Below, piece by piece: positions 1 to 64,000 of a stretch of DNA of 64,000 nt. The stretch is taken from NCBI GenBank assembly GCA_023381995.1, contig JAMCVD010000111.1, positions 545-64,544 of the forward strand, in the 5' to 3' direction. This stretch comes from Deltaproteobacteria bacterium. Its GTDB lineage: Bacteria > JAMCPX01. The notes under the pieces were generated by a model that had not been told where the DNA came from, made no database searches, and saw only the letters and a list, made by a program, of their open reading frames with translations. Each line of letters begins with the position of its first letter. The stretch's first letter is position 1. Made by a program: the position numbers and the translations under genes.

Positions 1-747
1 CCCGCATGCATCATAGTAAAGCACACGAACCCGTGCGGCGCTGCCGTGGCCGAGAGCATTCCAGGGGCGTACGAGCGTGCCTTCAAGACGGACCCGGTAT
101 CGAGCTACGGCGGGATCTGCGGCTTCAATGCGGAGGTCGATGAAGCGACCGCACGACTCATAGGGGACACGTTCTACGAGGTCATCGTTGCCCCGTCGTT
201 TTCCCGGCCCGCGCTGGAGATACTCTCGAAGAAGAAGAACCTGAGGCTTATCAGGGTCGATCACGGTGACTCGGACGCTCCAGCGGACGGTCAGTTCGAG
301 ATGCACGACACCGCGTTCGGAGTACTCGTTCAGACGAGGGACACCATTTCGGACGAGCTAAGGGGCGGCAGGGTCGTTACGAAGAGGGCACCGACGGAAG
401 GCGAGATGAGGGACATGGACTTCGCCCTGAAGGTATGCAAGCATACGAAGAGCAATACGATCATCGTTGCACGGTCCCTCCAGCTCGTCGGCGTGGGCGC
501 CGGACAGATGAGCAGGGTCGATTCCGCAAAGATAGCGATCATGAAGTCCGGTCTCGGTACAGAGGGTGCGGTGGGGGCGTCGGACGCCTTCTTCCCGTTT
601 GCAGACGGGCTCAAGGTGCTCATGGACGCAGGCATCACGGCCGTCGTACAGCCCGGGGGCTCGATAAGGGACCAGGAGGTCATCCATGCCGCGGACGAGG
701 CCGGTATCGCCATGGTGTTCACCGGGGTAAGGCATTTCAAGCACTAA
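1..747 (+). CDS. purH: Bifunctional AICAR transformylase / IMP cyclohydrolase PurH, C-terminal part (5' end outside window)
   Basis: Frame 1 is open from nt 1 (PACIIVKHTNPCGAAVAES...). It continues through GQMSRVDSAKIAIMKS, ASDAFFPFADG, VQPGGSIRD and GVRHFKH to the stop, all typical PurH C-terminal motifs. Confidence 0.95.
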   Translation, partial: PACIIVKHTNPCGAAVAESIPGAYERAFKTDPVSSYGGICGFNAEVDEATARLIGDTFYEVIVAPSFSRPALEILSKKKNLRLIRVDHGDSDAPADGQFEMHDTAFGVLVQTRDTISDELRGGRVVTKRAPTEGEMRDMDFALKVCKHTKSNTIIVARSLQLVGVGAGQMSRVDSAKIAIMKSGLGTEGAVGASDAFFPFADGLKVLMDAGITAVVQPGGSIRDQEVIHAADEAGIAMVFTGVRHFKH

Positions 748-761
748 GACGGGAGCAAACG

Positions 762-2012
762 ATGAATGTACTGGTAATAGGTTCCGGGGGCAGGGAGCAC
801 GCCATCGTCCACAAGATGAAGCAGGATGGTATAAAAAAGATCTACTGCGCACCGGGCAATGCGGGTATAGAGGAGCTGGCCGCGTGTGTACCCATAAAGA
901 GCGATGATGTCCGGGGCCTGGTGGATTTTGCCCTGGAGAAAAAGATATACCTCACCATCGTTGGTCCGGAACTGTCATTGCAGGCCGGCATCGTCGATGC
1001 CTTTACCGAGAGAGGACTGACCATATTCGGACCGACAAGGCAGGCCGCAATGCTCGAGACATCCAAGTCCTTCGCCAAAAAGCTGCTGAAAAAGTACGGC
1101 ATCCCCACGCCGCAGTTCGAGGTCTTCGACACGTCCGCTGACGCCATCGACTATGCCGGGACGATATCGTATCCTGCCGTTATAAAGGCAGACGGCATTG
1201 CAGCGGGCAAGGGCGTTATAATAGCAGAGGATTCCTCACAGGCGATAGCCGCGATAAAGGACATCATGGACAACAGGGTGTTCGGCGACGCAGGGAAGGT
1301 CGTCCTGATAGAGGAGTTCATGGAAGGAGCCGAGTCGAGCTATTTCGTTCTGTCCAACGAGCGCGGCTTCCTGCCCCTGGGGAGTGCGAGGGACTACAAG
1401 AGGCTGCGCGATCACGACGACGGCCCGAACACGGGCGGTATGGGATCGATATCTCCGTCGGACAAGCTCACGCCGGAGCTCGAGGAGAAGGTCGTTAAAA
1501 AGATCGTATACCCCCTTATGGAGGCACTCGAAAAGGAAGGGATAGTGTACAGGGGCGTACTGTACGCCGGGCTCATGATCGTGGACGACGAGCCGTACGT
1601 GCTGGAATTCAATGCGAGGTTCGGGGACCCGGAGACACAGGCACTGCTGCCCCGCGTGGAGGGCGAGATGGTCGGCATCCTTACCGACAGCGCAAAGGGC
1701 AGGATGTTCTCGGACAGGCTCAGCCTGAGACAGGACGTCTCCGTGTGCGTCGTAATGGCCTCAAAGGGCTACCCCGCCAGCCCCCAGACGGACAATGTCA
1801 TAGAGGGACTGAAGGACGCCATAGGGAAAGACATCTTTATATTCCATGCCGGGACACGGAACGAGAAGGGCATTATAAAGACCGCGGGCGGCAGGGTACT
1901 CGGGGTAACGGCCCTCGGAGAAAGCATGAAGGCAGCGAGGGAGAAGGCTTATAGGGCGATCGGCAGCATTGTGTTCGAGGGCTCACAATTCAGGAGCGAT
2001 ATAGGCCTATGA
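762..2012 (+). CDS. purD: Phosphoribosylamine--glycine ligase
   Basis: ATG at 762 gives MNVLVIGSGGREHAIVHK..., an ATP-grasp core, then GGRVLGVTA. The track start at 435 is an in-frame upstream extension overlapping purH. Confidence 0.95.
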   Translation: MNVLVIGSGGREHAIVHKMKQDGIKKIYCAPGNAGIEELAACVPIKSDDVRGLVDFALEKKIYLTIVGPELSLQAGIVDAFTERGLTIFGPTRQAAMLETSKSFAKKLLKKYGIPTPQFEVFDTSADAIDYAGTISYPAVIKADGIAAGKGVIIAEDSSQAIAAIKDIMDNRVFGDAGKVVLIEEFMEGAESSYFVLSNERGFLPLGSARDYKRLRDHDDGPNTGGMGSISPSDKLTPELEEKVVKKIVYPLMEALEKEGIVYRGVLYAGLMIVDDEPYVLEFNARFGDPETQALLPRVEGEMVGILTDSAKGRMFSDRLSLRQDVSVCVVMASKGYPASPQTDNVIEGLKDAIGKDIFIFHAGTRNEKGIIKTAGGRVLGVTALGESMKAAREKAYRAIGSIVFEGSQFRSDIGL

Positions 2013-3118
2013 GAGTCGGGTATCTACTATTATTGATCCCATTCCTTATCGTGTCCTCATGCGCTGCGCCGAATAGCGAGGCCGGACACGTCGTACTGCC
2101 GGGGCCGGCCCCCGTGTCTTCGGACGGCGCGGAGGGCACCGGAGCACAGCACGCGGGATTGCAGCGGACTGGTGCCGCGTCGGCGATACCGATAGCCGGG
2201 CAAGATGCCACGCCCGTGGCGGGGCTTTTCCAGAAAGACAGGGACGAGGGGGCGTACGAGGGGCTCGGCCCGGGCGATGAGATCAGCGTAACGGTATGGG
2301 GACACCCGGACATCAGCGGTGTGGCGAGGATAGAGCGGGACGGCAGGATATACCTGCCGCTCGTGGGCGGGGTCTACGCAAAGGGCCTGACGCCCGGACG
2401 ACTGAAAGACAAGCTGACAAAGGACATATCGGAATACATAAAGCACCCGCTCATAGACGTCGAGGTAAAGGAGTATGCGAGCAGGCTCGTCCTTATACTC
2501 GGCAGCGTCGCGAGGCCGGGGATATACCCTCTGAGGGGTGGCACGGACATTGTGACGGCGATCGCGCTGGCAGGCGGACAGGCACAGCAGTCGAACCTCT
2601 CGAACATCTATCTGCTGAGGAGAGGGCATTCCACGATCGTGAACGTCGCAGACTATATCCGGACGGGCAGTGCCTATAACGATCCCGTCCTTGAGAACAA
2701 GGACGTGGTGTATGTACCGAGCGCAGAGGAGCAGAACGTTATAGTGCTCGGCAGGGTGGACAGACCCGTCGTGATACCCGTTGCCGGTGCCCCGATGTCC
2801 ATCGTCAAGGCCATAGTGCTCGCGGGAGGGTTCAAGAACGGCGCCCTGAAAAACGATGTGAAGGTCATACGCGGGGGCCTGATACACCCGGACATCTATA
2901 CGGTCAATCTCGATGACATTCTGCACGGCAAGCGGCCCGGGTCCGCGCAGGGACTGAGCCTTTATGCAGGTGACATCGTCTTCGTCCCCCAGAGCGGGAT
3001 AGCGACGTGGAACGACATCCTCGAGCAGATACAGCCGACGATGGACCTCCTGCTTGCAAAGCCGCTGTCCATAGCGACGAACTATCTTCTTTTGAGACAG
3101 CTCCTGAGGTACCCATAG
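2009..3118 (+). CDS. Polysaccharide export lipoprotein (Wza-like, Poly_export + SLBB domains)
   Basis: Signal peptide with lipobox (LIVSSC). Motif GDEISVTVWGHPDISG...DGRIYLPLVG is followed by SLBB-like repeats. The ATG overlaps the purD stop (ATGA, 2009-2012). Confidence 0.8.
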   Translation: MRVGYLLLLIPFLIVSSCAAPNSEAGHVVLPGPAPVSSDGAEGTGAQHAGLQRTGAASAIPIAGQDATPVAGLFQKDRDEGAYEGLGPGDEISVTVWGHPDISGVARIERDGRIYLPLVGGVYAKGLTPGRLKDKLTKDISEYIKHPLIDVEVKEYASRLVLILGSVARPGIYPLRGGTDIVTAIALAGGQAQQSNLSNIYLLRRGHSTIVNVADYIRTGSAYNDPVLENKDVVYVPSAEEQNVIVLGRVDRPVVIPVAGAPMSIVKAIVLAGGFKNGALKNDVKVIRGGLIHPDIYTVNLDDILHGKRPGSAQGLSLYAGDIVFVPQSGIATWNDILEQIQPTMDLLLAKPLSIATNYLLLRQLLRYP

Positions 3119-5463
3119 TGACGGAGAGCACCCCGTTAACAACGTCGCCGGAACTCGTCGAGTATATACTTTTATTAAGGAGAAAGTGGAAGCTCATCGC
3201 GCTCATTACGCTCCTGTTCTTTGTGAGCGGTACGGCATACACGCTCCTCGAGGCTCCCGTCTACGAGTCCTCCGCGACCATCTATATAGAAGAGCCCCTG
3301 TCGAGGAACAACCTGCTCAGCGATATCATCGTGATGCAGTGGTGGAACCGGACGTCTTCCGAGAGACTGATAGCACAGAGCAGGTCGGTCGCCGCCCTTG
3401 CCGTGGAAAAGCTCGGCCTCGACTACCATGTGGCCTCGAGGCCCCCGGGGGCCGGTGTATATATCTACAGGATAAGGCCTGCCGACAGGGAGGCGATCAG
3501 TGGCTTCACTTTGAAGTTCACGGCCGGCGGCGCATACGACGTCTCTGTCCGGGGAAGGACCATAGGCAGCGGTACGGTGGGCATACCGTTTACCTCGCCG
3601 GAGCTCGGCTTCTATCTGAGGAAGGCCGACGGCGTGTCCGGCGGCGACGCCGTGACCGTTGCAAGGGGCAGCTTCGAGGGTGCCGTGGACATGGTCCGTG
3701 CGGACACGAGCATAGAAGAGATGGGCGAGATGACGAACATCCTGAAGGTGAGCTGCAGGAACAGCGACCCCTACCTTGCGAGCCTTATAGCGAACGAACT
3801 CGTGGATGCGTATATCGATCTCAGCATCAAGAGGATGAGCCAGGAGGCGTCCCAGGCGCTGGATTTCATATCGAGACAGCTCGAGATCACGAACAACAGC
3901 CTTGTGAGCTCGGAGGAGGTAATGGACCGGTACAAGAGGGAGCATGGTATCATATCGCTCAAAGCAGAGACGGAAGAGGCAATAAAGAGGATATCGGAGC
4001 TCGAAAAGGCCAGGCTCGATATAGCGCTGAAGATAAAGGACGCAGACTCGCTGAAAGACATGCTCTCCGGCCCGCATGCAGACATCGGGGACTATCTCAT
4101 CGGGGGCTCTGACCCGGTGCTCGGCTCCATGGTCAGGGGGCTTGCGGGGCTCGAGATCCGGAGAAAGGCCATGCTCGAAGAGTACACGGAGAAGTATCCG
4201 GGTGTGGTGGAACTGGATGCACAGATAGTCGAGTCAAAGCGGAAGATCATCGAGATGGTGGCCAGTACGGTGAACAGGCTCGAGATCCAGCAGAAAAACA
4301 TAAAGCTGTCCGAGGAGGCGTACTATAGAAGCCTTTCCGGACTACCCGGTGTAGCAAGGCACTACGCACATCTGGAAAGGGACTTCAAGGTAAACCAGGA
4401 ATTGTATGATTTCCTGCTGAAGAAGCACGAGGAGGCACGGATCTCAAAGGCGGCCACGGTGGCGGACATCCGTTTGATAGACAACGCCGTTCCTTCCCGG
4501 GAACCGATAGAGCCGAAAAGGGGAAAGAACGCGCTGGTCAGCTTCTTGCTCGGCCTCGTACTGTCCCTGATCATCGCCTTCTACATAGAGTATACCGATA
4601 CGTCCCTGAAGACCGTGGAAGACGCACGCAGGAGGCTGAAGCTGCCGATATTCGGCATCATACCGCGGATCCCCGGGATCGGTCACGATGGAGCCGACGG
4701 CAGGGCACATACAATGCTTATGAGCGGTGAGGACCTTAAGTCCACCGTCTCCGAGGCCTATAGGTCCCTGAGGACCAATATACAGTTTGCCGACGTCGGG
4801 AACAAGAACAAGTGTTTTTTGATAACCTCTGCCGGGCCCGGAGAAGGGAAGTCCATAACCGCGGCGAATACTGCGATTACGCTGGCGTATGCAGACATCC
4901 CCACGGTCCTTATAGACGCGGACTTCAGAAAGCCGGCGATCCACGGCCTCTTCGATCTCGGACAGGAGGCGGGCCTCACGAACTACCTTGTGTCTGACCT
5001 GCAGTTGGCCGATATAGTGCGACATACGGCGAGCAAGAACCTTGACGTCATAACCGCGGGCATTGTTCCGCCGAACCCCTCTGAGCTGCTGAACAGGGCA
5101 AGGGTGGACGACCTGATACGGGAGTTGAAGAAGTATTACAGCTACGTCATCTTTGATACGCCGCCCGTACTGCCCGTGACCGATTCCGCCGTCCTTGGAT
5201 CGAAGGTAGACGGTGCCTTCATCGTCGTCGAGCTGGGCAAGACTACCATCGAGGCGGTCGCACGGGCGTATTCCCTGCTTGCGAACACCAAGACGAACGT
5301 GGAGGGCGTCATACTCAATAAGATCAATACCACTGTCGGTAGGTACGGCAATTACTATTACTATTACCGCTATGACAGGTATTACCGTCAGAAAGGGGAC
5401 AGGCCTGTCTTCGGGCGATTCATGGAAAGGCTGTTCAGACTCTATAGATTCCTCAGCGGGTAG
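3118..5463 (+). CDS. Polysaccharide co-polymerase / BY-type tyrosine autokinase (Wzc/GumC-like)
   Basis: Wzz-type N domain with a TM segment, a long coiled coil and a second TM. P-loop ITSAGPGEGKS, VLIDADFR, YVIFDTPP, and a terminal Tyr cluster GNYYYYYRYDRYY (5341-5392). The start is uncertain: I chose GTG 3118, which overlaps the upstream stop, over the track start at 3007. Confidence 0.8.
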   Translation: MTESTPLTTSPELVEYILLLRRKWKLIALITLLFFVSGTAYTLLEAPVYESSATIYIEEPLSRNNLLSDIIVMQWWNRTSSERLIAQSRSVAALAVEKLGLDYHVASRPPGAGVYIYRIRPADREAISGFTLKFTAGGAYDVSVRGRTIGSGTVGIPFTSPELGFYLRKADGVSGGDAVTVARGSFEGAVDMVRADTSIEEMGEMTNILKVSCRNSDPYLASLIANELVDAYIDLSIKRMSQEASQALDFISRQLEITNNSLVSSEEVMDRYKREHGIISLKAETEEAIKRISELEKARLDIALKIKDADSLKDMLSGPHADIGDYLIGGSDPVLGSMVRGLAGLEIRRKAMLEEYTEKYPGVVELDAQIVESKRKIIEMVASTVNRLEIQQKNIKLSEEAYYRSLSGLPGVARHYAHLERDFKVNQELYDFLLKKHEEARISKAATVADIRLIDNAVPSREPIEPKRGKNALVSFLLGLVLSLIIAFYIEYTDTSLKTVEDARRRLKLPIFGIIPRIPGIGHDGADGRAHTMLMSGEDLKSTVSEAYRSLRTNIQFADVGNKNKCFLITSAGPGEGKSITAANTAITLAYADIPTVLIDADFRKPAIHGLFDLGQEAGLTNYLVSDLQLADIVRHTASKNLDVITAGIVPPNPSELLNRARVDDLIRELKKYYSYVIFDTPPVLPVTDSAVLGSKVDGAFIVVELGKTTIEAVARAYSLLANTKTNVEGVILNKINTTVGRYGNYYYYYRYDRYYRQKGDRPVFGRFMERLFRLYRFLSG

Positions 5464-5479
5464 GGGACCGAGTGAGGGT

Positions 5480-6505
5480 TCATCCGACTTCGAGCACGAT
5501 CTTGCCGAAGTTTTTCCGCTCGAGCATCTCCTGCTGCGCCATCGCCGCGTCTTTTAGCTTGAAGACCCTGTGCACGACTGGCTTGAGCCTGCCGGAATCG
5601 ACGAACCTGAGCAGCTCGAGGAGTTCCGCCTTCTTCCCCATATACGAGCCGAGCAGCGAGAGATGACGTGAGAACACGTACCTGAGGTCGAAGCCCACGG
5701 ACGGCCCGCTCGTCGATCCGCATGTTACAAGCCTCCCGTTCCTTGCAAGGCTCCTTATGCTCTTGTCCCAGACCTCCGGGCCGATGTGATCGATTACTAT
5801 GTCCACCCCCTGCCCGCCGGTCAGCCTCTTCACCTCCTCCTCGAAGTCGTGGCGCGTATAGTTGACTGCATGGTCCGCACCGAGTGCCTTTGCCTTTTCG
5901 ATCTTGTCGTCGCTCCCTGCGGTCGTTATGACATACGCGCCGAAAAGCTTTGCGATCTGTATCGCCGCAATGCCGACCCCGCTGCCGCCTGCCTGTACGA
6001 GCACGCTGTCTCCGGGCTTTATGCCTGCGCGTCCCACGAGCATGTGCCACGCTGTCAGGAACACAAGGGGGACGGAGGCGGCCTCTCCGAACGTGAGGTG
6101 CTGCGGCTTTGGAATGACGTTTACCGCGGGCACGGACACATACTCCGCATACCCTCCGTTGTTTCTGTACCCGAGTATGGTATAGTGGCCGCACTGGTTG
6201 TCGTCCCCCCTCAGGCACCTTTCGCACCTCATGCAGCTTATGCCGGGCGATACGAGTATCTCATCGCCCCTCGTCATGCCTTCGACGCCTTCGCCGATGT
6301 CTTCTACGATGCCGGACACGTCGCTGCCCGATATGTGCGGGAGGGCTACGCCTGATAGGCCCTGTCTCTCCCATATATCGAGATGGTTCAGCGCGCATGC
6401 CCGGACCTTTATGAGTACCTCGCCCGGCTTTACGTCCGGGTCCGGAAAGTCCGTGTATTTCAGTGTGTCCACGTCCCCGAATTCCCGGAATACGACTGCC
6501 TTCAT
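5480..6505 (-). CDS. Zinc-dependent alcohol dehydrogenase / MDR-family oxidoreductase
   Basis: MKAVVFREFG...GEVLIKVRACALNHLD; structural-zinc Cys cluster CMRCERCLRGDDNQC; Rossmann motif VQAGGSGVG. Confidence 0.85.
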   Translation of the reverse strand: MKAVVFREFGDVDTLKYTDFPDPDVKPGEVLIKVRACALNHLDIWERQGLSGVALPHISGSDVSGIVEDIGEGVEGMTRGDEILVSPGISCMRCERCLRGDDNQCGHYTILGYRNNGGYAEYVSVPAVNVIPKPQHLTFGEAASVPLVFLTAWHMLVGRAGIKPGDSVLVQAGGSGVGIAAIQIAKLFGAYVITTAGSDDKIEKAKALGADHAVNYTRHDFEEEVKRLTGGQGVDIVIDHIGPEVWDKSIRSLARNGRLVTCGSTSGPSVGFDLRYVFSRHLSLLGSYMGKKAELLELLRFVDSGRLKPVVHRVFKLKDAAMAQQEMLERKNFGKIVLEVG

Positions 6506-6522
6506 CCCGACCCCCCTCTCTT

Positions 6523-8109
6523 TCAGGTAGTATGCCTGAGCATGCGTCCCGGCAGGGCCTTCGTGTGTACGCCCCTGCTCACAACGACGACGCCGTTCAC
6601 GATCACCGTATCGATGCCTGCCGGATAGACGTGGGGCTGCAGGTATGTTGCTCTGTCTTCCATCCGTTCAGGGGAGAAGATCACGACGTCCGCAAACCAT
6701 CCTTCCTTTATCATGCCCCTGTGCTGTATGCCCACCCTCGCGGCAGGCAGCGAGGTCATCTTGTAGACCGCCTGCTCCATGCTCAGGATGCCTGTCTTTA
6801 CGAAGTCGCTGAACACGCGCGGGTATGTGCCGTAGGCCCTCGGGTGCGGCTTGCCTTCGTAGAGTGGTCCATAGTCCGCCCTCAGTCCAGCGTCCGAGCC
6901 GATCGAGACATAGGGCTTTGCAAGGATGCGCTTGAGATTGCCCTCGTCCATTGCGAAGTAGATGGCGGTCGTCATGAGCCTGTCCCTGATGAGGATGTGG
7001 AATACGGCATCGAGCGGCCCCATGCGGAGCTGCTCCGCTATGGCAGGGATGGTCATGCCTTCGAACGGCTTGAGCTCTCCTGCAAAGCACTGCGAGAGCA
7101 TGATCCTCGAGAAGTAGTCCCGCAGATCGCGGTGTTGGAGCGTAAGCCCGTTCTCTATCTGCTGCCTCGTCCTCCGGTCTTCGAGCCTTTTCAATGCCGC
7201 ATCCGTGGAGTCCGCGAATACCCAGTCGGGTATGACGGACGCCAGCCCCGTGTATGCCGACAGATAAGGGTACCTGTCCGCAGCGACGTCCATACCCTGT
7301 CCCCTCGAGGTCTCTATGACATCGAACACCCTGTCGAGCTTGCCCCAGTTTTCCGGGTGCATGGTCTTAAGATGGCTTATCTCGACGGGCAGGCCTGCCT
7401 CTTTGCCTATCCCGATCGCCTCCTCGACGGACTCCACCAGCGTCCTGCCCTCGGAGCGCATATGGGTCGCGTAGATGCCGGCGAAGTCCGCAACGGTCTT
7501 TGAAAGCTCTGTGACCTCCCGTGTGTCCGCATACGCACCGGGTGTGTATGCGAGGCCCGTCGACATGCCGAATGCCCCTGCCTGCATGGATTCCTTCACA
7601 AGGGAGACCATACCGTCCATCTCCCTGTCCGTCGGCTTTGCTGCCCTTCTGCCCATTACCGAGCCCCGGATGGTACCGTGTCCCACGAGCATCGCGATGT
7701 TCAGTGCGGTGCCGCCTTTTTCGACCAGTCCGATATAGTCGGAGAGATTTTTTATGTCGAGCCTGAGCCTGTAGTTGTCGTAGTACTGCTCTTCCCTTTC
7801 CTGTCGTATGGCCCCGTCGACCGGCGCTATCGAGTATCCGCAGTTGCCATTGACCTCGGTCGTCACTCCCTGTCTGACCTTGCTTTCCCCGTAGGGATTG
7901 AGGAGTATGTGGTAGTCCGAGTGCGAGTGTATGTCGATGAAGCCCGGCGAGACCGTCATGCCGGATGCGTCTATGACCCTGTCGGCCTCGAGAGAAGTCC
8001 TTGATATCCGGCCTATCCTGTCTCCCGCTATCTCGATGTCGGCATAAAAGCCGCTCCCGCCGCTCCCGTCCAGGACGAAGCCGTTTTTGATGACGGTAGT
8101 GCCGACCAT
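6523..8109 (-). CDS. N-acyl-D-amino-acid deacylase (D-aminoacylase) family amidohydrolase
   Basis: IKNGFVLDGSG...DIEIAGDRIGRI...GFIDIHSHSD; typical length of 528 aa. Confidence 0.8.
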   Translation of the reverse strand: MVGTTVIKNGFVLDGSGGSGFYADIEIAGDRIGRISRTSLEADRVIDASGMTVSPGFIDIHSHSDYHILLNPYGESKVRQGVTTEVNGNCGYSIAPVDGAIRQEREEQYYDNYRLRLDIKNLSDYIGLVEKGGTALNIAMLVGHGTIRGSVMGRRAAKPTDREMDGMVSLVKESMQAGAFGMSTGLAYTPGAYADTREVTELSKTVADFAGIYATHMRSEGRTLVESVEEAIGIGKEAGLPVEISHLKTMHPENWGKLDRVFDVIETSRGQGMDVAADRYPYLSAYTGLASVIPDWVFADSTDAALKRLEDRRTRQQIENGLTLQHRDLRDYFSRIMLSQCFAGELKPFEGMTIPAIAEQLRMGPLDAVFHILIRDRLMTTAIYFAMDEGNLKRILAKPYVSIGSDAGLRADYGPLYEGKPHPRAYGTYPRVFSDFVKTGILSMEQAVYKMTSLPAARVGIQHRGMIKEGWFADVVIFSPERMEDRATYLQPHVYPAGIDTVIVNGVVVVSRGVHTKALPGRMLRHTT

Positions 8110-8113
8110 GGGG

Positions 8114-8680
8114 CTACTTCATCGCGATGAAGCCGTACTGGTACTCCCCGGAAGGGCCCTTTACGACGACATCGAAATACCTCTTGAGCAGCGAAAAGGC
8201 GTCCTCGTACGACACCCTGTCTTCGAGGGGCGGCCCCGAAGGGGTAGGCTCTCTCCTGTGATCTATGAGCACGAGCCTGCCGTCAGGCTTCATGAGCCTT
8301 CTCAGCTCCTGTAGAAAGGTCTCTCTGTCATAGGCCTCGTGGAGCATGTTGACGTTGATGACCATGTCGGCGATCCCATCGCCGAGGGGGATGCCTGTCT
8401 CTTCCGATACTACCGGGTATACGTTCCTGATAGAATGGCTCTCTATCTTTTTCTTGAGCATGTCGAGCATGTCTTTGGAGATATCGACCGCATACACGAG
8501 CCCATCCTTGCCAGTGAGGGCCGAGGCGGACATCGTGTAAAACCCTGTGCCGCACCCGACGTCCGCTACGACCATTCCCTGCTTGATGCCGGCGGCCGAT
8601 AGTATCTTGTCGGGCTGCTCGTGTTCTCGGCGCTGCGGATTGTCCAGATCGTGCGCCCGTGTGGGATCGAATTTATGCAT
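8114..8680 (-). CDS. Class I SAM-dependent methyltransferase
   Basis: Motif I VADVGCGTGFYT and a post-I acidic residue; 188 aa. Confidence 0.8.
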   Translation of the reverse strand: MHKFDPTRAHDLDNPQRREHEQPDKILSAAGIKQGMVVADVGCGTGFYTMSASALTGKDGLVYAVDISKDMLDMLKKKIESHSIRNVYPVVSEETGIPLGDGIADMVINVNMLHEAYDRETFLQELRRLMKPDGRLVLIDHRREPTPSGPPLEDRVSYEDAFSLLKRYFDVVVKGPSGEYQYGFIAMK

Positions 8681-8710
8681 AAAATGAGAGGGGCCGGGCT
8701 ACCCGGCCCC
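8681..8710 (-). terminator. Candidate intrinsic terminator/attenuator after the dodecin gene
   Basis: Perfect 9-bp GC stem GGGGCCGGG-CTA-CCCGGCCCC (8690-8710). On the minus strand it is followed by TCTCATTTT. Confidence 0.5.
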
Positions 8711-8738
8711 TGTTACGGCAGGGCCAAGGGGCTCCGTA

Positions 8739-8942
8739 TCAATCCTCAAGGATAAAGGTGATGTTCATGGTGACCCGGTATTCCGAGACCTTACCGTCCT
8801 GAATCTTTGCCTTTTGAGATACGATCTCAGCGCCCGTGAGGTTCCTCAGGGTCTTGTTTGCCCTCTTCAGTCCCTCATTGAATGCCTCCTGCCATCCTTT
8901 TGTGGATGACGCCACGACCTGTGTTACCCTTGCTACAGCCAT
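8739..8942 (-). CDS. Dodecin-family flavin-binding protein
   Basis: 67 aa; KTLRNL...EYRVTMNITFILED matches the dodecin pattern (KTLR..., EY.V...F.LE). Confidence 0.75.
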   Translation of the reverse strand: MAVARVTQVVASSTKGWQEAFNEGLKRANKTLRNLTGAEIVSQKAKIQDGKVSEYRVTMNITFILED

Positions 8943-8943
8943 A

Positions 8944-9543
8944 CTACACCTCCGTTTTTAGTGTTTTCGAGAAATTTACAAAATAGTTCGCGCCGGACCA
9001 CATCGTTACGAACAAGGCGATCCATATGAAGAGCATGCCCACCCTCTGAAAGTCCACGCCGAAGTGGGTGTAGTGTATGAGGAGCCCCACCACGGCAGCT
9101 ATCTGAAAGTTGGTTTTATATTTCCCTTCGAGCGATGCCGGTATAATGAGCCCCCCGGACGCCGATACGGCCCTCAGTCCGGTCACTGCAATCTCACGTC
9201 CTATGATGAGTACCACGATCCACGCATGCAGCCTGTTTATGGAGACGAGCATTATCATGGTGGTGGCTATGAGCAGCTTGTCCGCTATCGGATCGAGCAG
9301 CTTGCCGAGGTTCGTTATCCCTCTGTACTTCCGTGCAAAATAACCGTCGAAAAAGTCGGTGAGTCCGCCTATACCGAAGACGACCGCAGCCAAAAAGCTT
9401 AGCCACTCGAGCCGCACTGTATGCGACCGCGCGGTGTACCGTATGACCTCGAAAAGCACTATCATGAAGGGTATCAGGAATACCCTCGAGATGCTGAGAA
9501 GATTGGGCAGCGTTTTCAGGTCGTTCGATAAATCGTCATGCAT
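8944..9543 (-). CDS. pgsA: CDP-diacylglycerol--glycerol-3-phosphate 3-phosphatidyltransferase
   Basis: CDP-alcohol phosphatidyltransferase motif DFFDGYFARK...GKLLDPIADKL, with multiple TM segments. Confidence 0.85.
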   Translation of the reverse strand: MHDDLSNDLKTLPNLLSISRVFLIPFMIVLFEVIRYTARSHTVRLEWLSFLAAVVFGIGGLTDFFDGYFARKYRGITNLGKLLDPIADKLLIATTMIMLVSINRLHAWIVVLIIGREIAVTGLRAVSASGGLIIPASLEGKYKTNFQIAAVVGLLIHYTHFGVDFQRVGMLFIWIALFVTMWSGANYFVNFSKTLKTEV

Positions 9544-11077
9544 CTATAAATACCGCGCCCTCTCCGTGGAACGTGATGAAGGTATCGCTGCTGTAGTGCT
9601 CTTTCGATGATTGCCGTGGAATCAACTTGCCGTACCAGCCGACCAGCGAATCGAGACGGACCGAGGGAGGGGTCGCCGTGTTGACCCGCAGTTCGAGCAG
9701 GCGGCTGGATATACCGAGGAACAGGTCTGCGGTGCCCTTCATCTGCGTGACATTTATGCTTTTGTCTGCACTGAGCTCGACCCTCCCGTTCTCCCATTCA
9801 AGGTCGCCCTGAAATGCCATCAGCCGCTCATCGTTCAGGAACATCGCCTCGTTTCTGAGATTGAACGGCTTCAGCAGCTTAAAGTCGCATTTTATGAGGA
9901 GTCCGCCCTTGCCGTACACAAGTATTACGGGATTGTCTTTTTTGTCTGCGAAGATGGACTTCGTGTCCTTCCCCCGGTATCTCTTGTACGCCTGCTCGAT
10001 TGTCAGTCCTTCCCCGATCGATACCACGCTCTTGTTCCTGACATAGATGAGATTGCCGTCCAGATTAAAAAACAGCGTCGAGTCGTCTATGAAGTTGACC
10101 GGCGCTGTGAACCTCGAGAGGGACGCTTCCTCCGAGAGAGAAGCGAGTCCTTTGCCATTCTGCTGTCCCGGCTTTTCGTCGCTTTTTTCTTCGTGCGCGC
10201 GCCCGTCTTCGGGAGCGGCTTTCTCTTTTTCGGGCCCCCTGTCAGGGAACGATATCGCTGACTCGACGGACGACTGTGGCTGCTCTCGATGCTCCGGAGG
10301 CCGTTCTTTATCGCCTTTCTCCTCTTCGATGAACAGCTCCTGCTCGTCTATTGCAGATGGCCCCCTCTCTGCCTCGACTATATCTTCCTCAGGATACGGG
10401 GGGGCGTCGGACATACTATCTGGCTGCTGTCCCTCGCTGTTCCCGCGTGCCGGAGCTCCTCTGTCCTGGGCGGAAGCTTCGGAAACGATGGACTGCCCGG
10501 AGCCGTTTTCCTGTTCGCGTTCGGCTCCCTCGTGTCGCTGTGAAGAGGCGTGGTCCCCGTCGGTCGGCTCATACACGACATCTTCCTCCGGCGCAGCGGC
10601 TTCTTCCCGTCCGTGCTTTTTGATCTTCTCGGCATACTCTTTCATGCCCGCCCGTGTAAACGCATCGAACGCCTCGTCCGCTCTGTCCGTTTTCAGCAGG
10701 GCCTTGCCGTACAGTTTGAGGACGGTCTTGTTCCCCGGCTCTTTCTGGAGGACGGAGGAAAATTCTTTTACGGCATCGCCGGCCTGGTTGTTTTTGAGGT
10801 ATGCAACACCGAGGTTCGTTTTTAGCAGTGCAGTGTTCGGATACCGTGCGATGAGGTCCTCGTATATCTTTATGGCCTTGTCGTACTGCTCCAGTTTCAG
10901 CATGACTATCGCCAGGAGGTTGAGAGCCCTGTCGTCCGTGGGCTTTGCATCGAGTACCCTTTCTATCTCGTCTTTGGCGTCCACGTAATTCTCTTCCGCT
11001 ATGCACTTCTTTGCATTTTCCAGCGAGTTGTCGGACGTACTGTTGCTGCTATGGGTAAGGTGTTTGATTTTTGCCAT
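9536..11077 (-). CDS. TPR-repeat protein with acidic disordered linker and C-terminal AIM24/DUF124-like domain
   Basis: N-terminal TPRs (ALNLLAIVMLKLEQYDKAIKIYEDL...), a linker of about 170 aa rich in E, P and S, and a beta-rich C-terminus resembling AIM24. Start set at MAKIKHL (ATG 11077, TAATG overlap with the upstream stop, SD GGAGAGG) rather than the track start at 11140. Confidence 0.6.
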   Translation of the reverse strand: MAKIKHLTHSSNSTSDNSLENAKKCIAEENYVDAKDEIERVLDAKPTDDRALNLLAIVMLKLEQYDKAIKIYEDLIARYPNTALLKTNLGVAYLKNNQAGDAVKEFSSVLQKEPGNKTVLKLYGKALLKTDRADEAFDAFTRAGMKEYAEKIKKHGREEAAAPEEDVVYEPTDGDHASSQRHEGAEREQENGSGQSIVSEASAQDRGAPARGNSEGQQPDSMSDAPPYPEEDIVEAERGPSAIDEQELFIEEEKGDKERPPEHREQPQSSVESAISFPDRGPEKEKAAPEDGRAHEEKSDEKPGQQNGKGLASLSEEASLSRFTAPVNFIDDSTLFFNLDGNLIYVRNKSVVSIGEGLTIEQAYKRYRGKDTKSIFADKKDNPVILVYGKGGLLIKCDFKLLKPFNLRNEAMFLNDERLMAFQGDLEWENGRVELSADKSINVTQMKGTADLFLGISSRLLELRVNTATPPSVRLDSLVGWYGKLIPRQSSKEHYSSDTFITFHGEGAVFIDA

Positions 11078-11661
11078 TATTGCCTCTCCGTATATCCTTT
11101 CATTTTCCAGAATGCTTTCAGTACCCGTGCTACGTACCACTGTGTCTCGGGATAGGGCGGTATGCCGTTGTATTTTATGACCGCCTTTTCCCCGGCGTTG
11201 TACGCCGCAATGGCCTTGATGTAGTTGCCGTTGAAGAAGTCGTAGAGATATTTAAAGTATCTCACGCCCGCCTCTATGTTCTTCCCGGGCGTATAGAGGT
11301 TGGACACATTCCTGACCCTTGCCGTGGAGGGGAGAAGCTGCATCAGGCCCACGGCGCCAGCCGACGATACCGCATACGGCATGAAATCGCTCTCGACCTT
11401 GATCATGGCCATGATAAGCGTCGGGTCCATGCCATACTTGCGTGCGACGATGCTTACCCTCTTTTTGAGCGCGGCCTCTGGCAGTTGGGAGTGATCGTAA
11501 GAGCCGTAGTCCCTCCATATCAGCCTGTATCTGCGGGATGTGGGGACGTTTGTAAAATGGACCACGTTGTTGCCGTCTACGTAGGTGTAGATGTCCGCCC
11601 CTGCCGGCGGCAAATAAAGCATGCTCAATACAAGTATTGTGAAAATAGTCGTTCTTAGCAC
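11077..11661 (-). CDS. Lytic transglycosylase (SLT domain), secreted
   Basis: Signal peptide, then SLT catalytic block IMAMIKVESDF...GAVGLMQLLPSTA...AYNAG. Confidence 0.85.
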   Translation of the reverse strand: MLRTTIFTILVLSMLYLPPAGADIYTYVDGNNVVHFTNVPTSRRYRLIWRDYGSYDHSQLPEAALKKRVSIVARKYGMDPTLIMAMIKVESDFMPYAVSSAGAVGLMQLLPSTARVRNVSNLYTPGKNIEAGVRYFKYLYDFFNGNYIKAIAAYNAGEKAVIKYNGIPPYPETQWYVARVLKAFWKMKGYTERQ

Positions 11662-11669
11662 CCTGCCTC

Positions 11670-12860
11670 CTAACTCGTATAGGTCGAGTTGATGCGGATA
11701 TAGTCATAGGTGAGATCGCACGTCATGACGTTGAACGACCTGTTCCCGGCCCCGAGATCGACCGTAAGCTGTATGGTCCTGTTCTTCATGGAGTTCCTCA
11801 CTTTGAGGAGCGACTCATTGTCGATGCCCTTGCCGGAGCTGAAGACGGGCTGTTTGCCGATCCATATCTTCAGTCCCGTTTCGCTCGCGTACGAGCACGC
11901 GGCCCCGACCGTAGCCACGATGCGCCCCCAGTTGGGGTCCTCTCCGAAAAATGCGGTCTTTATCAGCGGCGAGTTTGCGAGCTTGAACGAGACCCTTCTC
12001 GCGTCCTCTTCGTTCCTGGCACCCGTGACGTTGATCTCTATCACCTTGTTGGCGCCCTCGCCGTCTTTGACCATCTTTTCCGCAAGCTCCCTGGTGAGAT
12101 CGATAAACGCCTGCTCGAATGCGGCGTAGTGCCTGCCTTCGTCCGTGATGGTATCGTTTTCAGCGAGCCCGTTTGCCATTACCAGCACGGTGTCGTTCGT
12201 ACTCATTTCTCCGTCTATCGTAATCCTGTTGAACGATGCCTCCGCGGCGCCGAGGAGCGCCTTTTTCAGCGCCCCCTGTGTTATGTTCGCATCGGAGGTA
12301 AAGAAACCGAGCATCGTCGCAAGGTGTGGCTGTATCATCCCCGAGCCCTTTACAAACCCGGTGAGTATCGTCTCCTTGCTGCCGATCTTCAATCTGCGGG
12401 ACCCGTATTTTGGCACTGTATCCGTCGTCATTATCGCCTTTACGGCGTCCATAAAGCCCTGCCGTGACAGATCGTTCTTCAGCGCGGTTATCTGGGATAC
12501 GACCTTTTCGACGGGCAGCCTCCTGCCTATAATGCCCGTCGAGGCAACGAGGATCTCTTCCTGCCTTATATCGAACCCTTTTGCATAGGCACTGATGATC
12601 TCGTTGACGTCCTTTACACCGTCCTTCGCGGTCGCTGCATTGGCAATACCGCTGTTCGCGATGATCATCCTTTTCCTGCCCTTCCTGAGCTGTTCCATGG
12701 AGACGGTGACCGGTGCTGCTTTGATGGCATTGGTCGTGAACAGCCCCGCCGCAATCGAGGGCACCTCCGAGTATACGACGGCCACGTCCTTTTTACCGTC
12801 GTTCTTGAGCCCTGCTGAGCTTCCCGCATACAGAAAGCCTTTGGGTAGTGATAGTGCCAT
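11670..12860 (-). CDS. argJ: Bifunctional ornithine acetyltransferase / N-acetylglutamate synthase
   Basis: GFLYAGSSAGLK...; autoproteolysis site context ATMLGFFTSDA; 396 aa. Confidence 0.95.
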   Translation of the reverse strand: MALSLPKGFLYAGSSAGLKNDGKKDVAVVYSEVPSIAAGLFTTNAIKAAPVTVSMEQLRKGRKRMIIANSGIANAATAKDGVKDVNEIISAYAKGFDIRQEEILVASTGIIGRRLPVEKVVSQITALKNDLSRQGFMDAVKAIMTTDTVPKYGSRRLKIGSKETILTGFVKGSGMIQPHLATMLGFFTSDANITQGALKKALLGAAEASFNRITIDGEMSTNDTVLVMANGLAENDTITDEGRHYAAFEQAFIDLTRELAEKMVKDGEGANKVIEINVTGARNEEDARRVSFKLANSPLIKTAFFGEDPNWGRIVATVGAACSYASETGLKIWIGKQPVFSSGKGIDNESLLKVRNSMKNRTIQLTVDLGAGNRSFNVMTCDLTYDYIRINSTYTS

Positions 12861-12862
12861 GT

Positions 12863-13321
12863 TTATTCTTCCTTAAAGACCACGCACGTATTTTTTAAAT
12901 AAGGCATAACCTTTTCCAACCGCTCCTCCTCACTGAGTTCTTTCCGTTTTTCGAAGGTACCATAGCCCGCTCTTACCCCTATTAGCATAGATGCGGCGAA
13001 TCTCATAGCGTTTTGTAGGATCTCTACGACGTGGATGCAGCCGTGTGTATGACCTATCGCGTCCGCTATCTTCTTGTTTACGCCGCGCTCGATCTTGAAT
13101 CCGATGATCGTACGTATGGTGTCCTTGGCCTTCGAGCACTGCTCGTAGGGGGCGCGCATCATCTTTACGTCCGCATCCACTATCTTCTCCGTCGCAAGAT
13201 CGAGCTTCACCTCTGTCGTTATGCTGTGGTTGAGATCGAGCAGTGATGCGGTGAGCAGGACGGTATTGCTATCTATCGGGAGAAGCCTGATGTTTATGTT
13301 CCTCTCGTACACGTCATACAT
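12863..13321 (-). CDS. DUF2889-like protein
   Basis: 152 aa; the HTHGCIHVVEIL block resembles the GCTHL motif of DUF2889. Recognised from memory only. Confidence 0.5.
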   Translation of the reverse strand: MYDVYERNINIRLLPIDSNTVLLTASLLDLNHSITTEVKLDLATEKIVDADVKMMRAPYEQCSKAKDTIRTIIGFKIERGVNKKIADAIGHTHGCIHVVEILQNAMRFAASMLIGVRAGYGTFEKRKELSEEERLEKVMPYLKNTCVVFKEE

Positions 13322-13874
13322 TGTCGTACACGCCGTCCGCCGGAACGTACCAGAAGTCGCCCATATCTCCGTTCCTCTGCTCCTTGAATTGAATCTTTAC
13401 CTTCATACCGACCTTCGCCATTTTTATGTCCTTTAAAAATATGTTCTGCATGATCAGCGTGTCCGCCCCCTCCACCTTTACGAATGCGCACACGTAGGGG
13501 ACCCTGTCGTAGAAGGTGGAGGTCCCGTAGTAGACGACCGTGTACGTTACGACCTCTGCCGTCTCGCCCAACTCTACCCACTCTGTAGGCGCATAGCATT
13601 CGTTGCAGTTTATGCGCGGAGGCAGCCATACCTTGCCGCAGTGCGTGCATTTCGAACCGTACAGCCTCCTGTTGTCCCTGAGCTCCCTGAAAAACCTCGA
13701 TATGCCGCCGTAGCTGTACTTGTACGTTATATCCATGATGTCCGGGATTTCAAGGGGCGCGTCCATGGCCGGGGTCCCGTCGATCTCGTCTTTGAATGCC
13801 TTGGCAATGAGCTCCTGTGGTACCTTGATCTTTTGAGAGGCATGCTCAAGCCATTTTTCCCTGTCCTTAATCAT
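13314..13874 (-). CDS. Zn-ribbon / OB-fold DUF35 protein (thiolase partner)
   Basis: C-x2-C...C-x2-C ribbon (CTHCGKVWLPPRINCNEC) followed by an OB-fold region. ATG 13874 is preceded by AGGAG; the track start at 13997 is an extension. Confidence 0.8.
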   Translation of the reverse strand: MIKDREKWLEHASQKIKVPQELIAKAFKDEIDGTPAMDAPLEIPDIMDITYKYSYGGISRFFRELRDNRRLYGSKCTHCGKVWLPPRINCNECYAPTEWVELGETAEVVTYTVVYYGTSTFYDRVPYVCAFVKVEGADTLIMQNIFLKDIKMAKVGMKVKIQFKEQRNGDMGDFWYVPADGVYDNV

Positions 13875-13920
13875 CGTCGCTCCTTTGATTTTACTTTGCG
13901 GGACGTCGTGCAATACCTGC

Positions 13921-15174
13921 CTACGGCCCCTTTCGTCTCCTGCCCGATGCGATCCGTTTTTTTGTTCCCGCCCCCGTCTTCTCGATCCTCTGCACAATCA
14001 GGGCGGCCGTCCATGCCGTTGCGGGCCCTCCTATACTCTGTACGAGGCCTGTTCTTGCATTTTTGACCTGCCTTTTCCCGGCCCTTCCCTGCACCTGCAA
14101 TGCCGCCTCTCCCGTCTGCATGACCCCCGTCGCGCCGACGGCATGCCCGCAGCCAATCAGGCCGCCGCTCGGATTGACAGGCAGGGCGCCCGTCATCTCG
14201 ACCACGCCGTCCTCTATCAATCTACCGCCCTGTCCGGGCCCGCAGAGGTCGAACGCCTCGTACGAGAGTATCTCTGCGCCGGTAAACGCATCGTGCAGCT
14301 CTGCGAAATCGAGCTCCCTGGCAGGGCTCTTTATGCTCGCCATTCTGTACGCGTCCCTCCCTGCATGCAGGCTCGACGTAAAGACCGTTATGTCGTCCCT
14401 TTCTCCGGCAAAGGCCTTGTCCAGAGAAAGGCCCACACCCGTTATCCATGCAGGATTGTCCGATAATGAACGTGCCACCCTTTCCGATGCAAGGACGACA
14501 GCGGACGCGCCCTCGGAGTACAGGCAGTTATCGTAGAATTTAAAGGGGTATGTGATCATCTTCGAGCCGAGCACGTCGTCCACGCTCAGCAGCTTCGGGC
14601 TCTGGGCGTTCGGGTTGTTCATGGCGTTCTTGTGGTTTTTTACGGCCACCATTGCCATCTGTTTCTCCGTAGGAGAGCCGTACCTGTCTATGTGCGCTAT
14701 CAGCGGCAGGGCGTACGATGCGGCCGCGGTCAGGCCCGAGGGGTTTTCGAACGTCATGTCTCCGGAAAACAGGATCGCCTTGAGCGTCTCGGGCGTGGAG
14801 TGCCCCACGGCGTAATTATAGTTGTCCGTTGCCTTCTCGACGCCGAGCACCATGACGATATCGTACAGGCCCGAGGCGATCCATGTCCACCCCACAAAGA
14901 CGGCAGCACCTCCCGTCGCACCTCCCGTCGCGACCCTCACCGATGGCTTGAGCCCCATGCCTATATAATTGTGGATATAGACGTCCGGCATGAACTGTCT
15001 TTCGAAAAGCTCGTTGTAGATGCCATACACCACGCCGCCGACCTCTTTTCTGTCGATGCCCGCGTCCTCGAGCGCGAGCTTGGCCGCGTCATAGGCGAGC
15101 TCGTAGTATGTCTTTTCTATCCATCGTGCCCTGAACGGCGTTGTCCCGAACCCTACGATAGCAACTTTATCCAT
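13921..15174 (-). CDS. Thiolase-like (SCP-x / nonspecific lipid-transfer type) protein
   Basis: MDKVAIVGFGTTPF...; thiolase fold with a C-terminal GGLIGCGHAVGATG block. Start at 15174 (SD GGGAGGA upstream). Confidence 0.85.
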   Translation of the reverse strand: MDKVAIVGFGTTPFRARWIEKTYYELAYDAAKLALEDAGIDRKEVGGVVYGIYNELFERQFMPDVYIHNYIGMGLKPSVRVATGGATGGAAVFVGWTWIASGLYDIVMVLGVEKATDNYNYAVGHSTPETLKAILFSGDMTFENPSGLTAAASYALPLIAHIDRYGSPTEKQMAMVAVKNHKNAMNNPNAQSPKLLSVDDVLGSKMITYPFKFYDNCLYSEGASAVVLASERVARSLSDNPAWITGVGLSLDKAFAGERDDITVFTSSLHAGRDAYRMASIKSPARELDFAELHDAFTGAEILSYEAFDLCGPGQGGRLIEDGVVEMTGALPVNPSGGLIGCGHAVGATGVMQTGEAALQVQGRAGKRQVKNARTGLVQSIGGPATAWTAALIVQRIEKTGAGTKKRIASGRRRKGP

Positions 15175-15242
15175 GTCCTGCCCCATTCCTCCCGAAGTTC
15201 CCAGTATAGCATATTCGTGCATTTAATCAATATCGAATGTCT

Positions 15243-16763
15243 TTAGCGTTTCGGGGCACCGATAAATGCCTTTTCGATGCCGATATATCCACCTCCGGGA
15301 AAGGGCTCGAAGCCGTGGACCCTGTCCCTCAAAGCGGTCACGTCGTTCATGTACCAGAGGCTGATGTATGGCAGGTCCCCGGCGATCAAGCTCTGGACGC
15401 GTCTGTAGAGGGGCGCCGAGTCGTTTATATTCAGCAGCTCCATTGCACGTCCGATGAGCCGATCGACCTCCGGGTTTGAATAGTACCCCCTGTTTGCCCC
15501 GTACGGCGGTACGGCCTTCGAATCGAATGCGTAGTAAAATATGCTCGGGTCCATCACATTGACCCATCGTAGCGTGTACATCTGGAAATTGCCGTGGCGT
15601 ATATCGTTGTAAAAAGTCGCCCATTCATACGACCTCAGGTCTACCTTTATGCCCACCTGCCCGAGCTCATAGGCGATTGCCTGCGCCACCCTCATGGACA
15701 GGGGGTTGTTCGACGTCTTGTAATCGAGGACAAACCTGTAGCCGTCCTTTTCGGGAAAGCCCGCCTGATCGAGCAGCCGTTTCGCCCTTGAGGGGTCATA
15801 GGTATACTGCCGCAGGTCAGGATTGTACGCTGTGTTCCACGGAGGCAGGATGCCCGCGGCAGGTTCTGCCTGGCCGAACAGCACATAGCGTATGATCCCC
15901 GGCCTGTCGATGGCGTACGCTATTGCCTGCCTTACCTCTTTGATGCGGAGTATGGGGTCTTTCATATTGAAGCCGATGTATTCGTAGTTGTTTCCGGGAC
16001 CTATGATGAACTTTATGTGCCTGTCGTGCTCGAGGCTTTCTATAGAGTCCGGGGGCACTGCATTGACAAGCATGTCTATGCTGCCCTTCTCGAGCTCGAG
16101 CACGCGCATAAGGTCATCGGGTATGACCCTGAATACGACATGCTTTATCCCCGGTGGCCCCCGCCAGTAGCCGTCGTACGCATCGAGCCTGACGTACCTT
16201 GCCTGTCTGTACGCGGTGAGGACGTAAGGGCCTGTACCCGTAAGGGCATCTGGGGGTATGTTTTCTCTGTACGCGAGCCTGTGTGGCAGTATGCCCACGG
16301 TAAACGCGGTGAGTATCGGCGCATAGGGGCCTTTCAGGTGTACGATAAGGCTGAACGGACCCGGGACCGAGATATATTTTATATGTGACAGGGCGTCTTT
16401 ATAGGGGGAATAGGTCCCGGACTTTATGATGCCCTCTATCGTCGAGAGCACGTCCTGGGCTGTAAAGGGCGAGCCGTCCTGGAACTTGATGCCCTTTTTC
16501 AGGGTAATCAGGACCGTCGTATTGTCTTTGACTACGACGTCTTCGGCGAGCAGCGGGGCGAGTATGCCGTCCCTTTTGTATCTCATCAGGCCCTCGAAAC
16601 ACAACCGTGCTATCTGCCCGGAGTATGCATCGGTGGCATACCTCGGATCGAGGTTTGCAGGGCTGCCCTCTATGCCTATAACAAGCGTGGACGTCGCGGG
16701 CGGGTGTTTATTGCAGGATAGGAGGGACAGGGCCACGACCAGCACCGTGAATACTTTTTTCAT
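15243..16763 (-). CDS. ABC transporter substrate-binding lipoprotein, family 5 (peptide/nickel type)
   Basis: Lipobox LSLLSC; SBP_bac_5-like sequence over the full length (506 aa). Confidence 0.85.
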   Translation of the reverse strand: MKKVFTVLVVALSLLSCNKHPPATSTLVIGIEGSPANLDPRYATDAYSGQIARLCFEGLMRYKRDGILAPLLAEDVVVKDNTTVLITLKKGIKFQDGSPFTAQDVLSTIEGIIKSGTYSPYKDALSHIKYISVPGPFSLIVHLKGPYAPILTAFTVGILPHRLAYRENIPPDALTGTGPYVLTAYRQARYVRLDAYDGYWRGPPGIKHVVFRVIPDDLMRVLELEKGSIDMLVNAVPPDSIESLEHDRHIKFIIGPGNNYEYIGFNMKDPILRIKEVRQAIAYAIDRPGIIRYVLFGQAEPAAGILPPWNTAYNPDLRQYTYDPSRAKRLLDQAGFPEKDGYRFVLDYKTSNNPLSMRVAQAIAYELGQVGIKVDLRSYEWATFYNDIRHGNFQMYTLRWVNVMDPSIFYYAFDSKAVPPYGANRGYYSNPEVDRLIGRAMELLNINDSAPLYRRVQSLIAGDLPYISLWYMNDVTALRDRVHGFEPFPGGGYIGIEKAFIGAPKR

Positions 16764-16769
16764 GCTTGA

Positions 16770-16860
16770 ATTTTATAATGGCCTGTGATATATGTCAAAC
16801 CCCCGGGAAATGGGTATCTGTAGGGGAATGTTTGACATATTTTGACGGGTTCTTAATAAT
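16770..16860. promoter_or_regulatory. Divergent promoter pair embedded in an 11-bp perfect inverted repeat
   Basis: ATATGTCAAAC (16790-16800) and GTTTGACATAT (16830-16840). Each arm supplies a TTGACA -35. Plus strand: 17-nt spacer then AATAAT (16855-16860). Minus strand: 17-nt spacer then TAAAAT (16775-16770), 6 nt before the ATG at 16763. Confidence 0.35.
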
Positions 16861-16880
16861 AAGAACGAGGAGGAGATGGT

Positions 16881-17252
16881 ATGAAGCAAAAGGCGACAGA
16901 TTTTTTTGAGAGTGTGTCGTTGAGCGAGATAGCGGGCAAGCTGCTCTCGTCAAAGAGGATACAGCCTGTATTGAACAGGAGTTTCGAGCAGATGATGAAA
17001 TTCAAGTCAAGGCTCGATGCCGTCATGCCTATGGCGCTCGGCCTGCTGAATATGCCTTCCGTGGAAGACATCAAGAGGCTCAATAACGAAGTCATCAGGC
17101 TCGGTTCCATGCTCGCGGAGATGTCGCAGAAGTTCGAGCCCCCCAAGAGGGTCAGGAAAAGGAGGAGAGCGAGGAAGGCAAGGCAGTCCGTTCATGCGTC
17201 TCAGAAAGGGTCTCAGGACACTGCTCCGGCACAGGACATCAAGAGCGTTTGA
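16881..17252 (+). CDS. Small coiled-coil protein, phasin / PHA-granule-associated-like; basic C-terminus
   Basis: SD GAGGAGGAG upstream. The LLNMPSVEDIKRLNNEV motif resembles the LN(I/L)PT..DV..L motif of phasin/PhaE-type proteins. Weak call. Confidence 0.35.
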   Translation: MKQKATDFFESVSLSEIAGKLLSSKRIQPVLNRSFEQMMKFKSRLDAVMPMALGLLNMPSVEDIKRLNNEVIRLGSMLAEMSQKFEPPKRVRKRRRARKARQSVHASQKGSQDTAPAQDIKSV

Positions 17253-17335
17253 GCCGGAGGGGACGGGGCCGACACGACGGGACGTCCCGCCCTACCAGCG
17301 GGACGAAGCGAATGGGACTGCGGCGAGCTTCCTGC

Positions 17336-18394
17336 TCAGCCGACCAGCTTTAAGAAAGAATCTTTTACGGTCCTGAATTGTCTCTTTATCTTGTCGGATG
17401 CCGAGCGCGACATTTCTTTCTTCAGCACTATTTCTCCCAGTATCTGCTTTAGCTGGGGGATCTTCTTCCATGTCGCAATGGCGCCTGCCGCAATGAACTC
17501 GGACCTGTTCTTTTTGGGCAGGTAGCCCGGGTTGCTCGAATAGAAATCGCCGACGTCCGGCACAATCTGTACGTCCGCATCGGTGCCCCATTTCTGCACC
17601 TGAAAGTTCTTGCCGAATATCGCCAGGGTACGCAGCAGGGTCTTGATCGGCTTCTTCTCCATGTTCTTGATGTCCCTGGTGAGATATTCGAGTCCCCTGC
17701 CGCCCGTTACGATGAACTGCTTGGTAAGGCTTTTCGAAGTCAATAGCTTCAAGAGACGTGATACAGAGAGGCCGGAGCCATAGAGGAACTCGTTGTATAT
17801 GTTCACTATGGAGACTATGACCACGTCGGCGCCCTTGCTTTTCAGCCAGTCGACCGGCACATCGTTTCCGAACGACCCGTCCACGAGGAGCATGTTGCCG
17901 ACCTTGGCTGGCTTCCATGCACCCGGCACCGCACAGGAGGCGTATATCGCATCCCTGAGGTATCCTTCGTTTATGTAGACCGTCTTGCCGGAGACGATGT
18001 CCAGCGCCGTAATCTCCAGGGGAATCTTCACGTCGTCGAAGGTAGCGTTCCCGAAAAGTGCCTTCAGCCATCCTTTGAAGAACGACGAGTCGAAGAACTC
18101 GTCGTTCTTTCCTTTCTTGATTTTGAATATGGACCTGTTCTTTAGTGTCTTTTCGAAGACAGACCAGCTCGAAAGGTAGCCATAGAGCGCATAAAGCCCT
18201 GCCACTATTGAGCCTGCACTGCTGCCCGCTATAAGATCGATGGGGATAAACTCGTTGTACAGGACACGGAGGACACCGACATGGGCAAGCCCCCTTATCG
18301 CTCCGCCGCTCAGGCATACTCCTATCTTTAAGGGGGTTCTTGGTCTTCTGTTATACTCTACTATCATCTTCTCCAAGGGTTTTTTATCTTCCAT
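17336..18394 (-). CDS. Patatin-like phospholipase
   Basis: GGAIRG oxyanion motif, GSSAG nucleophile elbow, DGSFGN catalytic Asp. Confidence 0.9.
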   Translation of the reverse strand: MEDKKPLEKMIVEYNRRPRTPLKIGVCLSGGAIRGLAHVGVLRVLYNEFIPIDLIAGSSAGSIVAGLYALYGYLSSWSVFEKTLKNRSIFKIKKGKNDEFFDSSFFKGWLKALFGNATFDDVKIPLEITALDIVSGKTVYINEGYLRDAIYASCAVPGAWKPAKVGNMLLVDGSFGNDVPVDWLKSKGADVVIVSIVNIYNEFLYGSGLSVSRLLKLLTSKSLTKQFIVTGGRGLEYLTRDIKNMEKKPIKTLLRTLAIFGKNFQVQKWGTDADVQIVPDVGDFYSSNPGYLPKKNRSEFIAAGAIATWKKIPQLKQILGEIVLKKEMSRSASDKIKRQFRTVKDSFLKLVG

Positions 18395-18470
18395 TAGGAG
18401 CCTCCCTTGGTACTATATACATTGCCCGGAGATCAAATAGCAACAGATTTTTGATTTTTCATTCAATGGT

Positions 18471-19781
18471 ATGGAACATACCGGCATCGGGGCCCTCCGG
18501 ACGAAGCGCTTGAAAAAAAAATGCAAAGACAGTACTACATACCTGATGACCGGTAAAATGAACAACAGTACCCTGAACCAACTGCTTGCGACCCTGTCGC
18601 TTATCATCGACTATCAGGGCGGCGAACAGCTTTATCATGCATGGCGCGTGGCGATAGTGGCGAAATATGTTTGCGATGAGATCAGCCCCGCGGAGTCCCA
18701 GTGGCTTTTTTACGCAGGTCTGCTCCATGACGTGGGTATAACTGGGATTGAAAGCCACCCTGCGCGGTATCCGGAGCTCGAGGAGTCGCACCTGTCATAC
18801 TGGCTCCGATACCATCCTGTGATAGGCGCAAATATCGTGGAGAAGATACCGGGCTTGAGCCGCGTTGCCCCATGGATAAGGGACCATCACGAATGGATCA
18901 ACGGTAAGGGCTTCCCTGCACACAAGAGAGAGCAGAGCATACATGTAAACAGCCAGATACTACGAGTGGCGGACGATTACGACCTGAGATTCAGGACCAG
19001 GGCCGGATTGACACGGTCCGACATGTACGAGTATTTCAGATCGCATGTAGGCACGGAATTCAGTCCTCATATGTGGGATGTGCTACGAAGGCTCAACAGC
19101 AAGGACATGGGGCTGTTTTTCTTCGAGGTAAACGACGAAAGCCGGCTGCCGTATAAGCTTAAGGAGATCATGCATGACCTCCCGGCCATCGATGGTACGG
19201 TGTCCGAGGATGTGTCCATAGATGTGATCCTCCGGGTGTTCGGCATAGTCATCGATGCCAGGCACCATTATACAGCCGGGCATTCCGAGAGGGTGAGAGA
19301 GTATTCTATGATCCTCTCGAAGCGGCTCGGGATAAAGGGGCATGAGTTGAAGAGCATAGCGAGGGCTGCATACCTCCATGACCTCGGCAAGATAGCCACC
19401 CCCCTTTCCATCCTTAATAAGGCAGGACCGCTGAATAAGTCGGAATGGAAGACGATGAGAAGGCATACGATCTATACGATGGAGCTGATAGACGCAGTAG
19501 AGGCGCTCTGGGAGCTGGGGCCCCTGGCCGGCTATTCGCAGGAGCGGTATGACGGCACGGGCTATCCGGACGGGCTCAAGGGAAGTGCGATACCCATGGG
19601 TGCAAGGATCATCGCGGTGGCCGACGCCATAGACGCGATAAAGACGAGGAGATCGTACAAGAGGGCGTTAAGCTGGCGCGTTGTTGTCAGAGAACTGAAA
19701 AAGAGCTCCGGAAGTATGTACGACCCGGAGATCATAGACCACGCGATTGACTATATTACGGAAGAAAAGCTGGCTCTATAG
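18471..19781 (+). CDS. Tandem HD / HD-GYP domain protein (putative c-di-GMP phosphodiesterase)
   Basis: Domain 1: HAWRVA...LLHDVG...DHHEWINGKGFP. Domain 2: HSERV...YLHDLGKIATP...ERYDGTGYPDGL. The exact start is uncertain. Confidence 0.85.
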   Translation: MEHTGIGALRTKRLKKKCKDSTTYLMTGKMNNSTLNQLLATLSLIIDYQGGEQLYHAWRVAIVAKYVCDEISPAESQWLFYAGLLHDVGITGIESHPARYPELEESHLSYWLRYHPVIGANIVEKIPGLSRVAPWIRDHHEWINGKGFPAHKREQSIHVNSQILRVADDYDLRFRTRAGLTRSDMYEYFRSHVGTEFSPHMWDVLRRLNSKDMGLFFFEVNDESRLPYKLKEIMHDLPAIDGTVSEDVSIDVILRVFGIVIDARHHYTAGHSERVREYSMILSKRLGIKGHELKSIARAAYLHDLGKIATPLSILNKAGPLNKSEWKTMRRHTIYTMELIDAVEALWELGPLAGYSQERYDGTGYPDGLKGSAIPMGARIIAVADAIDAIKTRRSYKRALSWRVVVRELKKSSGSMYDPEIIDHAIDYITEEKLAL

Positions 19782-19786
19782 ATGAG

Positions 19787-20287
19787 TTAGCCTGGCCGTG
19801 GTAATGGGCCCTCCAGCATGTCCATGTTCCTGACATGCTCGATCCTCCCGTCCCTCGTCAGGAAGACTACCTCTTTTATCCGTGCGTTGCGGATCATGCG
19901 CCTGCAGAGGAGGCACGGCTTCCCGTCTGCAAACACCGGCTCCTCGACCTCGATCCCTGCGATATAGATCGTTGCGTCTTTCATTCTGTCTGGTGTGCCG
20001 TTGATGATTGCGTTCTGCTCGGCATGGACGCCCTCGCAGAGCTCATAGCGCTCTCCGGAGGGCACATGGAGGTCCTTCCGCTTGCACCTGTTGACGTCCG
20101 AACAATTGGTCATGCCTCTCGGGGAGCCGTTGTATCCGGTGCTGATGATCACGTCGTCCTTTACTATGACGGCGCCGTACATCCTCCGTATGCAGGTGGA
20201 GCGCGAGGAGACCACCTTCGCAATCTCTATGAAATACTCGTCCCAGCACGGCCTTTTGTGTGCCTTTTTGTCTTTCCTCCGGTCCAT
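19787..20287 (-). CDS. dCMP deaminase (ComEB-type cytidine/deoxycytidylate deaminase)
   Basis: HAEQNAI and PCLLCRRMI zinc motifs. Start taken at MDRRKDKK; the track start at 20308 is also possible. Confidence 0.85.
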   Translation of the reverse strand: MDRRKDKKAHKRPCWDEYFIEIAKVVSSRSTCIRRMYGAVIVKDDVIISTGYNGSPRGMTNCSDVNRCKRKDLHVPSGERYELCEGVHAEQNAIINGTPDRMKDATIYIAGIEVEEPVFADGKPCLLCRRMIRNARIKEVVFLTRDGRIEHVRNMDMLEGPLPRPG

Positions 20288-20588
20288 CCTGAAACGAAAA
20301 ACAATCATATCGCTGGCCGTATGTCAATCAAAAGCTTCATAAATACACAAGGTATAGGACCTGAAACGTCCTTATACCCATATGTCGTGGCATGCTGTTT
20401 CCCGATGGGAGAGATGCCGCCGCAGAACGGCTTGACAGTTTCCCGAAGATCGTTTATGCCAAAGGTACTATGTATCGAAAGTTGATCGAAGGGGTCGGGG
20501 AGATCGGGTGCAGAGATGGCCTTTCCGCGGACGTCCTTATCGGAGGTTCGGGGTCAGCAATGCCCTCTGTCCGGATTGACACACACAC

Positions 20589-22010
20589 ATGCGCGAAGGA
20601 ATAAAGGCCGGCAATGTACTCTGTCTCTACCCCTATGTAAAAGAGGTACCCATTTACGAGTTTTTCCCGCCCATCGGCCTCGAGTATGTAGCGACCGCGG
20701 TGAGCGATATGGTCGAGAGCATAAGGATCGTGGATTCCCGGTATGTCAAAGATCCGATAAGCCATTTTACCCCCTCTGTCGATACCGCCCTTGTGAGCGT
20801 GAACTGGAACTACACATACGATGAGGTGTGCGAGATGATACGTCGGATCCCGGCCCATATCAGGATCGTCGTCGGAGGGAGGCAGGCCACCGACTGCGTC
20901 GAGGACCTGTTCCAGAGGTGTCCGAACATATCGATAATCGTGAGAGGGGAGGGCGAGGCGACCGCCAGGGACCTTTTCAGCGGGAGACCGCTGGAAGAGG
21001 TAAAGGGGATATCGTACGTTGATAACGGGAAAGTCGTCCATAATGAGCCCAGGCCCCTGCCTTCTCTCAACAGCCTTAAAAGCCCGGACAGGAAGCTCAG
21101 GACAACGATATACCGTGCCACCATAAGAGGCATCGATCTTGGAGTGGGGTTCGATGCCATCATGAGCTCCCGCGGGTGTCCGTACAACTGTAAATTCTGT
21201 ACCTTCAAGCTCAACCCACTCGGACAGATGCGGAAGTGGGAGGCCAGGACCCCGGAATCCACGGTCCGGGAGATCGAGGCCATCGATGCTGATTTTATCG
21301 CGTTCGTAGACGACAATTTTACCGCCGATATGAACAGGGTCGAGAGGATCTGCGACCTCATCATCTCACAAGGCATAAAGAAGATGTTTTTGTGCAACGT
21401 AAGGATCGACATCGCCCGCAGGCCTGCACTGGTCGAGAAGATGAAGAAGGCGGGATTCAAGATCCTCATGGTGGGACTGGAGTCCGCACAGGACAGGTCG
21501 CTGGTGGCACTGCAGAAAGGCTTCAAGACGGACAGGGTGAGAGAGGCGTTCAAGGTCCTGTCAAAATCAGGCATGCTTATCAACGGATATTTTATTGTCG
21601 GGATCATCGGCGAGGTCGAAGACGAGATGCTTATGATCTCGAAGTATGCCCGAGAGATAGGAATAGACTTCATATCGTTAAGCAGGCTCAGGTGGGAGAA
21701 ATTCTCTCCGCTGGAGGACGTCGTCAAGGCTACCCCCGGCTATTACATAGGGAAGGACAACGGCATATACTCAGAGAAGTACGGAAGAAAAGAGCTGACC
21801 GCGATACTGAAGAGGATCGATCACGATTTTTACACCCCGGGTCAGGTCAAGCAGATCGCCGGGAAGGCGTTGAGGCTCGGTGTTCTTACACCCCGCCGCC
21901 TGTTGAGGCTCCTGTACTATGTGCCGTACATTCTCTTGAAGACAAACGCGAGCAAGCGGAGGCTCAGGAGGGTGATGAGAACGATAAAAAAAGAGAATGT
22001 TCCTGGATAG
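20589..22010 (+). CDS. B12-binding-domain radical SAM protein
   Basis: N-terminal cobalamin-binding-like domain followed by SSRGCPYNCKFCTF (CxxxCxxC). Confidence 0.85.
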   Translation: MREGIKAGNVLCLYPYVKEVPIYEFFPPIGLEYVATAVSDMVESIRIVDSRYVKDPISHFTPSVDTALVSVNWNYTYDEVCEMIRRIPAHIRIVVGGRQATDCVEDLFQRCPNISIIVRGEGEATARDLFSGRPLEEVKGISYVDNGKVVHNEPRPLPSLNSLKSPDRKLRTTIYRATIRGIDLGVGFDAIMSSRGCPYNCKFCTFKLNPLGQMRKWEARTPESTVREIEAIDADFIAFVDDNFTADMNRVERICDLIISQGIKKMFLCNVRIDIARRPALVEKMKKAGFKILMVGLESAQDRSLVALQKGFKTDRVREAFKVLSKSGMLINGYFIVGIIGEVEDEMLMISKYAREIGIDFISLSRLRWEKFSPLEDVVKATPGYYIGKDNGIYSEKYGRKELTAILKRIDHDFYTPGQVKQIAGKALRLGVLTPRRLLRLLYYVPYILLKTNASKRRLRRVMRTIKKENVPG

Positions 22011-22120
22011 GATGTCATCGAGATATCGAAATGGCATAAAAAGAGAGCAGTATAACAGGACAGTAACCGTACGTAGTGCTTTGCAGGTCGATGTAGGCTT
22101 TGTATTTTCATGTGTAGGAA

Positions 22121-22345
22121 GTGAACATGTCTGAAGATACAGGGAGAAAGACCATGTCTCCGGGACAGAGGATAAGGCTTGTAAGGGGAGCAAGGACGCA
22201 AGCTGAGTTCGCACTGCTTATCGGAAAGCACAAGGACGACGTGATCAGGTATGAGGCCGACATCAATGCCCCGTCTTTGCTCACCCTGTCGAAGATAGCC
22301 GGAATTGGCAATGTGACGGTCGAATGGCTGCTTCACGGCAAATGA
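22121..22345 (+). CDS. XRE-family helix-turn-helix transcriptional regulator
   Basis: GQRIRLVRGARTQAEFALLIGKHKDDVIRYE...PSLLTLSKIA; 74 aa. Confidence 0.75.
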   Translation: MNMSEDTGRKTMSPGQRIRLVRGARTQAEFALLIGKHKDDVIRYEADINAPSLLTLSKIAGIGNVTVEWLLHGK

Positions 22346-22483
22346 TTTTGTGGCTCCCGCCTTTTTCATGGGTCCGGCGTGGAGGTCTTGGATCAACCCG
22401 AATCCCGGGGTGATCGCAATTTGATCACTGCAGGTCGATCCGATGGTCTCACGAACGGCCACGTAGTGGGGAAACAACATAGT

Positions 22484-22499
22484 TAATTATGCATAATTA
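22484..22499. promoter_or_regulatory. Perfect 16-bp palindrome TAATTATGCATAATTA (candidate operator)
   Basis: Read directly from the sequence. It lies in an AT-rich spacer downstream of the XRE gene. No function has been shown. Confidence 0.3.
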
Positions 22500-22650
22500 T
22501 GTATCACAATTATCTTACCTATACTCCAATACCGATGTCATCTATACATAAAATATCCCTCATGTAACGCTTAAATCGATCAGCCAGGCATTATATGCTG
22601 CTGATACGGGGGGGTATATACCGTCTAAACCAGATCGCCTTCGGAAATGG

Positions 22651-22889
22651 GGTTCCTCTCCCCTTTGTGATCATGAAGAAAGAGTTTTCTCCTCTGCTCG
22701 TAAAACAAAGCTCTTTTCGGTAAAGGGGGTTACGACCCATAACGTCTCCGTATTTCCATAGCGAGAGAGAAGCAGTCCACGCAGCGTACCACGGAAGCAT
22801 TGCAGGCAGTCCGGATGTGTTTCCCTTCGCAGTGTCGAAAACTCTTTCTTTTTGTTCTATCAGTCCCATGATCACTTTTGGGATAAGAG
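22651..22889. repeat. 239-nt repeat family, copy 1
   Basis: Aligns without indels to 28750-28988 (8 differences) and 55210-55448 (6 differences). The flanks are unrelated. All three copies are co-oriented. Confidence 0.9.
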
Positions 22890-23139
22890 CCGAATATGAA
22901 TGTTTTAAAAGAGCGAACCGGTGCCAATTTGTCACCAGTTCATTTTTTTCATACTTTGTCAGTTTAAACATAAACTCTTTTGGGAATCTTTCTCTATTCC
23001 TTTTAACTTGTCTATTAAGGTGTTTTGTTTCCACGCCATAAAGGATAGCCAGATCCCGATCCAGCATTACCTTCTGTCCCCGGATTAATAAAATCTTCTG
23101 CTCTATCGTTTCGACCGGAACAAGTGCCTTTGTTTCCAT
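22890..23139 (-). pseudogene. ORF6N (KilA-N-like) domain gene, 3'-truncated at the repeat boundary
   Basis: METKALVPVETIEQKILLIRGQKVMLDRDLAILYGVETKHLNRQVKRNRERFPKEFMFKLT... is a typical ORF6N N-terminus. The expected continuation (PYAFTE...) is replaced by repeat sequence. Confidence 0.6.
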
Positions 23140-23409
23140 GATTCCTCCAAACTAAATACCATACATTTATTTATACGCTATTAAGTCGTATGCGGATAGC
23201 GTTGCAGTAATTCAGGATCATCAAGTCCACCAACATTACTGGCACCATTCAAATCAAGTAAACATACTGTTAACTATGTTTCCAGTGCTTGCTTTAGTCT
23301 TGATTCCTTAGCTGTTTTGGATCAAATTCAAGGCAGGGTGATCACAATAGGGGATCACAGTGGTGAAATCCAATGACGAAAAGAAACCCTAACTCGTTGA
23401 AAAATAAAA

Positions 23410-23483
<74 letters not shown>

Positions 23484-23588
23484 TCAAGAATATCGATTAT
23501 AGACAATTACTGCGGTATGTCAAGCATTAAACAAGCCCCTCCTGTTCCACTCGATATTTTACCCAATATTTTGCCCGACATTTTACTA

Positions 23589-23617
23589 TTGACATAATCC
23601 ATCAAGTAAAGTAAACT
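23589..23617 (+). promoter_or_regulatory. Candidate sigma70-type promoter for the PKD/LVIVD gene
   Basis: TTGACA (23589-23594), 17-nt spacer, TAAACT (23612-23617). Confidence 0.3.
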
Positions 23618-23636
23618 ATGCCGAGAGGTGATACTT

Positions 23637-26600
23637 ATGAGGGGAAGCGGGAAACATCGTGCATCGAAATGGCTCGGGGTCTCAGCGGGTCTATTGTTGT
23701 ACGCGGTCTTTTCATTCTCGGGCTGCAGTTCCTGCAGCAAGAAACCGCCGCATCCCGCACCGGGCAAACCGCCCATCATCGACAGCTTTACAGTAACAAG
23801 CGGCGGCCAGATTACCAACAGCAGCTATATCCCTTTCTCCGCAGCTGCTCCGCTCACGGCCTTTACCTTTACCGTGGTCGCCCACTCCCCGTCACCACAG
23901 ACACCGATCGTCTCATACGAGTGGAGCTTCATGGACGATCAGTACGGCAACCCGAACTTTATCCTGACGACGACGTCCCCGACAGCGGCCTACACCTATA
24001 CCCAGACAAACAGCTATCTCGTTACGGTACGCGTCACGGATAGCAAGGGCAATTTTACCGACAGCACCAATTGCAACGATGCTGTCGGGACAGGTTGTCT
24101 GTTGAGTATTTATCCGAGGACCTTGATCTCCCTCCTCCTCGTCCCCACGACCTCCCTGTACAACCCTGTGCCCTTGCAGGTATCCGTCCAGGCGAAGGTG
24201 GTCCCGACGACTCCGGGGGCGTCCGTGAGCCGATACGAGTGGGACTGCGGCAACGGTACCGTGTTCACGGACACCGACCCTGCCACGTTCACGTACCAGG
24301 ACCCCTACACAATAAACCTCGGCACCTGTACCTACGATAGCATAGGCACGTACACCCTTACAGCCAAAGTAACGGACTCCCTCGGATACTTCACCTCGGC
24401 GTCCCTCCAGGCTACAGGAGAGGTCAGCATAGCCCCCCTGTCCATGTACCAGCTCGACGGCCAGGGGTACAACGTCACGTTCAAGAACAACTATGCCTAT
24501 CTTGCGGACGGTACGGCAGGCCTCAAGATCATCGACATGTCCAATCCGTCCTCTCCCGTGCTCATCGGCAGATACTGGGACCCCTACGCCCTGCCTGTCT
24601 ACGGGTGCTCCCCGTTCGGCTCGTACCTGTACTGCGCATGGAAGACGACCGTCTATATATTCGATATATCGGACCCTGCCTCTCCGCGCCTGGTCTCGAG
24701 GGCCGATAAGCCGCCGGGAGTGCAGCAGTTCAAGGACGTGGAAAAGGTGATCGTGACCGATATAAGCGGAACGGACTATCTGTTCGCCCCGGACCGCCAA
24801 TCAGGCACGATCTCTATCTTCGACCTGAGCAATTTCCTGAGCTATTTTTCCCAGCCCACGTGGATAACGGACACCGCGCCGATCTGGATACCCGGTTCCC
24901 CTACGCCAGCGGGCGTCTACGACATGTTCATTACCTCGACGACGGGTGTGAACCCCACATACTATGCCTATGTTGCCGCGTATACCGGCGGCTTTGCCAT
25001 CTACAACGTGTCCGATCCAACGAACATCACGGGGACCACCGGGTACATGTATCCCATCAATTATCCCTCGACCCCTTATGACGGGTATACAGGGGTCACG
25101 CTTACCGATACGAACTATGCCTACATCGCAGATAGTATATATGGGGTCCTGCTTGTCGACGTGAGCGATCCTACCAACCCGCATTTCGACGGTCTGGGAA
25201 TCCCGATTATGTCAGGAACACCACAGGGCATAACCGGCATCTGGGCAACAGACACGACGGTGTATCTCGCTGCAACTATATCTTCAAAGGGCTATCTCTA
25301 CACCTGCACCACGACGTGGAGCAGCCCGCCGTCTATCTCCTGTGCATCTTCTGTGCAGTTAGCGCCGGTCAACCAGGCAAACGGGATCGCCGGAGGGATG
25401 ATCGGCCCGAACATCTATGCATTCGTTGCCAACCAGGAGGGCCTCAATGTCTTTACCGCGGCGACCGGCTATACGCCGACGCCCGTGTCTTTCTACATGT
25501 CAAGCGGCCATACCAGCCGGGTCAGGATAACCGATCTCCTCGCAGACGGATTCAGCTACACGGCGCTTGTCTCGAACTATTATCGGCAGAGCAATTCCTC
25601 CAACGGACTGAGCGGCGGTGCCGTGGATGTCGTAGGCTACGGCTTTACACAGGGCATGCAGCCAACGTTCCTGTCCCGGCTCACGGCGCCCACGGACACC
25701 CACGGTACAGCGGTCACACAGACCACGCTCGAGGGCTATCCTATGACCGTGGGCGCTGTTGCAGGCGGCATCTACGTGTACCTGTTCGATCTGACGAACC
25801 CGGCCTCGCCGGTACCCATAAACCAGACACTGCCGAACCTGCAGGAAAGCTGGTATGACAGTATAAACAATACAGCTTCGCCACCATACAACAACACTGA
25901 ACAGTACGACAGGCTTTATTTCTCTGACCCCGGCCACTTTATCGTGGGCGATGCGGCCCAGTTGGGAGCATACAGCGTCCTTATCCCGGACGCATTCATC
26001 ACGCCGACATCCTATACGCTCTATGGATACCCAAGCATTATGGGCACGACGTCAAGCGATCTCTGCATCGACCCGTTTACCAGCAGCGTGATATTGGTCA
26101 TGGGCGCCACATTCTCATCAGGGGGCGGAGGCTCGTATGCGGCCGTGGATGCGTACGACAGAACAACAGCCACCTTTCTGAGCCAGGTCAACCTTGGCTA
26201 TCCAGACGTCTCAAACCTCTCGGAGCTCTCCATGTACTGCGGCACCAGCTATATATACGCAACGACCGGGTCAACGCTCTGGGTCATCGACTATTCGAAC
26301 ATCGCCAGCCCGAGGGTCGTGGGCTCGCTTACCCCATCGTCCAACATACGTATGACCGGGATCAAGGTCATAGACCACATAGGATTTGCGAGCTACCACA
26401 CCGCTGCGATCGATGCCAATTGTAGCGGCGGCACCGATAATGGCGGCAAATCCGGCGGCTTCCTCGTGTTCGATATAAGGAACCCGTCGAACATAGGCAT
26501 ACTGGGCAGCATGAACTGGGCGTCCCTGAGCATGACCTTCCCGCAGGACGACGACTGCCTCTACTCGACCGACCTCGACGCATTCAGGGGCCCGGACGGG

Positions 26601-26666
26601 AACGACTACGTCCTGCTTGCCAGCCCACACAGGGCAATCGCGTTCAGGGTATCCGGACTGCCGTAG
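23637..26666 (+). CDS. Large surface lipoprotein: two PKD domains followed by an LVIVD-repeat beta-propeller region
   Basis: Lipobox FSFSGC. PKD-like blocks YEWSFMDD...YLVTVRVTDSKGNF and YEWDCGNGT...YTLTAKVTDSLGYF. At least 6 LVIVD-type repeats (e.g. AYLADGTAGLKIIDMSNPSSP, GVLLVDVSDPTNP, LWVIDYSNIASP, GFLVFDIRNPSN). ATG 23637 follows GAGAGG. Confidence 0.8.
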   Translation: MRGSGKHRASKWLGVSAGLLLYAVFSFSGCSSCSKKPPHPAPGKPPIIDSFTVTSGGQITNSSYIPFSAAAPLTAFTFTVVAHSPSPQTPIVSYEWSFMDDQYGNPNFILTTTSPTAAYTYTQTNSYLVTVRVTDSKGNFTDSTNCNDAVGTGCLLSIYPRTLISLLLVPTTSLYNPVPLQVSVQAKVVPTTPGASVSRYEWDCGNGTVFTDTDPATFTYQDPYTINLGTCTYDSIGTYTLTAKVTDSLGYFTSASLQATGEVSIAPLSMYQLDGQGYNVTFKNNYAYLADGTAGLKIIDMSNPSSPVLIGRYWDPYALPVYGCSPFGSYLYCAWKTTVYIFDISDPASPRLVSRADKPPGVQQFKDVEKVIVTDISGTDYLFAPDRQSGTISIFDLSNFLSYFSQPTWITDTAPIWIPGSPTPAGVYDMFITSTTGVNPTYYAYVAAYTGGFAIYNVSDPTNITGTTGYMYPINYPSTPYDGYTGVTLTDTNYAYIADSIYGVLLVDVSDPTNPHFDGLGIPIMSGTPQGITGIWATDTTVYLAATISSKGYLYTCTTTWSSPPSISCASSVQLAPVNQANGIAGGMIGPNIYAFVANQEGLNVFTAATGYTPTPVSFYMSSGHTSRVRITDLLADGFSYTALVSNYYRQSNSSNGLSGGAVDVVGYGFTQGMQPTFLSRLTAPTDTHGTAVTQTTLEGYPMTVGAVAGGIYVYLFDLTNPASPVPINQTLPNLQESWYDSINNTASPPYNNTEQYDRLYFSDPGHFIVGDAAQLGAYSVLIPDAFITPTSYTLYGYPSIMGTTSSDLCIDPFTSSVILVMGATFSSGGGGSYAAVDAYDRTTATFLSQVNLGYPDVSNLSELSMYCGTSYIYATTGSTLWVIDYSNIASPRVVGSLTPSSNIRMTGIKVIDHIGFASYHTAAIDANCSGGTDNGGKSGGFLVFDIRNPSNIGILGSMNWASLSMTFPQDDDCLYSTDLDAFRGPDGNDYVLLASPHRAIAFRVSGLP

Positions 26667-26756
26667 GTCACGTAAAAAGTTAAAAATCAGAAAATGCAGT
26701 TTATAGGTATAAGAAGGAGGGTATATGATGCTGAGACGCATATGGCAGATACACAG

Positions 26757-27150
26757 GTGTCAAGCGACATTGAAAAGTGATCAAGAAAACGACACGAAAA
26801 GTGTACCACCCGAGCCATTAAAAACTCCCTTTTCTCCTGATTTCACCCCATGCCAGGGTATCAACCACCTCCCGATCGTTTGGCAATGAGGCTTTTAGAA
26901 AGCCGTTTTTCGACTTTCTGACGTCAATCGTACCACCCCAGCCTGTCTGGGGTATGTGTGCCTTCATAGTCATTGTTTCGTAGACTCCACGTGTTCTGAA
27001 GCCATTTTCCCCTTCGACTGCCAGCTCTGCCCTTTCATGTTGACGATGATGCTGTGATGCAGGAGCCGGTCCAACAGCGCACTGACGATGATCGGGTCTT
27101 CGAACAGCTCTGTCCGCTCCGCAAAGGCCTTGTTGCTTGTAATGACCAAA
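26757..27150 (-). mobile_element. IS21-family remnant: last ~59 codons of istB plus the putative right end
   Basis: The minus-strand frame at 27147..26970 reads VITSNKAFAERTELFEDPIIVSALLDRLLHHSIIVNMKGQSWQSKGK..., the conserved IstB C-terminus. The downstream region carries two GGTGGTAC repeats. istA and the istB 5' part are absent. Confidence 0.5.
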
Positions 27151-27243
27151 GGGCAAGAATGGGGTTGCCCAATATCTTAAATATCTTATAACTTTATACG
27201 TTTTTGTAGGGGCAATTCATGAATCGCCCCTACATTAAAGTTT

Positions 27244-28161
27244 CTATCGGTTCGTCAGATCAAACGACGGCATGCCAGGAATGAAGTTCAAGTCATTAAA
27301 AGAAAGGGAACATGTGTTAGCGGATGCATTGCACGTCTTGTAAGGTGCAGGACAGTATTTACCGTTACAGCAGGACACCGCACCTGTAGGTATGCAGCCA
27401 TAATTTGTCGAACCACATATATCACAAGACATTCCTGTATAACAGCAGGTCTTATCCGCACATGTTACAGCACAGCCATAATTGTAACTCTCGTATATAC
27501 TTTGTCCGCAAACGGTCCCGGATACTGAGACATAATTGGATGCACCTGAATGGCCTTTTGCTGTAATGAAGATATCTCCATGACACACATCATGGCCGTT
27601 TACACTTATGGTCGGCATACCGGTAAATGTAACGGTCACATCCACATCCACAGCACCTCCGCATTGCATCGTTGCATTTGAAGTAAGAGCCATGTGTATG
27701 GTTCCGTTTATCATTATATGATCACCTGTTGTCGTAATAGTCTGTGCGCATGAATTGTAGTTAATATTACCGCTACCGTTTATTGACATGTAGTCTTTCG
27801 AACATGGTGTCTTATTTGCACAGCATCCTGAAGGCATTGTACAATCCATAGTGAGTGTATAGTAGATATTCCCACTGCCAGGACAATTGTAAGGCGGGAT
27901 AAGCGTGCTTGGCCCACACGAAGAAAGCGGATTCAGGTTATTTGTTTTCAACGGTGAATAAGAACTTACAGTCATTGTTGCCGCACTATTTGCAGAATCA
28001 GCAAATATCTGCGCAAGGGCACTAAGTTGATCAGAGTTGAAGGGTCCTCCACCTCCTCCCCCGCTACTACCTCCACAACCTGCAAAGACTATTAACAGAA
28101 AAGCAGCCACAATCCCTAAATAAAACCCAATTCTATTTTGTAACCTTTTGTTCGTTATCAT
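27244..28161 (-). CDS. Cys-rich secreted lipoprotein, unknown function (AT-rich gene)
   Basis: ATG 28161 follows AAGGAG. Lipobox VFAGC plus a Gly/Ser linker. About 26 Cys, clustered near the C-terminus (CADKTCCYTGMSCDICGSTNYGC...SCCNGKYC). I recognise no family. Confidence 0.6.
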   Translation of the reverse strand: MITNKRLQNRIGFYLGIVAAFLLIVFAGCGGSSGGGGGGPFNSDQLSALAQIFADSANSAATMTVSSYSPLKTNNLNPLSSCGPSTLIPPYNCPGSGNIYYTLTMDCTMPSGCCANKTPCSKDYMSINGSGNINYNSCAQTITTTGDHIMINGTIHMALTSNATMQCGGAVDVDVTVTFTGMPTISVNGHDVCHGDIFITAKGHSGASNYVSVSGTVCGQSIYESYNYGCAVTCADKTCCYTGMSCDICGSTNYGCIPTGAVSCCNGKYCPAPYKTCNASANTCSLSFNDLNFIPGMPSFDLTNR

Positions 28162-28320
28162 AAAAATCTCCTTTGTTTTTATTGTTTTTCCCTTGTGCAT
28201 AATGCAATCAGAAATAATTTTGGGCATATAAAACACTTCTGATAAGCAAGACTACTGACGTATAGGGGTGTAGGACGGGAAAAAACAGGAAGTTTATTTA
28301 ACCCCTAAACCGCCATGCAC

Positions 28321-28701
28321 TTATGCCAAAAAGGCTTTAGGGGGATGAAAAATGGAGTTAACAAAATCCTGTGAATGGAGAGATACCTCATTCATGATGA
28401 TTTTAAAGCTGCGTGATTTTGAAAGGGATAGGACGTTTGATAATGACAATAGAAGTATATCACTGCTATTGGTTGAAACAGACCCATTGCCTCCTGAAAT
28501 CAAATTATGTCCTATAATTCTATCAGAAGAATGGCATAAAATACTATTTTTACCATGGTTCTCATCCCCCTCATCATCATGAGTTACGATATCCTGATCG
28601 TACGTATCAATTGCTCTGGATATACCGGTGGGTAGGTATATAAAAAGGACCGTTAGCAAACTAACCATATACAGTATGTCTATTCTCCGAAGTATTTTCA
28701 T
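28321..28701 (-). CDS. Small N-terminally membrane-anchored protein, unknown function
   Basis: MKILRRIDILYMVSLLTVLFIYLP... then an acidic and Ser-rich tail; 126 aa. The track ORF 28321..28974 extends through repeat copy 2 and is judged chimeric. Confidence 0.4.
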   Translation of the reverse strand: MKILRRIDILYMVSLLTVLFIYLPTGISRAIDTYDQDIVTHDDEGDENHGKNSILCHSSDRIIGHNLISGGNGSVSTNSSDILLLSLSNVLSLSKSRSFKIIMNEVSLHSQDFVNSIFHPPKAFLA

Positions 28702-28707
28702 ACTTGT

Positions 28708-28736
28708 ATGATACATCAACATTGTATTTATGTCAA
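28708..28736 (-). promoter_or_regulatory. Candidate sigma70 promoter, leaderless geometry
   Basis: Minus strand: TTGACA, 17 nt, TATCAT, ACAAGT, then the ATG at 28701. Confidence 0.35.
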
Positions 28737-28749
28737 GAAGCAAAACAAC

Positions 28750-28988
28750 GGTTCCTCTCCCCTTTGTGATCATGAAGAAAGAGTTTTCACCTCCGCTCGT
28801 AAAACAAAGCTCTTTTCGGTAAAGGGGGTTACGACGCATAACGTCTCCGTATTTCCATAGCGAGAGAGAAACAGTCCACGCAGAGTACCACGGAAGCATT
28901 GCAGGCAGTCCGGACGTGTTTCCCTTCGCAGTGTCGAACACTCTTTCTTTTTGTTCTATCAGTCCCATGATCACTTTTAGGATAAGAG
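28750..28988. repeat. 239-nt repeat family, copy 2
   Basis: See copy 1. It has 8 differences from copy 1 and 10 from copy 3, with no indels. Confidence 0.9.
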
Positions 28989-29315
28989 TTAAAAGATTTA
29001 CTATAAGAAAGCTTGTGTATCAGTCCGGTTAGTCTGAACCCGTGCCCAATGATTCGCTGAAATATTTAAACCGTGCAGTCTACAACCTTTGGCTTCATGT
29101 TTGAACCGAAATCAGGACGGTTATTGACCTTTACAAAAATCTTTCTTACTATCCATAAAGATAATTGATACCAGTAATTCACTGAATGAATTCTCGGAAA
29201 GAGCACTGAATGACGGCATGCCCGATACGATAACGTATTGAAATAAAGTGTCAAAAGTGGCACTGAAGAGTTGACCAAGGGGAAATTATAATGTATACTG
29301 ATTTTCATTGAATTT

Positions 29316-30995
29316 ATGAAACAACACCAGCTTTTAATAGTGACATGGTTGTCGGACATCACAAGCAGCGTGAGCCAGATACTGAAGAACAATAACTATG
29401 TGTTCGACAGTGTATCGACGCCGATAGAGGCCATCAATGCAATCGGCAAGCATGCGTATAAGATCGTCGTGCTCGATAGCCTGTTGCCCGGAGTAAACGG
29501 GTACCAGCTCGTCAAGCGTTTGAAAAGCGAGCCCCACGGAGAGTATACGAAGTTTGTCGTCCTTATGAACAATATACCGCGGGACAGGTATGATGACGTA
29601 AACAGGCGCTGGAATATCTATGCGTTATTGAAGAAACCCCTGAAGTCGGACGAGTTGCTGCAGGTCATCAAGAATGCGGAGGCCTATGACCTGCCGAGCG
29701 AGAAACTGGAAATGCATAGCTCTGAGTCTGTGGAGGCGACGCTGTCGGAGCTGGCGGGTAATCTATGGACAGGAAAGACGACGTGCTACGGGAAGAACGG
29801 TACCGTAAAAGAGATCTACTGGGACAGCGGCAACCCTGTTTTTGCGATGAGCAGCGATGAGAACGACAGGCTCGATAAGTGGCTCTTGAAGACGGAGCAG
29901 CTAACGGAGGACGTCCTTATGTCGGCCTACGAGATTATGGACCAAAGAGGCAAAAGGCTTGAAGACGCCCTTCTCATGCTCGGGGCCATAAGCGAAGACA
30001 ATCTTGAGACGGCGATCTCTGACAGCATGACGGCCATTATTCTGGACCTGTTCTCATGGGACGGCATGGAGTACACAAAAGAAGAGAAAGAGACGGGTAT
30101 GAAGATGCTGACATCGATAAAGGACTCGTTCCCCATAATCCTGTTCGAAGGCATAAAGAGAAATACGGACATAAAGGGCATAAAAAACAAATTGGAGTCC
30201 GAGGGCGAGATCGTGGGCTTTATACCCGATAACATCTTCAATGTAGAGGACTTCAAGTTTCCCCATGCCTACAACAGGATTGTCAACCTCATCAACGGCA
30301 GGAGAACGATATACGAATTGATTGCCAAGAGCGGTCTGAGCCAGGATGACGCTTACAGGTTTATTTACACATTGTTCCTGTTAAAGCTGATAAGGTTGAG
30401 TGCGCCCGATAAGGAAGAGAAGAGCGCCGTAATCAGCATGCCCACGATACAGAGGGACACGAACAAAAAGACCAGGTTTACGGGTACCCTGAACGACATC
30501 TCGATAGTGGAGCTCATCCAGATGCTCGAGCTGAACAGGAAGTCCGGTGCGCTGCAGATCAATGATTCGAAAGAGATCGGATGGATCCTGTTCGATAAAG
30601 GCAAGATTGTGGACGCATATTACGGGGACTTGACGCGGCTCAATGCCGTTTACAGGATACTGTTCCTTACGGAAGGCGAGTTCGAGATAAAGTTCAAGGA
30701 CATCATTGGCGAGTCAAGGATAGATGCGGATGTCCAGACGCTGCTCATGGAGGGACTGAGGCTGGTGGACGAGATCAAGAGGATAGGGCCGATGCTTGGA
30801 AATCTTGAGAAGGGCTTTATCGTGAATAAGTCCCATAAGTTCAATACCGAAGAAGAGAAGGACGAGCTGATGCGCATATTCAATGGCAGAAACGATGCAC
30901 TGACATCGGCGTTCATGCTTAACCCGGACCCACAGATAGGGTTCGATATTATGACTACCCTGCTAAAAAATAATGTAATCGAGGAAGGAAAGTGA
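29316..30995 (+). CDS. Receiver-like domain protein with DUF4388/PATAN-type domains
   Basis: N-terminal CheY-like fold (KIVVLDSLLPGVNGYQL...LLKKPL). C-terminal FTGTLNDISIVELIQMLELNRKSGALQI...GWILFDKGKIVDAYYG...EGEFEIKF is a typical DUF4388 block, and an earlier, weaker copy is also present. Confidence 0.7.
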   Translation: MKQHQLLIVTWLSDITSSVSQILKNNNYVFDSVSTPIEAINAIGKHAYKIVVLDSLLPGVNGYQLVKRLKSEPHGEYTKFVVLMNNIPRDRYDDVNRRWNIYALLKKPLKSDELLQVIKNAEAYDLPSEKLEMHSSESVEATLSELAGNLWTGKTTCYGKNGTVKEIYWDSGNPVFAMSSDENDRLDKWLLKTEQLTEDVLMSAYEIMDQRGKRLEDALLMLGAISEDNLETAISDSMTAIILDLFSWDGMEYTKEEKETGMKMLTSIKDSFPIILFEGIKRNTDIKGIKNKLESEGEIVGFIPDNIFNVEDFKFPHAYNRIVNLINGRRTIYELIAKSGLSQDDAYRFIYTLFLLKLIRLSAPDKEEKSAVISMPTIQRDTNKKTRFTGTLNDISIVELIQMLELNRKSGALQINDSKEIGWILFDKGKIVDAYYGDLTRLNAVYRILFLTEGEFEIKFKDIIGESRIDADVQTLLMEGLRLVDEIKRIGPMLGNLEKGFIVNKSHKFNTEEEKDELMRIFNGRNDALTSAFMLNPDPQIGFDIMTTLLKNNVIEEGK

Positions 30996-31088
30996 AGAAG
31001 GAAAGTAAAGCGCGTATGCAATACGCCCGGCCCGCGCACCATCGGTGTCTGCAGAGCAGTTGCCGCATGAGGTGAGGCACTGCATAGC

Positions 31089-31877
31089 ATGGACGGCTAC
31101 AGGAACACTGTCATAAACGACCTCGGGCTCTTGGGCTTTGTAAACGACGTCGTTTATTACGATTCCGTAGATTCGACCAATACCCTTATCTCCGGCCTTG
31201 CCCGCGGGGGGGCCGGGGAATGGACGGTCGTCGTGGCCGATTCGCAGAGCGAGGGACGGGGCAGGCAGGGGAGGGTATGGCACTCGCCCCCCGGCGTCAA
31301 TATATACACCTCGTTCATGGTAAAGCCCGACATCTCTTATAAGCATGTCCCGGCAATGAGCCTGCTTGCGGGTATGGTCGTTGCCACGCTCGTTGAGCAG
31401 TGTACGGGCATGCCAGCGGAAATCAAATGGCCTAACGATATTCTGGTCAAGGGAAGGAAAGTAAGCGGTATACTGCTTGATCTCCTGAGCGATGACCACA
31501 GCGGCAATTGTGTCGTCGTCGGTATCGGCATAAATGTAAACGCCGATGCGTCCGTCTATCCCGGCAGCCTTGCGGAGACATCGACGTCGCTCCTGCTGCT
31601 GACAGGCAGGACGTTCGATAGGGCGGAGATGCTTGTCTCTCTGTACTCTTTATTTTATAAGTGGTATAAGGTCTACGCGGGCCACCCCGGGTTCGACGGT
31701 ATACGGGAACAATTCATGCAGAGGTTCAGGATGATCGGGGAACATGTCCGTATTATGAGCGGTCCGGAGACATTGGTCGGCGTTGTGGAAGGCATTGATG
31801 AGTACGGCGGATTGGTGGTAATGGATCCCGATAAAAGAATGGTTACTGTAAAGTCAGGGGATGTTCATCTTTTATAG
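31089..31877 (+). CDS. birA: Biotin--[acetyl-CoA-carboxylase] ligase (no N-terminal HTH)
   Basis: SQSEGRGRQGRVWHSPPGVNIYTS...KWPNDILVKGRKVSGIL. Confidence 0.9.
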   Translation: MDGYRNTVINDLGLLGFVNDVVYYDSVDSTNTLISGLARGGAGEWTVVVADSQSEGRGRQGRVWHSPPGVNIYTSFMVKPDISYKHVPAMSLLAGMVVATLVEQCTGMPAEIKWPNDILVKGRKVSGILLDLLSDDHSGNCVVVGIGINVNADASVYPGSLAETSTSLLLLTGRTFDRAEMLVSLYSLFYKWYKVYAGHPGFDGIREQFMQRFRMIGEHVRIMSGPETLVGVVEGIDEYGGLVVMDPDKRMVTVKSGDVHLL

Positions 31878-31917
31878 GATGCTGTATGGTAATAGGTGAA
31901 AACGGAGAGAAGCGATT

Positions 31918-32694
31918 ATGTTCCTGGCAATAGACGTGGGCAACACCAATATAGTCTTTGGCGTGTTCGACGGCGGCAAGCTGCTTACCCACTGGAGGGT
32001 CGTGACTTCTCGGGAACGGACGGCAGACGAGTACAGACTATTGCTGAAAGAGTTGTTTGCTCTGGACGGTGTACGGGTATCTTCTATCGACGGTATAGCG
32101 GTCTCGTGCGTGGTCCCGCCGGTCATCATATCACTCGAAAAGGCGTGCGAGGCGCTGTACAGCATAAAGCCCGTTCTCATAGGTCCCGGCATTAAAACAG
32201 GCATAAGCATACTGTACGATAATCCGAGGGAGGTGGGCGCTGATAGGATAGTGAATGCAGTTGCGGGATACGACAAATACAGGAAGAGCATCATAATAGT
32301 GGATTTTGGCACGGCAACCACTTTTGACTGCGTGAGCAGAAGGGGCGAATATCTCGGGGGCGTGATAGCACCCGGTATCGGCATCTCTCTCGAGGCCCTC
32401 TTTACGCACGCCTCGAAGCTGCCCAGGATCGAGATAACTGCCCCACCGGGCGTCATCGGTACAAACACCGTCAACAGCATGCAGTCGGGCATTTTTTACG
32501 GATACATAGCGCTCGTCGAGGGCATCATAAGGCTCGCCACAAAGGAAATGGGAGAGGACAAACCGGCGGTGATAGCGACGGGAGGGTTTGCGGAGCTGAT
32601 AGGCAGTGCCTCGTCGCTTATAGACGAAGTGGATGAATTCTTGACATTGAGGGGGTTGAAGATAATATATGACAAGAACATCGCTAAAAGATGA
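31918..32694 (+). CDS. coaX: Type III pantothenate kinase
   Basis: MFLAIDVGNTNIVFGVF...GADRIVNAV...IVDFGTATTFD...GGVIAPG. Confidence 0.92.
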   Translation: MFLAIDVGNTNIVFGVFDGGKLLTHWRVVTSRERTADEYRLLLKELFALDGVRVSSIDGIAVSCVVPPVIISLEKACEALYSIKPVLIGPGIKTGISILYDNPREVGADRIVNAVAGYDKYRKSIIIVDFGTATTFDCVSRRGEYLGGVIAPGIGISLEALFTHASKLPRIEITAPPGVIGTNTVNSMQSGIFYGYIALVEGIIRLATKEMGEDKPAVIATGGFAELIGSASSLIDEVDEFLTLRGLKIIYDKNIAKR

Positions 32695-33203
32695 TTGAAG
32701 GAGGGTTAATGGCTTCCGGAAATACAGAAGACTTGTTCGATAAGGCCCTCGAGTTGATAAAGGGCGGTAAGAACCGCGAGGCCTTTGAACTACTCAAGAA
32801 GCTCGTGGACAATATACCATCTTCCATCTTTGAGATCGAAGCGCGGTATCTCTCGTACTACGGCTATCTGACGGGGGTGGTAGGGCACGATTATCAGCGC
32901 GGCATAGAGCTGTGCAATGAGGCGATCAGGAAGGAGTTCTTCCATCCGGACTTCTACGTGAACCTCGGGAGACTCTATCTCGCTATCAACAATAAGGGAA
33001 TGGCGGTAAAGGTCTTCTATAAAGGTCTGAGGATCGACAGGACGGACCAGGAACTCTTGAAAGAGGTAAAGAAACTTGGTATAAGGAAAGAGCCCATTTT
33101 CCCATTCATAAAGAGGGGAAACCCCATCAACAAGTCATTGGGCAGGGTCAGGGCATTGTTGAACAAAATGAGAAAGGGGGGGGAAAATGACCGGGAACGC
33201 TGA
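32691..33203 (+). CDS. Small TPR-like helical-repeat protein
   Basis: Helical repeats (DKALELIKGGKNREAFELLKKL..., VNLGRLYLAINNKGMAVKVFYKGLRI). ATG 32691 overlaps the coaX stop (ATGA). An alternative ATG at 32709 follows AAGGAGGG. Confidence 0.5.
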   Translation: MIEGGLMASGNTEDLFDKALELIKGGKNREAFELLKKLVDNIPSSIFEIEARYLSYYGYLTGVVGHDYQRGIELCNEAIRKEFFHPDFYVNLGRLYLAINNKGMAVKVFYKGLRIDRTDQELLKEVKKLGIRKEPIFPFIKRGNPINKSLGRVRALLNKMRKGGENDRER

Positions 33204-35277
33204 ACGGACGAGAAATATCGCGATTATCGGTATAGGTGCGAGCGGGAAAACGCAACTCGCAGACACGCTGCTCTTCAATGCCAGGGCCGTCCCGGCCATA
33301 GGCAAGGTCATCGATAGGACGTCGAATATGGTCCTTGAGCAGGAAGAGTTCGAGCACCTGACGACCATCACGGCGTCCCTCGCCACTATCGAGTTGAACG
33401 GAGTCAAATTCAATATCATCGATACACCCAGTCAGGACGGCTTTATTGCCGAGACAGTCAATACCCTCCAGGCCGTTGACGGGGCCATCTTTCTGATGAG
33501 CGCGCAGACGGACATAAAGCAGGAGGCGGAGATGCTCATCAAGTATGCGGGCGTATTCAACCTTCCGCTCATTTTCCTGATCAATAAGATGGACGGCGAG
33601 AACGCCGATTTTTATACGGCACTGCATGACTACAGCGCGTATTTGAATGTCAAGCTGACGCCGGTCGCCGTACCGATCGGGAGCGGCGAGAAGTTCGAGG
33701 GTATTTACAGCATAGCCGACAAAAAGGCATACCTCTATCCGAAGGACGCCTCGGGACGTGCCAGACAGGTCGCTGACGGCGCCCCGGCAGATGCCGGGGC
33801 GTTCGAGAAGGAATTTATAGAGGCCGTTGCCGAAAGCGACGACGCCCTGCTTGAGAAGTATCTCAATAACGAGAAAATGGGTGCCGAGGAATTGTTCGAG
33901 TCCGCAAAGAAGTCCGTCTTGTCCAGAAACATGTTCCCTGTAATGCCGGGGTCCGCGCTTTTCAACATGGGCGTGGACAAGCTGATGGAGATCTGTTCTC
34001 TATGGATGCCCTCTCACAGCGCGGTGAGCGATAGAGTGGTCCTGAGGGCCCCGGGCGGAGATGGAGAGGAGGCATCCGAGATAAAACGTGACTCGTCAGG
34101 GAAGCCGGTCCTTTTCATATTCAAGACGGTGATAGACCCCTATGCTGGCAAGATGAGCTATGCCCGGGTCTTTTCCGGCAGGATCGGCCAGGACACGGTC
34201 CTCTATAATGCCTCGACCGGGACGGAAGAGAAGACGAACCATATCTATACGATGATAGGAAGCAAGAGCAAGCTGATCGATTCGGCGGAGAGCGGCGATA
34301 TTATCGCCCTCGCAAAGCTCCAGGCGAGCAAAACGGGCGACACACTGAAGGCATGGAAGGACACGCTCGCTGTACCGCGCGTGTATAGGGCCAAGAAGCT
34401 CGTTTCCTACGCTGTGAAGCCCAGGGGAAAGAGTGACGAAGACAAGGTCACTCAGACACTGAACAAGATCATAGAGGAGGACACGTCCCTCTCCATACGA
34501 AGGGACACACAGCTCAAAGAGCTCATACTCGAAGGGGTGTCCAAGGAGCAGCTCGAGATCGTGATGCACAAGACGAGGCGGAAGTACGGCATAGATCTCG
34601 AGCTCGTCCTGCCGGACATACCGTACAAGGAGACGATCAAGGGAAGGGCAGAGGCGCAGGGCAAGTATAAGAAGCAGTCCGGCGGCCGGGGGCAATACGG
34701 CGACGTGTGGGTAAAGATCGAGCCGCTTCAGAGGGGCAAGGGCATAGAGTTCGTCGACAACATCGTGGGGGGTGCCATTCCGAGGCAGTATATCCCGGCC
34801 GTGGAAAAGGGGATACGGGATGCAGCCGGAGAAGGCTTTGTCGCGGGCTTCCCGGTCATAGACTTTGTTGCAACGGCGTACGACGGCTCGTACCACGTCG
34901 TGGACTCATCGGAGCTTGCGTTCAAGATCGCAGGCTCGTTTGCATTCAAGAAGTGCATGGAGCTTGCAAACCCCGTAGTGCTCGAGCCGATTATGCTCAT
35001 TACCGTGGCAGTGCCGGAATCGTTCACCGGGGAGGTCATCGGCGGACTGAATTCCAAGAGGGCGAAGATACTCGGAATGGACCAGGACGAGGGAAAGAAG
35101 CAAGTGATAAAGGCACATGTGCCTTTATCGGAGGTACAGTCGTATGGGGATGAGTTGCGCTCTATAACGAAGGGGATGGGCACTTTTGATATAGAATATT
35201 TCGGCTATGAGGAGGTCCCTGCGCACATAGCAGAGAAGATTATCAGCAGCCGGAATAAAAAGGATGTAAAGGTATAG
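33187..35277 (+). CDS. Elongation factor G paralogue (EFG-II-like) with divergent G motifs
   Basis: EF-G architecture along the full length (YKKQSGGRGQYG, VGGAIPRQYIPAVEKG, YDGSYHVVDSSELAFKIAG). G1 is GIGASGKT, G3 is DTPSQDGF and G4 is NKMD. Confidence 0.85.
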   Translation: MTGNAERTRNIAIIGIGASGKTQLADTLLFNARAVPAIGKVIDRTSNMVLEQEEFEHLTTITASLATIELNGVKFNIIDTPSQDGFIAETVNTLQAVDGAIFLMSAQTDIKQEAEMLIKYAGVFNLPLIFLINKMDGENADFYTALHDYSAYLNVKLTPVAVPIGSGEKFEGIYSIADKKAYLYPKDASGRARQVADGAPADAGAFEKEFIEAVAESDDALLEKYLNNEKMGAEELFESAKKSVLSRNMFPVMPGSALFNMGVDKLMEICSLWMPSHSAVSDRVVLRAPGGDGEEASEIKRDSSGKPVLFIFKTVIDPYAGKMSYARVFSGRIGQDTVLYNASTGTEEKTNHIYTMIGSKSKLIDSAESGDIIALAKLQASKTGDTLKAWKDTLAVPRVYRAKKLVSYAVKPRGKSDEDKVTQTLNKIIEEDTSLSIRRDTQLKELILEGVSKEQLEIVMHKTRRKYGIDLELVLPDIPYKETIKGRAEAQGKYKKQSGGRGQYGDVWVKIEPLQRGKGIEFVDNIVGGAIPRQYIPAVEKGIRDAAGEGFVAGFPVIDFVATAYDGSYHVVDSSELAFKIAGSFAFKKCMELANPVVLEPIMLITVAVPESFTGEVIGGLNSKRAKILGMDQDEGKKQVIKAHVPLSEVQSYGDELRSITKGMGTFDIEYFGYEEVPAHIAEKIISSRNKKDVKV

Positions 35278-35278
35278 T

Positions 35279-36415
35279 ATGGAGGATAAAAAAGGCAAAG
35301 ATACGAAGAAGACGATAGCCGATGAGCTGTTCGAGGACAATTTCTTTAAGCCGCCGATAGATGAAGTGATCGAGAAGGCCGGGCCCGATAAGCCGGAAGC
35401 CGCCGAGAAGCCGAAAGGACCCGAAGAAAAGGAGAGCAGCCTCCTCTTCGACGAGTTCCTGAAGTCTCCTCTGGAGGCAGCGCCCGAGGCGAACCCAGAG
35501 TTGACGCTCAAAGAGACACCTCTTCCCGTGTCTGCACCGGCCCAGGACGGAAAGCCTCCGGTTACGGCGTCAAGGCCTGCAATAGTCATAAAGACCGTAG
35601 AAGAGCCTTCGGGCAGCAGGAAGGGCATACTCGTAGGGGCCCTCATAGGCGGGGCTTCGGTGATCGTGCTGGCAGTCGGGTATATATATTTTACTCATAC
35701 ATCCAGCAGCGCCCAGCACGCCGCGGACATGACAGGCTCGCAGACGATTGTTATAAAGCACGAGGCACCTGTCTCACAGCCTCCTCCGGCCGAACAGCGC
35801 CATGCCGTGCCCGTGCCGGCGGCTGCCCCTCCTTCGGGGAATAAGCCGGCGATGCAGGAGCAGACGGGACGGCAGCCTGTCCAGCAAGTGGCGACGAACG
35901 TCCCTCCGGCGCCAAAGCCCATACCTGTGCAGGCCGTACGCACCGTCTCAAAGCAGTTCGAGGTCAGGCTCGAGGCGATCAAGACGAAGGCCGCCCTGGA
36001 GAATGCAAGACGCATAGGGCTTACGATGGACAGGTCATTGAATTTCGATGTCAAAGAGAACACGAAAAACAGTGCGACGTATAGTCTTGTCGTCGATAAG
36101 GTATACCCTTCCGAGGGCGAGGCGACGGCGGACAACCTCAAGCTCATGGTCGCCAACGTATCGAATGCCTCTATCGTAAAGGCCGACGGAGGATACAGGA
36201 TACTCGTGGGGAAGTACCGCTCAAAGGCGTCCGCCGATTCGGACAGGAAGAACATCGAGGCTGCCGGCCTGAAGGGGCTGATCAAGGAGAATGTGACAAA
36301 GGTCTCCACATACAACGTGAGGGTCTTCCCGTTCAAGTCGTCCGGCGAGGCACACGCCTACCTCTCGAGGGTAAAAAGATTGGCGGCAAAGGCGATCTCT
36401 TCGGAAATAAAATAA
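35279..36415 (+). CDS. Membrane-anchored protein with Pro/Ala-rich linker and tandem SPOR-like C-terminal domains
   Basis: Acidic N-terminus, single TM segment (ILVGALIGGASVIVLAVGYIYF), and a C-terminal GGYRILVGKYRSKASADSDRKNIEAAGLKG block matching the SPOR pattern. Confidence 0.55.
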   Translation: MEDKKGKDTKKTIADELFEDNFFKPPIDEVIEKAGPDKPEAAEKPKGPEEKESSLLFDEFLKSPLEAAPEANPELTLKETPLPVSAPAQDGKPPVTASRPAIVIKTVEEPSGSRKGILVGALIGGASVIVLAVGYIYFTHTSSSAQHAADMTGSQTIVIKHEAPVSQPPPAEQRHAVPVPAAAPPSGNKPAMQEQTGRQPVQQVATNVPPAPKPIPVQAVRTVSKQFEVRLEAIKTKAALENARRIGLTMDRSLNFDVKENTKNSATYSLVVDKVYPSEGEATADNLKLMVANVSNASIVKADGGYRILVGKYRSKASADSDRKNIEAAGLKGLIKENVTKVSTYNVRVFPFKSSGEAHAYLSRVKRLAAKAISSEIK

Positions 36416-36416
36416 C

Positions 36417-37643
36417 ATGTTTGACCATCTATCCGAAAGCGCACGGCTTTATTTGAAAGAGTCGCTCCCCAGACAGCTCGTCTCCGCTGTTGTGAAGGGA
36501 TTGGTCCCCCTTGAGCCCAAGGAGCTGCTGATTGTGATCGCCTATCACTACACGAACGGCGATGAGCAGACGAAGGCCGATGCGGTGAATACCCTCGGGT
36601 CCCTGCCCTCCGGGATCATAGACTCGGTAATCCTCGAGGACGTGCCCGACTTTGTGCTTCAGTTTATATATGTCAATCACAGGCTGTCCCACGGCTCCGT
36701 CTATTCCTTTGTGACGAACAAGAACCTATCGGACGATACGTTCATAGAGCTTGCGAAGAGCGACGATGAGGCGGTCCTCGAGCTCGTGGCGAAGAACCAG
36801 ATGAGGATCCTGAAAAACGACGGGATCTTTGACGCACTTATTACGAACCCCCATTTGCCGAAGATATCGAAGGACCAGCTCATTGAGTTTTTTACGACGG
36901 CGGCCGGCAGGCAGCTCGGGAGGTTGAATATAAAGATCGAAAAAAAGGACGTCGCCCAGCCCCAAAAGCTGGCGGACCTTCCTTCGGCCGTCGGCAGGAC
37001 TGCCGGGCTCCCGTCCGATCGTACGTCCTCGGACCTTCCTTCCGATCTCCAGCGGTCGGGACTCCCCTCTGATGCGGCCATGCTTCCGGCAGACCGTTCG
37101 ACCGCCGATCTTCCTTCCGATGCGCTTGATAACCTTCCGATAAACTTTATGACGGCAGGCCTGCCGTCCGAGCTGATAGAAGAGCAGGAGGAAGGCGGGG
37201 GCCCGGACCAGGCCGGGGCCGAGACAGAGGCCGGCAAACTGACGCTCTACCAGCGCATACAGAAAATGACGGTCTCGCAAAAGATAAAGCTTGCCCTGCT
37301 GGGCAATAAAGAGGCGCGCACGATACTCCTGAGGGACTCCAACAGGGTTGTTGTAGAATCGGTGATGAAGAGTCCCCGCATAACCGACGGCGAGATACTC
37401 GGCATAGCCAATTCGCGCAACGTGAGCGAGGATATTATACGGATGATCGCCGGCAATAGAGAGTGGCAGAAGAGCTACAGGGTCAGACAGGCGCTCGCGG
37501 GCAATTCCAAGACCCCCGTGCCGATTGCATTGAGATTGCTTGAAACTATATCAAAACAGGATTTAAAGAACCTTAGCAACAGTAAGAATGTTTCGTCCGT
37601 GGTTGCGAGTGCAGCAAAGCGGATGACAGGAGATGTGAAATAA
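36417..37643 (+). CDS. Hypothetical helical-repeat protein with central [D/G]LPSD tandem motif array
   Basis: 408 aa. Central DLPSAVGRTAGLPSDRTSSDLPSDLQRSGLPSDAAMLPADRSTADLPSDALDNLP...GLPSE. Helical-repeat-like N- and C-terminal regions. I recognise no family. Confidence 0.5.
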   Translation: MFDHLSESARLYLKESLPRQLVSAVVKGLVPLEPKELLIVIAYHYTNGDEQTKADAVNTLGSLPSGIIDSVILEDVPDFVLQFIYVNHRLSHGSVYSFVTNKNLSDDTFIELAKSDDEAVLELVAKNQMRILKNDGIFDALITNPHLPKISKDQLIEFFTTAAGRQLGRLNIKIEKKDVAQPQKLADLPSAVGRTAGLPSDRTSSDLPSDLQRSGLPSDAAMLPADRSTADLPSDALDNLPINFMTAGLPSELIEEQEEGGGPDQAGAETEAGKLTLYQRIQKMTVSQKIKLALLGNKEARTILLRDSNRVVVESVMKSPRITDGEILGIANSRNVSEDIIRMIAGNREWQKSYRVRQALAGNSKTPVPIALRLLETISKQDLKNLSNSKNVSSVVASAAKRMTGDVK

Positions 37644-38536
37644 TGGCGTTGTTAAATTCGAACAAGAAAGAGATCAATGCAAAGATTGTCTATTACGGTC
37701 CTGGGCTCTCCGGCAAGACTTCCAATATCCAGTTCATCTACAAGAAATTGAAGCCCGAACACAAGGGAAAGCTTATGACGCTTGCGACACAGACGGACAG
37801 GACGTTGTTTTTCGACTTCCTTCCCGTGGAGCTCGGCGAGATAAAGGGCATGAAGATACGGTTCCAGTTGTACACCGTTCCCGGACAGGTGTTCTACAAC
37901 GCAACAAGGAGGCTCGTGCTGAAGAACGTCGACGGCATAGTGTTCGTGGCGAGTGCAGAGAAAGATAAGATGTACGACAATGTAGAAAGCTTCAAGAACC
38001 TCGAGGAGAACATCCAGCATTACGGCAGATCTCTGAACGATATCCCCCTCGTGATGCAGTACAATAAAATGGACCTGTCGGATATTGCGACGGTGGAAGA
38101 GATGCAGAAGGAACTGAACAGGCTCGGCGCTCCATACTACGAGGCGTCAGCGAACACCGGGGGTGGAGTGCTCCAGACACTTACGGGCATTACGAAGCTG
38201 GTTGTCCACAGGTTGAAGGTCCAGGCATCGATAGGAGAGGCAGAGAAGCTGCAGCAGGACAGCGAGATGAAGGAGATAACGATAGAACAGCAGGACGTTT
38301 CCGTGAATACCCCGTCCCCGGCAGAGCCTTCGAGGCAGCAGGCGAACCCGGCAGCGGAGCGGTCGACCGGTCAGGGCCAGGGGAAGCAAGCGACCCAGCC
38401 CCTGCGAAAGAAGTCTCTGGGCGTCATAGAGGTAGGCAGGCCGGAGGTCGTAGGCGGCAATACCGTCATTATCCCTGTGACCGCTGTCGACGAAGATAAG
38501 GTGCAATACGAGATGAAGGTGACGATAAAGTTCTGA
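37643..38536 (+). CDS. mglA: MglA-type Ras-like small GTPase with ~100-aa C-terminal extension
   Basis: EINAKIVYYGPGLSGKTSN...TDRTLFFDFLP...LYTVPGQVFY...QYNKMD closely matches Myxococcus MglA over about 195 aa. A Gln/Pro/Ser-rich linker and a short beta-like tail follow. Confidence 0.85.
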   Translation: MALLNSNKKEINAKIVYYGPGLSGKTSNIQFIYKKLKPEHKGKLMTLATQTDRTLFFDFLPVELGEIKGMKIRFQLYTVPGQVFYNATRRLVLKNVDGIVFVASAEKDKMYDNVESFKNLEENIQHYGRSLNDIPLVMQYNKMDLSDIATVEEMQKELNRLGAPYYEASANTGGGVLQTLTGITKLVVHRLKVQASIGEAEKLQQDSEMKEITIEQQDVSVNTPSPAEPSRQQANPAAERSTGQGQGKQATQPLRKKSLGVIEVGRPEVVGGNTVIIPVTAVDEDKVQYEMKVTIKF

Positions 38537-38638
38537 ACGACTTCGTGGCCCTTGAAGGACCACAAAGTCCTGCCTGAGGACGCAGGCCAGAGGCAGGGCA
38601 TGGGGGGCCGTCCCGTTCGATAGTGCAAAGGAGGAGCG

Positions 38639-39784
38639 ATGGAGAGGAAAATTTTTGGCGAAGAGCACGATATTTTCAGACAGGGATTCAGGAGGTTCCT
38701 GGAGCGCGAGGTCGTTCCGCACCAGGCGGAATGGAAAAAGAACGGCATCGTTTCGAGGGACATATGGAAGAAGGCGGGCAAAGAAGGGTACCTGTGTCCA
38801 TGGATTGAAGAGAAGTACGGCGGCTCCGGCGTAAATTTTCTGTACTCGGTCGTCATCATGGAGGAGATGACCAGAATCATGGAGTCCGGGTTCGCCATAA
38901 ACCTGCACAGCGACGTCGTCGTCCCCTATATAGCGACGTTCGGCAGCGAGGAGCAGAAGCAGAGGTGGCTGCCGGGCTGCGTAAGCGGTGAGCTGATAAC
39001 CGCGGTGGCCATGACGGAGCCGGGCACGGGGAGCGATCTCCAGGCCATCAAGACCACTGCTGTAAAGGACGGGGACCATTACCTGGTGAACGGACAGAAG
39101 ACGTTCATATCCAACGGCCAACTCTGTGACCTTGTGATCGTGGCGTGTAAGACGAACCCGAAGGCGGACCCACCCTATACGGGCATGAGCCTTATCGTTG
39201 TCGAGGACAAGACGCCGGGGTTCGAGAAGGGCAAGAAGCTCGAAAAGATAGGCATGAAGTCGCAGGACACATCCGAGCTCTATTTCTCCGATTGCAGGGT
39301 GCCGGCAAAAAATCTCCTCGGCGCCGAAGGGGAAGGGTTCTTCCAGCTTATGCAAAAGCTCCAGCAGGAGAGGCTCGTGAGCTCCATCGCAGCACAGACC
39401 GGCGCGGAGAAGGCGCTCGAGGAGACGATCGAGTATACGAAGACGAGGACGGCGTTCGGGAAGCCCATAGCAAAGTTCCAGAACACGCGCTTCAAGCTTG
39501 TGGAGATGGCGACAGAGATAGAGATAGGGAGGACGTTCATCGACAAGCTTATCCGGGAGCACATAGAAGGTACAAACGTCATAAAGGAGACATGCATGGC
39601 CAAGTGGTGGGTGACCGAGATGCTGAAAAGGACGGTCGATCAGGCGTTGCAGTTCTTTGGCGGCTATGGCTATATGCTCGAATATCCCATAGCGCAGGCG
39701 TATCTCGATGCACGGGTGCAGACCATTTTTGCGGGCACGACCGAGATAATGAAGGAGATCATAGGAAAGCAGATGGGGCTGTAA
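38639..39784 (+). CDS. Acyl-CoA dehydrogenase
   Basis: AMTEPGTGSDL...GQKTFISNG...QFFGGYGY...RVQTIFAGTTEI; 381 aa. Confidence 0.92.
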   Translation: MERKIFGEEHDIFRQGFRRFLEREVVPHQAEWKKNGIVSRDIWKKAGKEGYLCPWIEEKYGGSGVNFLYSVVIMEEMTRIMESGFAINLHSDVVVPYIATFGSEEQKQRWLPGCVSGELITAVAMTEPGTGSDLQAIKTTAVKDGDHYLVNGQKTFISNGQLCDLVIVACKTNPKADPPYTGMSLIVVEDKTPGFEKGKKLEKIGMKSQDTSELYFSDCRVPAKNLLGAEGEGFFQLMQKLQQERLVSSIAAQTGAEKALEETIEYTKTRTAFGKPIAKFQNTRFKLVEMATEIEIGRTFIDKLIREHIEGTNVIKETCMAKWWVTEMLKRTVDQALQFFGGYGYMLEYPIAQAYLDARVQTIFAGTTEIMKEIIGKQMGL

Positions 39785-39899
39785 CGTTTACCCCGATACT
39801 TGAATGCCCTGCGCTCTTGGCGCAGGGTGAGCGCAAGTAACGGGGTTTACTGTCGGCACGGCGATTTGCTAAAATGAATGGACAGAAGGAGGTACAGAA

Positions 39900-40724
39900 A
39901 TGGCTATTATCACGATATCGAGGGGGACATTCAGCGGCGGTGAGAAGCTTGCAGAGTGTCTGAGCAAGAGGCTTGGGTATACCCCTGTAAGCAGGGAGGT
40001 CATACTACGTGCGGCGTCCGAGTATGGCGTGTCAGAGGAGAACCTGATCACTGCGATGGAGAAGAAGCCGAGCCTCAAGGAGCGCCTTGCGCTCGATCTC
40101 GACAGGTTCCATTACCTTTCTTTTATACAGGCTGCCCTGTGCGAGAAGGCGAAGGACAATAACATCATCTATCATGGCCACGGGGGGCATCTACTGCTGA
40201 AGGGCGTATCGCACGTGGTCAAGGTCAAGGTGATAGCCGATATGGAGCAGCGCATACGGTTTGCGATGGAGCGCAATAAATTCACCCGTGAAGAGGCTGT
40301 AAGGTATATCTACAGCATCGATACCCAGCGGGAGAAATGGACGAAGTTCCTTTACGACGTAGACTGGAACGACCCCTCTCTGTACGATATAGTGGTAAGC
40401 CTTAAGAAGATAACGATTCCCACCGCTTGTGAGATGATAGCCGTCATGGTAAAGGCGGACGAGTTTAAGACCACGGAGGCCTCTGTCAAGGCCATGAACG
40501 ATCTTGCGTTGGCCAGCAAGGTAAAGGCCGTACTGGCATCGGACGATTTCACAAAGAATTTTAATGTGGAGGTAGTTGCCGATGCTGGATTCATAACAGT
40601 GAACGGGAAGGTCGATACGATGGAGGACGTCGACAATATAACGGAACTCGTCAAGAACATAAAGGGCGTGAAGGGCGTAAGCTGCAAGTGCCACCCGCAC
40701 TATTTAAAGGACACCGTGCTGTAG
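39900..40724 (+). CDS. Cytidylate-kinase-like family protein fused to a C-terminal BON domain
   Basis: MAIITISRGTFSGGEKLAECLSKRLGY (CMK-like family N-terminus). C-terminal VVADAGFITVNGKVDTMEDVDNITELVKNIKGVKGV (BON-like). Confidence 0.7.
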   Translation: MAIITISRGTFSGGEKLAECLSKRLGYTPVSREVILRAASEYGVSEENLITAMEKKPSLKERLALDLDRFHYLSFIQAALCEKAKDNNIIYHGHGGHLLLKGVSHVVKVKVIADMEQRIRFAMERNKFTREEAVRYIYSIDTQREKWTKFLYDVDWNDPSLYDIVVSLKKITIPTACEMIAVMVKADEFKTTEASVKAMNDLALASKVKAVLASDDFTKNFNVEVVADAGFITVNGKVDTMEDVDNITELVKNIKGVKGVSCKCHPHYLKDTVL

Positions 40725-40743
40725 GTCCGGGGTACCGCCGGTA

Positions 40744-41298
40744 TCAGTGCATGAGGAGGCTGATGGACAGGACGGCCAGCACGAACAAGGTAATCAGGCC
40801 GTACTTCCAGTTCTTGTTTACCGCTACCAGATAGGCTCCCGTCAGTAATACCTGCACCATAGGGGTTATGAGCAGGATCATGAGCCCACAGTTCAGCAAG
40901 ACCTCTGTCCTGAAATGACCGAGGCTTATGAACTGCATCTCTTTCTCTGTGAATTGGTAGAAATTCTTGTAAAACATGCTGTAGTCGACGTTCAGGCTCT
41001 GGTGCCTCATGTAGAACCTTGCCATGCCCGCAAGGAACAGCAGCATTGTAAGGCTTACGCCGCCTCTGTATGTTTTCGATATTATGTCCTCGAGGCTCAT
41101 CATCCTCCTGACTTCCGGGAGGGGCGCTAACCTTTTCTGGAGCTCGAGAATAGCGTTCTGGTGCTTTTTCAGCTCCTCATTCAGCCTTGCAATCGCGTCT
41201 TTGTGGTATTTGATCTCCTCGGTCGTCGGCTCCCCGCACGGACTGGTGGACCTGGGTATGTTTCTGGAATCGTTCCCTGACATCATATGCCCCTCCAT
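40744..41298 (-). CDS. DUF1634-like membrane protein with N-terminal coiled-coil extension
   Basis: The C-terminal half has 3 TM segments with the LLITPMVQVLLTGAYLV pattern typical of DUF1634. It sits directly downstream of a TauE/SafE gene, which is the usual pairing. Confidence 0.55.
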   Translation of the reverse strand: MEGHMMSGNDSRNIPRSTSPCGEPTTEEIKYHKDAIARLNEELKKHQNAILELQKRLAPLPEVRRMMSLEDIISKTYRGGVSLTMLLFLAGMARFYMRHQSLNVDYSMFYKNFYQFTEKEMQFISLGHFRTEVLLNCGLMILLITPMVQVLLTGAYLVAVNKNWKYGLITLFVLAVLSISLLMH

Positions 41299-42098
41299 AT
41301 CATTTCAATGGATATTACAAGCAGTATGACGAGAAATAGTTTCCGCACGGCCTCCTCTACCATACGTACCAGCAGCTTTGAGCCGATCCACGATCCTGCC
41401 AGCACACCGAGTATGATAGGGACGGCGAGTCCCGGCTTCAGGTATCCCGATGCGAAGAACACGCTCGAGCCCGCCAGGGCGGTAATGCCGATGATATAGT
41501 TGCTTGTGGTCGTTGAGACCTTTGGCGGAAGTCCCATGAGCAGATCGAGGATTAAGACCTTTAAGGCGCCGGCACCGATGCCGAGGAGCCCAGCGACGAC
41601 ACCCGCCATGAACATAAAAGGCCCTCCGAATGCAGCGTACCTGCTTTTATAGTTTACAACCCTGTAAGGAGGGACCTTCTCTTCGTAGCATCCGGAAAGA
41701 TCGAGGTAGTTGTCAACAAAGCCCCCTGTGTTGTCGAAGCGGGCGACGGCGACGCCCTTTTTAAGAAGCACAATCCACGACGACAGCAGTATAAGCCCAA
41801 ACATCAAAGACAATACTTTTCCATTGAGATGGAGCGTCAGAGTTGCCCCGACAATGGCGCCGAGGATCGTAAAGACCTGAAGGAATGTTCCTATTTTTAT
41901 GTTGACGATTTTTTCTTTCGCATAAGCCGCCGTCGCCGAGCACGACGTCGCTATTACGGAGAGCATGCTCGCAGCTATTGCATATTTTATGTCGATGCCA
42001 AGGAGGACAAGTGCAGGAACGATGATGATGCCGCCGCCCATACCGCTCAAGGCACCGATAAATCCAGCGAAGAGGGATATTAAAAATATCAGCGTCAT
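41283..42098 (-). CDS. TauE/SafE-family sulfite/anion exporter
   Basis: MTLIFLISLFAGFIGALSGMGGGIIIVPAL... with a repeated half (GLLGIGAGALKV). Start at 42098 rather than the track start at 42170. Confidence 0.85.
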   Translation of the reverse strand: MTLIFLISLFAGFIGALSGMGGGIIIVPALVLLGIDIKYAIAASMLSVIATSCSATAAYAKEKIVNIKIGTFLQVFTILGAIVGATLTLHLNGKVLSLMFGLILLSSWIVLLKKGVAVARFDNTGGFVDNYLDLSGCYEEKVPPYRVVNYKSRYAAFGGPFMFMAGVVAGLLGIGAGALKVLILDLLMGLPPKVSTTTSNYIIGITALAGSSVFFASGYLKPGLAVPIILGVLAGSWIGSKLLVRMVEEAVRKLFLVILLVISIEMIWRGI

Positions 42099-42248
42099 AT
42101 ATATTGTATACAATATGCAAAAAAGAGTGTCAATAAAAAAGTGAGCAAGGGGCAGATGTCCGAAGAACACATGAAAAGTTTGTAAGTTATCACGATTGTA
42201 TGGTAGTACGTAAGCCAGACGTTGAGATTGTTAATTTTATAGCGTGCG

Positions 42249-43595
42249 ATGCTAAAGGCTAAACTAAAATCGTGGTATAACGAGGCGATGACCGGTACGA
42301 CGAGGGACATCGTCCTTGCGGTGCTCATCGGTGTGCTCGCGGGGCTGTCCAGTACGTTCATCATAAAGACCGAAAGCATGATAGAGGGCTTCCTTTACTC
42401 CACCCATACGCAGGAGTTGGGCCTTGGCCAGATATTCAGATTGAAGGACCTTGTCATCCTGTCCCTGCCCTTGATCGGGGCGATTTTCTATATCGTACTG
42501 AAGTCCGTGTTCTTTCAAGAGCAGAAAATGGGCTACAGCTTCCCCGATTTCATCGTCAACGTCAACAGGAAAGAGGCACGGATCAACCCCATGACCATCC
42601 TCTATCTCCTGCTGTTTACGCCCATCATTATAGGAACGGGCAACATGGCGGGCGTCGAGGGCCCCATAGCACAGATAGGGGGCGGGTTCGGGTCCTTCCT
42701 GTCCGGAATAATGAAGGAGGAGAACAGGAAAAGGCGGAAGCTCCTCATAGCGAGCGGTACCGCGGCTGGCATCGCGTCCATATTCAATGCGCCCATAACG
42801 GGCGTGTTCTTCGCGATAGAGATCGTCCTCCTCGGCGAGTACGAGCTTACCGCCATAAGCGTCATCGTGATATCCGCCGTAACGGCGACGCTCGTCACGA
42901 GGGCGTTCATCGGCAACCACCCGCTGCTCGGTACGCCCCTGTACGAGTATGCAGGGGTGCATGAGTTCATCGGCTATACGTTCCTCGGGGTGTTCGTCGG
43001 GATCTTTTCCGTGCTGTTCGAAAAATGGTTTTTCAAGGCAGCGGACTATTTCAAAAAGATGACAGTGAAGCCCATGGCAAGGCCGCTTATCGGCAGCATC
43101 ATCATCGGCTTTATAGGGGTCCTGCTGCCGATGTCTCTCGGCAACGGCTACCCCGTCATAAGGATGGCTCTCCTTGGCAAGATAAGCTTTACGCTTATCG
43201 GCTTCCTGTTCGTTGCGAAATTTATAGGCACGGCGATAACGATAGGCTCGGGCCTGCCGGGCGGGATTTATGCGCCATCGCTGTACATCGGTGCAATGCT
43301 TGGCGGCACGATCGGCTTTGTATTTAACTCCCTGTTCCCTGCGGAGCCCGTATCGACCGGCGTATACGCAACACTCGGTATGTCGGCGTTCCTTGCGTCG
43401 CTTACCCATGCCCCTTTCACCGGAATATTCCTCGTTTTTGAGCTTACCAATGACTACAGGATGATGCTTCCATTCATGGTAACGACCATTATTGCCATGC
43501 TTATAAAGGCGAGGCTGTTCCCCGACTCCATAGAGCACTACCCGATACGGGAGTACATCAAGCACATCGAGCACAGAGACAGTAACGATTCCTGA
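42249..43595 (+). CDS. ClC-family voltage-gated chloride channel / H+-Cl- antiporter
   Basis: GVEGPIAQIGG, GLPGGIYAPSL, and about 10 TM segments. Confidence 0.9.
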   Translation: MLKAKLKSWYNEAMTGTTRDIVLAVLIGVLAGLSSTFIIKTESMIEGFLYSTHTQELGLGQIFRLKDLVILSLPLIGAIFYIVLKSVFFQEQKMGYSFPDFIVNVNRKEARINPMTILYLLLFTPIIIGTGNMAGVEGPIAQIGGGFGSFLSGIMKEENRKRRKLLIASGTAAGIASIFNAPITGVFFAIEIVLLGEYELTAISVIVISAVTATLVTRAFIGNHPLLGTPLYEYAGVHEFIGYTFLGVFVGIFSVLFEKWFFKAADYFKKMTVKPMARPLIGSIIIGFIGVLLPMSLGNGYPVIRMALLGKISFTLIGFLFVAKFIGTAITIGSGLPGGIYAPSLYIGAMLGGTIGFVFNSLFPAEPVSTGVYATLGMSAFLASLTHAPFTGIFLVFELTNDYRMMLPFMVTTIIAMLIKARLFPDSIEHYPIREYIKHIEHRDSNDS

Positions 43596-43599
43596 GCAC

Positions 43600-44748
43600 A
43601 TGAAGATTGCCGATAGATACATAGCAAAGGAGATATTGTCGCCGTTTATCGTGAGCCTGCTCGCAACGACTGCATTGATGCTTATCGGGAGGATGGTCAG
43701 GTTTTTTGATCTCATCATTGCAAAGGGCGTATCCGTGAAAGAGGTAAGCCTCCTTTTCCTCTATATGTCGCCGTTTATATTGGCGCTGGCGATCCCGATA
43801 TCCGTCCTTGTCTCGGTCGTACTTGCGTTCAACAGGCTTTCCACGGACAGCGAGATCATAGCGATGAAGGCGATAGGCATCGATCTGGCCCGGCTGTCAA
43901 GAACACCGTTCTATTTCGGGCTGCTATGCTATGCGCTGACGAGCTTTGTGTCTTTTTATCTGCTCCCCACTGCCAATATCGCGTTGAGGAACGAGTTTTT
44001 CGATATCATTATCAGGAAGACCACCGTCGGGATAAACGAGAAGGCGTTCAACACGTTGTCCAAGAACATTACCTTTTACGTCGACAGCCTCTCCCCGGAC
44101 AGGCAGGTCATGAACGATGTGCTCATATACGATACCAGGAACCCGGATTTCTCCAATACGATAGTGGCCAGACGGGGCAGGTTCGTGGTGGACAAACGGG
44201 ACAATTCGATAATCCTGGTCATGAACGACGGTACGATCCAGCAATTGAGCGATACCATGGAGACCATGCGGATCGTAAACTTCCGTGAGTACGATCTTGC
44301 CTTCTCCCAGAGCGAGATAAGCCCGTCCATGACGAACTACAATAAGACCACGTTCGAGATGACGATCCCCGAGCTGATCGGCATGTACGAGAAGCTGAAG
44401 AAGCAGAACAAGCGCACGAATTCATTGCTGACGGACATCGCGGAGCGTTTTGCCATACCGTTTACCGCGATCATCTTCTCGATAATCGGCATACCGCTCG
44501 GCATAAGGTCCCCGAGGTCCGGGAAGGCGTACGGGATAACGATAGCCGCCGTCGTCGTATTGCTTTACTACATCGTGCTGAGCGGGGCCGAGACCGTCGG
44601 CAAGCTCAATATAGTGAACCCCGTCGTTGCTATCTCGTTTGTCGATCTGTTCTTCCTCGTCGTTTCTGTCGCCTTGTTTTACATGGTCTCGCTGGAGAAA
44701 GACCTGCGGTTTATGAACCCCCTTACCCATATAAGGAGGGACGGATGA
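43600..44748 (+). CDS. lptF: LPS export ABC permease LptF (YjgP/YjgQ family)
   Basis: MKIADRYIAKEILSPF..., 6-TM topology with a periplasmic insert; paired with a second paralogue. Confidence 0.8.
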   Translation: MKIADRYIAKEILSPFIVSLLATTALMLIGRMVRFFDLIIAKGVSVKEVSLLFLYMSPFILALAIPISVLVSVVLAFNRLSTDSEIIAMKAIGIDLARLSRTPFYFGLLCYALTSFVSFYLLPTANIALRNEFFDIIIRKTTVGINEKAFNTLSKNITFYVDSLSPDRQVMNDVLIYDTRNPDFSNTIVARRGRFVVDKRDNSIILVMNDGTIQQLSDTMETMRIVNFREYDLAFSQSEISPSMTNYNKTTFEMTIPELIGMYEKLKKQNKRTNSLLTDIAERFAIPFTAIIFSIIGIPLGIRSPRSGKAYGITIAAVVVLLYYIVLSGAETVGKLNIVNPVVAISFVDLFFLVVSVALFYMVSLEKDLRFMNPLTHIRRDG

Positions 44749-45830
44749 AGATATTAAATAGGTATCTGCTGAGGGAATTCGTGTGGACGTACATCACCTC
44801 GATCAGCGTCCTATCCGGAATCTATATCATCGTCAATATATTCGAGAGCCTCAAGGACCTGCTGTCATTGCAGCCGTCCGTGTACTCCGTCGTCGTGTTC
44901 TACCTGACCCAGGTCCCGGGCATCGTATATCAGACGGTACCCATGGCGGCCCTGCTCACGGTCATCATCATATACACGGTGATGTCCGGGCATAACGAGA
45001 TAGGCTCGCTCCTGTCCACGGGCATAAGCCCCGCGACGATGGTAAAGCCGCTGATGGGCATGGTACTGCTCCTGTCCCTCCTGCATTTTTCCCTTGGCGA
45101 GTATGTCGTGCCCAGGGCGAACATAAAGAATGACATCGTAGATTCCAGGATCCATCATACCCGGTCGCGGTTCTACAAGGATTCCATGGTCAGCAACATC
45201 TGGTTTAAGGCAAACGATGAGATAATCAAGGCCGGGTTGTTCGTTCCATGGCTCGATACGGTAAAGGACATTACCGTGTACGGGTTCTCGGGTCACAATG
45301 GCTTGCTGAGGAGCAGGATGGACGTGGCGACCGCGAAATGGGACGGGGATCGTTGGGCACTGAGCGATGTATATGTCAGGGACTTCCACAACGGGTACCA
45401 GACAGGGTACCGGTTTTCGGGGTCGGCAGAGATGTCGCTGCCCATTACGATCGCCGATTTCAAGCATACGGGAAAGACGCCCGGCGAGATGGACTATTCC
45501 GAGCTCAGTGCGTACATAAAGAGATTGAAGCAGGAGGGCTACACCTATGCGCCGTACGATGTCGATTTGAACAACAAGCTCTCGTATCCGTTCTCGTCCC
45601 TTTTCGTGATTCTCCTTGTCATCCCGTTTTCGATGAAGAAAAGGAAGACGTCCGGCATGATGCTCGCCTTCGGCATATCCCTCGCTGTCGGGTTCAGCTA
45701 CTGGATACTCATGGCCCTGTCGTTATCGATGGGGAACTCGGACATCCTGGATCCCGTTGCGGCGGCATGGACGCCCAACGTCGTGACATTCCTGATAGCG
45801 CTTGTCATAAACGGGCTCACAAAGTGGTAG
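44745..45830 (+). CDS. lptG: LPS export ABC permease LptG (YjgP/YjgQ family)
   Basis: MKILNRYLLREF...; the start overlaps the lptF stop by 4 nt. Confidence 0.8.
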   Translation: MKILNRYLLREFVWTYITSISVLSGIYIIVNIFESLKDLLSLQPSVYSVVVFYLTQVPGIVYQTVPMAALLTVIIIYTVMSGHNEIGSLLSTGISPATMVKPLMGMVLLLSLLHFSLGEYVVPRANIKNDIVDSRIHHTRSRFYKDSMVSNIWFKANDEIIKAGLFVPWLDTVKDITVYGFSGHNGLLRSRMDVATAKWDGDRWALSDVYVRDFHNGYQTGYRFSGSAEMSLPITIADFKHTGKTPGEMDYSELSAYIKRLKQEGYTYAPYDVDLNNKLSYPFSSLFVILLVIPFSMKKRKTSGMMLAFGISLAVGFSYWILMALSLSMGNSDILDPVAAAWTPNVVTFLIALVINGLTKW

Positions 45831-45837
45831 CTACCGC

Positions 45838-46767
45838 TCAATCCTGGATGTAGCTCAGCATGGGGCCCGGAGAAAGGACGATCCTCGTATCTTCGTACAT
45901 GTCGCCGTCGATCGTGTACCTGAGCGGGGCCCCCGATTGGATCTCGACGAGCCTGGCGAGCACGTCTGCCAGGTGCTGGAAGCCCGGCTGGTGCCCGACG
46001 TAGAGCCTGCGCAGCCTCCTGATGACCTCGAAGGCAGTCGCCTGCCCGGCAAATACGTGTATCTTGTCGGGCAGCTCTTCCGCCCTGTATATTGCCCTGA
46101 AGTTGAGGCCGACGTTCCTGATGGCCGAGGACACGATGACCGAGTATCTGCTGTAGTCCAGCTTTATGCCGTCGATGACGACTTCTGCCACAACGGGCCT
46201 GAACAGCCGATCCACGTAGTCCGTCTTGATGATGGCGGAGGCTATCGCCTTATAGATGATCTGCAGTGCCTTGATCGGCCCCGGGGTTCCCCCCTCGTAG
46301 TACATGTCCATGAGGTTCGAGACGAAGCCGGTACCGAACATGAAGCCGTACCTGCCGTTTACGTTCAGTACCTTGTTCGCCCTGGTCTTGAAAGGCCTGT
46401 CGTCCCTGTAGTGCTCCACGAGCTTCTGGGTTATTCCCGTGACGGACCCCGTGATGCCGTTCAGGGCGTTCGATATGGTATTCATCGTTCCGCCCCTGAG
46501 GTGTGCGATGAGGGGAAAGCGGTCGTTGTCGTAAAGGTCGATTATGCGCGTTATGATCTGGTGGTTTGTCCCGTCCCCGCCGTTCACCCCGACTATCTCG
46601 TACCGGTCCTTTTTTATTTCTTTTGCGACCTCCGTCAGCTCATCGTAGGAGAACGGCACAAAGACCGTCCCATATCTGCCTATGATGTCCTTTATCCTGT
46701 CGAGGAGGTGCGGGTGTCTCATGTTCTTCTTTGATCTCGGGTTATGGATGATTCCTATCGTTTTCAT
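45838..46767 (-). CDS. Diacylglycerol-kinase catalytic-domain lipid kinase (YegS/BmrU family)
   Basis: MKTIGIIHNPRS...VGVNGGDGTNHQI...; ATG 46767 follows GGAGGG. The track start at 46899 is an extension. Confidence 0.85.
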   Translation of the reverse strand: MKTIGIIHNPRSKKNMRHPHLLDRIKDIIGRYGTVFVPFSYDELTEVAKEIKKDRYEIVGVNGGDGTNHQIITRIIDLYDNDRFPLIAHLRGGTMNTISNALNGITGSVTGITQKLVEHYRDDRPFKTRANKVLNVNGRYGFMFGTGFVSNLMDMYYEGGTPGPIKALQIIYKAIASAIIKTDYVDRLFRPVVAEVVIDGIKLDYSRYSVIVSSAIRNVGLNFRAIYRAEELPDKIHVFAGQATAFEVIRRLRRLYVGHQPGFQHLADVLARLVEIQSGAPLRYTIDGDMYEDTRIVLSPGPMLSYIQD

Positions 46768-46825
46768 ATCGTTCCCTCCACAAGTTTTGTTTGCACGATC
46801 GCTATTTACTTGATAAGCACAGTGT

Positions 46826-47530
46826 ATGAAAATTGGCAAGCTTTTGAGAGAGAGCCTCGATAGGAAGACGGTGATAAAGGTCTCGGTCCTCGTGATCATT
46901 TTTACGGTAGCAACGGCGGTGGTCTATGTTACGCCCCTGAAAAGGTATACGGACCCGCGGGCGCTGAAGGCCTTTTTTGTTTCGTGGGGCTATTGGGCGC
47001 CTGTGATATTTGTGGCGGTGTTTGCGGTAAAGTCCGTCGTGCCTTTCCCGTCTTCCATTCTTGCGCTTGCCGGGGGCCTTGTCTTTGGACCGTTCTACGG
47101 GGCCGTTTATTCGATCGTGGGCTCCGTTATCAGCGCCTCGATCGCGTATCAGGTCTCGCGGAGGCTTGGAAGGGACTTCGTCAACAAGGTGCTCGGGACA
47201 AAGGCAAGGACACTCGACAGGCTTACGCACGTCCACGGGCTCGAGGTCGTGCTGTTTTTCAGGATGGTGCCGTCGCTGCCATTCGATGTGTTCAATTTGG
47301 GGGCAGGGCTGTCGGACATTACGTTCCGGGACTTCTTCATCGGTACCGCTCTGGGTATGATACCGTGGTCGTTCGCACTGAGCTACCTCGGCGACCGCAT
47401 GGCGAACCTGAGGCTGAACTTCATTTCGCTGCTCTCGTTTTTCCTCATCATAGCGATATTCGTCCTGCCCCTCCTTATAAAGAAGTTCGGGAACAACAAG
47501 AAGGGTAGGGGCACTTCGGACGCGAAGTGA
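46826..47530 (+). CDS. TVP38/TMEM64 (DedA-related) membrane protein
   Basis: FPSSILALAGGLVFGPFYGAVYSIVGSVISASIAYQVSRRLGRDFV. Confidence 0.85.
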   Translation: MKIGKLLRESLDRKTVIKVSVLVIIFTVATAVVYVTPLKRYTDPRALKAFFVSWGYWAPVIFVAVFAVKSVVPFPSSILALAGGLVFGPFYGAVYSIVGSVISASIAYQVSRRLGRDFVNKVLGTKARTLDRLTHVHGLEVVLFFRMVPSLPFDVFNLGAGLSDITFRDFFIGTALGMIPWSFALSYLGDRMANLRLNFISLLSFFLIIAIFVLPLLIKKFGNNKKGRGTSDAK

Positions 47531-47633
47531 ACGACCAGAATTTCCGCAACGGTCTATCGGGCCCGTCCGGCGCCGGGACAGAAAACAATATTTGAAGATA
47601 TGTCTTGACTTGTATACAACGCTGTGTTTTCAT

Positions 47634-47653
47634 ATGAATGAATAATCATTCAT
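47634..47653. promoter_or_regulatory. Palindromic operator candidate ATGAATGA-ATAA-TCATTCAT upstream of the fad genes
   Basis: Perfect 8-bp arms with a 4-nt spacer, located between a TTGACT hexamer (47605-47610) and the SD (GGAGGA 47657-47662) of the thiolase gene. Confidence 0.4.
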
Positions 47654-47666
47654 TATGGAGGAAGCT

Positions 47667-48887
47667 ATGCAGGATGGCGGAAGAGATGCTGTGATAGTTT
47701 CAGCAGCAAGGCTGCCGATTGGCAGGGCAAAGAAGGGCTTCTTTGCAAAGACGAGGCCCGACGATATGTTTGCCGCTGCGATCAGGGCTGCCTTGAAGAG
47801 ACTGCCTGAATTCGATTATAGACAGATAGAAGACATCATATGCGGCTCCGCTTTCCCGGAGGCCGAAGAGGGCATGAACGTGGCGAGGGTGGCGGGCATC
47901 CTTGCGGGCCTGCCCGTTGAGGTCCCCGCAACGACGATAAACAGGTTTTGCGGCTCGGCGATGACGGCCCTCCACAAGGCGACGTACGAGATAAAGGGCG
48001 GTGCAGGCGATGTATTCGTGGTCGGCGGGACGGAGAGCATGACGATGATACCGATGACGAGCAACAAGCCGACGCCCAATATCAGGTTCGTCCATGATGG
48101 TCCGACGCTGCCCAACGTGTATGTATCGATGGGTGAGACAGCGGAGAATGTTATAGACAGGTATGGGAAGAAGTACGACCTCAGCCGCGAGAGCCTCGAC
48201 AGGTTCTCGTACGATTCCCATAAGAAGGCCGTTGCCGCGCAGACGGCGGGCAGGTTTAAAGAGGAGATAGCGCCGGTCATAATAAACAGGGCGACCGGGG
48301 ACATAGAGCTCTACAGCGGCGGCAGCGTGCCGGATGGATGGGGACTCGTGGACAGAGACGAGTGCCCGAGGGCCGATACGACCGTGGAGGCGCTCGCAAA
48401 ATTGAAGCCCGTGTTCAGGGCGAAGGGTCGGGTCACGGCGGGCAATTCCTCTCCGGTCAACGATGGTGCAAGCGTTGTCGTCATGATGTCGTCCCAGAAA
48501 GCAGGAGAGCTGGGCGTAAGGCCCCTTGCAAAGGTGAGGGCCACCGCCGTACGGGCACTGGAGCCCGAGGTGATGGGACTCGGTCCCATCTATGCGACGC
48601 GGCGTGTCCTCGAGAGGGCAAAGATGACCGTAAAGGACATACAGCTCTTCGAGATAAACGAGGCCTTTGCATCCCAGTCCATAGCCAGCATCGAGGAGCT
48701 CGGCATCGATCCCGATAAGGTAAACGTAAACGGTGGGGCCATTGCCCTTGGGCATCCGCTCGGTATCTCGGGGGTAAGGATACTTACCACCCTCCTCTAC
48801 GAGATGATCAGGAGGGACCTGAACGTCGGGCTTGGTACCATGTGTATAGGCGGGGGACAGGGCATAGCGACGATTATCGAAAGGTGA
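47667..48887 (+). CDS. fadA: Acetyl-CoA C-acyltransferase (3-ketoacyl-CoA thiolase)
   Basis: INRFCGSAM (active-site Cys), [23 protein letters not shown]. Start at ATG 47667 after GGAGGA; the track start is 47655. Confidence 0.92.
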
Positions 48888-48906
48888 GCGTGCAGGAGGA
48901 ATTCGT

Positions 48907-50610
48907 ATGAGCTATCAGATAAAGAGAGTAACGATACTAGGGTCCGGGGTCATGGGGTCCGGCATTGCCGCGCACCTTGCGAACGCCGGTATCCCGTCGT
49001 ATATACTCGACATAGTGCCCCGGGAGCTTACCGATGATGAGAAGAAGGCAGGGCTTGCATTGAAGGACCCGCGGGTAAGGAACAGGCTTGCACTTGCCGG
49101 TATGGAGCATATCAGGAAGAGCATGCCGGCCCTTATTTACTCCCAGAGGGACATATCGTACATAACCCCGGGCAACATGGAGGACGACCTCGATTGTATC
49201 GGCAAGTCCGACTGGATCATAGAAGTGGTCACGGAAAGGCTCGATATAAAGAAGAAAGTCTTTGAGCAGGTGGACAGGTACAGGAAACAGGGCTCCATAG
49301 TGAGCTCGAACACCTCGGGCATTAAGCTCAAGGACATGGCGGACGGCAGGAGCAGGGACTTTCAGGAGAATTTTATGATCACGCATTTCTTCAACCCCGT
49401 AAGGTATATGAAGCTGCTCGAGTTCATAGTCGGGAAAGACACGAAGCCGGAGATGGTGGACTTCATGAAGGAGTTTGCGGAGGACGTGCTGGGGAAGGGC
49501 GTCGTCTTTGGGAAGGACACTCCGAACTTCATTGCCAACAGGGTCGGTGTGTTCTCCATGCTCGATACCATGAAGGTCATGGTGGACGACGGGTACGGCA
49601 TCGATGAGGTGGACGCCATAGTCGGCAAGCCGATGGGGAGGCCGGGGAGCGCTGCCTTCGGGACGGGTGACCTCGTGGGCCTCGATACGCTCTATCACGT
49701 CTCGAACAATGTCTACGAGAATACGCCGAACGACGAGAAGAGGGACGTGTTCAAAGTGCCGGCATTCGTGGAGAAGATGGTAAAGCAGGGCTGGATAGGG
49801 GACAAGTCGGGGCAGGGCTTCTATAAGAAGATAAAGGACGAGAAGGGCAGGAAGAAATTGGTGCTCGACTACAACACCATGGAGTACAGGGACACACAGA
49901 AATACGCGTACGATTCGCTCGGCATGGCGAAGAACGCCGAGATGCCCGATGACAAGATGAGGGCCCTCGTATCGGGTGACGACAGGGCGGCAAAGTTTGC
50001 ATGGAAGGTGACGAAGGACACCCTCGTCTATGCCGCGAACAGGGTCCCGGAGATAGCGGATGACATCGTGAACGTGGACAACGCCATGAAATGGGGCTTC
50101 AACTGGGCACTCGGCCCGTTCGAGACATGGGACGCCATAGGTCTTTCGGGCTCTGTAGAGAGGATGGAAAAAGAGGGGGTAAAGGTACCGGAGAACGTCA
50201 GAAAGGTATTGGACAAGGGATACGGCAGGTTTTACCTCGATATAAAGGGCGACAAGTATTACTTCGACTTTGACAGCGGCACCTACCGGCCGGTCAGGAA
50301 GAGGGACAATGCGATATCTCTCGAGAGCCTGAAGAAGAGGGGCATGGTCATGAAGGAGAACGGCAGTGCCAGGCTGATCGATATAGGCGACGGCGTTCTG
50401 TGCGTTGAGTTCAATTCGAAGATGAACGCCATCGACGACGATATAATAGCCATGCTGAACAGCGGCATGGATATGCTTGACTCCAGGCGCGATGTAGCGG
50501 GTATGGTAGTCGCCAACGAGGGAGAGACCTTCAGCGCTGGCGCCAACATATTCCTCGTACTTGTGGCGTCGCAGAACAAGGACTGGAAGTCGCTCGAGAA
50601 GGCGAAGTAA
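48907..50610 (+). CDS. FadB/FadN-type 3-hydroxyacyl-CoA dehydrogenase with first half of enoyl-CoA hydratase fold (ends at in-frame TAA)
   Basis: ILGSGVMGSGIAAH NAD-binding site and HFFNPVRYMKL. The crotonase fold begins at GETFSAGANI, then TAA at 50608-50610. Confidence 0.85.
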   Translation: MSYQIKRVTILGSGVMGSGIAAHLANAGIPSYILDIVPRELTDDEKKAGLALKDPRVRNRLALAGMEHIRKSMPALIYSQRDISYITPGNMEDDLDCIGKSDWIIEVVTERLDIKKKVFEQVDRYRKQGSIVSSNTSGIKLKDMADGRSRDFQENFMITHFFNPVRYMKLLEFIVGKDTKPEMVDFMKEFAEDVLGKGVVFGKDTPNFIANRVGVFSMLDTMKVMVDDGYGIDEVDAIVGKPMGRPGSAAFGTGDLVGLDTLYHVSNNVYENTPNDEKRDVFKVPAFVEKMVKQGWIGDKSGQGFYKKIKDEKGRKKLVLDYNTMEYRDTQKYAYDSLGMAKNAEMPDDKMRALVSGDDRAAKFAWKVTKDTLVYAANRVPEIADDIVNVDNAMKWGFNWALGPFETWDAIGLSGSVERMEKEGVKVPENVRKVLDKGYGRFYLDIKGDKYYFDFDSGTYRPVRKRDNAISLESLKKRGMVMKENGSARLIDIGDGVLCVEFNSKMNAIDDDIIAMLNSGMDMLDSRRDVAGMVVANEGETFSAGANIFLVLVASQNKDWKSLEKAK

Positions 50611-50628
50611 TACCTGCACGGCGCGAAC

Positions 50629-51318
50629 ATGAGGATGAAGTATGCGTCGAAGCCGGTCGTTGCGGCACCGTTTAATATGACGCTTGGTGCCGGCTGCGAG
50701 GTCTGTATGCATGCACACAGGGTCAGGGCGCATGCGGAGCTTTACATGGGACTCGTCGAGATGGGAGTGGGGGTGATACCGGCAGGCGGCGGTACCAAGG
50801 AGCTGTACCTCAGGGCACTGGGGAACAACGTCGTCAAGCCCGACCCGATGAAGGCAGCCATGCACGCCTTCGAGACCATCGGTATGGCAAAGGTCTCCAT
50901 GAGTGCAAAGGAGGCCGTCGAGATGTACGGCTATCTGGGCCCGGCGGACCGGATTACCCTGAACAAGGATAACCTCATATACGATGCGAAGCAGACCGTC
51001 CTTGCCATGGCGAAGGAAGGGTTCAAGCAGCAAAGACCGAGGAACGATATCCAGGTGGCCGGGAGAGAGGCAATTGCGACGTTAAGGCTGGGTGCTGGAA
51101 ATTTGAGACTTGGTGGTTATATTAGTGACTATGACGAGTTCATAGCGAAGAAGCTCATCAATGTTATAGCGGGCGGCGATGTGCCGCCGGGTACCATGAT
51201 TGGCGAAGAAAGGTTGCTCGATCTCGAGAGAGAGGCCTTTTTGAGCTTGTGCGGCGAGCAAAAGACGCAGGACAGGCTGCACTACATGTTGATGAATAAT
51301 AAACCCCTCCGCAACTAA
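50629..51318 (+). CDS. Second half of enoyl-CoA hydratase fold plus C-terminal region of the same FadB/FadN-type protein (same frame as 48907..50610)
   Basis: KPVVAAPFNMTLGAGCEV...GLVEMGVGVIPAGGGT continues the crotonase fold. Both ORFs are in frame 1 and are separated only by one TAA plus 6 sense codons. Confidence 0.8.
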   Translation: MRMKYASKPVVAAPFNMTLGAGCEVCMHAHRVRAHAELYMGLVEMGVGVIPAGGGTKELYLRALGNNVVKPDPMKAAMHAFETIGMAKVSMSAKEAVEMYGYLGPADRITLNKDNLIYDAKQTVLAMAKEGFKQQRPRNDIQVAGREAIATLRLGAGNLRLGGYISDYDEFIAKKLINVIAGGDVPPGTMIGEERLLDLEREAFLSLCGEQKTQDRLHYMLMNNKPLRN

Positions 51319-51322
51319 AAAC

Positions 51323-51373
51323 GGTGCAGATCTCGGACCCCTCCAGAGGTCTGCACCACCCCTCTATTTTTTT
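51323..51373 (+). terminator. Intrinsic terminator after the fad block
   Basis: GGTGCAGATCTC...GAGGTCTGCACC stem (8 perfect bp plus extension), followed 9 nt later by TTTTTTT (51367-51373). Confidence 0.6.
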
Positions 51374-51480
51374 GCTATGCTTTTCATTGACAAGCGGTGC
51401 ATCACTGTATAAGTTGCTCTGATACATTTAATCAGGATTATATATTTTGGTGGTCATCATACAGGAAGGGTAGAGTGTTT

Positions 51481-52887
51481 ATGGACAAGGTATTGGACAG
51501 GATCTGGAGGTTCTTTAGCTCGGTCAAGCTCGCAATAGTACTTATTATATCGATTGTGGCGACCGCTATTATAGGGACGGTGATCCAGCAGGGATTGCCC
51601 GTCGAGACGTACGTGCGGCACTACGGCGCATCGACGTACAGGCTCCTTCATTTCTTCGATCTGTTCGATATGTACCATTCATGGTGGTTCGAGCTGCTCC
51701 TCATACTCTTTATCGTCAACGTCACCGTGTGCACTCTCGAGAGACTGCCGGCCATATTCAAGATGGTATCGAAGCCGAAGCTCAAGATCCCGATGGAAAA
51801 GATAAACGCGTTCAAAGAAAGGCAGACCGTGAGCTATGGAGGCAGAAAGGAGGCGCTGATCGCTTCTCTGGTCGACAGGCTGAAAGAATCATACAGGAGG
51901 CCGGTCCACACGAGCTCTGAGGAAGGCGATTTCATCTATCTCGAGAAGGGACGCATCGCGAGGTTTGGCCCCTATGTAACGCACCTGAGCCTTATCATCA
52001 TATTCATAGGCGTTTTGGTGGGCTCGTTTCTGGGCTTCGACGCCTATGTAAACCTTTCCCCCGGCGATGCTACGGATATTGTCAGGACGACGAGGGGCAA
52101 TCAGGACCTGACCCTGCCGTTCACGATAAAGTGCAATGACTTCCATATCGAGTTCTATGACTCTGGCATACCAAAGGCGTACAAGAGCGATCTGAGCCTG
52201 CTCCGGGACAATCGGCAGATAGCGCGCAAGGTAATAGACGTCAATCAGCCACTGACATACAGGGGTATTACGATATATCAGGCGTCCTACGGACAGGCGG
52301 GTGCAAGCGACTTCAGTATCGTCTTGACCAGTAGCAACGATGGAGAGGAGGATCTGTCCCTTGCCCGGAACCAATTGTTCCCCTTAAAGGGCGATATTTC
52401 CATAGCGGTCCTCGACTATTCCAGGAATTATCAGGGGTTCGGCCCGACGATACTCGTGGGCGTGTACAAGGGACAGAAGCTCCAGAGCACCTCCATCTAC
52501 CTCGAAAAATACCCCGATTTCCACGGCGCAGAGAAGATAGAGGGATACGGCATAAGGTTCATAAAGGCCCATGAGAGCTATTATACCGGGCTTCAGGTGG
52601 CAAAAGACCCCGGCGCGCCCTACGTCGCAGGGGGGGCGATCGTACTTATCATAGGACTGCTGATGTCGTTCTTCAGCTACAGGCGTAGGGTATGGCTTTT
52701 TATACCCGAGAAATTCGACGGTACGTTTACGGTCGCAGGTGTGGCGGACAGGAACAAGTATTCGTTCGAGTTCGAGTTCGAGAAGCTGGTAGGCTCGATC
52801 AGGGAGATCTGTTCCCCGACCGTCGAGGGGAAAGACACGGTGCCGCCGTCGCCTTCGGATAAGGGCACGAAGGACGGGAGAAGATGA
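51481..52887 (+). CDS. resB: Cytochrome c biogenesis protein ResB/Ccs1 (system II)
   Basis: MDKVLDRIWRFFSSVKLAIVLIISIV..., a large periplasmic domain and a C-terminal TM segment. Start at 51481; the track start at 51397 is an extension. Confidence 0.85.
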   Translation: MDKVLDRIWRFFSSVKLAIVLIISIVATAIIGTVIQQGLPVETYVRHYGASTYRLLHFFDLFDMYHSWWFELLLILFIVNVTVCTLERLPAIFKMVSKPKLKIPMEKINAFKERQTVSYGGRKEALIASLVDRLKESYRRPVHTSSEEGDFIYLEKGRIARFGPYVTHLSLIIIFIGVLVGSFLGFDAYVNLSPGDATDIVRTTRGNQDLTLPFTIKCNDFHIEFYDSGIPKAYKSDLSLLRDNRQIARKVIDVNQPLTYRGITIYQASYGQAGASDFSIVLTSSNDGEEDLSLARNQLFPLKGDISIAVLDYSRNYQGFGPTILVGVYKGQKLQSTSIYLEKYPDFHGAEKIEGYGIRFIKAHESYYTGLQVAKDPGAPYVAGGAIVLIIGLLMSFFSYRRRVWLFIPEKFDGTFTVAGVADRNKYSFEFEFEKLVGSIREICSPTVEGKDTVPPSPSDKGTKDGRR

Positions 52888-52902
52888 TGGCTCTCTCCAA
52901 CG

Positions 52903-53796
52903 GTGCAAAAAAATGAACAAGGGGGTACGATAATGGTACATGCTGGTAGCATGATAAACACGCTGCTCTTGAGCATCGCCACGTTTGTGTATGTGGGATC
53001 GATGTTCTTCTATCTGTTCGGACTGGTATTTAAGAAAAAGTTCCTCGATGCGGCAGGCTTTGCGGTGTTCGTAGGCGCCTTCCTGATCGAGACGGCAGGA
53101 CTGATAGCACGATGGGTGGAGTCGTACCATCTTCAGTACGGACACATACCGATAACGAACCTCTATGAGTCCCTGATATTCCTCTCCTGGACGATAGCGC
53201 TCACGTACATCATCGTGGACCTCAGGTATAAAATAAGGAAGCTGGGATTTCCGATCTCGCTCGCGGCGTTCGTATTTATGGCGTATGCGTCGTTCTCGCC
53301 CAGCGTCAGCAGCAGGATAGAGCCCCTCGTCCCTGCCCTCAAGAGTAACTGGCTCATCTTCCATGTGGTAACGAGCTTCTTCGGTTACGGCGCATTCGCA
53401 ATGGCGTTCGGTGCGTCCATCTTCTACTTGATCAGCGATTGGTATACGAAGCACACGAACGGGAAGGTACTCTCGTATCTGCCGTCCGTCAGGGTACTGG
53501 ACGATATAAGCTACAAGCTCATCATTGTAGGGGAGGTCCTGCTGGCGATCGGCATTGTTACCGGGGCCGCATGGGCCGACTATGCATGGGGGAGGTACTG
53601 GAGCTGGGACCCGAAGGAAACATGGTCACTGATTACCTTCCTGATCTATGTCGTTTATATACATCTGAGGTATTCCTGGGGATGGCACGGCCGGGCCGCG
53701 GCCATCTTCGCAATAGTTGGGTTCCTGTTCGTGCTGTTTACCTACCTCGGTGTTAATCTGGTACTGTCCGGCCTGCACAGCTACGGAAGTACATAG
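52903..53796 (+). CDS. ccsA: Cytochrome c biogenesis protein CcsA/ResC (system II heme handling)
   Basis: WGRYWSWDPKETWSLITFL (WWD motif) and conserved His residues. The exact start is uncertain (52903 to 52951). Confidence 0.88.
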   Translation: MQKNEQGGTIMVHAGSMINTLLLSIATFVYVGSMFFYLFGLVFKKKFLDAAGFAVFVGAFLIETAGLIARWVESYHLQYGHIPITNLYESLIFLSWTIALTYIIVDLRYKIRKLGFPISLAAFVFMAYASFSPSVSSRIEPLVPALKSNWLIFHVVTSFFGYGAFAMAFGASIFYLISDWYTKHTNGKVLSYLPSVRVLDDISYKLIIVGEVLLAIGIVTGAAWADYAWGRYWSWDPKETWSLITFLIYVVYIHLRYSWGWHGRAAAIFAIVGFLFVLFTYLGVNLVLSGLHSYGST

Positions 53797-53841
53797 GGGC
53801 GCGGGCCGGCCTTTCTTCCGACCATCGGAATGAAGGGGAAC

Positions 53842-55206
53842 CTATTTTATCGTTGCGACGATGCCCTGCGTAGCCGGGGAAACGACGTAGATCGCATTTG
53901 TCAGGATATCGCTGACGTATGCCTGCCCCGTTTCCGGATCTATGATGACGTGCTCCGGCAGGCCGAGTCCCAGAATGGTCTTTATCCCTTGCGCTGCGGT
54001 CGTATCGAATGTGAACATATCGTCGTTGCCGAGCGCAGTTGTGCCGGGGTTCATGTAGAACGAGACCCTGTCGTATATGCTGTCGAAGAAGGCACCGTCG
54101 ACGACCTCGTCCGGCTGTAGCCCGGAAGCCGTACCTGCAACGGCGTAGTTTTTCGCAGTGGAATCGTAGACGACGCTCCATGCCTCGGACTGCGTTGTGC
54201 AGTCGTCCGTGGTTATGCCCTGTATGGACGGCGCCTCGTTGGAAGGGACCGAACTTGTTAGCCTGAGGCCCGTGTACGAGCTCGGTATCGAGGGCACGCT
54301 GCACCCATGGTCTATGTCCAGAAAGTGTAGGTAGCCGTCGGCGTTGGCAACGATGCCGAGGTACGAGAAATGATTGTCGTCGAGCAGCACCCTTTGCGGT
54401 GTGATAGCAAAGTCCTTCGGGATCCCGGGTATGGTAAATTCGTATCCGACGCTCCCTGAGTCTGCGTCTATGGACTCAAAGATATAGGCCGTTCCGCTGA
54501 ATGCGACGGCGTACAGTAGTGTCCTGTCATACTGGCTCAGGATTCGCATGGACGCGACAGGGTAGTCGGTGCTTATGGTGGTGATTGGCTCGAGGGTATG
54601 GGGATCCAGGACGTCTATGATCGGCCTGTTCCGGAAAGAAAGGAAGAGCCTGCCGTCGTCAGGCCCCGTTGTCATGGATGACGGGGGAGAGTCCAATGCT
54701 ACCGATGCGGCCGGCGTCATGGAACTGCCCACCGTGAATGATTCCATGTAGGTGTTGCCGCCCTGTGCATCGAGCACGTACAGCATCGAGGTCCGATGGA
54801 TCAGCAACGTTTTCAAGGGATAGCCCTTTAAATATTCGGTACCGGTGATCTGGTTGTCGGCGAGATCGAGCGATTCGAGCATTGCCGTCGACTGTGTGAA
54901 GCCTGCGATATAAAGATGGCCGTTGCTGTATTCCAGAGAGTCGGGGTACATATCGAGCGGTATCGCATTGTACGTGCCGGTGGGCGTGGTTATGCCCATG
55001 ACGGTGTTTGTGGATGTATTTATCTCCGATACCGTGCCTGTAAACATGTTCGCGACGAAGAGGGCCTCCGTGGTCGATGACGGCAGGGAGCCGAGTACCA
55101 TCGAAGAAGGGTAGGTGAAGTTGCTCGTGGACGACGTCGATGTACTGCAAGCGGAGACCGCAGCTGCAATCAGTACGAACAGGAATGTATGGACCGATCT
55201 TCTCAT
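53842..55206 (-). CDS. Beta-propeller-like surface lipoprotein (YVTN-type terminal repeat)
   Basis: ATG 55206 gives MRRSVHTFLFVLIAAAVSAC (lipobox). The body is beta-rich and ends with GQAYVSDILTNAIYVVSPATQGIVATIK. The track ORF up to 55461 reads through repeat copy 3 and is judged chimeric. Confidence 0.6.
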   Translation of the reverse strand: MRRSVHTFLFVLIAAAVSACSTSTSSTSNFTYPSSMVLGSLPSSTTEALFVANMFTGTVSEINTSTNTVMGITTPTGTYNAIPLDMYPDSLEYSNGHLYIAGFTQSTAMLESLDLADNQITGTEYLKGYPLKTLLIHRTSMLYVLDAQGGNTYMESFTVGSSMTPAASVALDSPPSSMTTGPDDGRLFLSFRNRPIIDVLDPHTLEPITTISTDYPVASMRILSQYDRTLLYAVAFSGTAYIFESIDADSGSVGYEFTIPGIPKDFAITPQRVLLDDNHFSYLGIVANADGYLHFLDIDHGCSVPSIPSSYTGLRLTSSVPSNEAPSIQGITTDDCTTQSEAWSVVYDSTAKNYAVAGTASGLQPDEVVDGAFFDSIYDRVSFYMNPGTTALGNDDMFTFDTTAAQGIKTILGLGLPEHVIIDPETGQAYVSDILTNAIYVVSPATQGIVATIK

Positions 55207-55209
55207 TTT

Positions 55210-55448
55210 GGTTCCTCTCCCATTTGTGATCATGAAGAAAGAGTTTTCTCCTCTGCTCGTAAAATAAAGCTCTTTTCGGTAAAGGGGGTTACGACCCATA
55301 ACGCCTCCGTATTTCCATAGCGAGAGAGAAGCAGTCCACGCAGAGTACCACGGAAGCATTGCAGGCAGTCCGGATGTGTTTCCCTTCGCAGTGTCGAACA
55401 CTCTTTCTTTTTGTTCTATCAGTTCCATGATCACTTTTGGGATAAGAG
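55210..55448. repeat. 239-nt repeat family, copy 3
   Basis: See copy 1. It ends 3 nt from the ATG at 55206 (minus strand: ...GGGAGAGGAACC AAA ATG). Confidence 0.9.
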
Positions 55449-55898
55449 CCTGTCCCCCCAATGTTAACCCGAAAAATGCAATAGGGAAGTTTGCTCATTC
55501 GTTTGGGGTACCCATGCGGGGCAGGGGGCGTACGATCCACCTATAAACTATATAAGTTTTTTTCATAAGGAATGGTATAGTCCTCTGTAAGTTTATATGC
55601 ACAAACCGACGTTATGGTTTTTGTCGATATTCGAAGAACACCCCTGTTCGGCGCAGGCTTATCACTCATTACACAAACTTCGCTCTCTTACAAATGCATT
55701 TTTCGGCCTAATGGAAGTTTTTCACTTTGCAGCATCCGCCCCGAACGGCCCTATAGACGCGCCTATAACATTCCAATTGACGCCGTAGTCCACATCGCAT
55801 TTTGGCTGTGATCTTGATCAGGGCGCCGTATTCTCTTGACAACGTCTATCGCTATTGATAAAAATGTCAAAAAATTGCAGGCTTGAACGGGGCCGTCG

Positions 55899-56966
55899 TT
55901 GGCTCTTGTTACCGGCGCTTGCGGATTTACGGGTACGCACATGGTCGAGCTTTTAAAAGAACGCGGATGGGACGTCGTCGCAACGGACCTTAAAAAAGAA
56001 GAGCACGCACAGTACTACTGCGAAGAGGGCGATCTCCATCCTGTGCACTACGAGGAGTACATCTCGAAGCTCGGCGTGCAGTTCATCCCCGCGGACCTTA
56101 CCAAGAAAGAGACCATGGCCCCTCTCTTCACGGGGAAGACATACGATGCGGTCTTTCATATAGCCTCCCTGTACGATTATTTCGCCACGTGGGACGTGCT
56201 CTACAACGTCAACGTCAACGGGGGACGTAACCTTGCGGAGCTCGTCCTTGCAAACAAGGTAAAGAGGTTCATCCACTGGAGTACCGACGGGGTGTACGGG
56301 GAGACGAAGAAGCTCCCCGGCGACGAGGACGAGCCGTACGATCCGCCAAACCTCTACTCCAAGTCGAAGATGGAGCAGGAGAAGGTCCTGTGGGAACTTT
56401 ACAGGACGAAAGGCCTGCCGCTGACCGTGCTCAGGCCGGCGCCCATCTACGGGCCCAGGCACAGGTACGGCGTGTACCACATCCTCTACGGCGTGGAGAA
56501 GATGGGGATGGGGTTCGTCATATCGTGGTTCCCGAAGAGGCATACGCTCATGTTCCCGTCCGTCCACGTGAAGGACCTCGTGAATGCCGCCCTGTTTACC
56601 GCGGAGAAGCCCGAGGCAATCGGACAGGCGTACAACGTGCTGAGCGACTGTATAAGCCAGACGGACATGATCGAGTTTATCTACAGGTCGCTGGGCATGG
56701 AGAGGGTGATCAGAATACCGATGTGGTGGCCGCTGTACAAGGGCCTGACGAAGGTAGGTCTGAAGCTCGTCAGGGGCATCGATGCGCGTGCGAGGAGCCA
56801 GGGGAAGAGGCCCAAGGTGGACGTGCCGATGGTGGAATACATGACGCACCAATACTGGTTCTCCAACGAGAAGATACGAAAGCTCGGCTTCAGGTTCACG
56901 TATCAGGACCCGAGAAAGGGGATGTGGGACTACATAACATGGTGTAAAGAAAGGGGATGGCTATGA
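55899..56966 (+). CDS. NAD-dependent epimerase/dehydratase (extended SDR)
   Basis: TTG start (the only in-frame start after an upstream TGA); ALVTGACGFTGTHMV; YSKSK catalytic motif. Confidence 0.85.
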   Translation: MALVTGACGFTGTHMVELLKERGWDVVATDLKKEEHAQYYCEEGDLHPVHYEEYISKLGVQFIPADLTKKETMAPLFTGKTYDAVFHIASLYDYFATWDVLYNVNVNGGRNLAELVLANKVKRFIHWSTDGVYGETKKLPGDEDEPYDPPNLYSKSKMEQEKVLWELYRTKGLPLTVLRPAPIYGPRHRYGVYHILYGVEKMGMGFVISWFPKRHTLMFPSVHVKDLVNAALFTAEKPEAIGQAYNVLSDCISQTDMIEFIYRSLGMERVIRIPMWWPLYKGLTKVGLKLVRGIDARARSQGKRPKVDVPMVEYMTHQYWFSNEKIRKLGFRFTYQDPRKGMWDYITWCKERGWL

Positions 56967-57361
56967 GAATATTTATACTCGATGTGCCGATCGTAATAAT
57001 CGCCGGTCTGGTCTCGGCCTATGCATACGCGAAGTACCTGCGCGAGAGGCACCCGGACGCATACGTGCTGATGGGACTGCTCGTTGTACTGATATGCTGG
57101 CTCAACGTTGTCCTGTCGAACCTTGGTATCATCGGCCCGTGGTTTACCGGCAGGATGGTCGTGCCGGTGAATACCACGATCGGCATCTTCTATGTGCTTT
57201 CCTATCCGTTGTGGTTCATCTGGGGCGGCGAGAGGTCGCTGAGCTTGCTCGGTAGGTCGAAGGCACAGGGCGGTCTGCTCTGGCCGATCACATTAAAGGA
57301 CACGACGGCCCCGTTCAAGCCTGCATGGTACAACACACAGGACATCAAGGACAGGAAGTAG
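56957..57361 (+). CDS. Small integral membrane protein (4 predicted TM), unknown function
   Basis: 134 aa, hydrophobic segments. The start overlaps the upstream SDR stop by 10 nt. I recognise no family. Confidence 0.5.
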   Translation: MAMRIFILDVPIVIIAGLVSAYAYAKYLRERHPDAYVLMGLLVVLICWLNVVLSNLGIIGPWFTGRMVVPVNTTIGIFYVLSYPLWFIWGGERSLSLLGRSKAQGGLLWPITLKDTTAPFKPAWYNTQDIKDRK

Positions 57362-57391
57362 GGCTCCGAAGACGGGCCCGGGTCTCGGGAG

Positions 57392-58474
57392 GTGCAGATG
57401 GAGAAAAAGGTTTTAATAACGGGGGCGGGCGGTTTTATAGGGAAGAAGCTTACGAAGGCCTTTATAGAGGGCGGGTTTTCCGTAAGGGCAATGGACATAT
57501 CTCTGGAGTTTTTGAAAGAGCCGGCGGCCCTTGGTGCTGAGCCCGTGGCCGCACGCCTCGAAGACAGGGACGCCGTTTCGAGCGCCGCTGCGGGCGTCAA
57601 TACGGTCATTGCGGCAGGCGCCGTCTTCGACCTGGGCGCTCCGCTCGCTGCGATGAGGGCGGCGAACGTCGACGGTGTTCGGAACCTTGTGGAGGCCTCC
57701 CTGAAGCACGGTGTGGAACAGTACATACATTTTTCCACGGTGGGAGTGTACGGCAGACCGGCCGAGATTCCCTGTCGGCCTGGCTCCCCCAAGAACCCCA
57801 GGAACAACTATGAGAGGACAAAATGGGAGGGCGAACAGCTCTTCTGGAGCCTCGTAAAGGACAAGCCCATATGTGCCACTGCCGTACGACCGACGCTGGT
57901 GTACGGGCCCGGGAGCAAATACGGTCATGCGATGTTCCTTTCGATCTTTGAGCTGATGGGGCTCAGGAAGAAGAGGCTGCCCGTGCTTGCAAGCTCCTAC
58001 AAGAACCACCATGTGCATGTGGACGACGTCGTCGGCGTCCTGCTGAGCATAGCGAAGCGGCCGGACGTCGTCAGGAACAAGATATACAATATAGCGGACA
58101 CACTGCCGCTCGGCGTAGAGGGGTTCTACAAAAGCCTTCTGGATGCACTCCAGTTCAGCTACGGCGCACAGGTAAATATACCGCGTCTGCTCTGGAACAT
58201 CGGCATAAGTCTGTTCACGCATTTCCCGAACTTCATATTCAACCGTATCAACGCGGACATAGGGAAGAAGTGGTCGTGGCTCTGTACCCGGCACAGCCTC
58301 GAGCCCGCCCTGAAGCCGAGGTTCGACAGGGACTGGCTCGGATACTTCAAGGGCGACCATATCTACGATACCTCCGGACTCGATGAGCTCGGGTACCAGT
58401 TCAAATACCCTCTCTTCAAAGACGGCGTGAAGGCAACCGTCGAATGGTACAGAGAGCACAGGTGGCTTGCCTGA
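57392..58474 (+). CDS. NAD-dependent epimerase/dehydratase (extended SDR), second paralogue
   Basis: KVLITGAGGFIGKKL; YERTK catalytic motif; 360 aa. Confidence 0.85.
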   Translation: MQMEKKVLITGAGGFIGKKLTKAFIEGGFSVRAMDISLEFLKEPAALGAEPVAARLEDRDAVSSAAAGVNTVIAAGAVFDLGAPLAAMRAANVDGVRNLVEASLKHGVEQYIHFSTVGVYGRPAEIPCRPGSPKNPRNNYERTKWEGEQLFWSLVKDKPICATAVRPTLVYGPGSKYGHAMFLSIFELMGLRKKRLPVLASSYKNHHVHVDDVVGVLLSIAKRPDVVRNKIYNIADTLPLGVEGFYKSLLDALQFSYGAQVNIPRLLWNIGISLFTHFPNFIFNRINADIGKKWSWLCTRHSLEPALKPRFDRDWLGYFKGDHIYDTSGLDELGYQFKYPLFKDGVKATVEWYREHRWLA

Positions 58475-58503
58475 CCGGCGGGCCGGTACGACGACAGAAG
58501 ATA

Positions 58504-58533
58504 TTGCTTGCAAACGCACTCTATTCGTATAAT
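58504..58533 (+). promoter_or_regulatory. Candidate promoter for comEC with near-leaderless geometry
   Basis: TTGCTT (58504-58509), 18-nt spacer, perfect TATAAT (58528-58533), then 8 nt to the ATG at 58542. No SD. Confidence 0.35.
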
Positions 58534-58541
58534 AGACAGGC

Positions 58542-61016
58542 ATGGGACTTTTGCCTGTTTTCGTCGCGTTGGCGGCAGGTATCCTGCTGCATGACGGTGC
58601 TTTTTTCGTACCAGCCTCAGTCTATGTTCTTTCCCCCGTACTGCTTGTCTGCTCGTGCGTATGGGTAAGGGACAGAAGGGTATGGATACTGCTCGCTTCG
58701 TTTTTTACGTTCCTTGCGGCCGGCAGACTGGGCTATCGGGCAGATGACTGTTCGGCCAGGGTCCTGTCCCGTGCGCATGGCGGGAAGATATCGATATCCG
58801 GGTGGGTAGACCAGCCGGTATCGTTTTCGCCGGACATGGAAAAGATGATAGTGAAGATCGACAGGCTCGACGGCAGCGTCGTGGACGGCAACGGTTGCTT
58901 TCTCTGGTTGGGCCTTATCATGGGGCAGCACCATTCCTGGGGGCAGCGCCCAATGCCGGCCAGGGGGAACTATATAACCGCGTTCGCAGTACCAAGGAGG
59001 CCGAAGAATTACAGGAACCCCGGCTCATTCGACTATAGAAAGGGACTCGAGAGGAAAGGCATTGGTGCCGTCGCATACGTCGGCGGGCCGGACGCGCTGT
59101 CCGTCGACTACCGCAAGACGCGTCCCGGGCCCGTCGCCGGGATGTACAGGGCGACGGAGGCCGTCAGGAACGAAATCAGGCGCTCCATAGAAGCGCATGT
59201 GGAGAATCCGGATGTCCGGGGCGTTATCACCGCGCTCGTCATAGGCGATCAGGGCTCTCTGTCCCGGGACGTCAGGAGGACGTTCTCGTCAACGGGCATT
59301 ATTCACATACTCGTCGTGGCCGGTCTGCACCTCGGCATCATAACGCACCTCCTCTATATGCTCCTGAAGTTCCTCCTGTCCCGCTCGAAGTACCTGTGCC
59401 TGCATGCGAACATACCGAAGCTCTCGCTGTCCGCGTCCATGATACCGATGGCAGGGTATATGCTTGTAAGCGGTGCCCATCCCCCTGTTGTGAGGAGCGG
59501 CATCATGATCTCGATCTACTGCCTCATCTTCCTCGTGAACAGGCAGCGGTCCAGGTGGACGGGCATACTTGTCGCCGCCATACTCATACTCGTAATGGAG
59601 CCGGCCGAGCTCTACAGCATCTCGTTCCAGCTCTCGTTCATCTCAGTCGGCTCTCTCATTGCGTTCATGCCCCTTCTGACGAGGCTGACATCGGCGATCG
59701 GCCTGCATAGAGACGCCCCTCTCTCCAGGGCCCTCGGAGCGATCGTCGGCATGCTCCTCGTGAGCTTTTTTATAACGGTGGGGCTTGCCGGTGTCCTTGC
59801 CTTCTACTTCAATACGGTCCCGCTGCTCGGCATCCTGCTGAATGTCGTCGTGATACCCCTCTTCGGGTACGTCATACTGCCCCTGTCCATCGTATCTTCC
59901 ATAGCTGGCACTATAGCGCACCCGGCGCTCCAGTGGGCATGCAGGGACCTTTTTGCGGCGACCTCATGGCTTATACGGATGGGCGTCATGGTGGTACGGC
60001 ATGCTTCGGACCTGCCGATGGCCTCCATAAGGGTCCCGACGCCCTCGGTGTCGGAGCTCATACTATACTATTCGATCGTCCTGGTGTTGATGAACGTCAG
60101 GAAGGCCGGTACCGGGCGCACCATCGTCCTGGCCTCGCCCCTTGTCCTGGCGCTGCTCCTCGATGCAGGTCACGACGTCTACAGGACGCGCCATAGGAAT
60201 GGGCTGTCGGTCACGTTTCTCGATGTCGGCCATGGCGACAGCGCGTTCGTGGAGTCCCCTCACGGCGGGACCATGCTGATCGATGGTGGCGGTGGCTTCC
60301 CCGGCAGCCGCGATATCGGCGAGTCCGTTGTTGCACGATACCTGTGGTCGCTGAAGAGGTCTTCCGTCGATTATGTGATCGCGTCCCATCCGCAGGTCGA
60401 CCATATAGGCGGGCTCGGCTTCGTCGTAAGGCACATGCATGTAAAAGAGGTCTACAGGAGCGACTGTAGGCCGGACACGCAGGTCTACCGGGACTTCATG
60501 GATGCGGTCGGTGCATCAGGGGCTGCGGTCCATACGATAACGGCGTCTGCGGAATCGGTGCGTCTGGACGGTGCCGATGTTACGTTGTTTACCGTGCCGC
60601 ATGAAGCGTGCGGTCCGGCATCGAACGGGGACATAAACGACTACCCCGTGATGGTCAGGATAACCTACGGTGGCGTGGGCTTCCTATTTACCGGGGACAT
60701 CGAGAAAAAAGCGGAGCGGCTTCTCGTAGACACCTATGGGCCGCATGGGATACTGAGGGCGTCGGTCCTCAAGGCGGCACATCATGGCAGCAGGACGTCA
60801 AGCACGGGACGGTTTCTCGATGCGGTCAGGCCGGAGGTCGCTGTCATCTCCGCGGCGGAGGACGACCGGTTCCACGTCCCGTCGAAGGCCGTCTTGAGGC
60901 GCTTTTTTGAAAGGGGCGTCCGCGTAGTGAGGACGGACAGGAGCGGCGCGATAAGGATCACAACGGACGGCAGGCACATAAGGATAGAGGGATACGTGGA
61001 GGACGGCGGGTGGTAG
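58542..61016 (+). CDS. comEC: DNA internalization competence protein ComEC/Rec2 (with C-terminal metallo-beta-lactamase domain)
   Basis: N-terminal OB/DUF4131-like region, polytopic competence domain (GIIHILVVAGLHLG), MBL motif DVGHGDS...HPQVDH...AAHHGS. Confidence 0.9.
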   Translation: MGLLPVFVALAAGILLHDGAFFVPASVYVLSPVLLVCSCVWVRDRRVWILLASFFTFLAAGRLGYRADDCSARVLSRAHGGKISISGWVDQPVSFSPDMEKMIVKIDRLDGSVVDGNGCFLWLGLIMGQHHSWGQRPMPARGNYITAFAVPRRPKNYRNPGSFDYRKGLERKGIGAVAYVGGPDALSVDYRKTRPGPVAGMYRATEAVRNEIRRSIEAHVENPDVRGVITALVIGDQGSLSRDVRRTFSSTGIIHILVVAGLHLGIITHLLYMLLKFLLSRSKYLCLHANIPKLSLSASMIPMAGYMLVSGAHPPVVRSGIMISIYCLIFLVNRQRSRWTGILVAAILILVMEPAELYSISFQLSFISVGSLIAFMPLLTRLTSAIGLHRDAPLSRALGAIVGMLLVSFFITVGLAGVLAFYFNTVPLLGILLNVVVIPLFGYVILPLSIVSSIAGTIAHPALQWACRDLFAATSWLIRMGVMVVRHASDLPMASIRVPTPSVSELILYYSIVLVLMNVRKAGTGRTIVLASPLVLALLLDAGHDVYRTRHRNGLSVTFLDVGHGDSAFVESPHGGTMLIDGGGGFPGSRDIGESVVARYLWSLKRSSVDYVIASHPQVDHIGGLGFVVRHMHVKEVYRSDCRPDTQVYRDFMDAVGASGAAVHTITASAESVRLDGADVTLFTVPHEACGPASNGDINDYPVMVRITYGGVGFLFTGDIEKKAERLLVDTYGPHGILRASVLKAAHHGSRTSSTGRFLDAVRPEVAVISAAEDDRFHVPSKAVLRRFFERGVRVVRTDRSGAIRITTDGRHIRIEGYVEDGGW

Positions 61017-61018
61017 CC

Positions 61019-61978
61019 CTATGTGCCGAGGAGCTCCATGATTGTGAGCAGCTCTTTTTTGATGGGCCTCACCCTGCTTATCGCGTCCTGGAACGGCGTA
61101 AACACGATATCGTCCTTGACGAGCCCTACCATCTTCCCGCTTCCGCCCTTGTTCAGGAAGTCGACGGCAAAGTATCCGAATTGCGAGGCAATCAGTCTGT
61201 CGAACACGGTAGGCGACCCGCCTCTCTGAATGTGTCCCAGCACCGTTACCCGTGTCTCAAAGCCTATCTCGTCCCTGAGCTCTTTCTCTATCTGGTACGC
61301 GCTTGTGGCACCCTCGGCGACGATGATGATGCTGTTGGAGCGCTTCTCCTCATAGCGCCTTCGCAGCTTTCCCGATATTGCCTTTATGTCGTAGGGTACC
61401 TCCGGCACTATCGCGAACTCTGCGCCGCTCGCCATTGCTGACATGACGGCGAGGTAGCCCGATTCCCTGCCCATCACCTCTATTATGAAGGCCCTGTCGT
61501 GGGACGAGGCGGTGTCCTTGATCTTGTCGACTGCATTGATGATGGTATTCAAGGCCGTATCGACGCCTATCGCCATATCGGTCCCGTACAGATCGTTATC
61601 GATCGAGCCGGGGATGCCCACCGTCGTCACCCCGAGCTCGTGGAGCTTGAGGGCACCCGTCAGGGAGCCGTTCCCCCCTATTATTACGAGCGCGTCTATG
61701 CCGTTCTTCTTTATGATGGTTACTGCCTTCCTCCTGCCTTCGTCGAGGAAGAATTCTTTGGATCGCGCCGTTTGGAGTATCGTCCCGCCGAACTGCAGGA
61801 TACCGCTGACGGATCTCGAATCGAGTCTCTGGAACTCCTCGCTGATCAGGCCGGAGTAGCCCCTGTGTACGCCTATGACCTCCCAGCCAAGGGCCAGGGC
61901 CGCCCTTACGCTCGCCCGCAAGGCCGAATTCATACCCGGCGAGTCGCCGCCGCTCGTCAGGACCCCTATTCTCTTCAT
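61019..61978 (-). CDS. pfkA: ATP-dependent 6-phosphofructokinase
   Basis: MKRIGVLTSGGDSPGMNSALRA...GIPGSIDND...MGRESG...GHIQRGG. Confidence 0.93.
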   Translation of the reverse strand: MKRIGVLTSGGDSPGMNSALRASVRAALALGWEVIGVHRGYSGLISEEFQRLDSRSVSGILQFGGTILQTARSKEFFLDEGRRKAVTIIKKNGIDALVIIGGNGSLTGALKLHELGVTTVGIPGSIDNDLYGTDMAIGVDTALNTIINAVDKIKDTASSHDRAFIIEVMGRESGYLAVMSAMASGAEFAIVPEVPYDIKAISGKLRRRYEEKRSNSIIIVAEGATSAYQIEKELRDEIGFETRVTVLGHIQRGGSPTVFDRLIASQFGYFAVDFLNKGGSGKMVGLVKDDIVFTPFQDAISRVRPIKKELLTIMELLGT

Positions 61979-62073
61979 GGCGCTGCCTCCTTATGGCATA
62001 AATGCCATTTCTTTACTTAAAAAGCAATCTGTTGTAACAGGTATGTCTATGGTGGAGACCGATTGACCTGATC

Positions 62074-62823
62074 ATGGACAGTTTCGACGAGCTAAAAGCA
62101 TATTTACCGGACGTCGAGGTCATAGCGACCGATGTCGACGATACGCTCACGATAGGGGGCCTGCTCACATCGGACGTCGTACGGGGGATCGAGTATATCA
62201 ACGGCATCGGCAAACGGGTCATACTTGTTACGGGCCGGTCCGGGGGCGCATGCACGACGCTCTCCCAGTATCTGCCGGTCGAAGCGGTCATCGCGGAGAA
62301 CGGGGGGGTGGTCATAAGAGACCATGATATAGCGCCGGTCAGGCTGCCGGGGGACCATACTTCGAGGCTGGAAAGGTGCTTTCAGGAGATTGTGGGCGAG
62401 TTTCCTGGCATGAGGCAGGCGCAGGACAATCCTTTCCGGCTGACGGACCGCTCCATCGACAATCTCTCCATACCCGGGTACGCCTATGAGGAGATCAGGC
62501 GTATTGCGCATTCCTACGGGCTTACGATAACGGTAAGCTCCGTGCAGACCCATATACTCTCGCCGGAGTGCAGCAAGGCCGCAGCATTGGGGGCCGTGGT
62601 CGGAGGAAGGAGCACGATTACGATAGGGGACTCCGCAAACGATGAGTCTATGTTCGACAGGGAGTTTTTCCCCCTGTCCGTCGGTGTCGCGAACGTAAGG
62701 AATTATCTCGATACGATGGAGCACAGGCCGAGATGGATTATGTCGAAAGAGCAGGGACACGGCTTTATCGAGTTCGTAGAGATACTGAGGTCCGCAGTCC
62801 GGGCGCGTGCCGATCGTCCTTGA
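62074..62823 (+). CDS. HAD-IIB (Cof-type) family phosphatase
   Basis: VIATDVDDTLT (motif I), VILVTGRS (motif II), GDSANDESMF (motif IV). Confidence 0.8.
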   Translation: MDSFDELKAYLPDVEVIATDVDDTLTIGGLLTSDVVRGIEYINGIGKRVILVTGRSGGACTTLSQYLPVEAVIAENGGVVIRDHDIAPVRLPGDHTSRLERCFQEIVGEFPGMRQAQDNPFRLTDRSIDNLSIPGYAYEEIRRIAHSYGLTITVSSVQTHILSPECSKAAALGAVVGGRSTITIGDSANDESMFDREFFPLSVGVANVRNYLDTMEHRPRWIMSKEQGHGFIEFVEILRSAVRARADRP

Positions 62824-62936
62824 CAGATGTGTCGTCGTAATGTACGAAGCGAGGACAGGTCCGATAGAGTGAGATTGATGGCCCGCCGCAGAGCGTCAGC
62901 GTTTGCCCTCACTCTCTGACGATTGACGGTGACGGA

Positions 62937-63086
62937 ATGAGCACAAGGGAAAAGAGAGCCAAGAAGATGACAACGGTCGTTGCCCTCGGGATCGGGGCGG
63001 GGCAGCCGGACCCGTTGAGGACGGACACGAGCTACCTTGCGACGCTGGGGTTCTCGTACCTGTTCGACCTGAGGGGAGCATTGTAA
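62937..63086 (+). pseudogene. Possible 49-codon remnant of an MBL-fold (RNase Z-like) gene
   Basis: MSTREKRAKKMTTVVALGIGAGQPDPLRTDTSYLATLGFSYLFDLRGAL* resembles an MBL-fold N-terminus (LG.G.G.P...R..S......lFD.G.G) but stops before the HxHxDH motif. It is followed by AT-rich promoter DNA. Confidence 0.25.
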
Positions 63087-63105
63087 TGGGGCATTTAAAA
63101 AAAGG

Positions 63106-63134
63106 TTGCAATTGCCCTAATAAGGTAGTATGAT
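63106..63134 (+). promoter_or_regulatory. Candidate sigma70 promoter for rho
   Basis: TTGCAA (63106-63111), 17-nt spacer, TATGAT (63129-63134). This leaves a leader of about 60 nt before the TTG at 63201. Confidence 0.4.
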
Positions 63135-63200
63135 TGTCCAATCAAAGGTAAGAGACTATCTCTCTTTGTGAAACAATCCCATAAGAAAAGGTGAATACAA

Positions 63201-64000
63201 TTGAACCTAAAAGAACTCAAAACAAAATCCATTGCAGAGCTTGCTAACATAGCACAAGAACTGAATGTAGAGAACGCGATGAGCATGCGCAGGCAGGAGC
63301 TCATCTTCGGTATACTCAACGCGGAGAGCGCGAACAACGGCATTATCTACGGCGAAGGGGTGCTCGAGATCCTGTCCGACGGCTACGGCTTCCTGAGGTC
63401 CTCCGACTACAACTACCTGCCGGGCCCGGACGATATATATGTGTCTCCGTCGCAGATAAGGAAGTTCGGTATAAGGACCGGGGACATGGTCACCGGGCAG
63501 ATCCGCCAGCCAAAAGAGGGCGAGAAGTACTTTGCGCTCGTGAAGGTCGAGAGCATCAACAGCGACGACCCGGAGGCGGCACGGAACAAGATCCTGTTCG
63601 ACAACCTTACGCCCCTCTATCCGGAGGAGAAGTTCAAGCTCGAGTACAACCATTCCGAGATGTCCACGCGGATTATAGACCTCCTCGCGCCCATAGGCAA
63701 GGGCCAGAGGGGGCTCATCGTCGCCCAGCCGAGGACGGGGAAGACCATACTCCTGCAGCACATCGCGAACGCCATAACGAAGAACCACCCGGAGGTGCAC
63801 CTCATCGTGCTTCTGATAGACGAGAGGCCCGAAGAGGTCACGGACATGCAGCGGTCGGTCAAGGGCGAGGTAATAAGCTCCACCTTTGACGAGCCCGCAC
63901 AGAGGCATGTACAGGTGGCGGAGATGGTTCTGGAGAAGGCAAAGAGGCTCGTGGAGCACGGCAGGGACGTCGTCATACTGCTCGACAGCATAACCCGTCT
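63201..64000 (+). CDS. rho: Transcription termination factor Rho, N-terminal ~266 aa (3' end outside window)
   Basis: Not in the supplied ORF track. TTG 63201 follows AAAGGTGA. The translation reads [39 protein letters not shown]...[10 protein letters not shown]...[16 protein letters not shown]...[15 protein letters not shown]...LIDERPEEV and is open to the window end. Confidence 0.93.

Follow-up and report, generated by a model that had tools for sequence, protein, structure and literature searches.

Correia elements of Neisseria, ERIC of enterobacteria and RUP of Streptococcus are 100-250 bp long, carry inverted termini and occur in many intergenic copies. When transcribed they can form long hairpins, and they are sometimes placed so as to alter the expression of neighbouring genes. 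Closer to the case described here are elements of the ISL3 family. ISArsp7 has inverted repeats that start with GGCTCTT and 8-bp direct repeats, and ISPst2, another ISL3-family IS, also has 8-bp direct repeats (PMC6305408, Table 3). A MITE of 187 nt from Microcystis aeruginosa PCC 7806, which has GGCTCTTCG termini and direct repeats of 8 nt, was ascribed to ISL3 transposases (PMC11448079).

We are confident that the repeat studied here is a 241-bp non-autonomous MITE of the ISL3 family, which makes 8-bp target duplications. Its termini match those of ISL3-family ISs, 8-bp duplications are found at its borders, copies are numerous, one of them has a paralogous empty site and the sequence is free of coding constraint. 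Mobilisation would occur in trans, by an active partner IS presumably located in the same genome.

The window, that is the whole stretch of 64,000 nucleotides analysed, contains three copies of the repeat (Table 1). As proposed in the initial annotation, these copies are co-oriented, all on the plus strand, and free of indels. They differ, as first counted, at 8 (copy 1 versus 2), 6 (1 versus 3) and 10 (2 versus 3) positions, and the sharp boundaries and unrelated flanks described for them were recovered. No fourth copy was found elsewhere within the 64-kb window. The repeat had first been given a length of 239 nt; comparison of ten copies shows that the true unit is 241 nt long (GGTTCC...GAGCC). 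The GAGCC terminus is present in nine of the ten full copies, and window copy 2 has TT at this place.

Copy 1 is found with identical flanks in an independent assembly. Region 12638-25218 of the window, MITE included, is 100% identical to contig JAMCWN010000014.1 of GCA_023481185.1. Two Logan short-read contigs (L020 and L021, from SRR10278331 and SRR10252151) are also 100% identical to the window, and their 3' ends lie exactly 29 nt inside copy 1. These ends indicate that the repeat fragments k-mer assemblies.

Table 1. Positions of the MITE copies and of adjoining genes in the window. The strand of the MITE copies is that of the parent-IS orientation.
Feature	Position	Strand	Remarks
MITE copy 1	22651..22891	-	241 nt; from the IRL-type end (22891) to the IRR-type end (22651) in parent-IS orientation
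MITE copy 1, IRL-type terminal inverted repeat	22866..22891	-	GGCTCTTATCCCAAAAGTGATCATGG on the minus strand
MITE copy 1, IRR-type terminal inverted repeat	22651..22674	+	GGTTCCTCTCCCCTTTGTGATCAT
MITE copy 2	28750..28990	-	Outermost two bases of the IRL end diverged (TT for CC on the plus strand)
MITE copy 3	55210..55450	-	IRR-type end ...GGGAGAGGAACC on the minus strand
Truncated ORF6N-domain gene adjoining copy 1	22892..23139	-	Pfam ORF6N, E = 9e-23, profile positions 2-62 of 86
Predicted lipoprotein gene (MRRSVHTFLFVLIAAAVSAC...)	53842..55206	-	ATG 3 nt from the IRR-type end of copy 3

The translated minus-strand frame was compared with 5.8 billion proteins. The 15 matches are all hypothetical proteins from two 'Deltaproteobacteria bacterium' MAGs, and several of them are partial at contig ends. 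The contigs of GCA_023481185.1 that encode such matches contain 7 more full and 2 truncated copies of the MITE. In total, at least 12 copies (10 full and 2 truncated, in the window and in contigs L001-L005 and L018) were thus found. They are located at unrelated loci, in both orientations and mostly between genes. Because they are 96-99% identical, a recent expansion in one uncultured 'Deltaproteobacteria' population is indicated. Two exact scans of 185,579 species-representative genomes, one for a 20-nt pattern from the core and one for the IRR-type terminus, gave 0 matches each; neither the host nor the exact parent IS is in this collection.

Two forms depart from the 241-nt unit. One truncated copy (L018 4038-4147) retains only 110 nt, counted from its IRR-type end, and is located 77 nt upstream of a rubrerythrin gene. 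A 296-nt variant is present at L001 9979-10274 and L002 3883-4178. Its extra 56 nt end in a second IRR-like terminus, CATGATCACTTTTGGGAGAGGAACC. When the L001 copy is delimited by this outer terminus, the 8-mers on its two sides are identical (8/8, AATATGCC), and this duplication indicates that the 296-nt variant transposes as a unit.

The origin of the termini was searched for in JGI metagenome contigs, which were scanned exactly with the 22-nt right terminus of the MITE. Nine loci were identified, where only the terminus matches the MITE. One of them (L011, Ga0315310_10009385, positions 2525-3880) is a 1356-bp IS whose upstream end is the MITE terminus. The IRL-type end of the MITE is identical to this upstream end over 26 of 26 nt, and its IRR-type end matches the transposase-distal end of the IS, GGCTCTTGTCCCATTTGTGATCAT, at 20 of 24. 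Weak similarity (84.6-85.7%) reaches about 42 nt inside the IRL, and the MITE core is unrelated to the IS. The 416-aa ORF of the IS matches Pfam DDE_Tnp_ISL3 (PF01610) with E = 1.1e-78 and PF13542 with E = 2.7e-10; HTH_Tnp_ISL3 is above threshold and Zn_ribbon_ISL3 just under the Pfam cut-off. The eight other loci, in Ga0315296 contigs, represent at least 8 IS copies. They are contig ends that enter an IS of the L011 type and cover its IRL and 5' leader up to the ATG of the transposase.

Related ISs (L015-L017, L023 and L024) have the same type of terminal repeats as the MITE and encode transposases that are 75-97% identical. On a 34.8-kb contig, the L023 element (Ga0315309_1000221, positions 2882-4238) lies between identical 8-bp direct repeats, TAAAAACT (8/8). 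Plasmid homologues of the L011-type transposase, at most 42% identical, are annotated as members of the ISL3 family. Moreover, the IRL of the MITE begins with GGCTCTT, as do ISArsp7 and the Microcystis ISL3 elements. The statement that no IS family is recognisable in the repeat was thus wrong. The two possibilities left by the initial annotation were a new MITE or a structured RNA. The MITE is retained, the structured RNA is not, and neither is the novelty. Since the termini match an ISL3-family IS, the repeat is an ordinary MITE by the reckoning of the initial annotation itself, in which a match to a known IS family counted against a new element.

Full-length ISs whose ends match were found only in other metagenome contigs, and the terminal repeat is all that they have in common with the host sequences. 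The closest transposase clusters are likewise from other samples (ERR12264628, Ga0315309/10, Ga0212089, GCA_040961595/615). We could not find an IS with the exact GGTTCCTCTCCC end; the nearest one differs from the IRR-type end of the MITE at 4 of 24 positions. A tblastn search for an ISL3 transposase over about 135 kb of host-derived DNA (window, L001-L005, L018 and L019) gave none. From these two results, the true parent is probably not among the ISs found. IS copies are typically missing from MAG bins.

Target duplications were searched for at the borders of the ten full copies. At L004 4979-5219, the same 8 bp, TTCAGAGA, are present on both sides of the MITE (8/8). The flanking 8-mers agree at 7 of 8 positions for both L004 9373-9613 and the L003 copy, and at 6 of 8 for the L002 copy. 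In the window, agreement is only 5/8 for copy 1 (GGAAATGG / GAATATGA) and 5/8 for copy 2 (AAAACAAC / AAAAGATT), and copy 3 has no recognisable duplication (0/8). Four of the ten full copies, window copy 3 included, have 4 or fewer matching positions, and three more, among them window copies 1 and 2, have only 5. Over all copies, 45 of 80 flank positions match, where mismatched flank pairs would give 28.6 (permutation p = 0.002). The target sites are A+T-rich (TTCAGAGA, AATATGCC, TAGATTTT-type). Copies with a poor duplication or none, which include all three in the window, have probably undergone later events. Two copies may have recombined, neighbouring DNA may have been deleted, for which the ORF6N gene would be an example, or the assembly may have been joined across the 241-bp repeat.

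The MITE at L004 4979-5219 also provides a paralogous empty site, as it is inserted within a repeat that belongs to a second family. When this MITE and one TTCAGAGA are deleted, the remaining sequence aligns continuously to three uninterrupted members of that family. An orthologous empty site was sought in three other assemblies via the neighbouring radical-SAM protein, and none was found. At the copy 1 locus all three agree with the window at 100% identity; the MITE is present in one, and the two others stop 29 nt after entering it.

The second family, unrelated to the first, consists of MITE-like repeats of about 245 nt. One member is located at 55461-55706 of the window and starts 10 nt from copy 3. 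Others are at L004 3649-3886 and L001 8090-8333, and the copies are 86-90% identical. Partial copies are at L004 4901-4970, L001 11167-11267 and L005 205-245. The inverted termini are about 35 nt long (TTAACCCGAAAAATGCA...GGAAGTTTG). The flanks TTAA/TTAA (L004) and TTGA/TTGA (L001) behave as direct repeats, which suggests a target duplication of 3-4 bp. In L004 and L005, the ISL3 MITE has inserted into members of this family. A 52-nt stretch (window 55749-55800), which may be a third short repeat, is shared with L002 2769-2820 of the same organism with 86.5% identity. Finally, three imperfect 45-nt direct repeats, 60-76% identical, are present within a coding region at 37002-37121 of the window.

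The 241-nt repeat could in principle be an assembly artefact or the product of chimeric metagenome assembly. Its length of 241 bp is near that of reads or k-mers, target duplications are missing at several copies, and L001 and L002, as long as the extended variant had not been recognised, appeared to have one flank in common and the other different. However, copy 1 and both its flanks are identical in the independent assembly GCA_023481185.1, and specific substitutions and indels distinguish the copies. Perfect 8-bp duplications at two copies would not be created by a chimeric join. With these observations, we consider an artefact extremely improbable.

A mobile element derived from an ISL3-family IS accounts for the data as follows. 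The MITE has kept both inverted termini, the expected binding sites of an ISL3-type DDE transposase, and has no transposase gene; its core of about 150 nt bears no relation to the parent IS. The transposase would be provided in trans by a full-length IS that carries such ends, and would excise or copy the MITE. Insertion would take place at cuts staggered by 8 bp, mostly in A+T-rich intergenic DNA, and would produce the 8-bp target-site duplications. The long closing helix simply reflects the pairing of the two inverted termini with each other.

The 18 of 25 match between the ends, noted initially, holds for the outer 25 nt, and only once the two extra end bases are counted. Inside it, a subterminal complement of 12-14 nt has one side offset by a 16-nt insertion. 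Its 14-nt form, which had been called perfect, is so in copy 1 and in the L003 copy; eight of the ten full copies, window copies 2 and 3 among them, have an uncompensated G/A mismatch there.

We considered that the repeat might be a family of structured non-coding RNA genes, with the closing helix and the 150-nt core selected for an RNA function. Copies of the repeat are mostly intergenic and the fold is more stable than that of shuffled sequences (z = -3.4 for the minus strand and -2.8 for the plus strand). Such a stability is expected of any element with long inverted termini, and the two strands fold about equally well, as inverted repeats in DNA should. A comparison with Rfam, which had been suggested, identified no family: the tRNA-Met is the only match above gathering threshold over the window, and the permissive mode gave only chance snoRNA matches (E > 4) over copy 1. 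No covariation was observed on the minimum-free-energy structure of the ten copies, 388 of 500 shuffles reaching the observed score, in a test made uninformative by the 96-99% identity of these copies. The central helix pair 52-206 is non-standard and uncompensated in 7 of 9 distinct sequences (8 of 10 copies). The repeat is confined to one population, as judged from 15 of 15 protein matches and 0 matches in 185,579 species genomes. Finally, an RNA gene leaves no room for 8-bp target duplications and IS-matching termini. The structured-RNA proposal, with neither an Rfam match nor covariation and with its key helix mismatched in most copies, is therefore unsupported, and we regard it as very improbable. 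Three other ideas were also dropped once inverted repeats, duplications of 8 bp and a match to ISL3 had been recognised: an omega-RNA, a bridge-RNA and an element of the IS200/IS605 type, which has no inverted repeats, no duplication and a fixed 5' target.

The minus-strand reading frame raised another question, that of a coding module, which would yield either a separate small protein (about 80 aa) or a peptide inserted in frame, as with the Rickettsia palindromic elements. The frame is open in the three window copies, as first described, with an ATG inside the terminal repeat, and annotation pipelines have called these ORFs hypothetical proteins. Openness is not maintained in all copies elsewhere, since three of the ten have lost 1 nt and are thereby frameshifted. 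Further MITE-derived ORFs among the protein matches are frameshifted or internally deleted versions. Relative to the consensus, the open frame of the ten copies has 20 substitutions, 16 nonsynonymous and 4 synonymous, distributed 7:8:5 over the codon positions, with no excess at the third one. The sole homologues among 5.8 billion proteins are other copies of the repeat. At copy 3, the frame is fused upstream of a lipoprotein signal peptide, which makes no sense as a protein. The 241-nt repeat is without coding constraint. The initial argument against coding was thus correct and is strengthened by the frameshifted copies; we give a coding module almost no credence.

The insertion sites in the window were examined with respect to neighbouring genes. 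Copy 1 adjoins a truncated ORF6N gene, as had been noticed, and the Pfam match ends at profile position 62 of 86. The missing part of the gene is absent from the 400 nt beyond copy 1. In the surrounding region, 22100-23500, the truncated gene has as neighbours a tRNA-Met (23410-23483, minus strand) and a small gene for an XRE-type HTH protein (22121-22345). Its GC content is 46.5%, versus about 54% for the window. This region looks like the remnant of a tRNA-integrated element.

Copy 2 lies in DNA of low GC content and precedes an unannotated ORF by 40 nt. The same low-GC DNA, at 26-30 kb, contains an IS21 remnant at 26970-27149 (minus strand): a lone C-terminal fragment of the helper protein IstB, which matches Pfam IstB_IS21 (E = 7e-14) over profile positions 188-236 of 238.

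Copy 3 lies next to a predicted lipoprotein gene, in which no Pfam family was found. The naive ORF at this place (53842-55461, 539 aa) is the lipoprotein extended by 85 spurious residues. It is one of two long minus-strand ORFs, with 28321-28974, that are artefacts of the open MITE frame entering a downstream gene.

These neighbourhoods led us to consider that the MITE has been co-opted at some sites, where a hairpin of about 30 bp in the mRNA, or at copy 3 a ribosome binding site, would alter the stability or translation of the neighbouring gene's mRNA, in the manner known from Correia or ERIC elements. Such co-option would add to the MITE explanation and not replace it. At copy 3, the GGGAGAGGAACC terminus ends 3 nt before the ATG of the lipoprotein gene, and the sole Shine-Dalgarno-like sequence upstream of this gene is GGAGAGG in the MITE terminus, 7 nt before the ATG. 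Same-strand genes start 44 nt (L003) and 77 nt (L018) past the same end of the MITE. However, the copies show no preferred orientation towards the genes downstream: about 7 of 12 are on the same strand, at distances of 3 to 440 nt. A simple promoter scan gave no sigma-70-like site inside copy 1, and the near identity of the copies points to recent spread and not to a conserved function. Co-option at some sites therefore appears unlikely. We think it rather improbable that some copies are cis-regulatory 5'-UTR modules, in which the copy 3 terminus would replace the native ribosome binding site of the lipoprotein gene and the helix of about 30 bp, once transcribed, could sequester the site so supplied or become an RNase III target. 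Were this true, the spread of the MITE would rewire the translation of surface and lipoprotein genes in an uncultured lineage. A regulatory role of the MITE is possible but unsupported.

As an ISL3-derived mobile element, the 241-bp repeat is mainly of value for annotation. It yields spurious 'hypothetical protein' calls of 54-98 aa, at least 15 of them in deposited MAGs, creates false N-terminal extensions and breaks short-read assemblies. It also marks recent activity of an ISL3 transposase in an uncultured sulfate-reducer-like lineage. MITEs derived from ISL3 elements, with GGCTCTT termini and 8-bp duplications, are already known, and the repeat poses no new biological question.

Among classical MITEs, Correia and RUP elements have TA as target duplication, and the parent families of classical MITEs differ from that of the present one. 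To our knowledge, the sequences of Correia, ERIC and RUP elements show no similarity to the 241-nt MITE. The Microcystis MITE and the present one are both short and non-autonomous, with imperfect termini starting with GGCTCTT, 8-nt repeats, a stem-loop and small spurious ORFs over the termini, and for both the assignment to ISL3 follows the same logic of matching termini. The two nevertheless differ in length (187 versus 241 nt) and belong to different phyla, and their termini, GGCTCTTCG in Microcystis and GGCTCTTAT here, diverge past the first 7 nt. ISArsp7 and ISPst2, unlike the MITE, are autonomous and 1.4-3 kb long. The ISs represented by L011, L023 and the Ga0315296 contigs differ from it in a comparable way: those of the L011/L023 type are 1356-1357 bp long and encode a DDE_Tnp_ISL3 transposase of 404-416 aa, whereas the MITE has 241 bp and no transposase sequence. 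They share with the MITE the A+T-rich 8-bp duplications and the terminal repeats, identical over the 26 nt of GGCTCTTATCCCAAAAGTGATCATGG at one end and matching at 20 of 24 positions at the other.

What the first reader, a model, noticed from the sequence alone, without database searches (positions are those of the whole stretch)
55204..55461. Repeat copy 3 supplies the ribosome-binding site of a lipoprotein gene and creates a false 85-aa N-terminal extension
On the minus strand the repeat ends ...AUCACAAAUGGGAGAGGAACC. After only AAA comes the AUG (55206) of MRRSVHTFLFVLIAAAVSAC..., a clean lipoprotein signal. The only SD therefore belongs to the repeat. That SD-bearing 3' terminus is partly complementary to the repeat 5' terminus (CUCUUAUCCC against GGGAGAGG, allowing G-U pairs) and lies next to the 9- and 14-bp helices. 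This gives a possible SD-sequestering structure. The track ORF 53842..55461 starts inside or upstream of the repeat and is chimeric.
Basis: partly seen in the sequence, partly recalled or inferred. Interest (0 to 1): 0.6.

Follow-up and report, generated by a model that had tools for sequence, protein, structure and literature searches.

The report
ISL3-type MITE abutting a lipoprotein gene
The 241-base repeat is a small non-autonomous transposon (a MITE with ISL3-type ends, about 100-300 copies per genome) that landed exactly on the stop/start overlap of two operon genes, so its end now lies where the lipoprotein gene's ribosome-binding site should be and its accidental open frame lengthens the annotated protein; this is ordinary mobile-element biology, not a dedicated regulatory RNA.

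Summary
The sequence-level observation is correct. A 241-nt repeat (55210-55450, minus strand) ends in GGGAGAGGAACC. AAA and the ATG (55206) of a 454-aa lipoprotein follow it directly. All 15 homologues are 420-456 aa, and the eleven aligned ones start at that Met, so the 85-aa extension is an ORF artefact.

The repeat is a MITE:
- It has 25-bp imperfect terminal inverted repeats.
- It makes 8-bp target-site duplications.
- It has about 100-300 copies per genome equivalent.
- Its ends match those of a complete ISL3-family insertion sequence found in another MAG.

The SD-like motif is the complement of the transposase-recognised terminus. Only 1 of 14 copies abuts a start codon.

In eight relatives the gene lies in rnpA-yidD-yidC-p467-lipo, and its ATG overlaps the p467 stop (ATGA) with no SD. 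In the source MAG the p467 contig ends ...AAAATGAG|MITE. That matches the window's MITE|AAAATGAG, so the element inserted precisely at the overlap.

The window's upstream flank (55451 onward) belongs in the NCBI assembly to a different, truncated copy. It is therefore a chimeric join or a recombination product.

SD donation (-7.9 against about -2 kcal/mol in orthologues) and SD occlusion by TIR pairing are plausible but incidental and untested.

The parts
55210..55450 (-). MITE copy 3 (241 nt), the non-autonomous ISL3-type element
   Evidence: Repeat family D1, alignment. In some searches, 13 further copies or fragments are 96-99% identical and one deleted copy (L019) is about 90%. K-mer depth is about 900-6700 against 7-21 for the flanks.
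55426..55450 (-). 5' terminal inverted repeat GGCTCTTATCCCAAAAGTGATCATG (IRL-like)
   Evidence: Matches the IRL of IS copies in L024/L025 (GGCTCTTCTCCCAAAAGTGATCATG) and of L023.
55210..55234 (-). 3' terminal inverted repeat CATGATCACAAATGGGAGAGGAACC (IRR-like). It contains the SD-like GGGAGAGG at 55221-55214.
   Evidence: Same as the IRR of the complete ISL3 element in L023 (...CATGATCACTTTTGGGAGAAGAACC). Duplex with the anti-SD is -7.9 kcal/mol.
55202..55209 (-). Right copy of the 8-bp target-site duplication AAAATGAG, which includes the lipoprotein ATG (55206-55204)
   Evidence: The left copy is at the end of the p467 gene on contig JAMCWN010000023.1 (L026...ACACTAAAATGAG|GGCTCTTATCCC) and in a Logan contig (L027). 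The match is 8/8.
53842..55206 (-). Lipoprotein gene (454 aa, YncE-like beta-propeller, lipobox VSAC). This is the true coding region.
   Evidence: 15 homologues of 420-456 aa, 52-70% identical; the eleven aligned all start at this Met, and the Cys is invariant.
55207..55461 (-). Spurious 85-codon 5' extension of the track ORF (TTG 55461). It is an accidental open frame through the MITE plus 11 nt of flank.
   Evidence: Absent from all homologues. The frame is broken by 1-nt and 22-nt indels in other copies. No Pfam match.
55461..55706 (.). Second, older MITE-like repeat ('B') directly upstream of copy 3
   Evidence: Copies 83-90% identical in L014, L015, L017 and L029. Raised depth of 100-1000. 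In L014 the 241-nt MITE lies inside a copy of B.
22651..22891 (-). MITE copy 1, at the truncated 3' end of an ORF6N-domain gene next to a tRNA gene (23410-23483)
28750..28990 (-). MITE copy 2, about 60 nt upstream of a small minus-strand ORF. Its first two bases are AA instead of GG.

Best explanation
[quoted passage not shown] It is 241 bp long and has 25-bp imperfect terminal inverted repeats, an IRL-like GGCTCTTATCCC... end and an IRR-like ...GGGAGAGGAACC end. It has no transposase gene, makes 8-bp target duplications, and has expanded recently to the order of 100-300 copies in this uncultured 'Deltaproteobacteria' MAG lineage.

Shown: one copy inserted exactly into the ATGA stop/start overlap between p467 and the lipoprotein gene, the last two cistrons of rnpA-yidD-yidC-p467-lipo. 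The insertion duplicated AAAATGAG. p467 therefore keeps its stop codon and the lipoprotein gene keeps its ATG and its native -3..-1 AAA.

Inferred: the insertion abolished translational coupling. It placed the right TIR, whose sequence GGGAGAGG is SD-like, 7-10 nt upstream of the ATG. Independent initiation there is now the most likely way that the normal, exportable lipoprotein is made. The element is transcribed as part of the operon mRNA, since no terminator or promoter is predicted in it. Its two TIRs can pair, which would occlude that SD unless ribosomes or helicases open the stem.

Both the SD-like motif and the helix follow from the transposase-binding termini. They are not an evolved regulatory device.

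The 539-aa track ORF is an annotation artefact of the MITE's accidental open frame. The window's sequence upstream of 55450 belongs, in the NCBI assembly, to another, 3'-truncated copy. The join across copy 3 is therefore most likely an assembly chimera, or alternatively a recombination between the two copies.
For: MITE features:
- TIRs occur at both ends of all three window copies, against 0 matches expected by chance.
- Perfect 8/8 TSDs flank three copies (TCTCTGAA, AATATGCC, TGATTTTT) and 7/8 TSDs flank two more. Mismatched left/right pairings never exceed 6/8.
- Depth is about 900-6700 against 7-21 for the flanks in two metagenomes.
- 16 copies or fragments were collected in about 170 kb of this lineage's contigs. 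Several NCBI contigs end inside the element.

ISL3 link:
- A degenerate TIR scan found a complete 1474-bp IS (L023) with the same termini. Its 403-aa ORF hits DDE_Tnp_ISL3 (8.6e-81) and HTH_Tnp_ISL3.
- IS left ends lie at contig ends in the sister species MAG (L024, L025).
- A 297-bp MITE variant has as its right end an inverted 56 nt of that IS left end, and it is flanked by its own 8-bp TSD.
- Published ISL3 elements and an ISL3-derived MITE have GGCTCTT... termini and 8-bp duplications (PMC6305408, PMC11448079).

Insertion site:
- rnpA-yidD-yidC-p467-lipo is conserved in all eight relatives that have upstream sequence, with an ATGA overlap and no SD.
- L026 and L027 end ...AAAATGAG|GGCTCTTATCCC.

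SD and occlusion.

False extension.

Doubtful join:
- NCBI contig 81 stops inside the MITE at window position 55392.
- Contig 55 carries the window's upstream flank attached to a MITE that is truncated after 195 nt and runs on into unrelated DNA.
- Window copy 3 has no TSD of its own (0/8).
Against: - No autonomous ISL3 copy was found in the DNA of this MAG that I could read, only an IS-left-end remnant in L019. Current mobility is therefore inferred from the 96-99% identity of the copies.
- There are no RNA data, so transcription through the element and use of the SD are untested.
- The 16S tail used for the duplex energy is generic, not taken from this genome.
- The promoter and terminator scan covers only sigma-70 type promoters and intrinsic terminators.
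- Chimeric assembly and genuine recombination cannot be told apart with unitig-level data. The two copies concerned share a rare variant (alignment column 147), which makes either possible.
- Depth-based copy number assumes that all copies sit in one population.
Confidence: 0.82

Rival explanations
1. The repeat is a dedicated cis-regulatory leader, a riboswitch- or thermometer-like SD-sequestering RNA that controls the lipoprotein gene.
For: The fold is stable (z = -3.6). The SD is predicted to be fully paired in the full-length leader and more open when the 5' 30 nt are removed.
Against: The same element occurs at about 10^2 loci next to unrelated genes, in both orientations relative to its neighbours, inside another repeat and inside a tRNA-like sequence. 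Only 1 of 14 copies abuts a start codon. Orthologous genes in eight relatives have no such leader. There is no Rfam match even at E<=10. The helix is the pair of TIRs shared with an ISL3 IS. The copies are too alike for covariation.
Confidence: 0.04
2. The repeat is a multi-copy structured non-coding RNA gene, for example a transposon-associated guide RNA or an sRNA family, and not a DNA transposon.
For: It has sharp 5' and 3' boundaries, strong predicted structure and high sequence conservation.
Against: 8-bp target-site duplications flank the copies. The termini are inverted repeats homologous to both ends of an IS that carries a DDE_Tnp_ISL3 transposase. No promoter is predicted and there is no Rfam family.
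Confidence: 0.03
3. The N-terminal extension is real in vivo. In the operon configuration, ribosomes that terminate at the p467 TGA re-initiate at the duplicated, overlapping ATG. They then read through the open MITE frame (83 codons) into the lipoprotein frame and make an extended protein as the main product.
For: MITE + TSD = 249 nt = 83 codons. The left ATG (AAAATGAG|G) is in frame with the stop-free MITE frame and with the native ATG. The ATGA coupling signal is preserved at the left junction.
Against: All 15 homologues lack any extension, and the conserved signal peptide and lipobox must be N-terminal for export. The extension has no family match. The frame is not maintained across copies. 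A strong SD-like motif lies at the proper distance from the native ATG.
Confidence: 0.12
4. The window's arrangement (lipo-MITE-repeat B-epimerase) is genuine. Homologous recombination between the operon copy and the truncated copy moved the lipoprotein gene away from its operon in this strain, so the gene now needs a new promoter as well as the MITE's SD.
For: The window sequence reads continuously across the element. It differs from NCBI contig 55 by a patch at 55882-55897 that run X2 shares, so it comes from another sample or strain. The two copies share a rare variant and are good recombination substrates.
Against: The NCBI assembly of the near-identical MAG does not make this join. The 134-nt stretch shared by just these two copies is exactly what misleads short-read assemblers. 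No sigma-70-like promoter is predicted on the minus strand of 55100-56000.
Confidence: 0.3

Closest known systems
ISL3-derived MITE of Microcystis aeruginosa PCC 7806 (PMC11448079)
   Same: A non-autonomous element whose inverted termini start GGCTCTT like the ISL3-family IS of the same lineage. It has 8-nt direct target repeats, is multi-copy, and affects neighbouring gene expression.
   Different: Unrelated core sequence and host phylum. Here the termini continue ...CTCCCAAAAGTGATCATG, so the outward-reading complement is SD-like. The copy number here is much higher, on the order of 10^2.
ISL3-family insertion sequences (e.g. ISArsp7, PMC6305408; the complete element in L023)
   Same: GG(C/T)TCTT... 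terminal inverted repeats of about 25 bp and 8-bp target duplications. L023 has 22-24 of 25 terminal bases in common with the MITE ends.
   Different: The MITE has no transposase gene, and its 190-bp core is unrelated to the interior of the IS.
Mycobacterial interspersed repetitive units (MIRUs) and other intercistronic repeats (review PMC3184786)
   Same: Small repeats lying between cistrons of an operon and transcribed in the polycistronic mRNA. They have open frames whose ends overlap the stop and start codons of the flanking genes.
   Different: MIRUs are 40-100 bp and systematically intercistronic. Here the intercistronic position is one event among mostly intergenic insertions.
Neisseria REP2 and Correia elements (review PMC3184786)
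   Same: Repeats that bring expression signals (promoter, RBS, RNA hairpins) to adjacent genes.
   Different: REP2 is regularly placed upstream of genes and carries promoter + RBS + ATG. This MITE shows no such placement (1 of 14 copies) and no predicted promoter.
Repeat-ORF fusions / Rickettsia palindromic elements (review PMC3184786)
   Same: An open frame in a repeat fuses to a chromosomal ORF and extends its annotated 5' end. Element + TSD is a multiple of 3.
   Different: There is no evidence that the fused frame is translated or conserved. Indels break the frame in other copies.

Membership tests
Bacterial MITE | Terminal inverted repeats | tested here: met
   25-bp TIRs with 19/25 complementary positions, present at both ends of every full copy.
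Bacterial MITE | Target-site duplication of fixed length | tested here: met
   8 bp. Three copies are 8/8 and two are 7/8. The cross-contig pair L026/window is 8/8. Control pairings reach at most 6/8.
Bacterial MITE | Small, multi-copy, no transposase gene | tested here: met
   241 bp. The only long frame has no Pfam hit and is broken by indels in other copies. Depth ratio is about 100-300.
Bacterial MITE | A cognate autonomous IS with the same termini in the same genome | tested here: inconclusive
   A complete IS with matching termini was found only in another MAG (L023), and IS ends in the sister species (L024, L025). In this MAG I found only an IS-left-end remnant (L019) and MITE variants that carry 56 nt of the IS end. 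The whole genome was not available to scan.
ISL3 family (as the mobilising family) | Termini beginning GG(C/T)TCTT and 8-bp duplication | tested here: met
   Compared with ISArsp7 and the Microcystis ISL3 elements and with L023.
ISL3 family (as the mobilising family) | DDE_Tnp_ISL3 transposase between such termini | tested here: met
   L023 ORF 76..1287: PF01610 at 8.6e-81 and PF13542 at 2.6e-10. The test applies to the related IS, not to the MITE itself.
Cis-regulatory SD-sequestering RNA (riboswitch or thermometer type) | Conserved association with the regulated gene family in relatives | tested here: not met
   Eight orthologous loci have p467 overlapping the start codon and no leader.
Cis-regulatory SD-sequestering RNA (riboswitch or thermometer type) | Covariation supporting the structure, or a match to a curated RNA family | tested here: not met
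   No Rfam match at the gathering threshold or at E<=10. Covariation cannot be assessed because all but one deleted copy are 96-99% identical.
Expression-signal repeats of the REP2 type | Systematic placement at a fixed short distance upstream of start codons | tested here: not met
   Only copy 3 of 14 is within 10 nt of a start codon. Where downstream gene coordinates are available, other co-oriented copies lie 76-236 nt from the start codon, and 5 of 14 are not co-oriented (with the gene tables).

The most novel reading that the evidence does not exclude
The MITE family may be adapted for harmless insertion into operons and coding regions. Element + TSD is 249 nt (3 x 83), one frame is stop-free, and the right terminus carries an outward-facing SD. 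A copy that lands between or within cistrons would then preserve the reading frame and restart translation of the downstream gene, a built-in relief of polarity that could help explain its expansion to about 10^2 copies.
Probability: 0.08. Interest if true: 0.6.

Novelty: new member of a known kind. Interest (0 to 1): 0.3.

Why it matters
There are three practical consequences.

1. Annotation. This MITE's open frame produces dozens of spurious 'hypothetical proteins' of 54-98 aa and false N-terminal extensions in the two NCBI MAGs of this lineage. These should be masked.

2. Assembly. The element breaks the MAG assemblies of this lineage and probably mis-joins them. Synteny claims near any copy, including the window's 55451 onward, need long-read confirmation.

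3. Biology. The locus is a clean natural example of a transposon landing on an ATGA stop/start overlap. It replaces translational coupling with a terminus-borne SD that the element's own inverted repeat can mask. That makes it a convenient test case for how MITEs rewire translation inside operons, but it adds no new principle.

Tried and rejected
- Rfam at the gathering threshold and at E<=10 gave nothing for the repeat.
- blastn of the repeat against plasmids and phages gave no match.
- An exact 26-mer scan of genome contigs gave 0 hits.
- The 22-mer scan of JGI metagenomes gave two loci (L012, L013). Both are chance 26-nt matches inside an unrelated coding region.
- The ncRNA or guide-RNA idea (IS200/IS605-type) was dropped once TSDs and ISL3-type TIRs were seen.
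- A test of whether the 80-aa frame is coding was limited. There are too few substitutions for a codon-position test, but frameshifting indels occur in several copies and there is no Pfam hit.
- A test of whether copy 1 is a precise in-frame insertion in the ORF6N gene was inconclusive. Removing the MITE plus 8 nt extends the Pfam match only from profile position 62 to 68 of 86, and the flanks match 5/8.
- A search for RNA-seq runs found none.
- The look-up of P0017 found nothing on record.
Full report
**Observation**

The window holds three direct copies of a 241-nt repeat, all on the minus strand and 96-98% identical: 22651-22891, 28750-28990 and 55210-55450.

Read on the minus strand, copy 3 begins GGCTCTTATCCCAAAAGTGATCATGG and ends CATGATCACAAATGGGAGAGGAACC at 55210. 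AAA follows, then the ATG at 55206-55204, which opens MRRSVHTFLFVLIAAAVSAC....

The mechanical ORF 53842..55461 (TTG start, 539 aa) runs through the whole repeat.

**The true start of the gene**

A database search with the 454-aa product from 55206 found 15 homologues (52-70% identity). Fourteen are 452-456 aa and one is 420 aa. The eleven I aligned all begin at the Met aligned with 55206, and their lipobox Cys is invariant. The only longer entry is the window's own chimeric call.

The 85-aa extension is therefore not part of the conserved protein. It has no Pfam match.

**What the repeat is**

Copy number. Contigs from two mine-tailings metagenomes laid on 54700-56100 give a k-mer depth of 7-21 on the unique flanks and about 900-6700 across 55210-55450. 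The loose ends fall exactly at the element's boundaries. That is on the order of 100-300 copies per genome equivalent. It agrees with three copies in this 64-kb window.

Distribution. The translated repeat hits only small 'hypothetical proteins' of two NCBI 'Deltaproteobacteria bacterium' MAGs, with locus tags M1517_ and M1491_. Many are flagged partial at contig ends.

More copies. From contigs of GCA_023481185.1 I collected eleven more copies, and later two further fragments (L026, L029). These copies have three properties:
- All but one are 96-99% identical; the exception (L019, about 90%) carries a 22-nt deletion.
- They carry 25-bp imperfect terminal inverted repeats. The degenerate 25-mer matches both ends of each window copy, with 0 matches in shuffles.
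- They are flanked by 8-bp direct duplications. Three are perfect (TCTCTGAA, AATATGCC, TGATTTTT) and two match 7/8. Mismatched left/right pairings never exceed 6/8.

The long frame is not coding. It is not maintained, because 1-nt and 22-nt indels occur in other copies.

No RNA family matches the repeat, even at E<=10. These are the defining features of a MITE.

**Which transposase family**

Published ISL3 elements, and an ISL3-derived MITE of Microcystis, have termini starting GGCTCTT and 8-bp duplications (PMC6305408 and PMC11448079).

A degenerate scan for the MITE's terminus in 185,579 species genomes gave five loci.
- L023 (a Thermodesulfobacteriota MAG) is a complete 1474-bp IS. Its ends are GGCTCTTCTCCCAAAAGTG... 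and ...CATGATCACTTTTGGGAGAAGAACC. Its 403-aa ORF hits DDE_Tnp_ISL3 at 8.6e-81 and HTH_Tnp_ISL3.
- L024 and L025 are from the MAG that holds the 70%-identical orthologue of the lipoprotein. They carry identical IS left ends at contig ends.
- The first 56 nt of that IS left end, inverted, form the right end of a 297-bp MITE variant in L015 and L016. The L015 variant is flanked by its own perfect 8-bp duplication.
- An IS-left-end remnant split by a MITE lies in L019.

The SD-like GGGAGAGGAACC is therefore the complement of the conserved terminus GGTTC(C/T)TCTCCC that the transposase recognises. The 'sequestering' helix is the pairing of the two TIRs.

**Where copy 3 sits**

In every relative with upstream sequence (eight MAGs) the gene is the last cistron of rnpA-yidD-yidC-p467-lipo. 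Where the junction was read (L001/L003, L004, L005, L011), its ATG overlaps the p467 stop (..CAAATGA..) and there is no SD. Predicted duplex energy there is -2.4 to +0.3 kcal/mol, against -7.9 in the window.

In the window that synteny ends exactly at the MITE, and copy 3 has no duplication of its own (0/8).

I predicted that the p467 gene of this organism should end ...AAAATGAG followed by the 5' end of the MITE. The p467 orthologue lies on contig JAMCWN010000023.1 in rpmH-rnpA-yidD-yidC-p467. That contig reads ...ACACTAAAATGAG|GGCTCTTATCCC... and stops 133 nt into the element. A Logan contig from another run shows the same junction.

With the window's ...GGAACC|AAAATGAGAAGA this gives a perfect 8-bp duplication. 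The element therefore inserted into the ATGA overlap. p467 kept its stop codon and the lipoprotein gene kept its ATG.

**The window's upstream flank**

- NCBI contig 81 is identical to the window from 50842 to 55392 and then ends, inside the MITE.
- NCBI contig 55 matches the window from 55256 to 62474. In that contig the MITE copy is truncated after 195 nt and continues into unrelated DNA towards a UbiA gene.
- Window copy 3 carries the 5' variant of the truncated copy (A at 55424, where the p467-linked copy has G) and the 3' variants of the lipo-linked copy.
- The two copies share a rare variant (alignment column 147) and so have a 134-nt stretch in common that other copies lack.

The join across copy 3 is therefore either a short-read assembly chimera, which I favour at about 0.7, or a real recombinant.

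The right junction is the one that matters for the finding. It is independently supported by contigs of two runs that extend from the gene to 55234.

**How it most likely works**

Shown:
- The structure of the insertion.
- The loss of the overlap arrangement.
- An SD-like motif (GGAG/GAGG cores) 7-10 nt upstream of the ATG.
- No other SD upstream of the ATG.

Inferred:
- The element is transcribed within the operon mRNA. No intrinsic terminator or sigma-70 promoter is predicted in 55100-56000.
- Ribosomes start at 55206 using the TIR-borne SD.
- The TIR stem competes with this initiation. In the partition function the G residues of GGGAGAGG are unpaired with probability 0-0.06 when the full element is present. 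The values rise to 0.03-0.7 without the 5' 30 nt.

One further point. MITE + TSD is 249 nt. The duplicated ATG at the left junction still overlaps the p467 stop, and it is in frame with the stop-free MITE frame and with the native ATG. Coupled re-initiation could therefore give a +83-aa product. I rate this as a minor or non-functional product, because the signal peptide would be internal.

**Is the SD donation a property of the family?**

No. Of 14 copies only copy 3 lies within 10 nt of a start codon. Where downstream gene coordinates are available, the other co-oriented copies lie 76-236 nt from the start codon. Five are not co-oriented with the downstream gene. One lies inside another repeat and one inside a tRNA-like sequence (with the gene tables).

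**Verdict**

The annotation claim (false extension, chimeric ORF) is supported.

The functional claim (RBS donation with a sequestering helix) is plausible in silico but incidental. It follows from the termini of an ISL3-type MITE that happened to land on a stop/start overlap.

This is a new member of a known kind, of modest interest. Its main value lies in annotation and assembly hygiene for this lineage, and as a neat natural test case.

Noticed in passing
window 55876-55899 (-) and 57302-57325 (+): A perfect 24-bp inverted repeat, ACGACGGCCCCGTTCAAGCCTGCA, brackets the epimerase gene and a small membrane-protein gene. In NCBI contig 55 and in run X1 the left arm is replaced by a 16-nt patch (10 mismatches, 55882-55897) that reads GGAGGGTACGATGACTAAG, which is an SD plus an ATG start for the epimerase. 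The window allele leaves only a TTG start at 55899. This could be gene conversion, an inversion end or an assembly artefact.
   Followed up: partly
window 55461-55706: A second, older MITE-like repeat family ('B', with termini CCGAAAAATGCA.../...TGCATTTTTCGG) lies directly upstream of copy 3. Copies 83-90% identical are in L014, L015, L017 and L029, with a weak match in another MAG (L008). Depth is 100-1000 in the metagenomes. In L014 the 241-nt MITE is inserted inside a copy of B.
   Followed up: partly
window 22591-23139 and 23410-23483: MITE copy 1 lies at the truncated 3' end of an ORF6N-domain gene (Pfam match 9e-23, profile positions 2-62 of 86). That gene lies just downstream of a tRNA gene, which looks like the edge of an integrated-element remnant. 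Removing the MITE does not restore the domain.
   Followed up: partly
L014 14373-14613: A MITE copy is inserted, with a 7/8 duplication (AAATCCT), into a sequence that resembles the 3' end of the tRNA at window 23410-23483 (GGTTCAAATCCT...TCCCCGCTA). This may be a tRNA gene or an att-site remnant hit by the element.
   Followed up: no
L015 9979-10274 and L016 3883-4178: A 297-bp MITE variant has as its right end an inverted 56 nt of the parent IS left end. The L015 copy has a perfect 8-bp duplication, so the composite transposed as a unit using two IRL-type ends.
   Followed up: partly
window 53842-55206 and L001 4601-6004: The lipoprotein and the upstream p467 protein are distant paralogues (25% identity over 205 aa). 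Both are YncE/lactonase-like beta-propellers, and the pair is conserved downstream of yidC in this uncultured lineage. Their function is unknown.
   Followed up: no
window 37002-37121: Three overlapping 45-nt direct repeats (60-76% identity, start-to-start spacing 27 and 48 nt), reported by the repeat finder as family D2. They may be a repetitive coding segment.
   Followed up: no
runs X4 and X5 (sediment metagenomes) on window 55210-55450: The MITE is present at low depth (3-9) in sediment metagenomes in which the neighbouring lipoprotein gene is not detected at 90% identity or more. The element family therefore also occurs in other populations or relatives.
   Followed up: no
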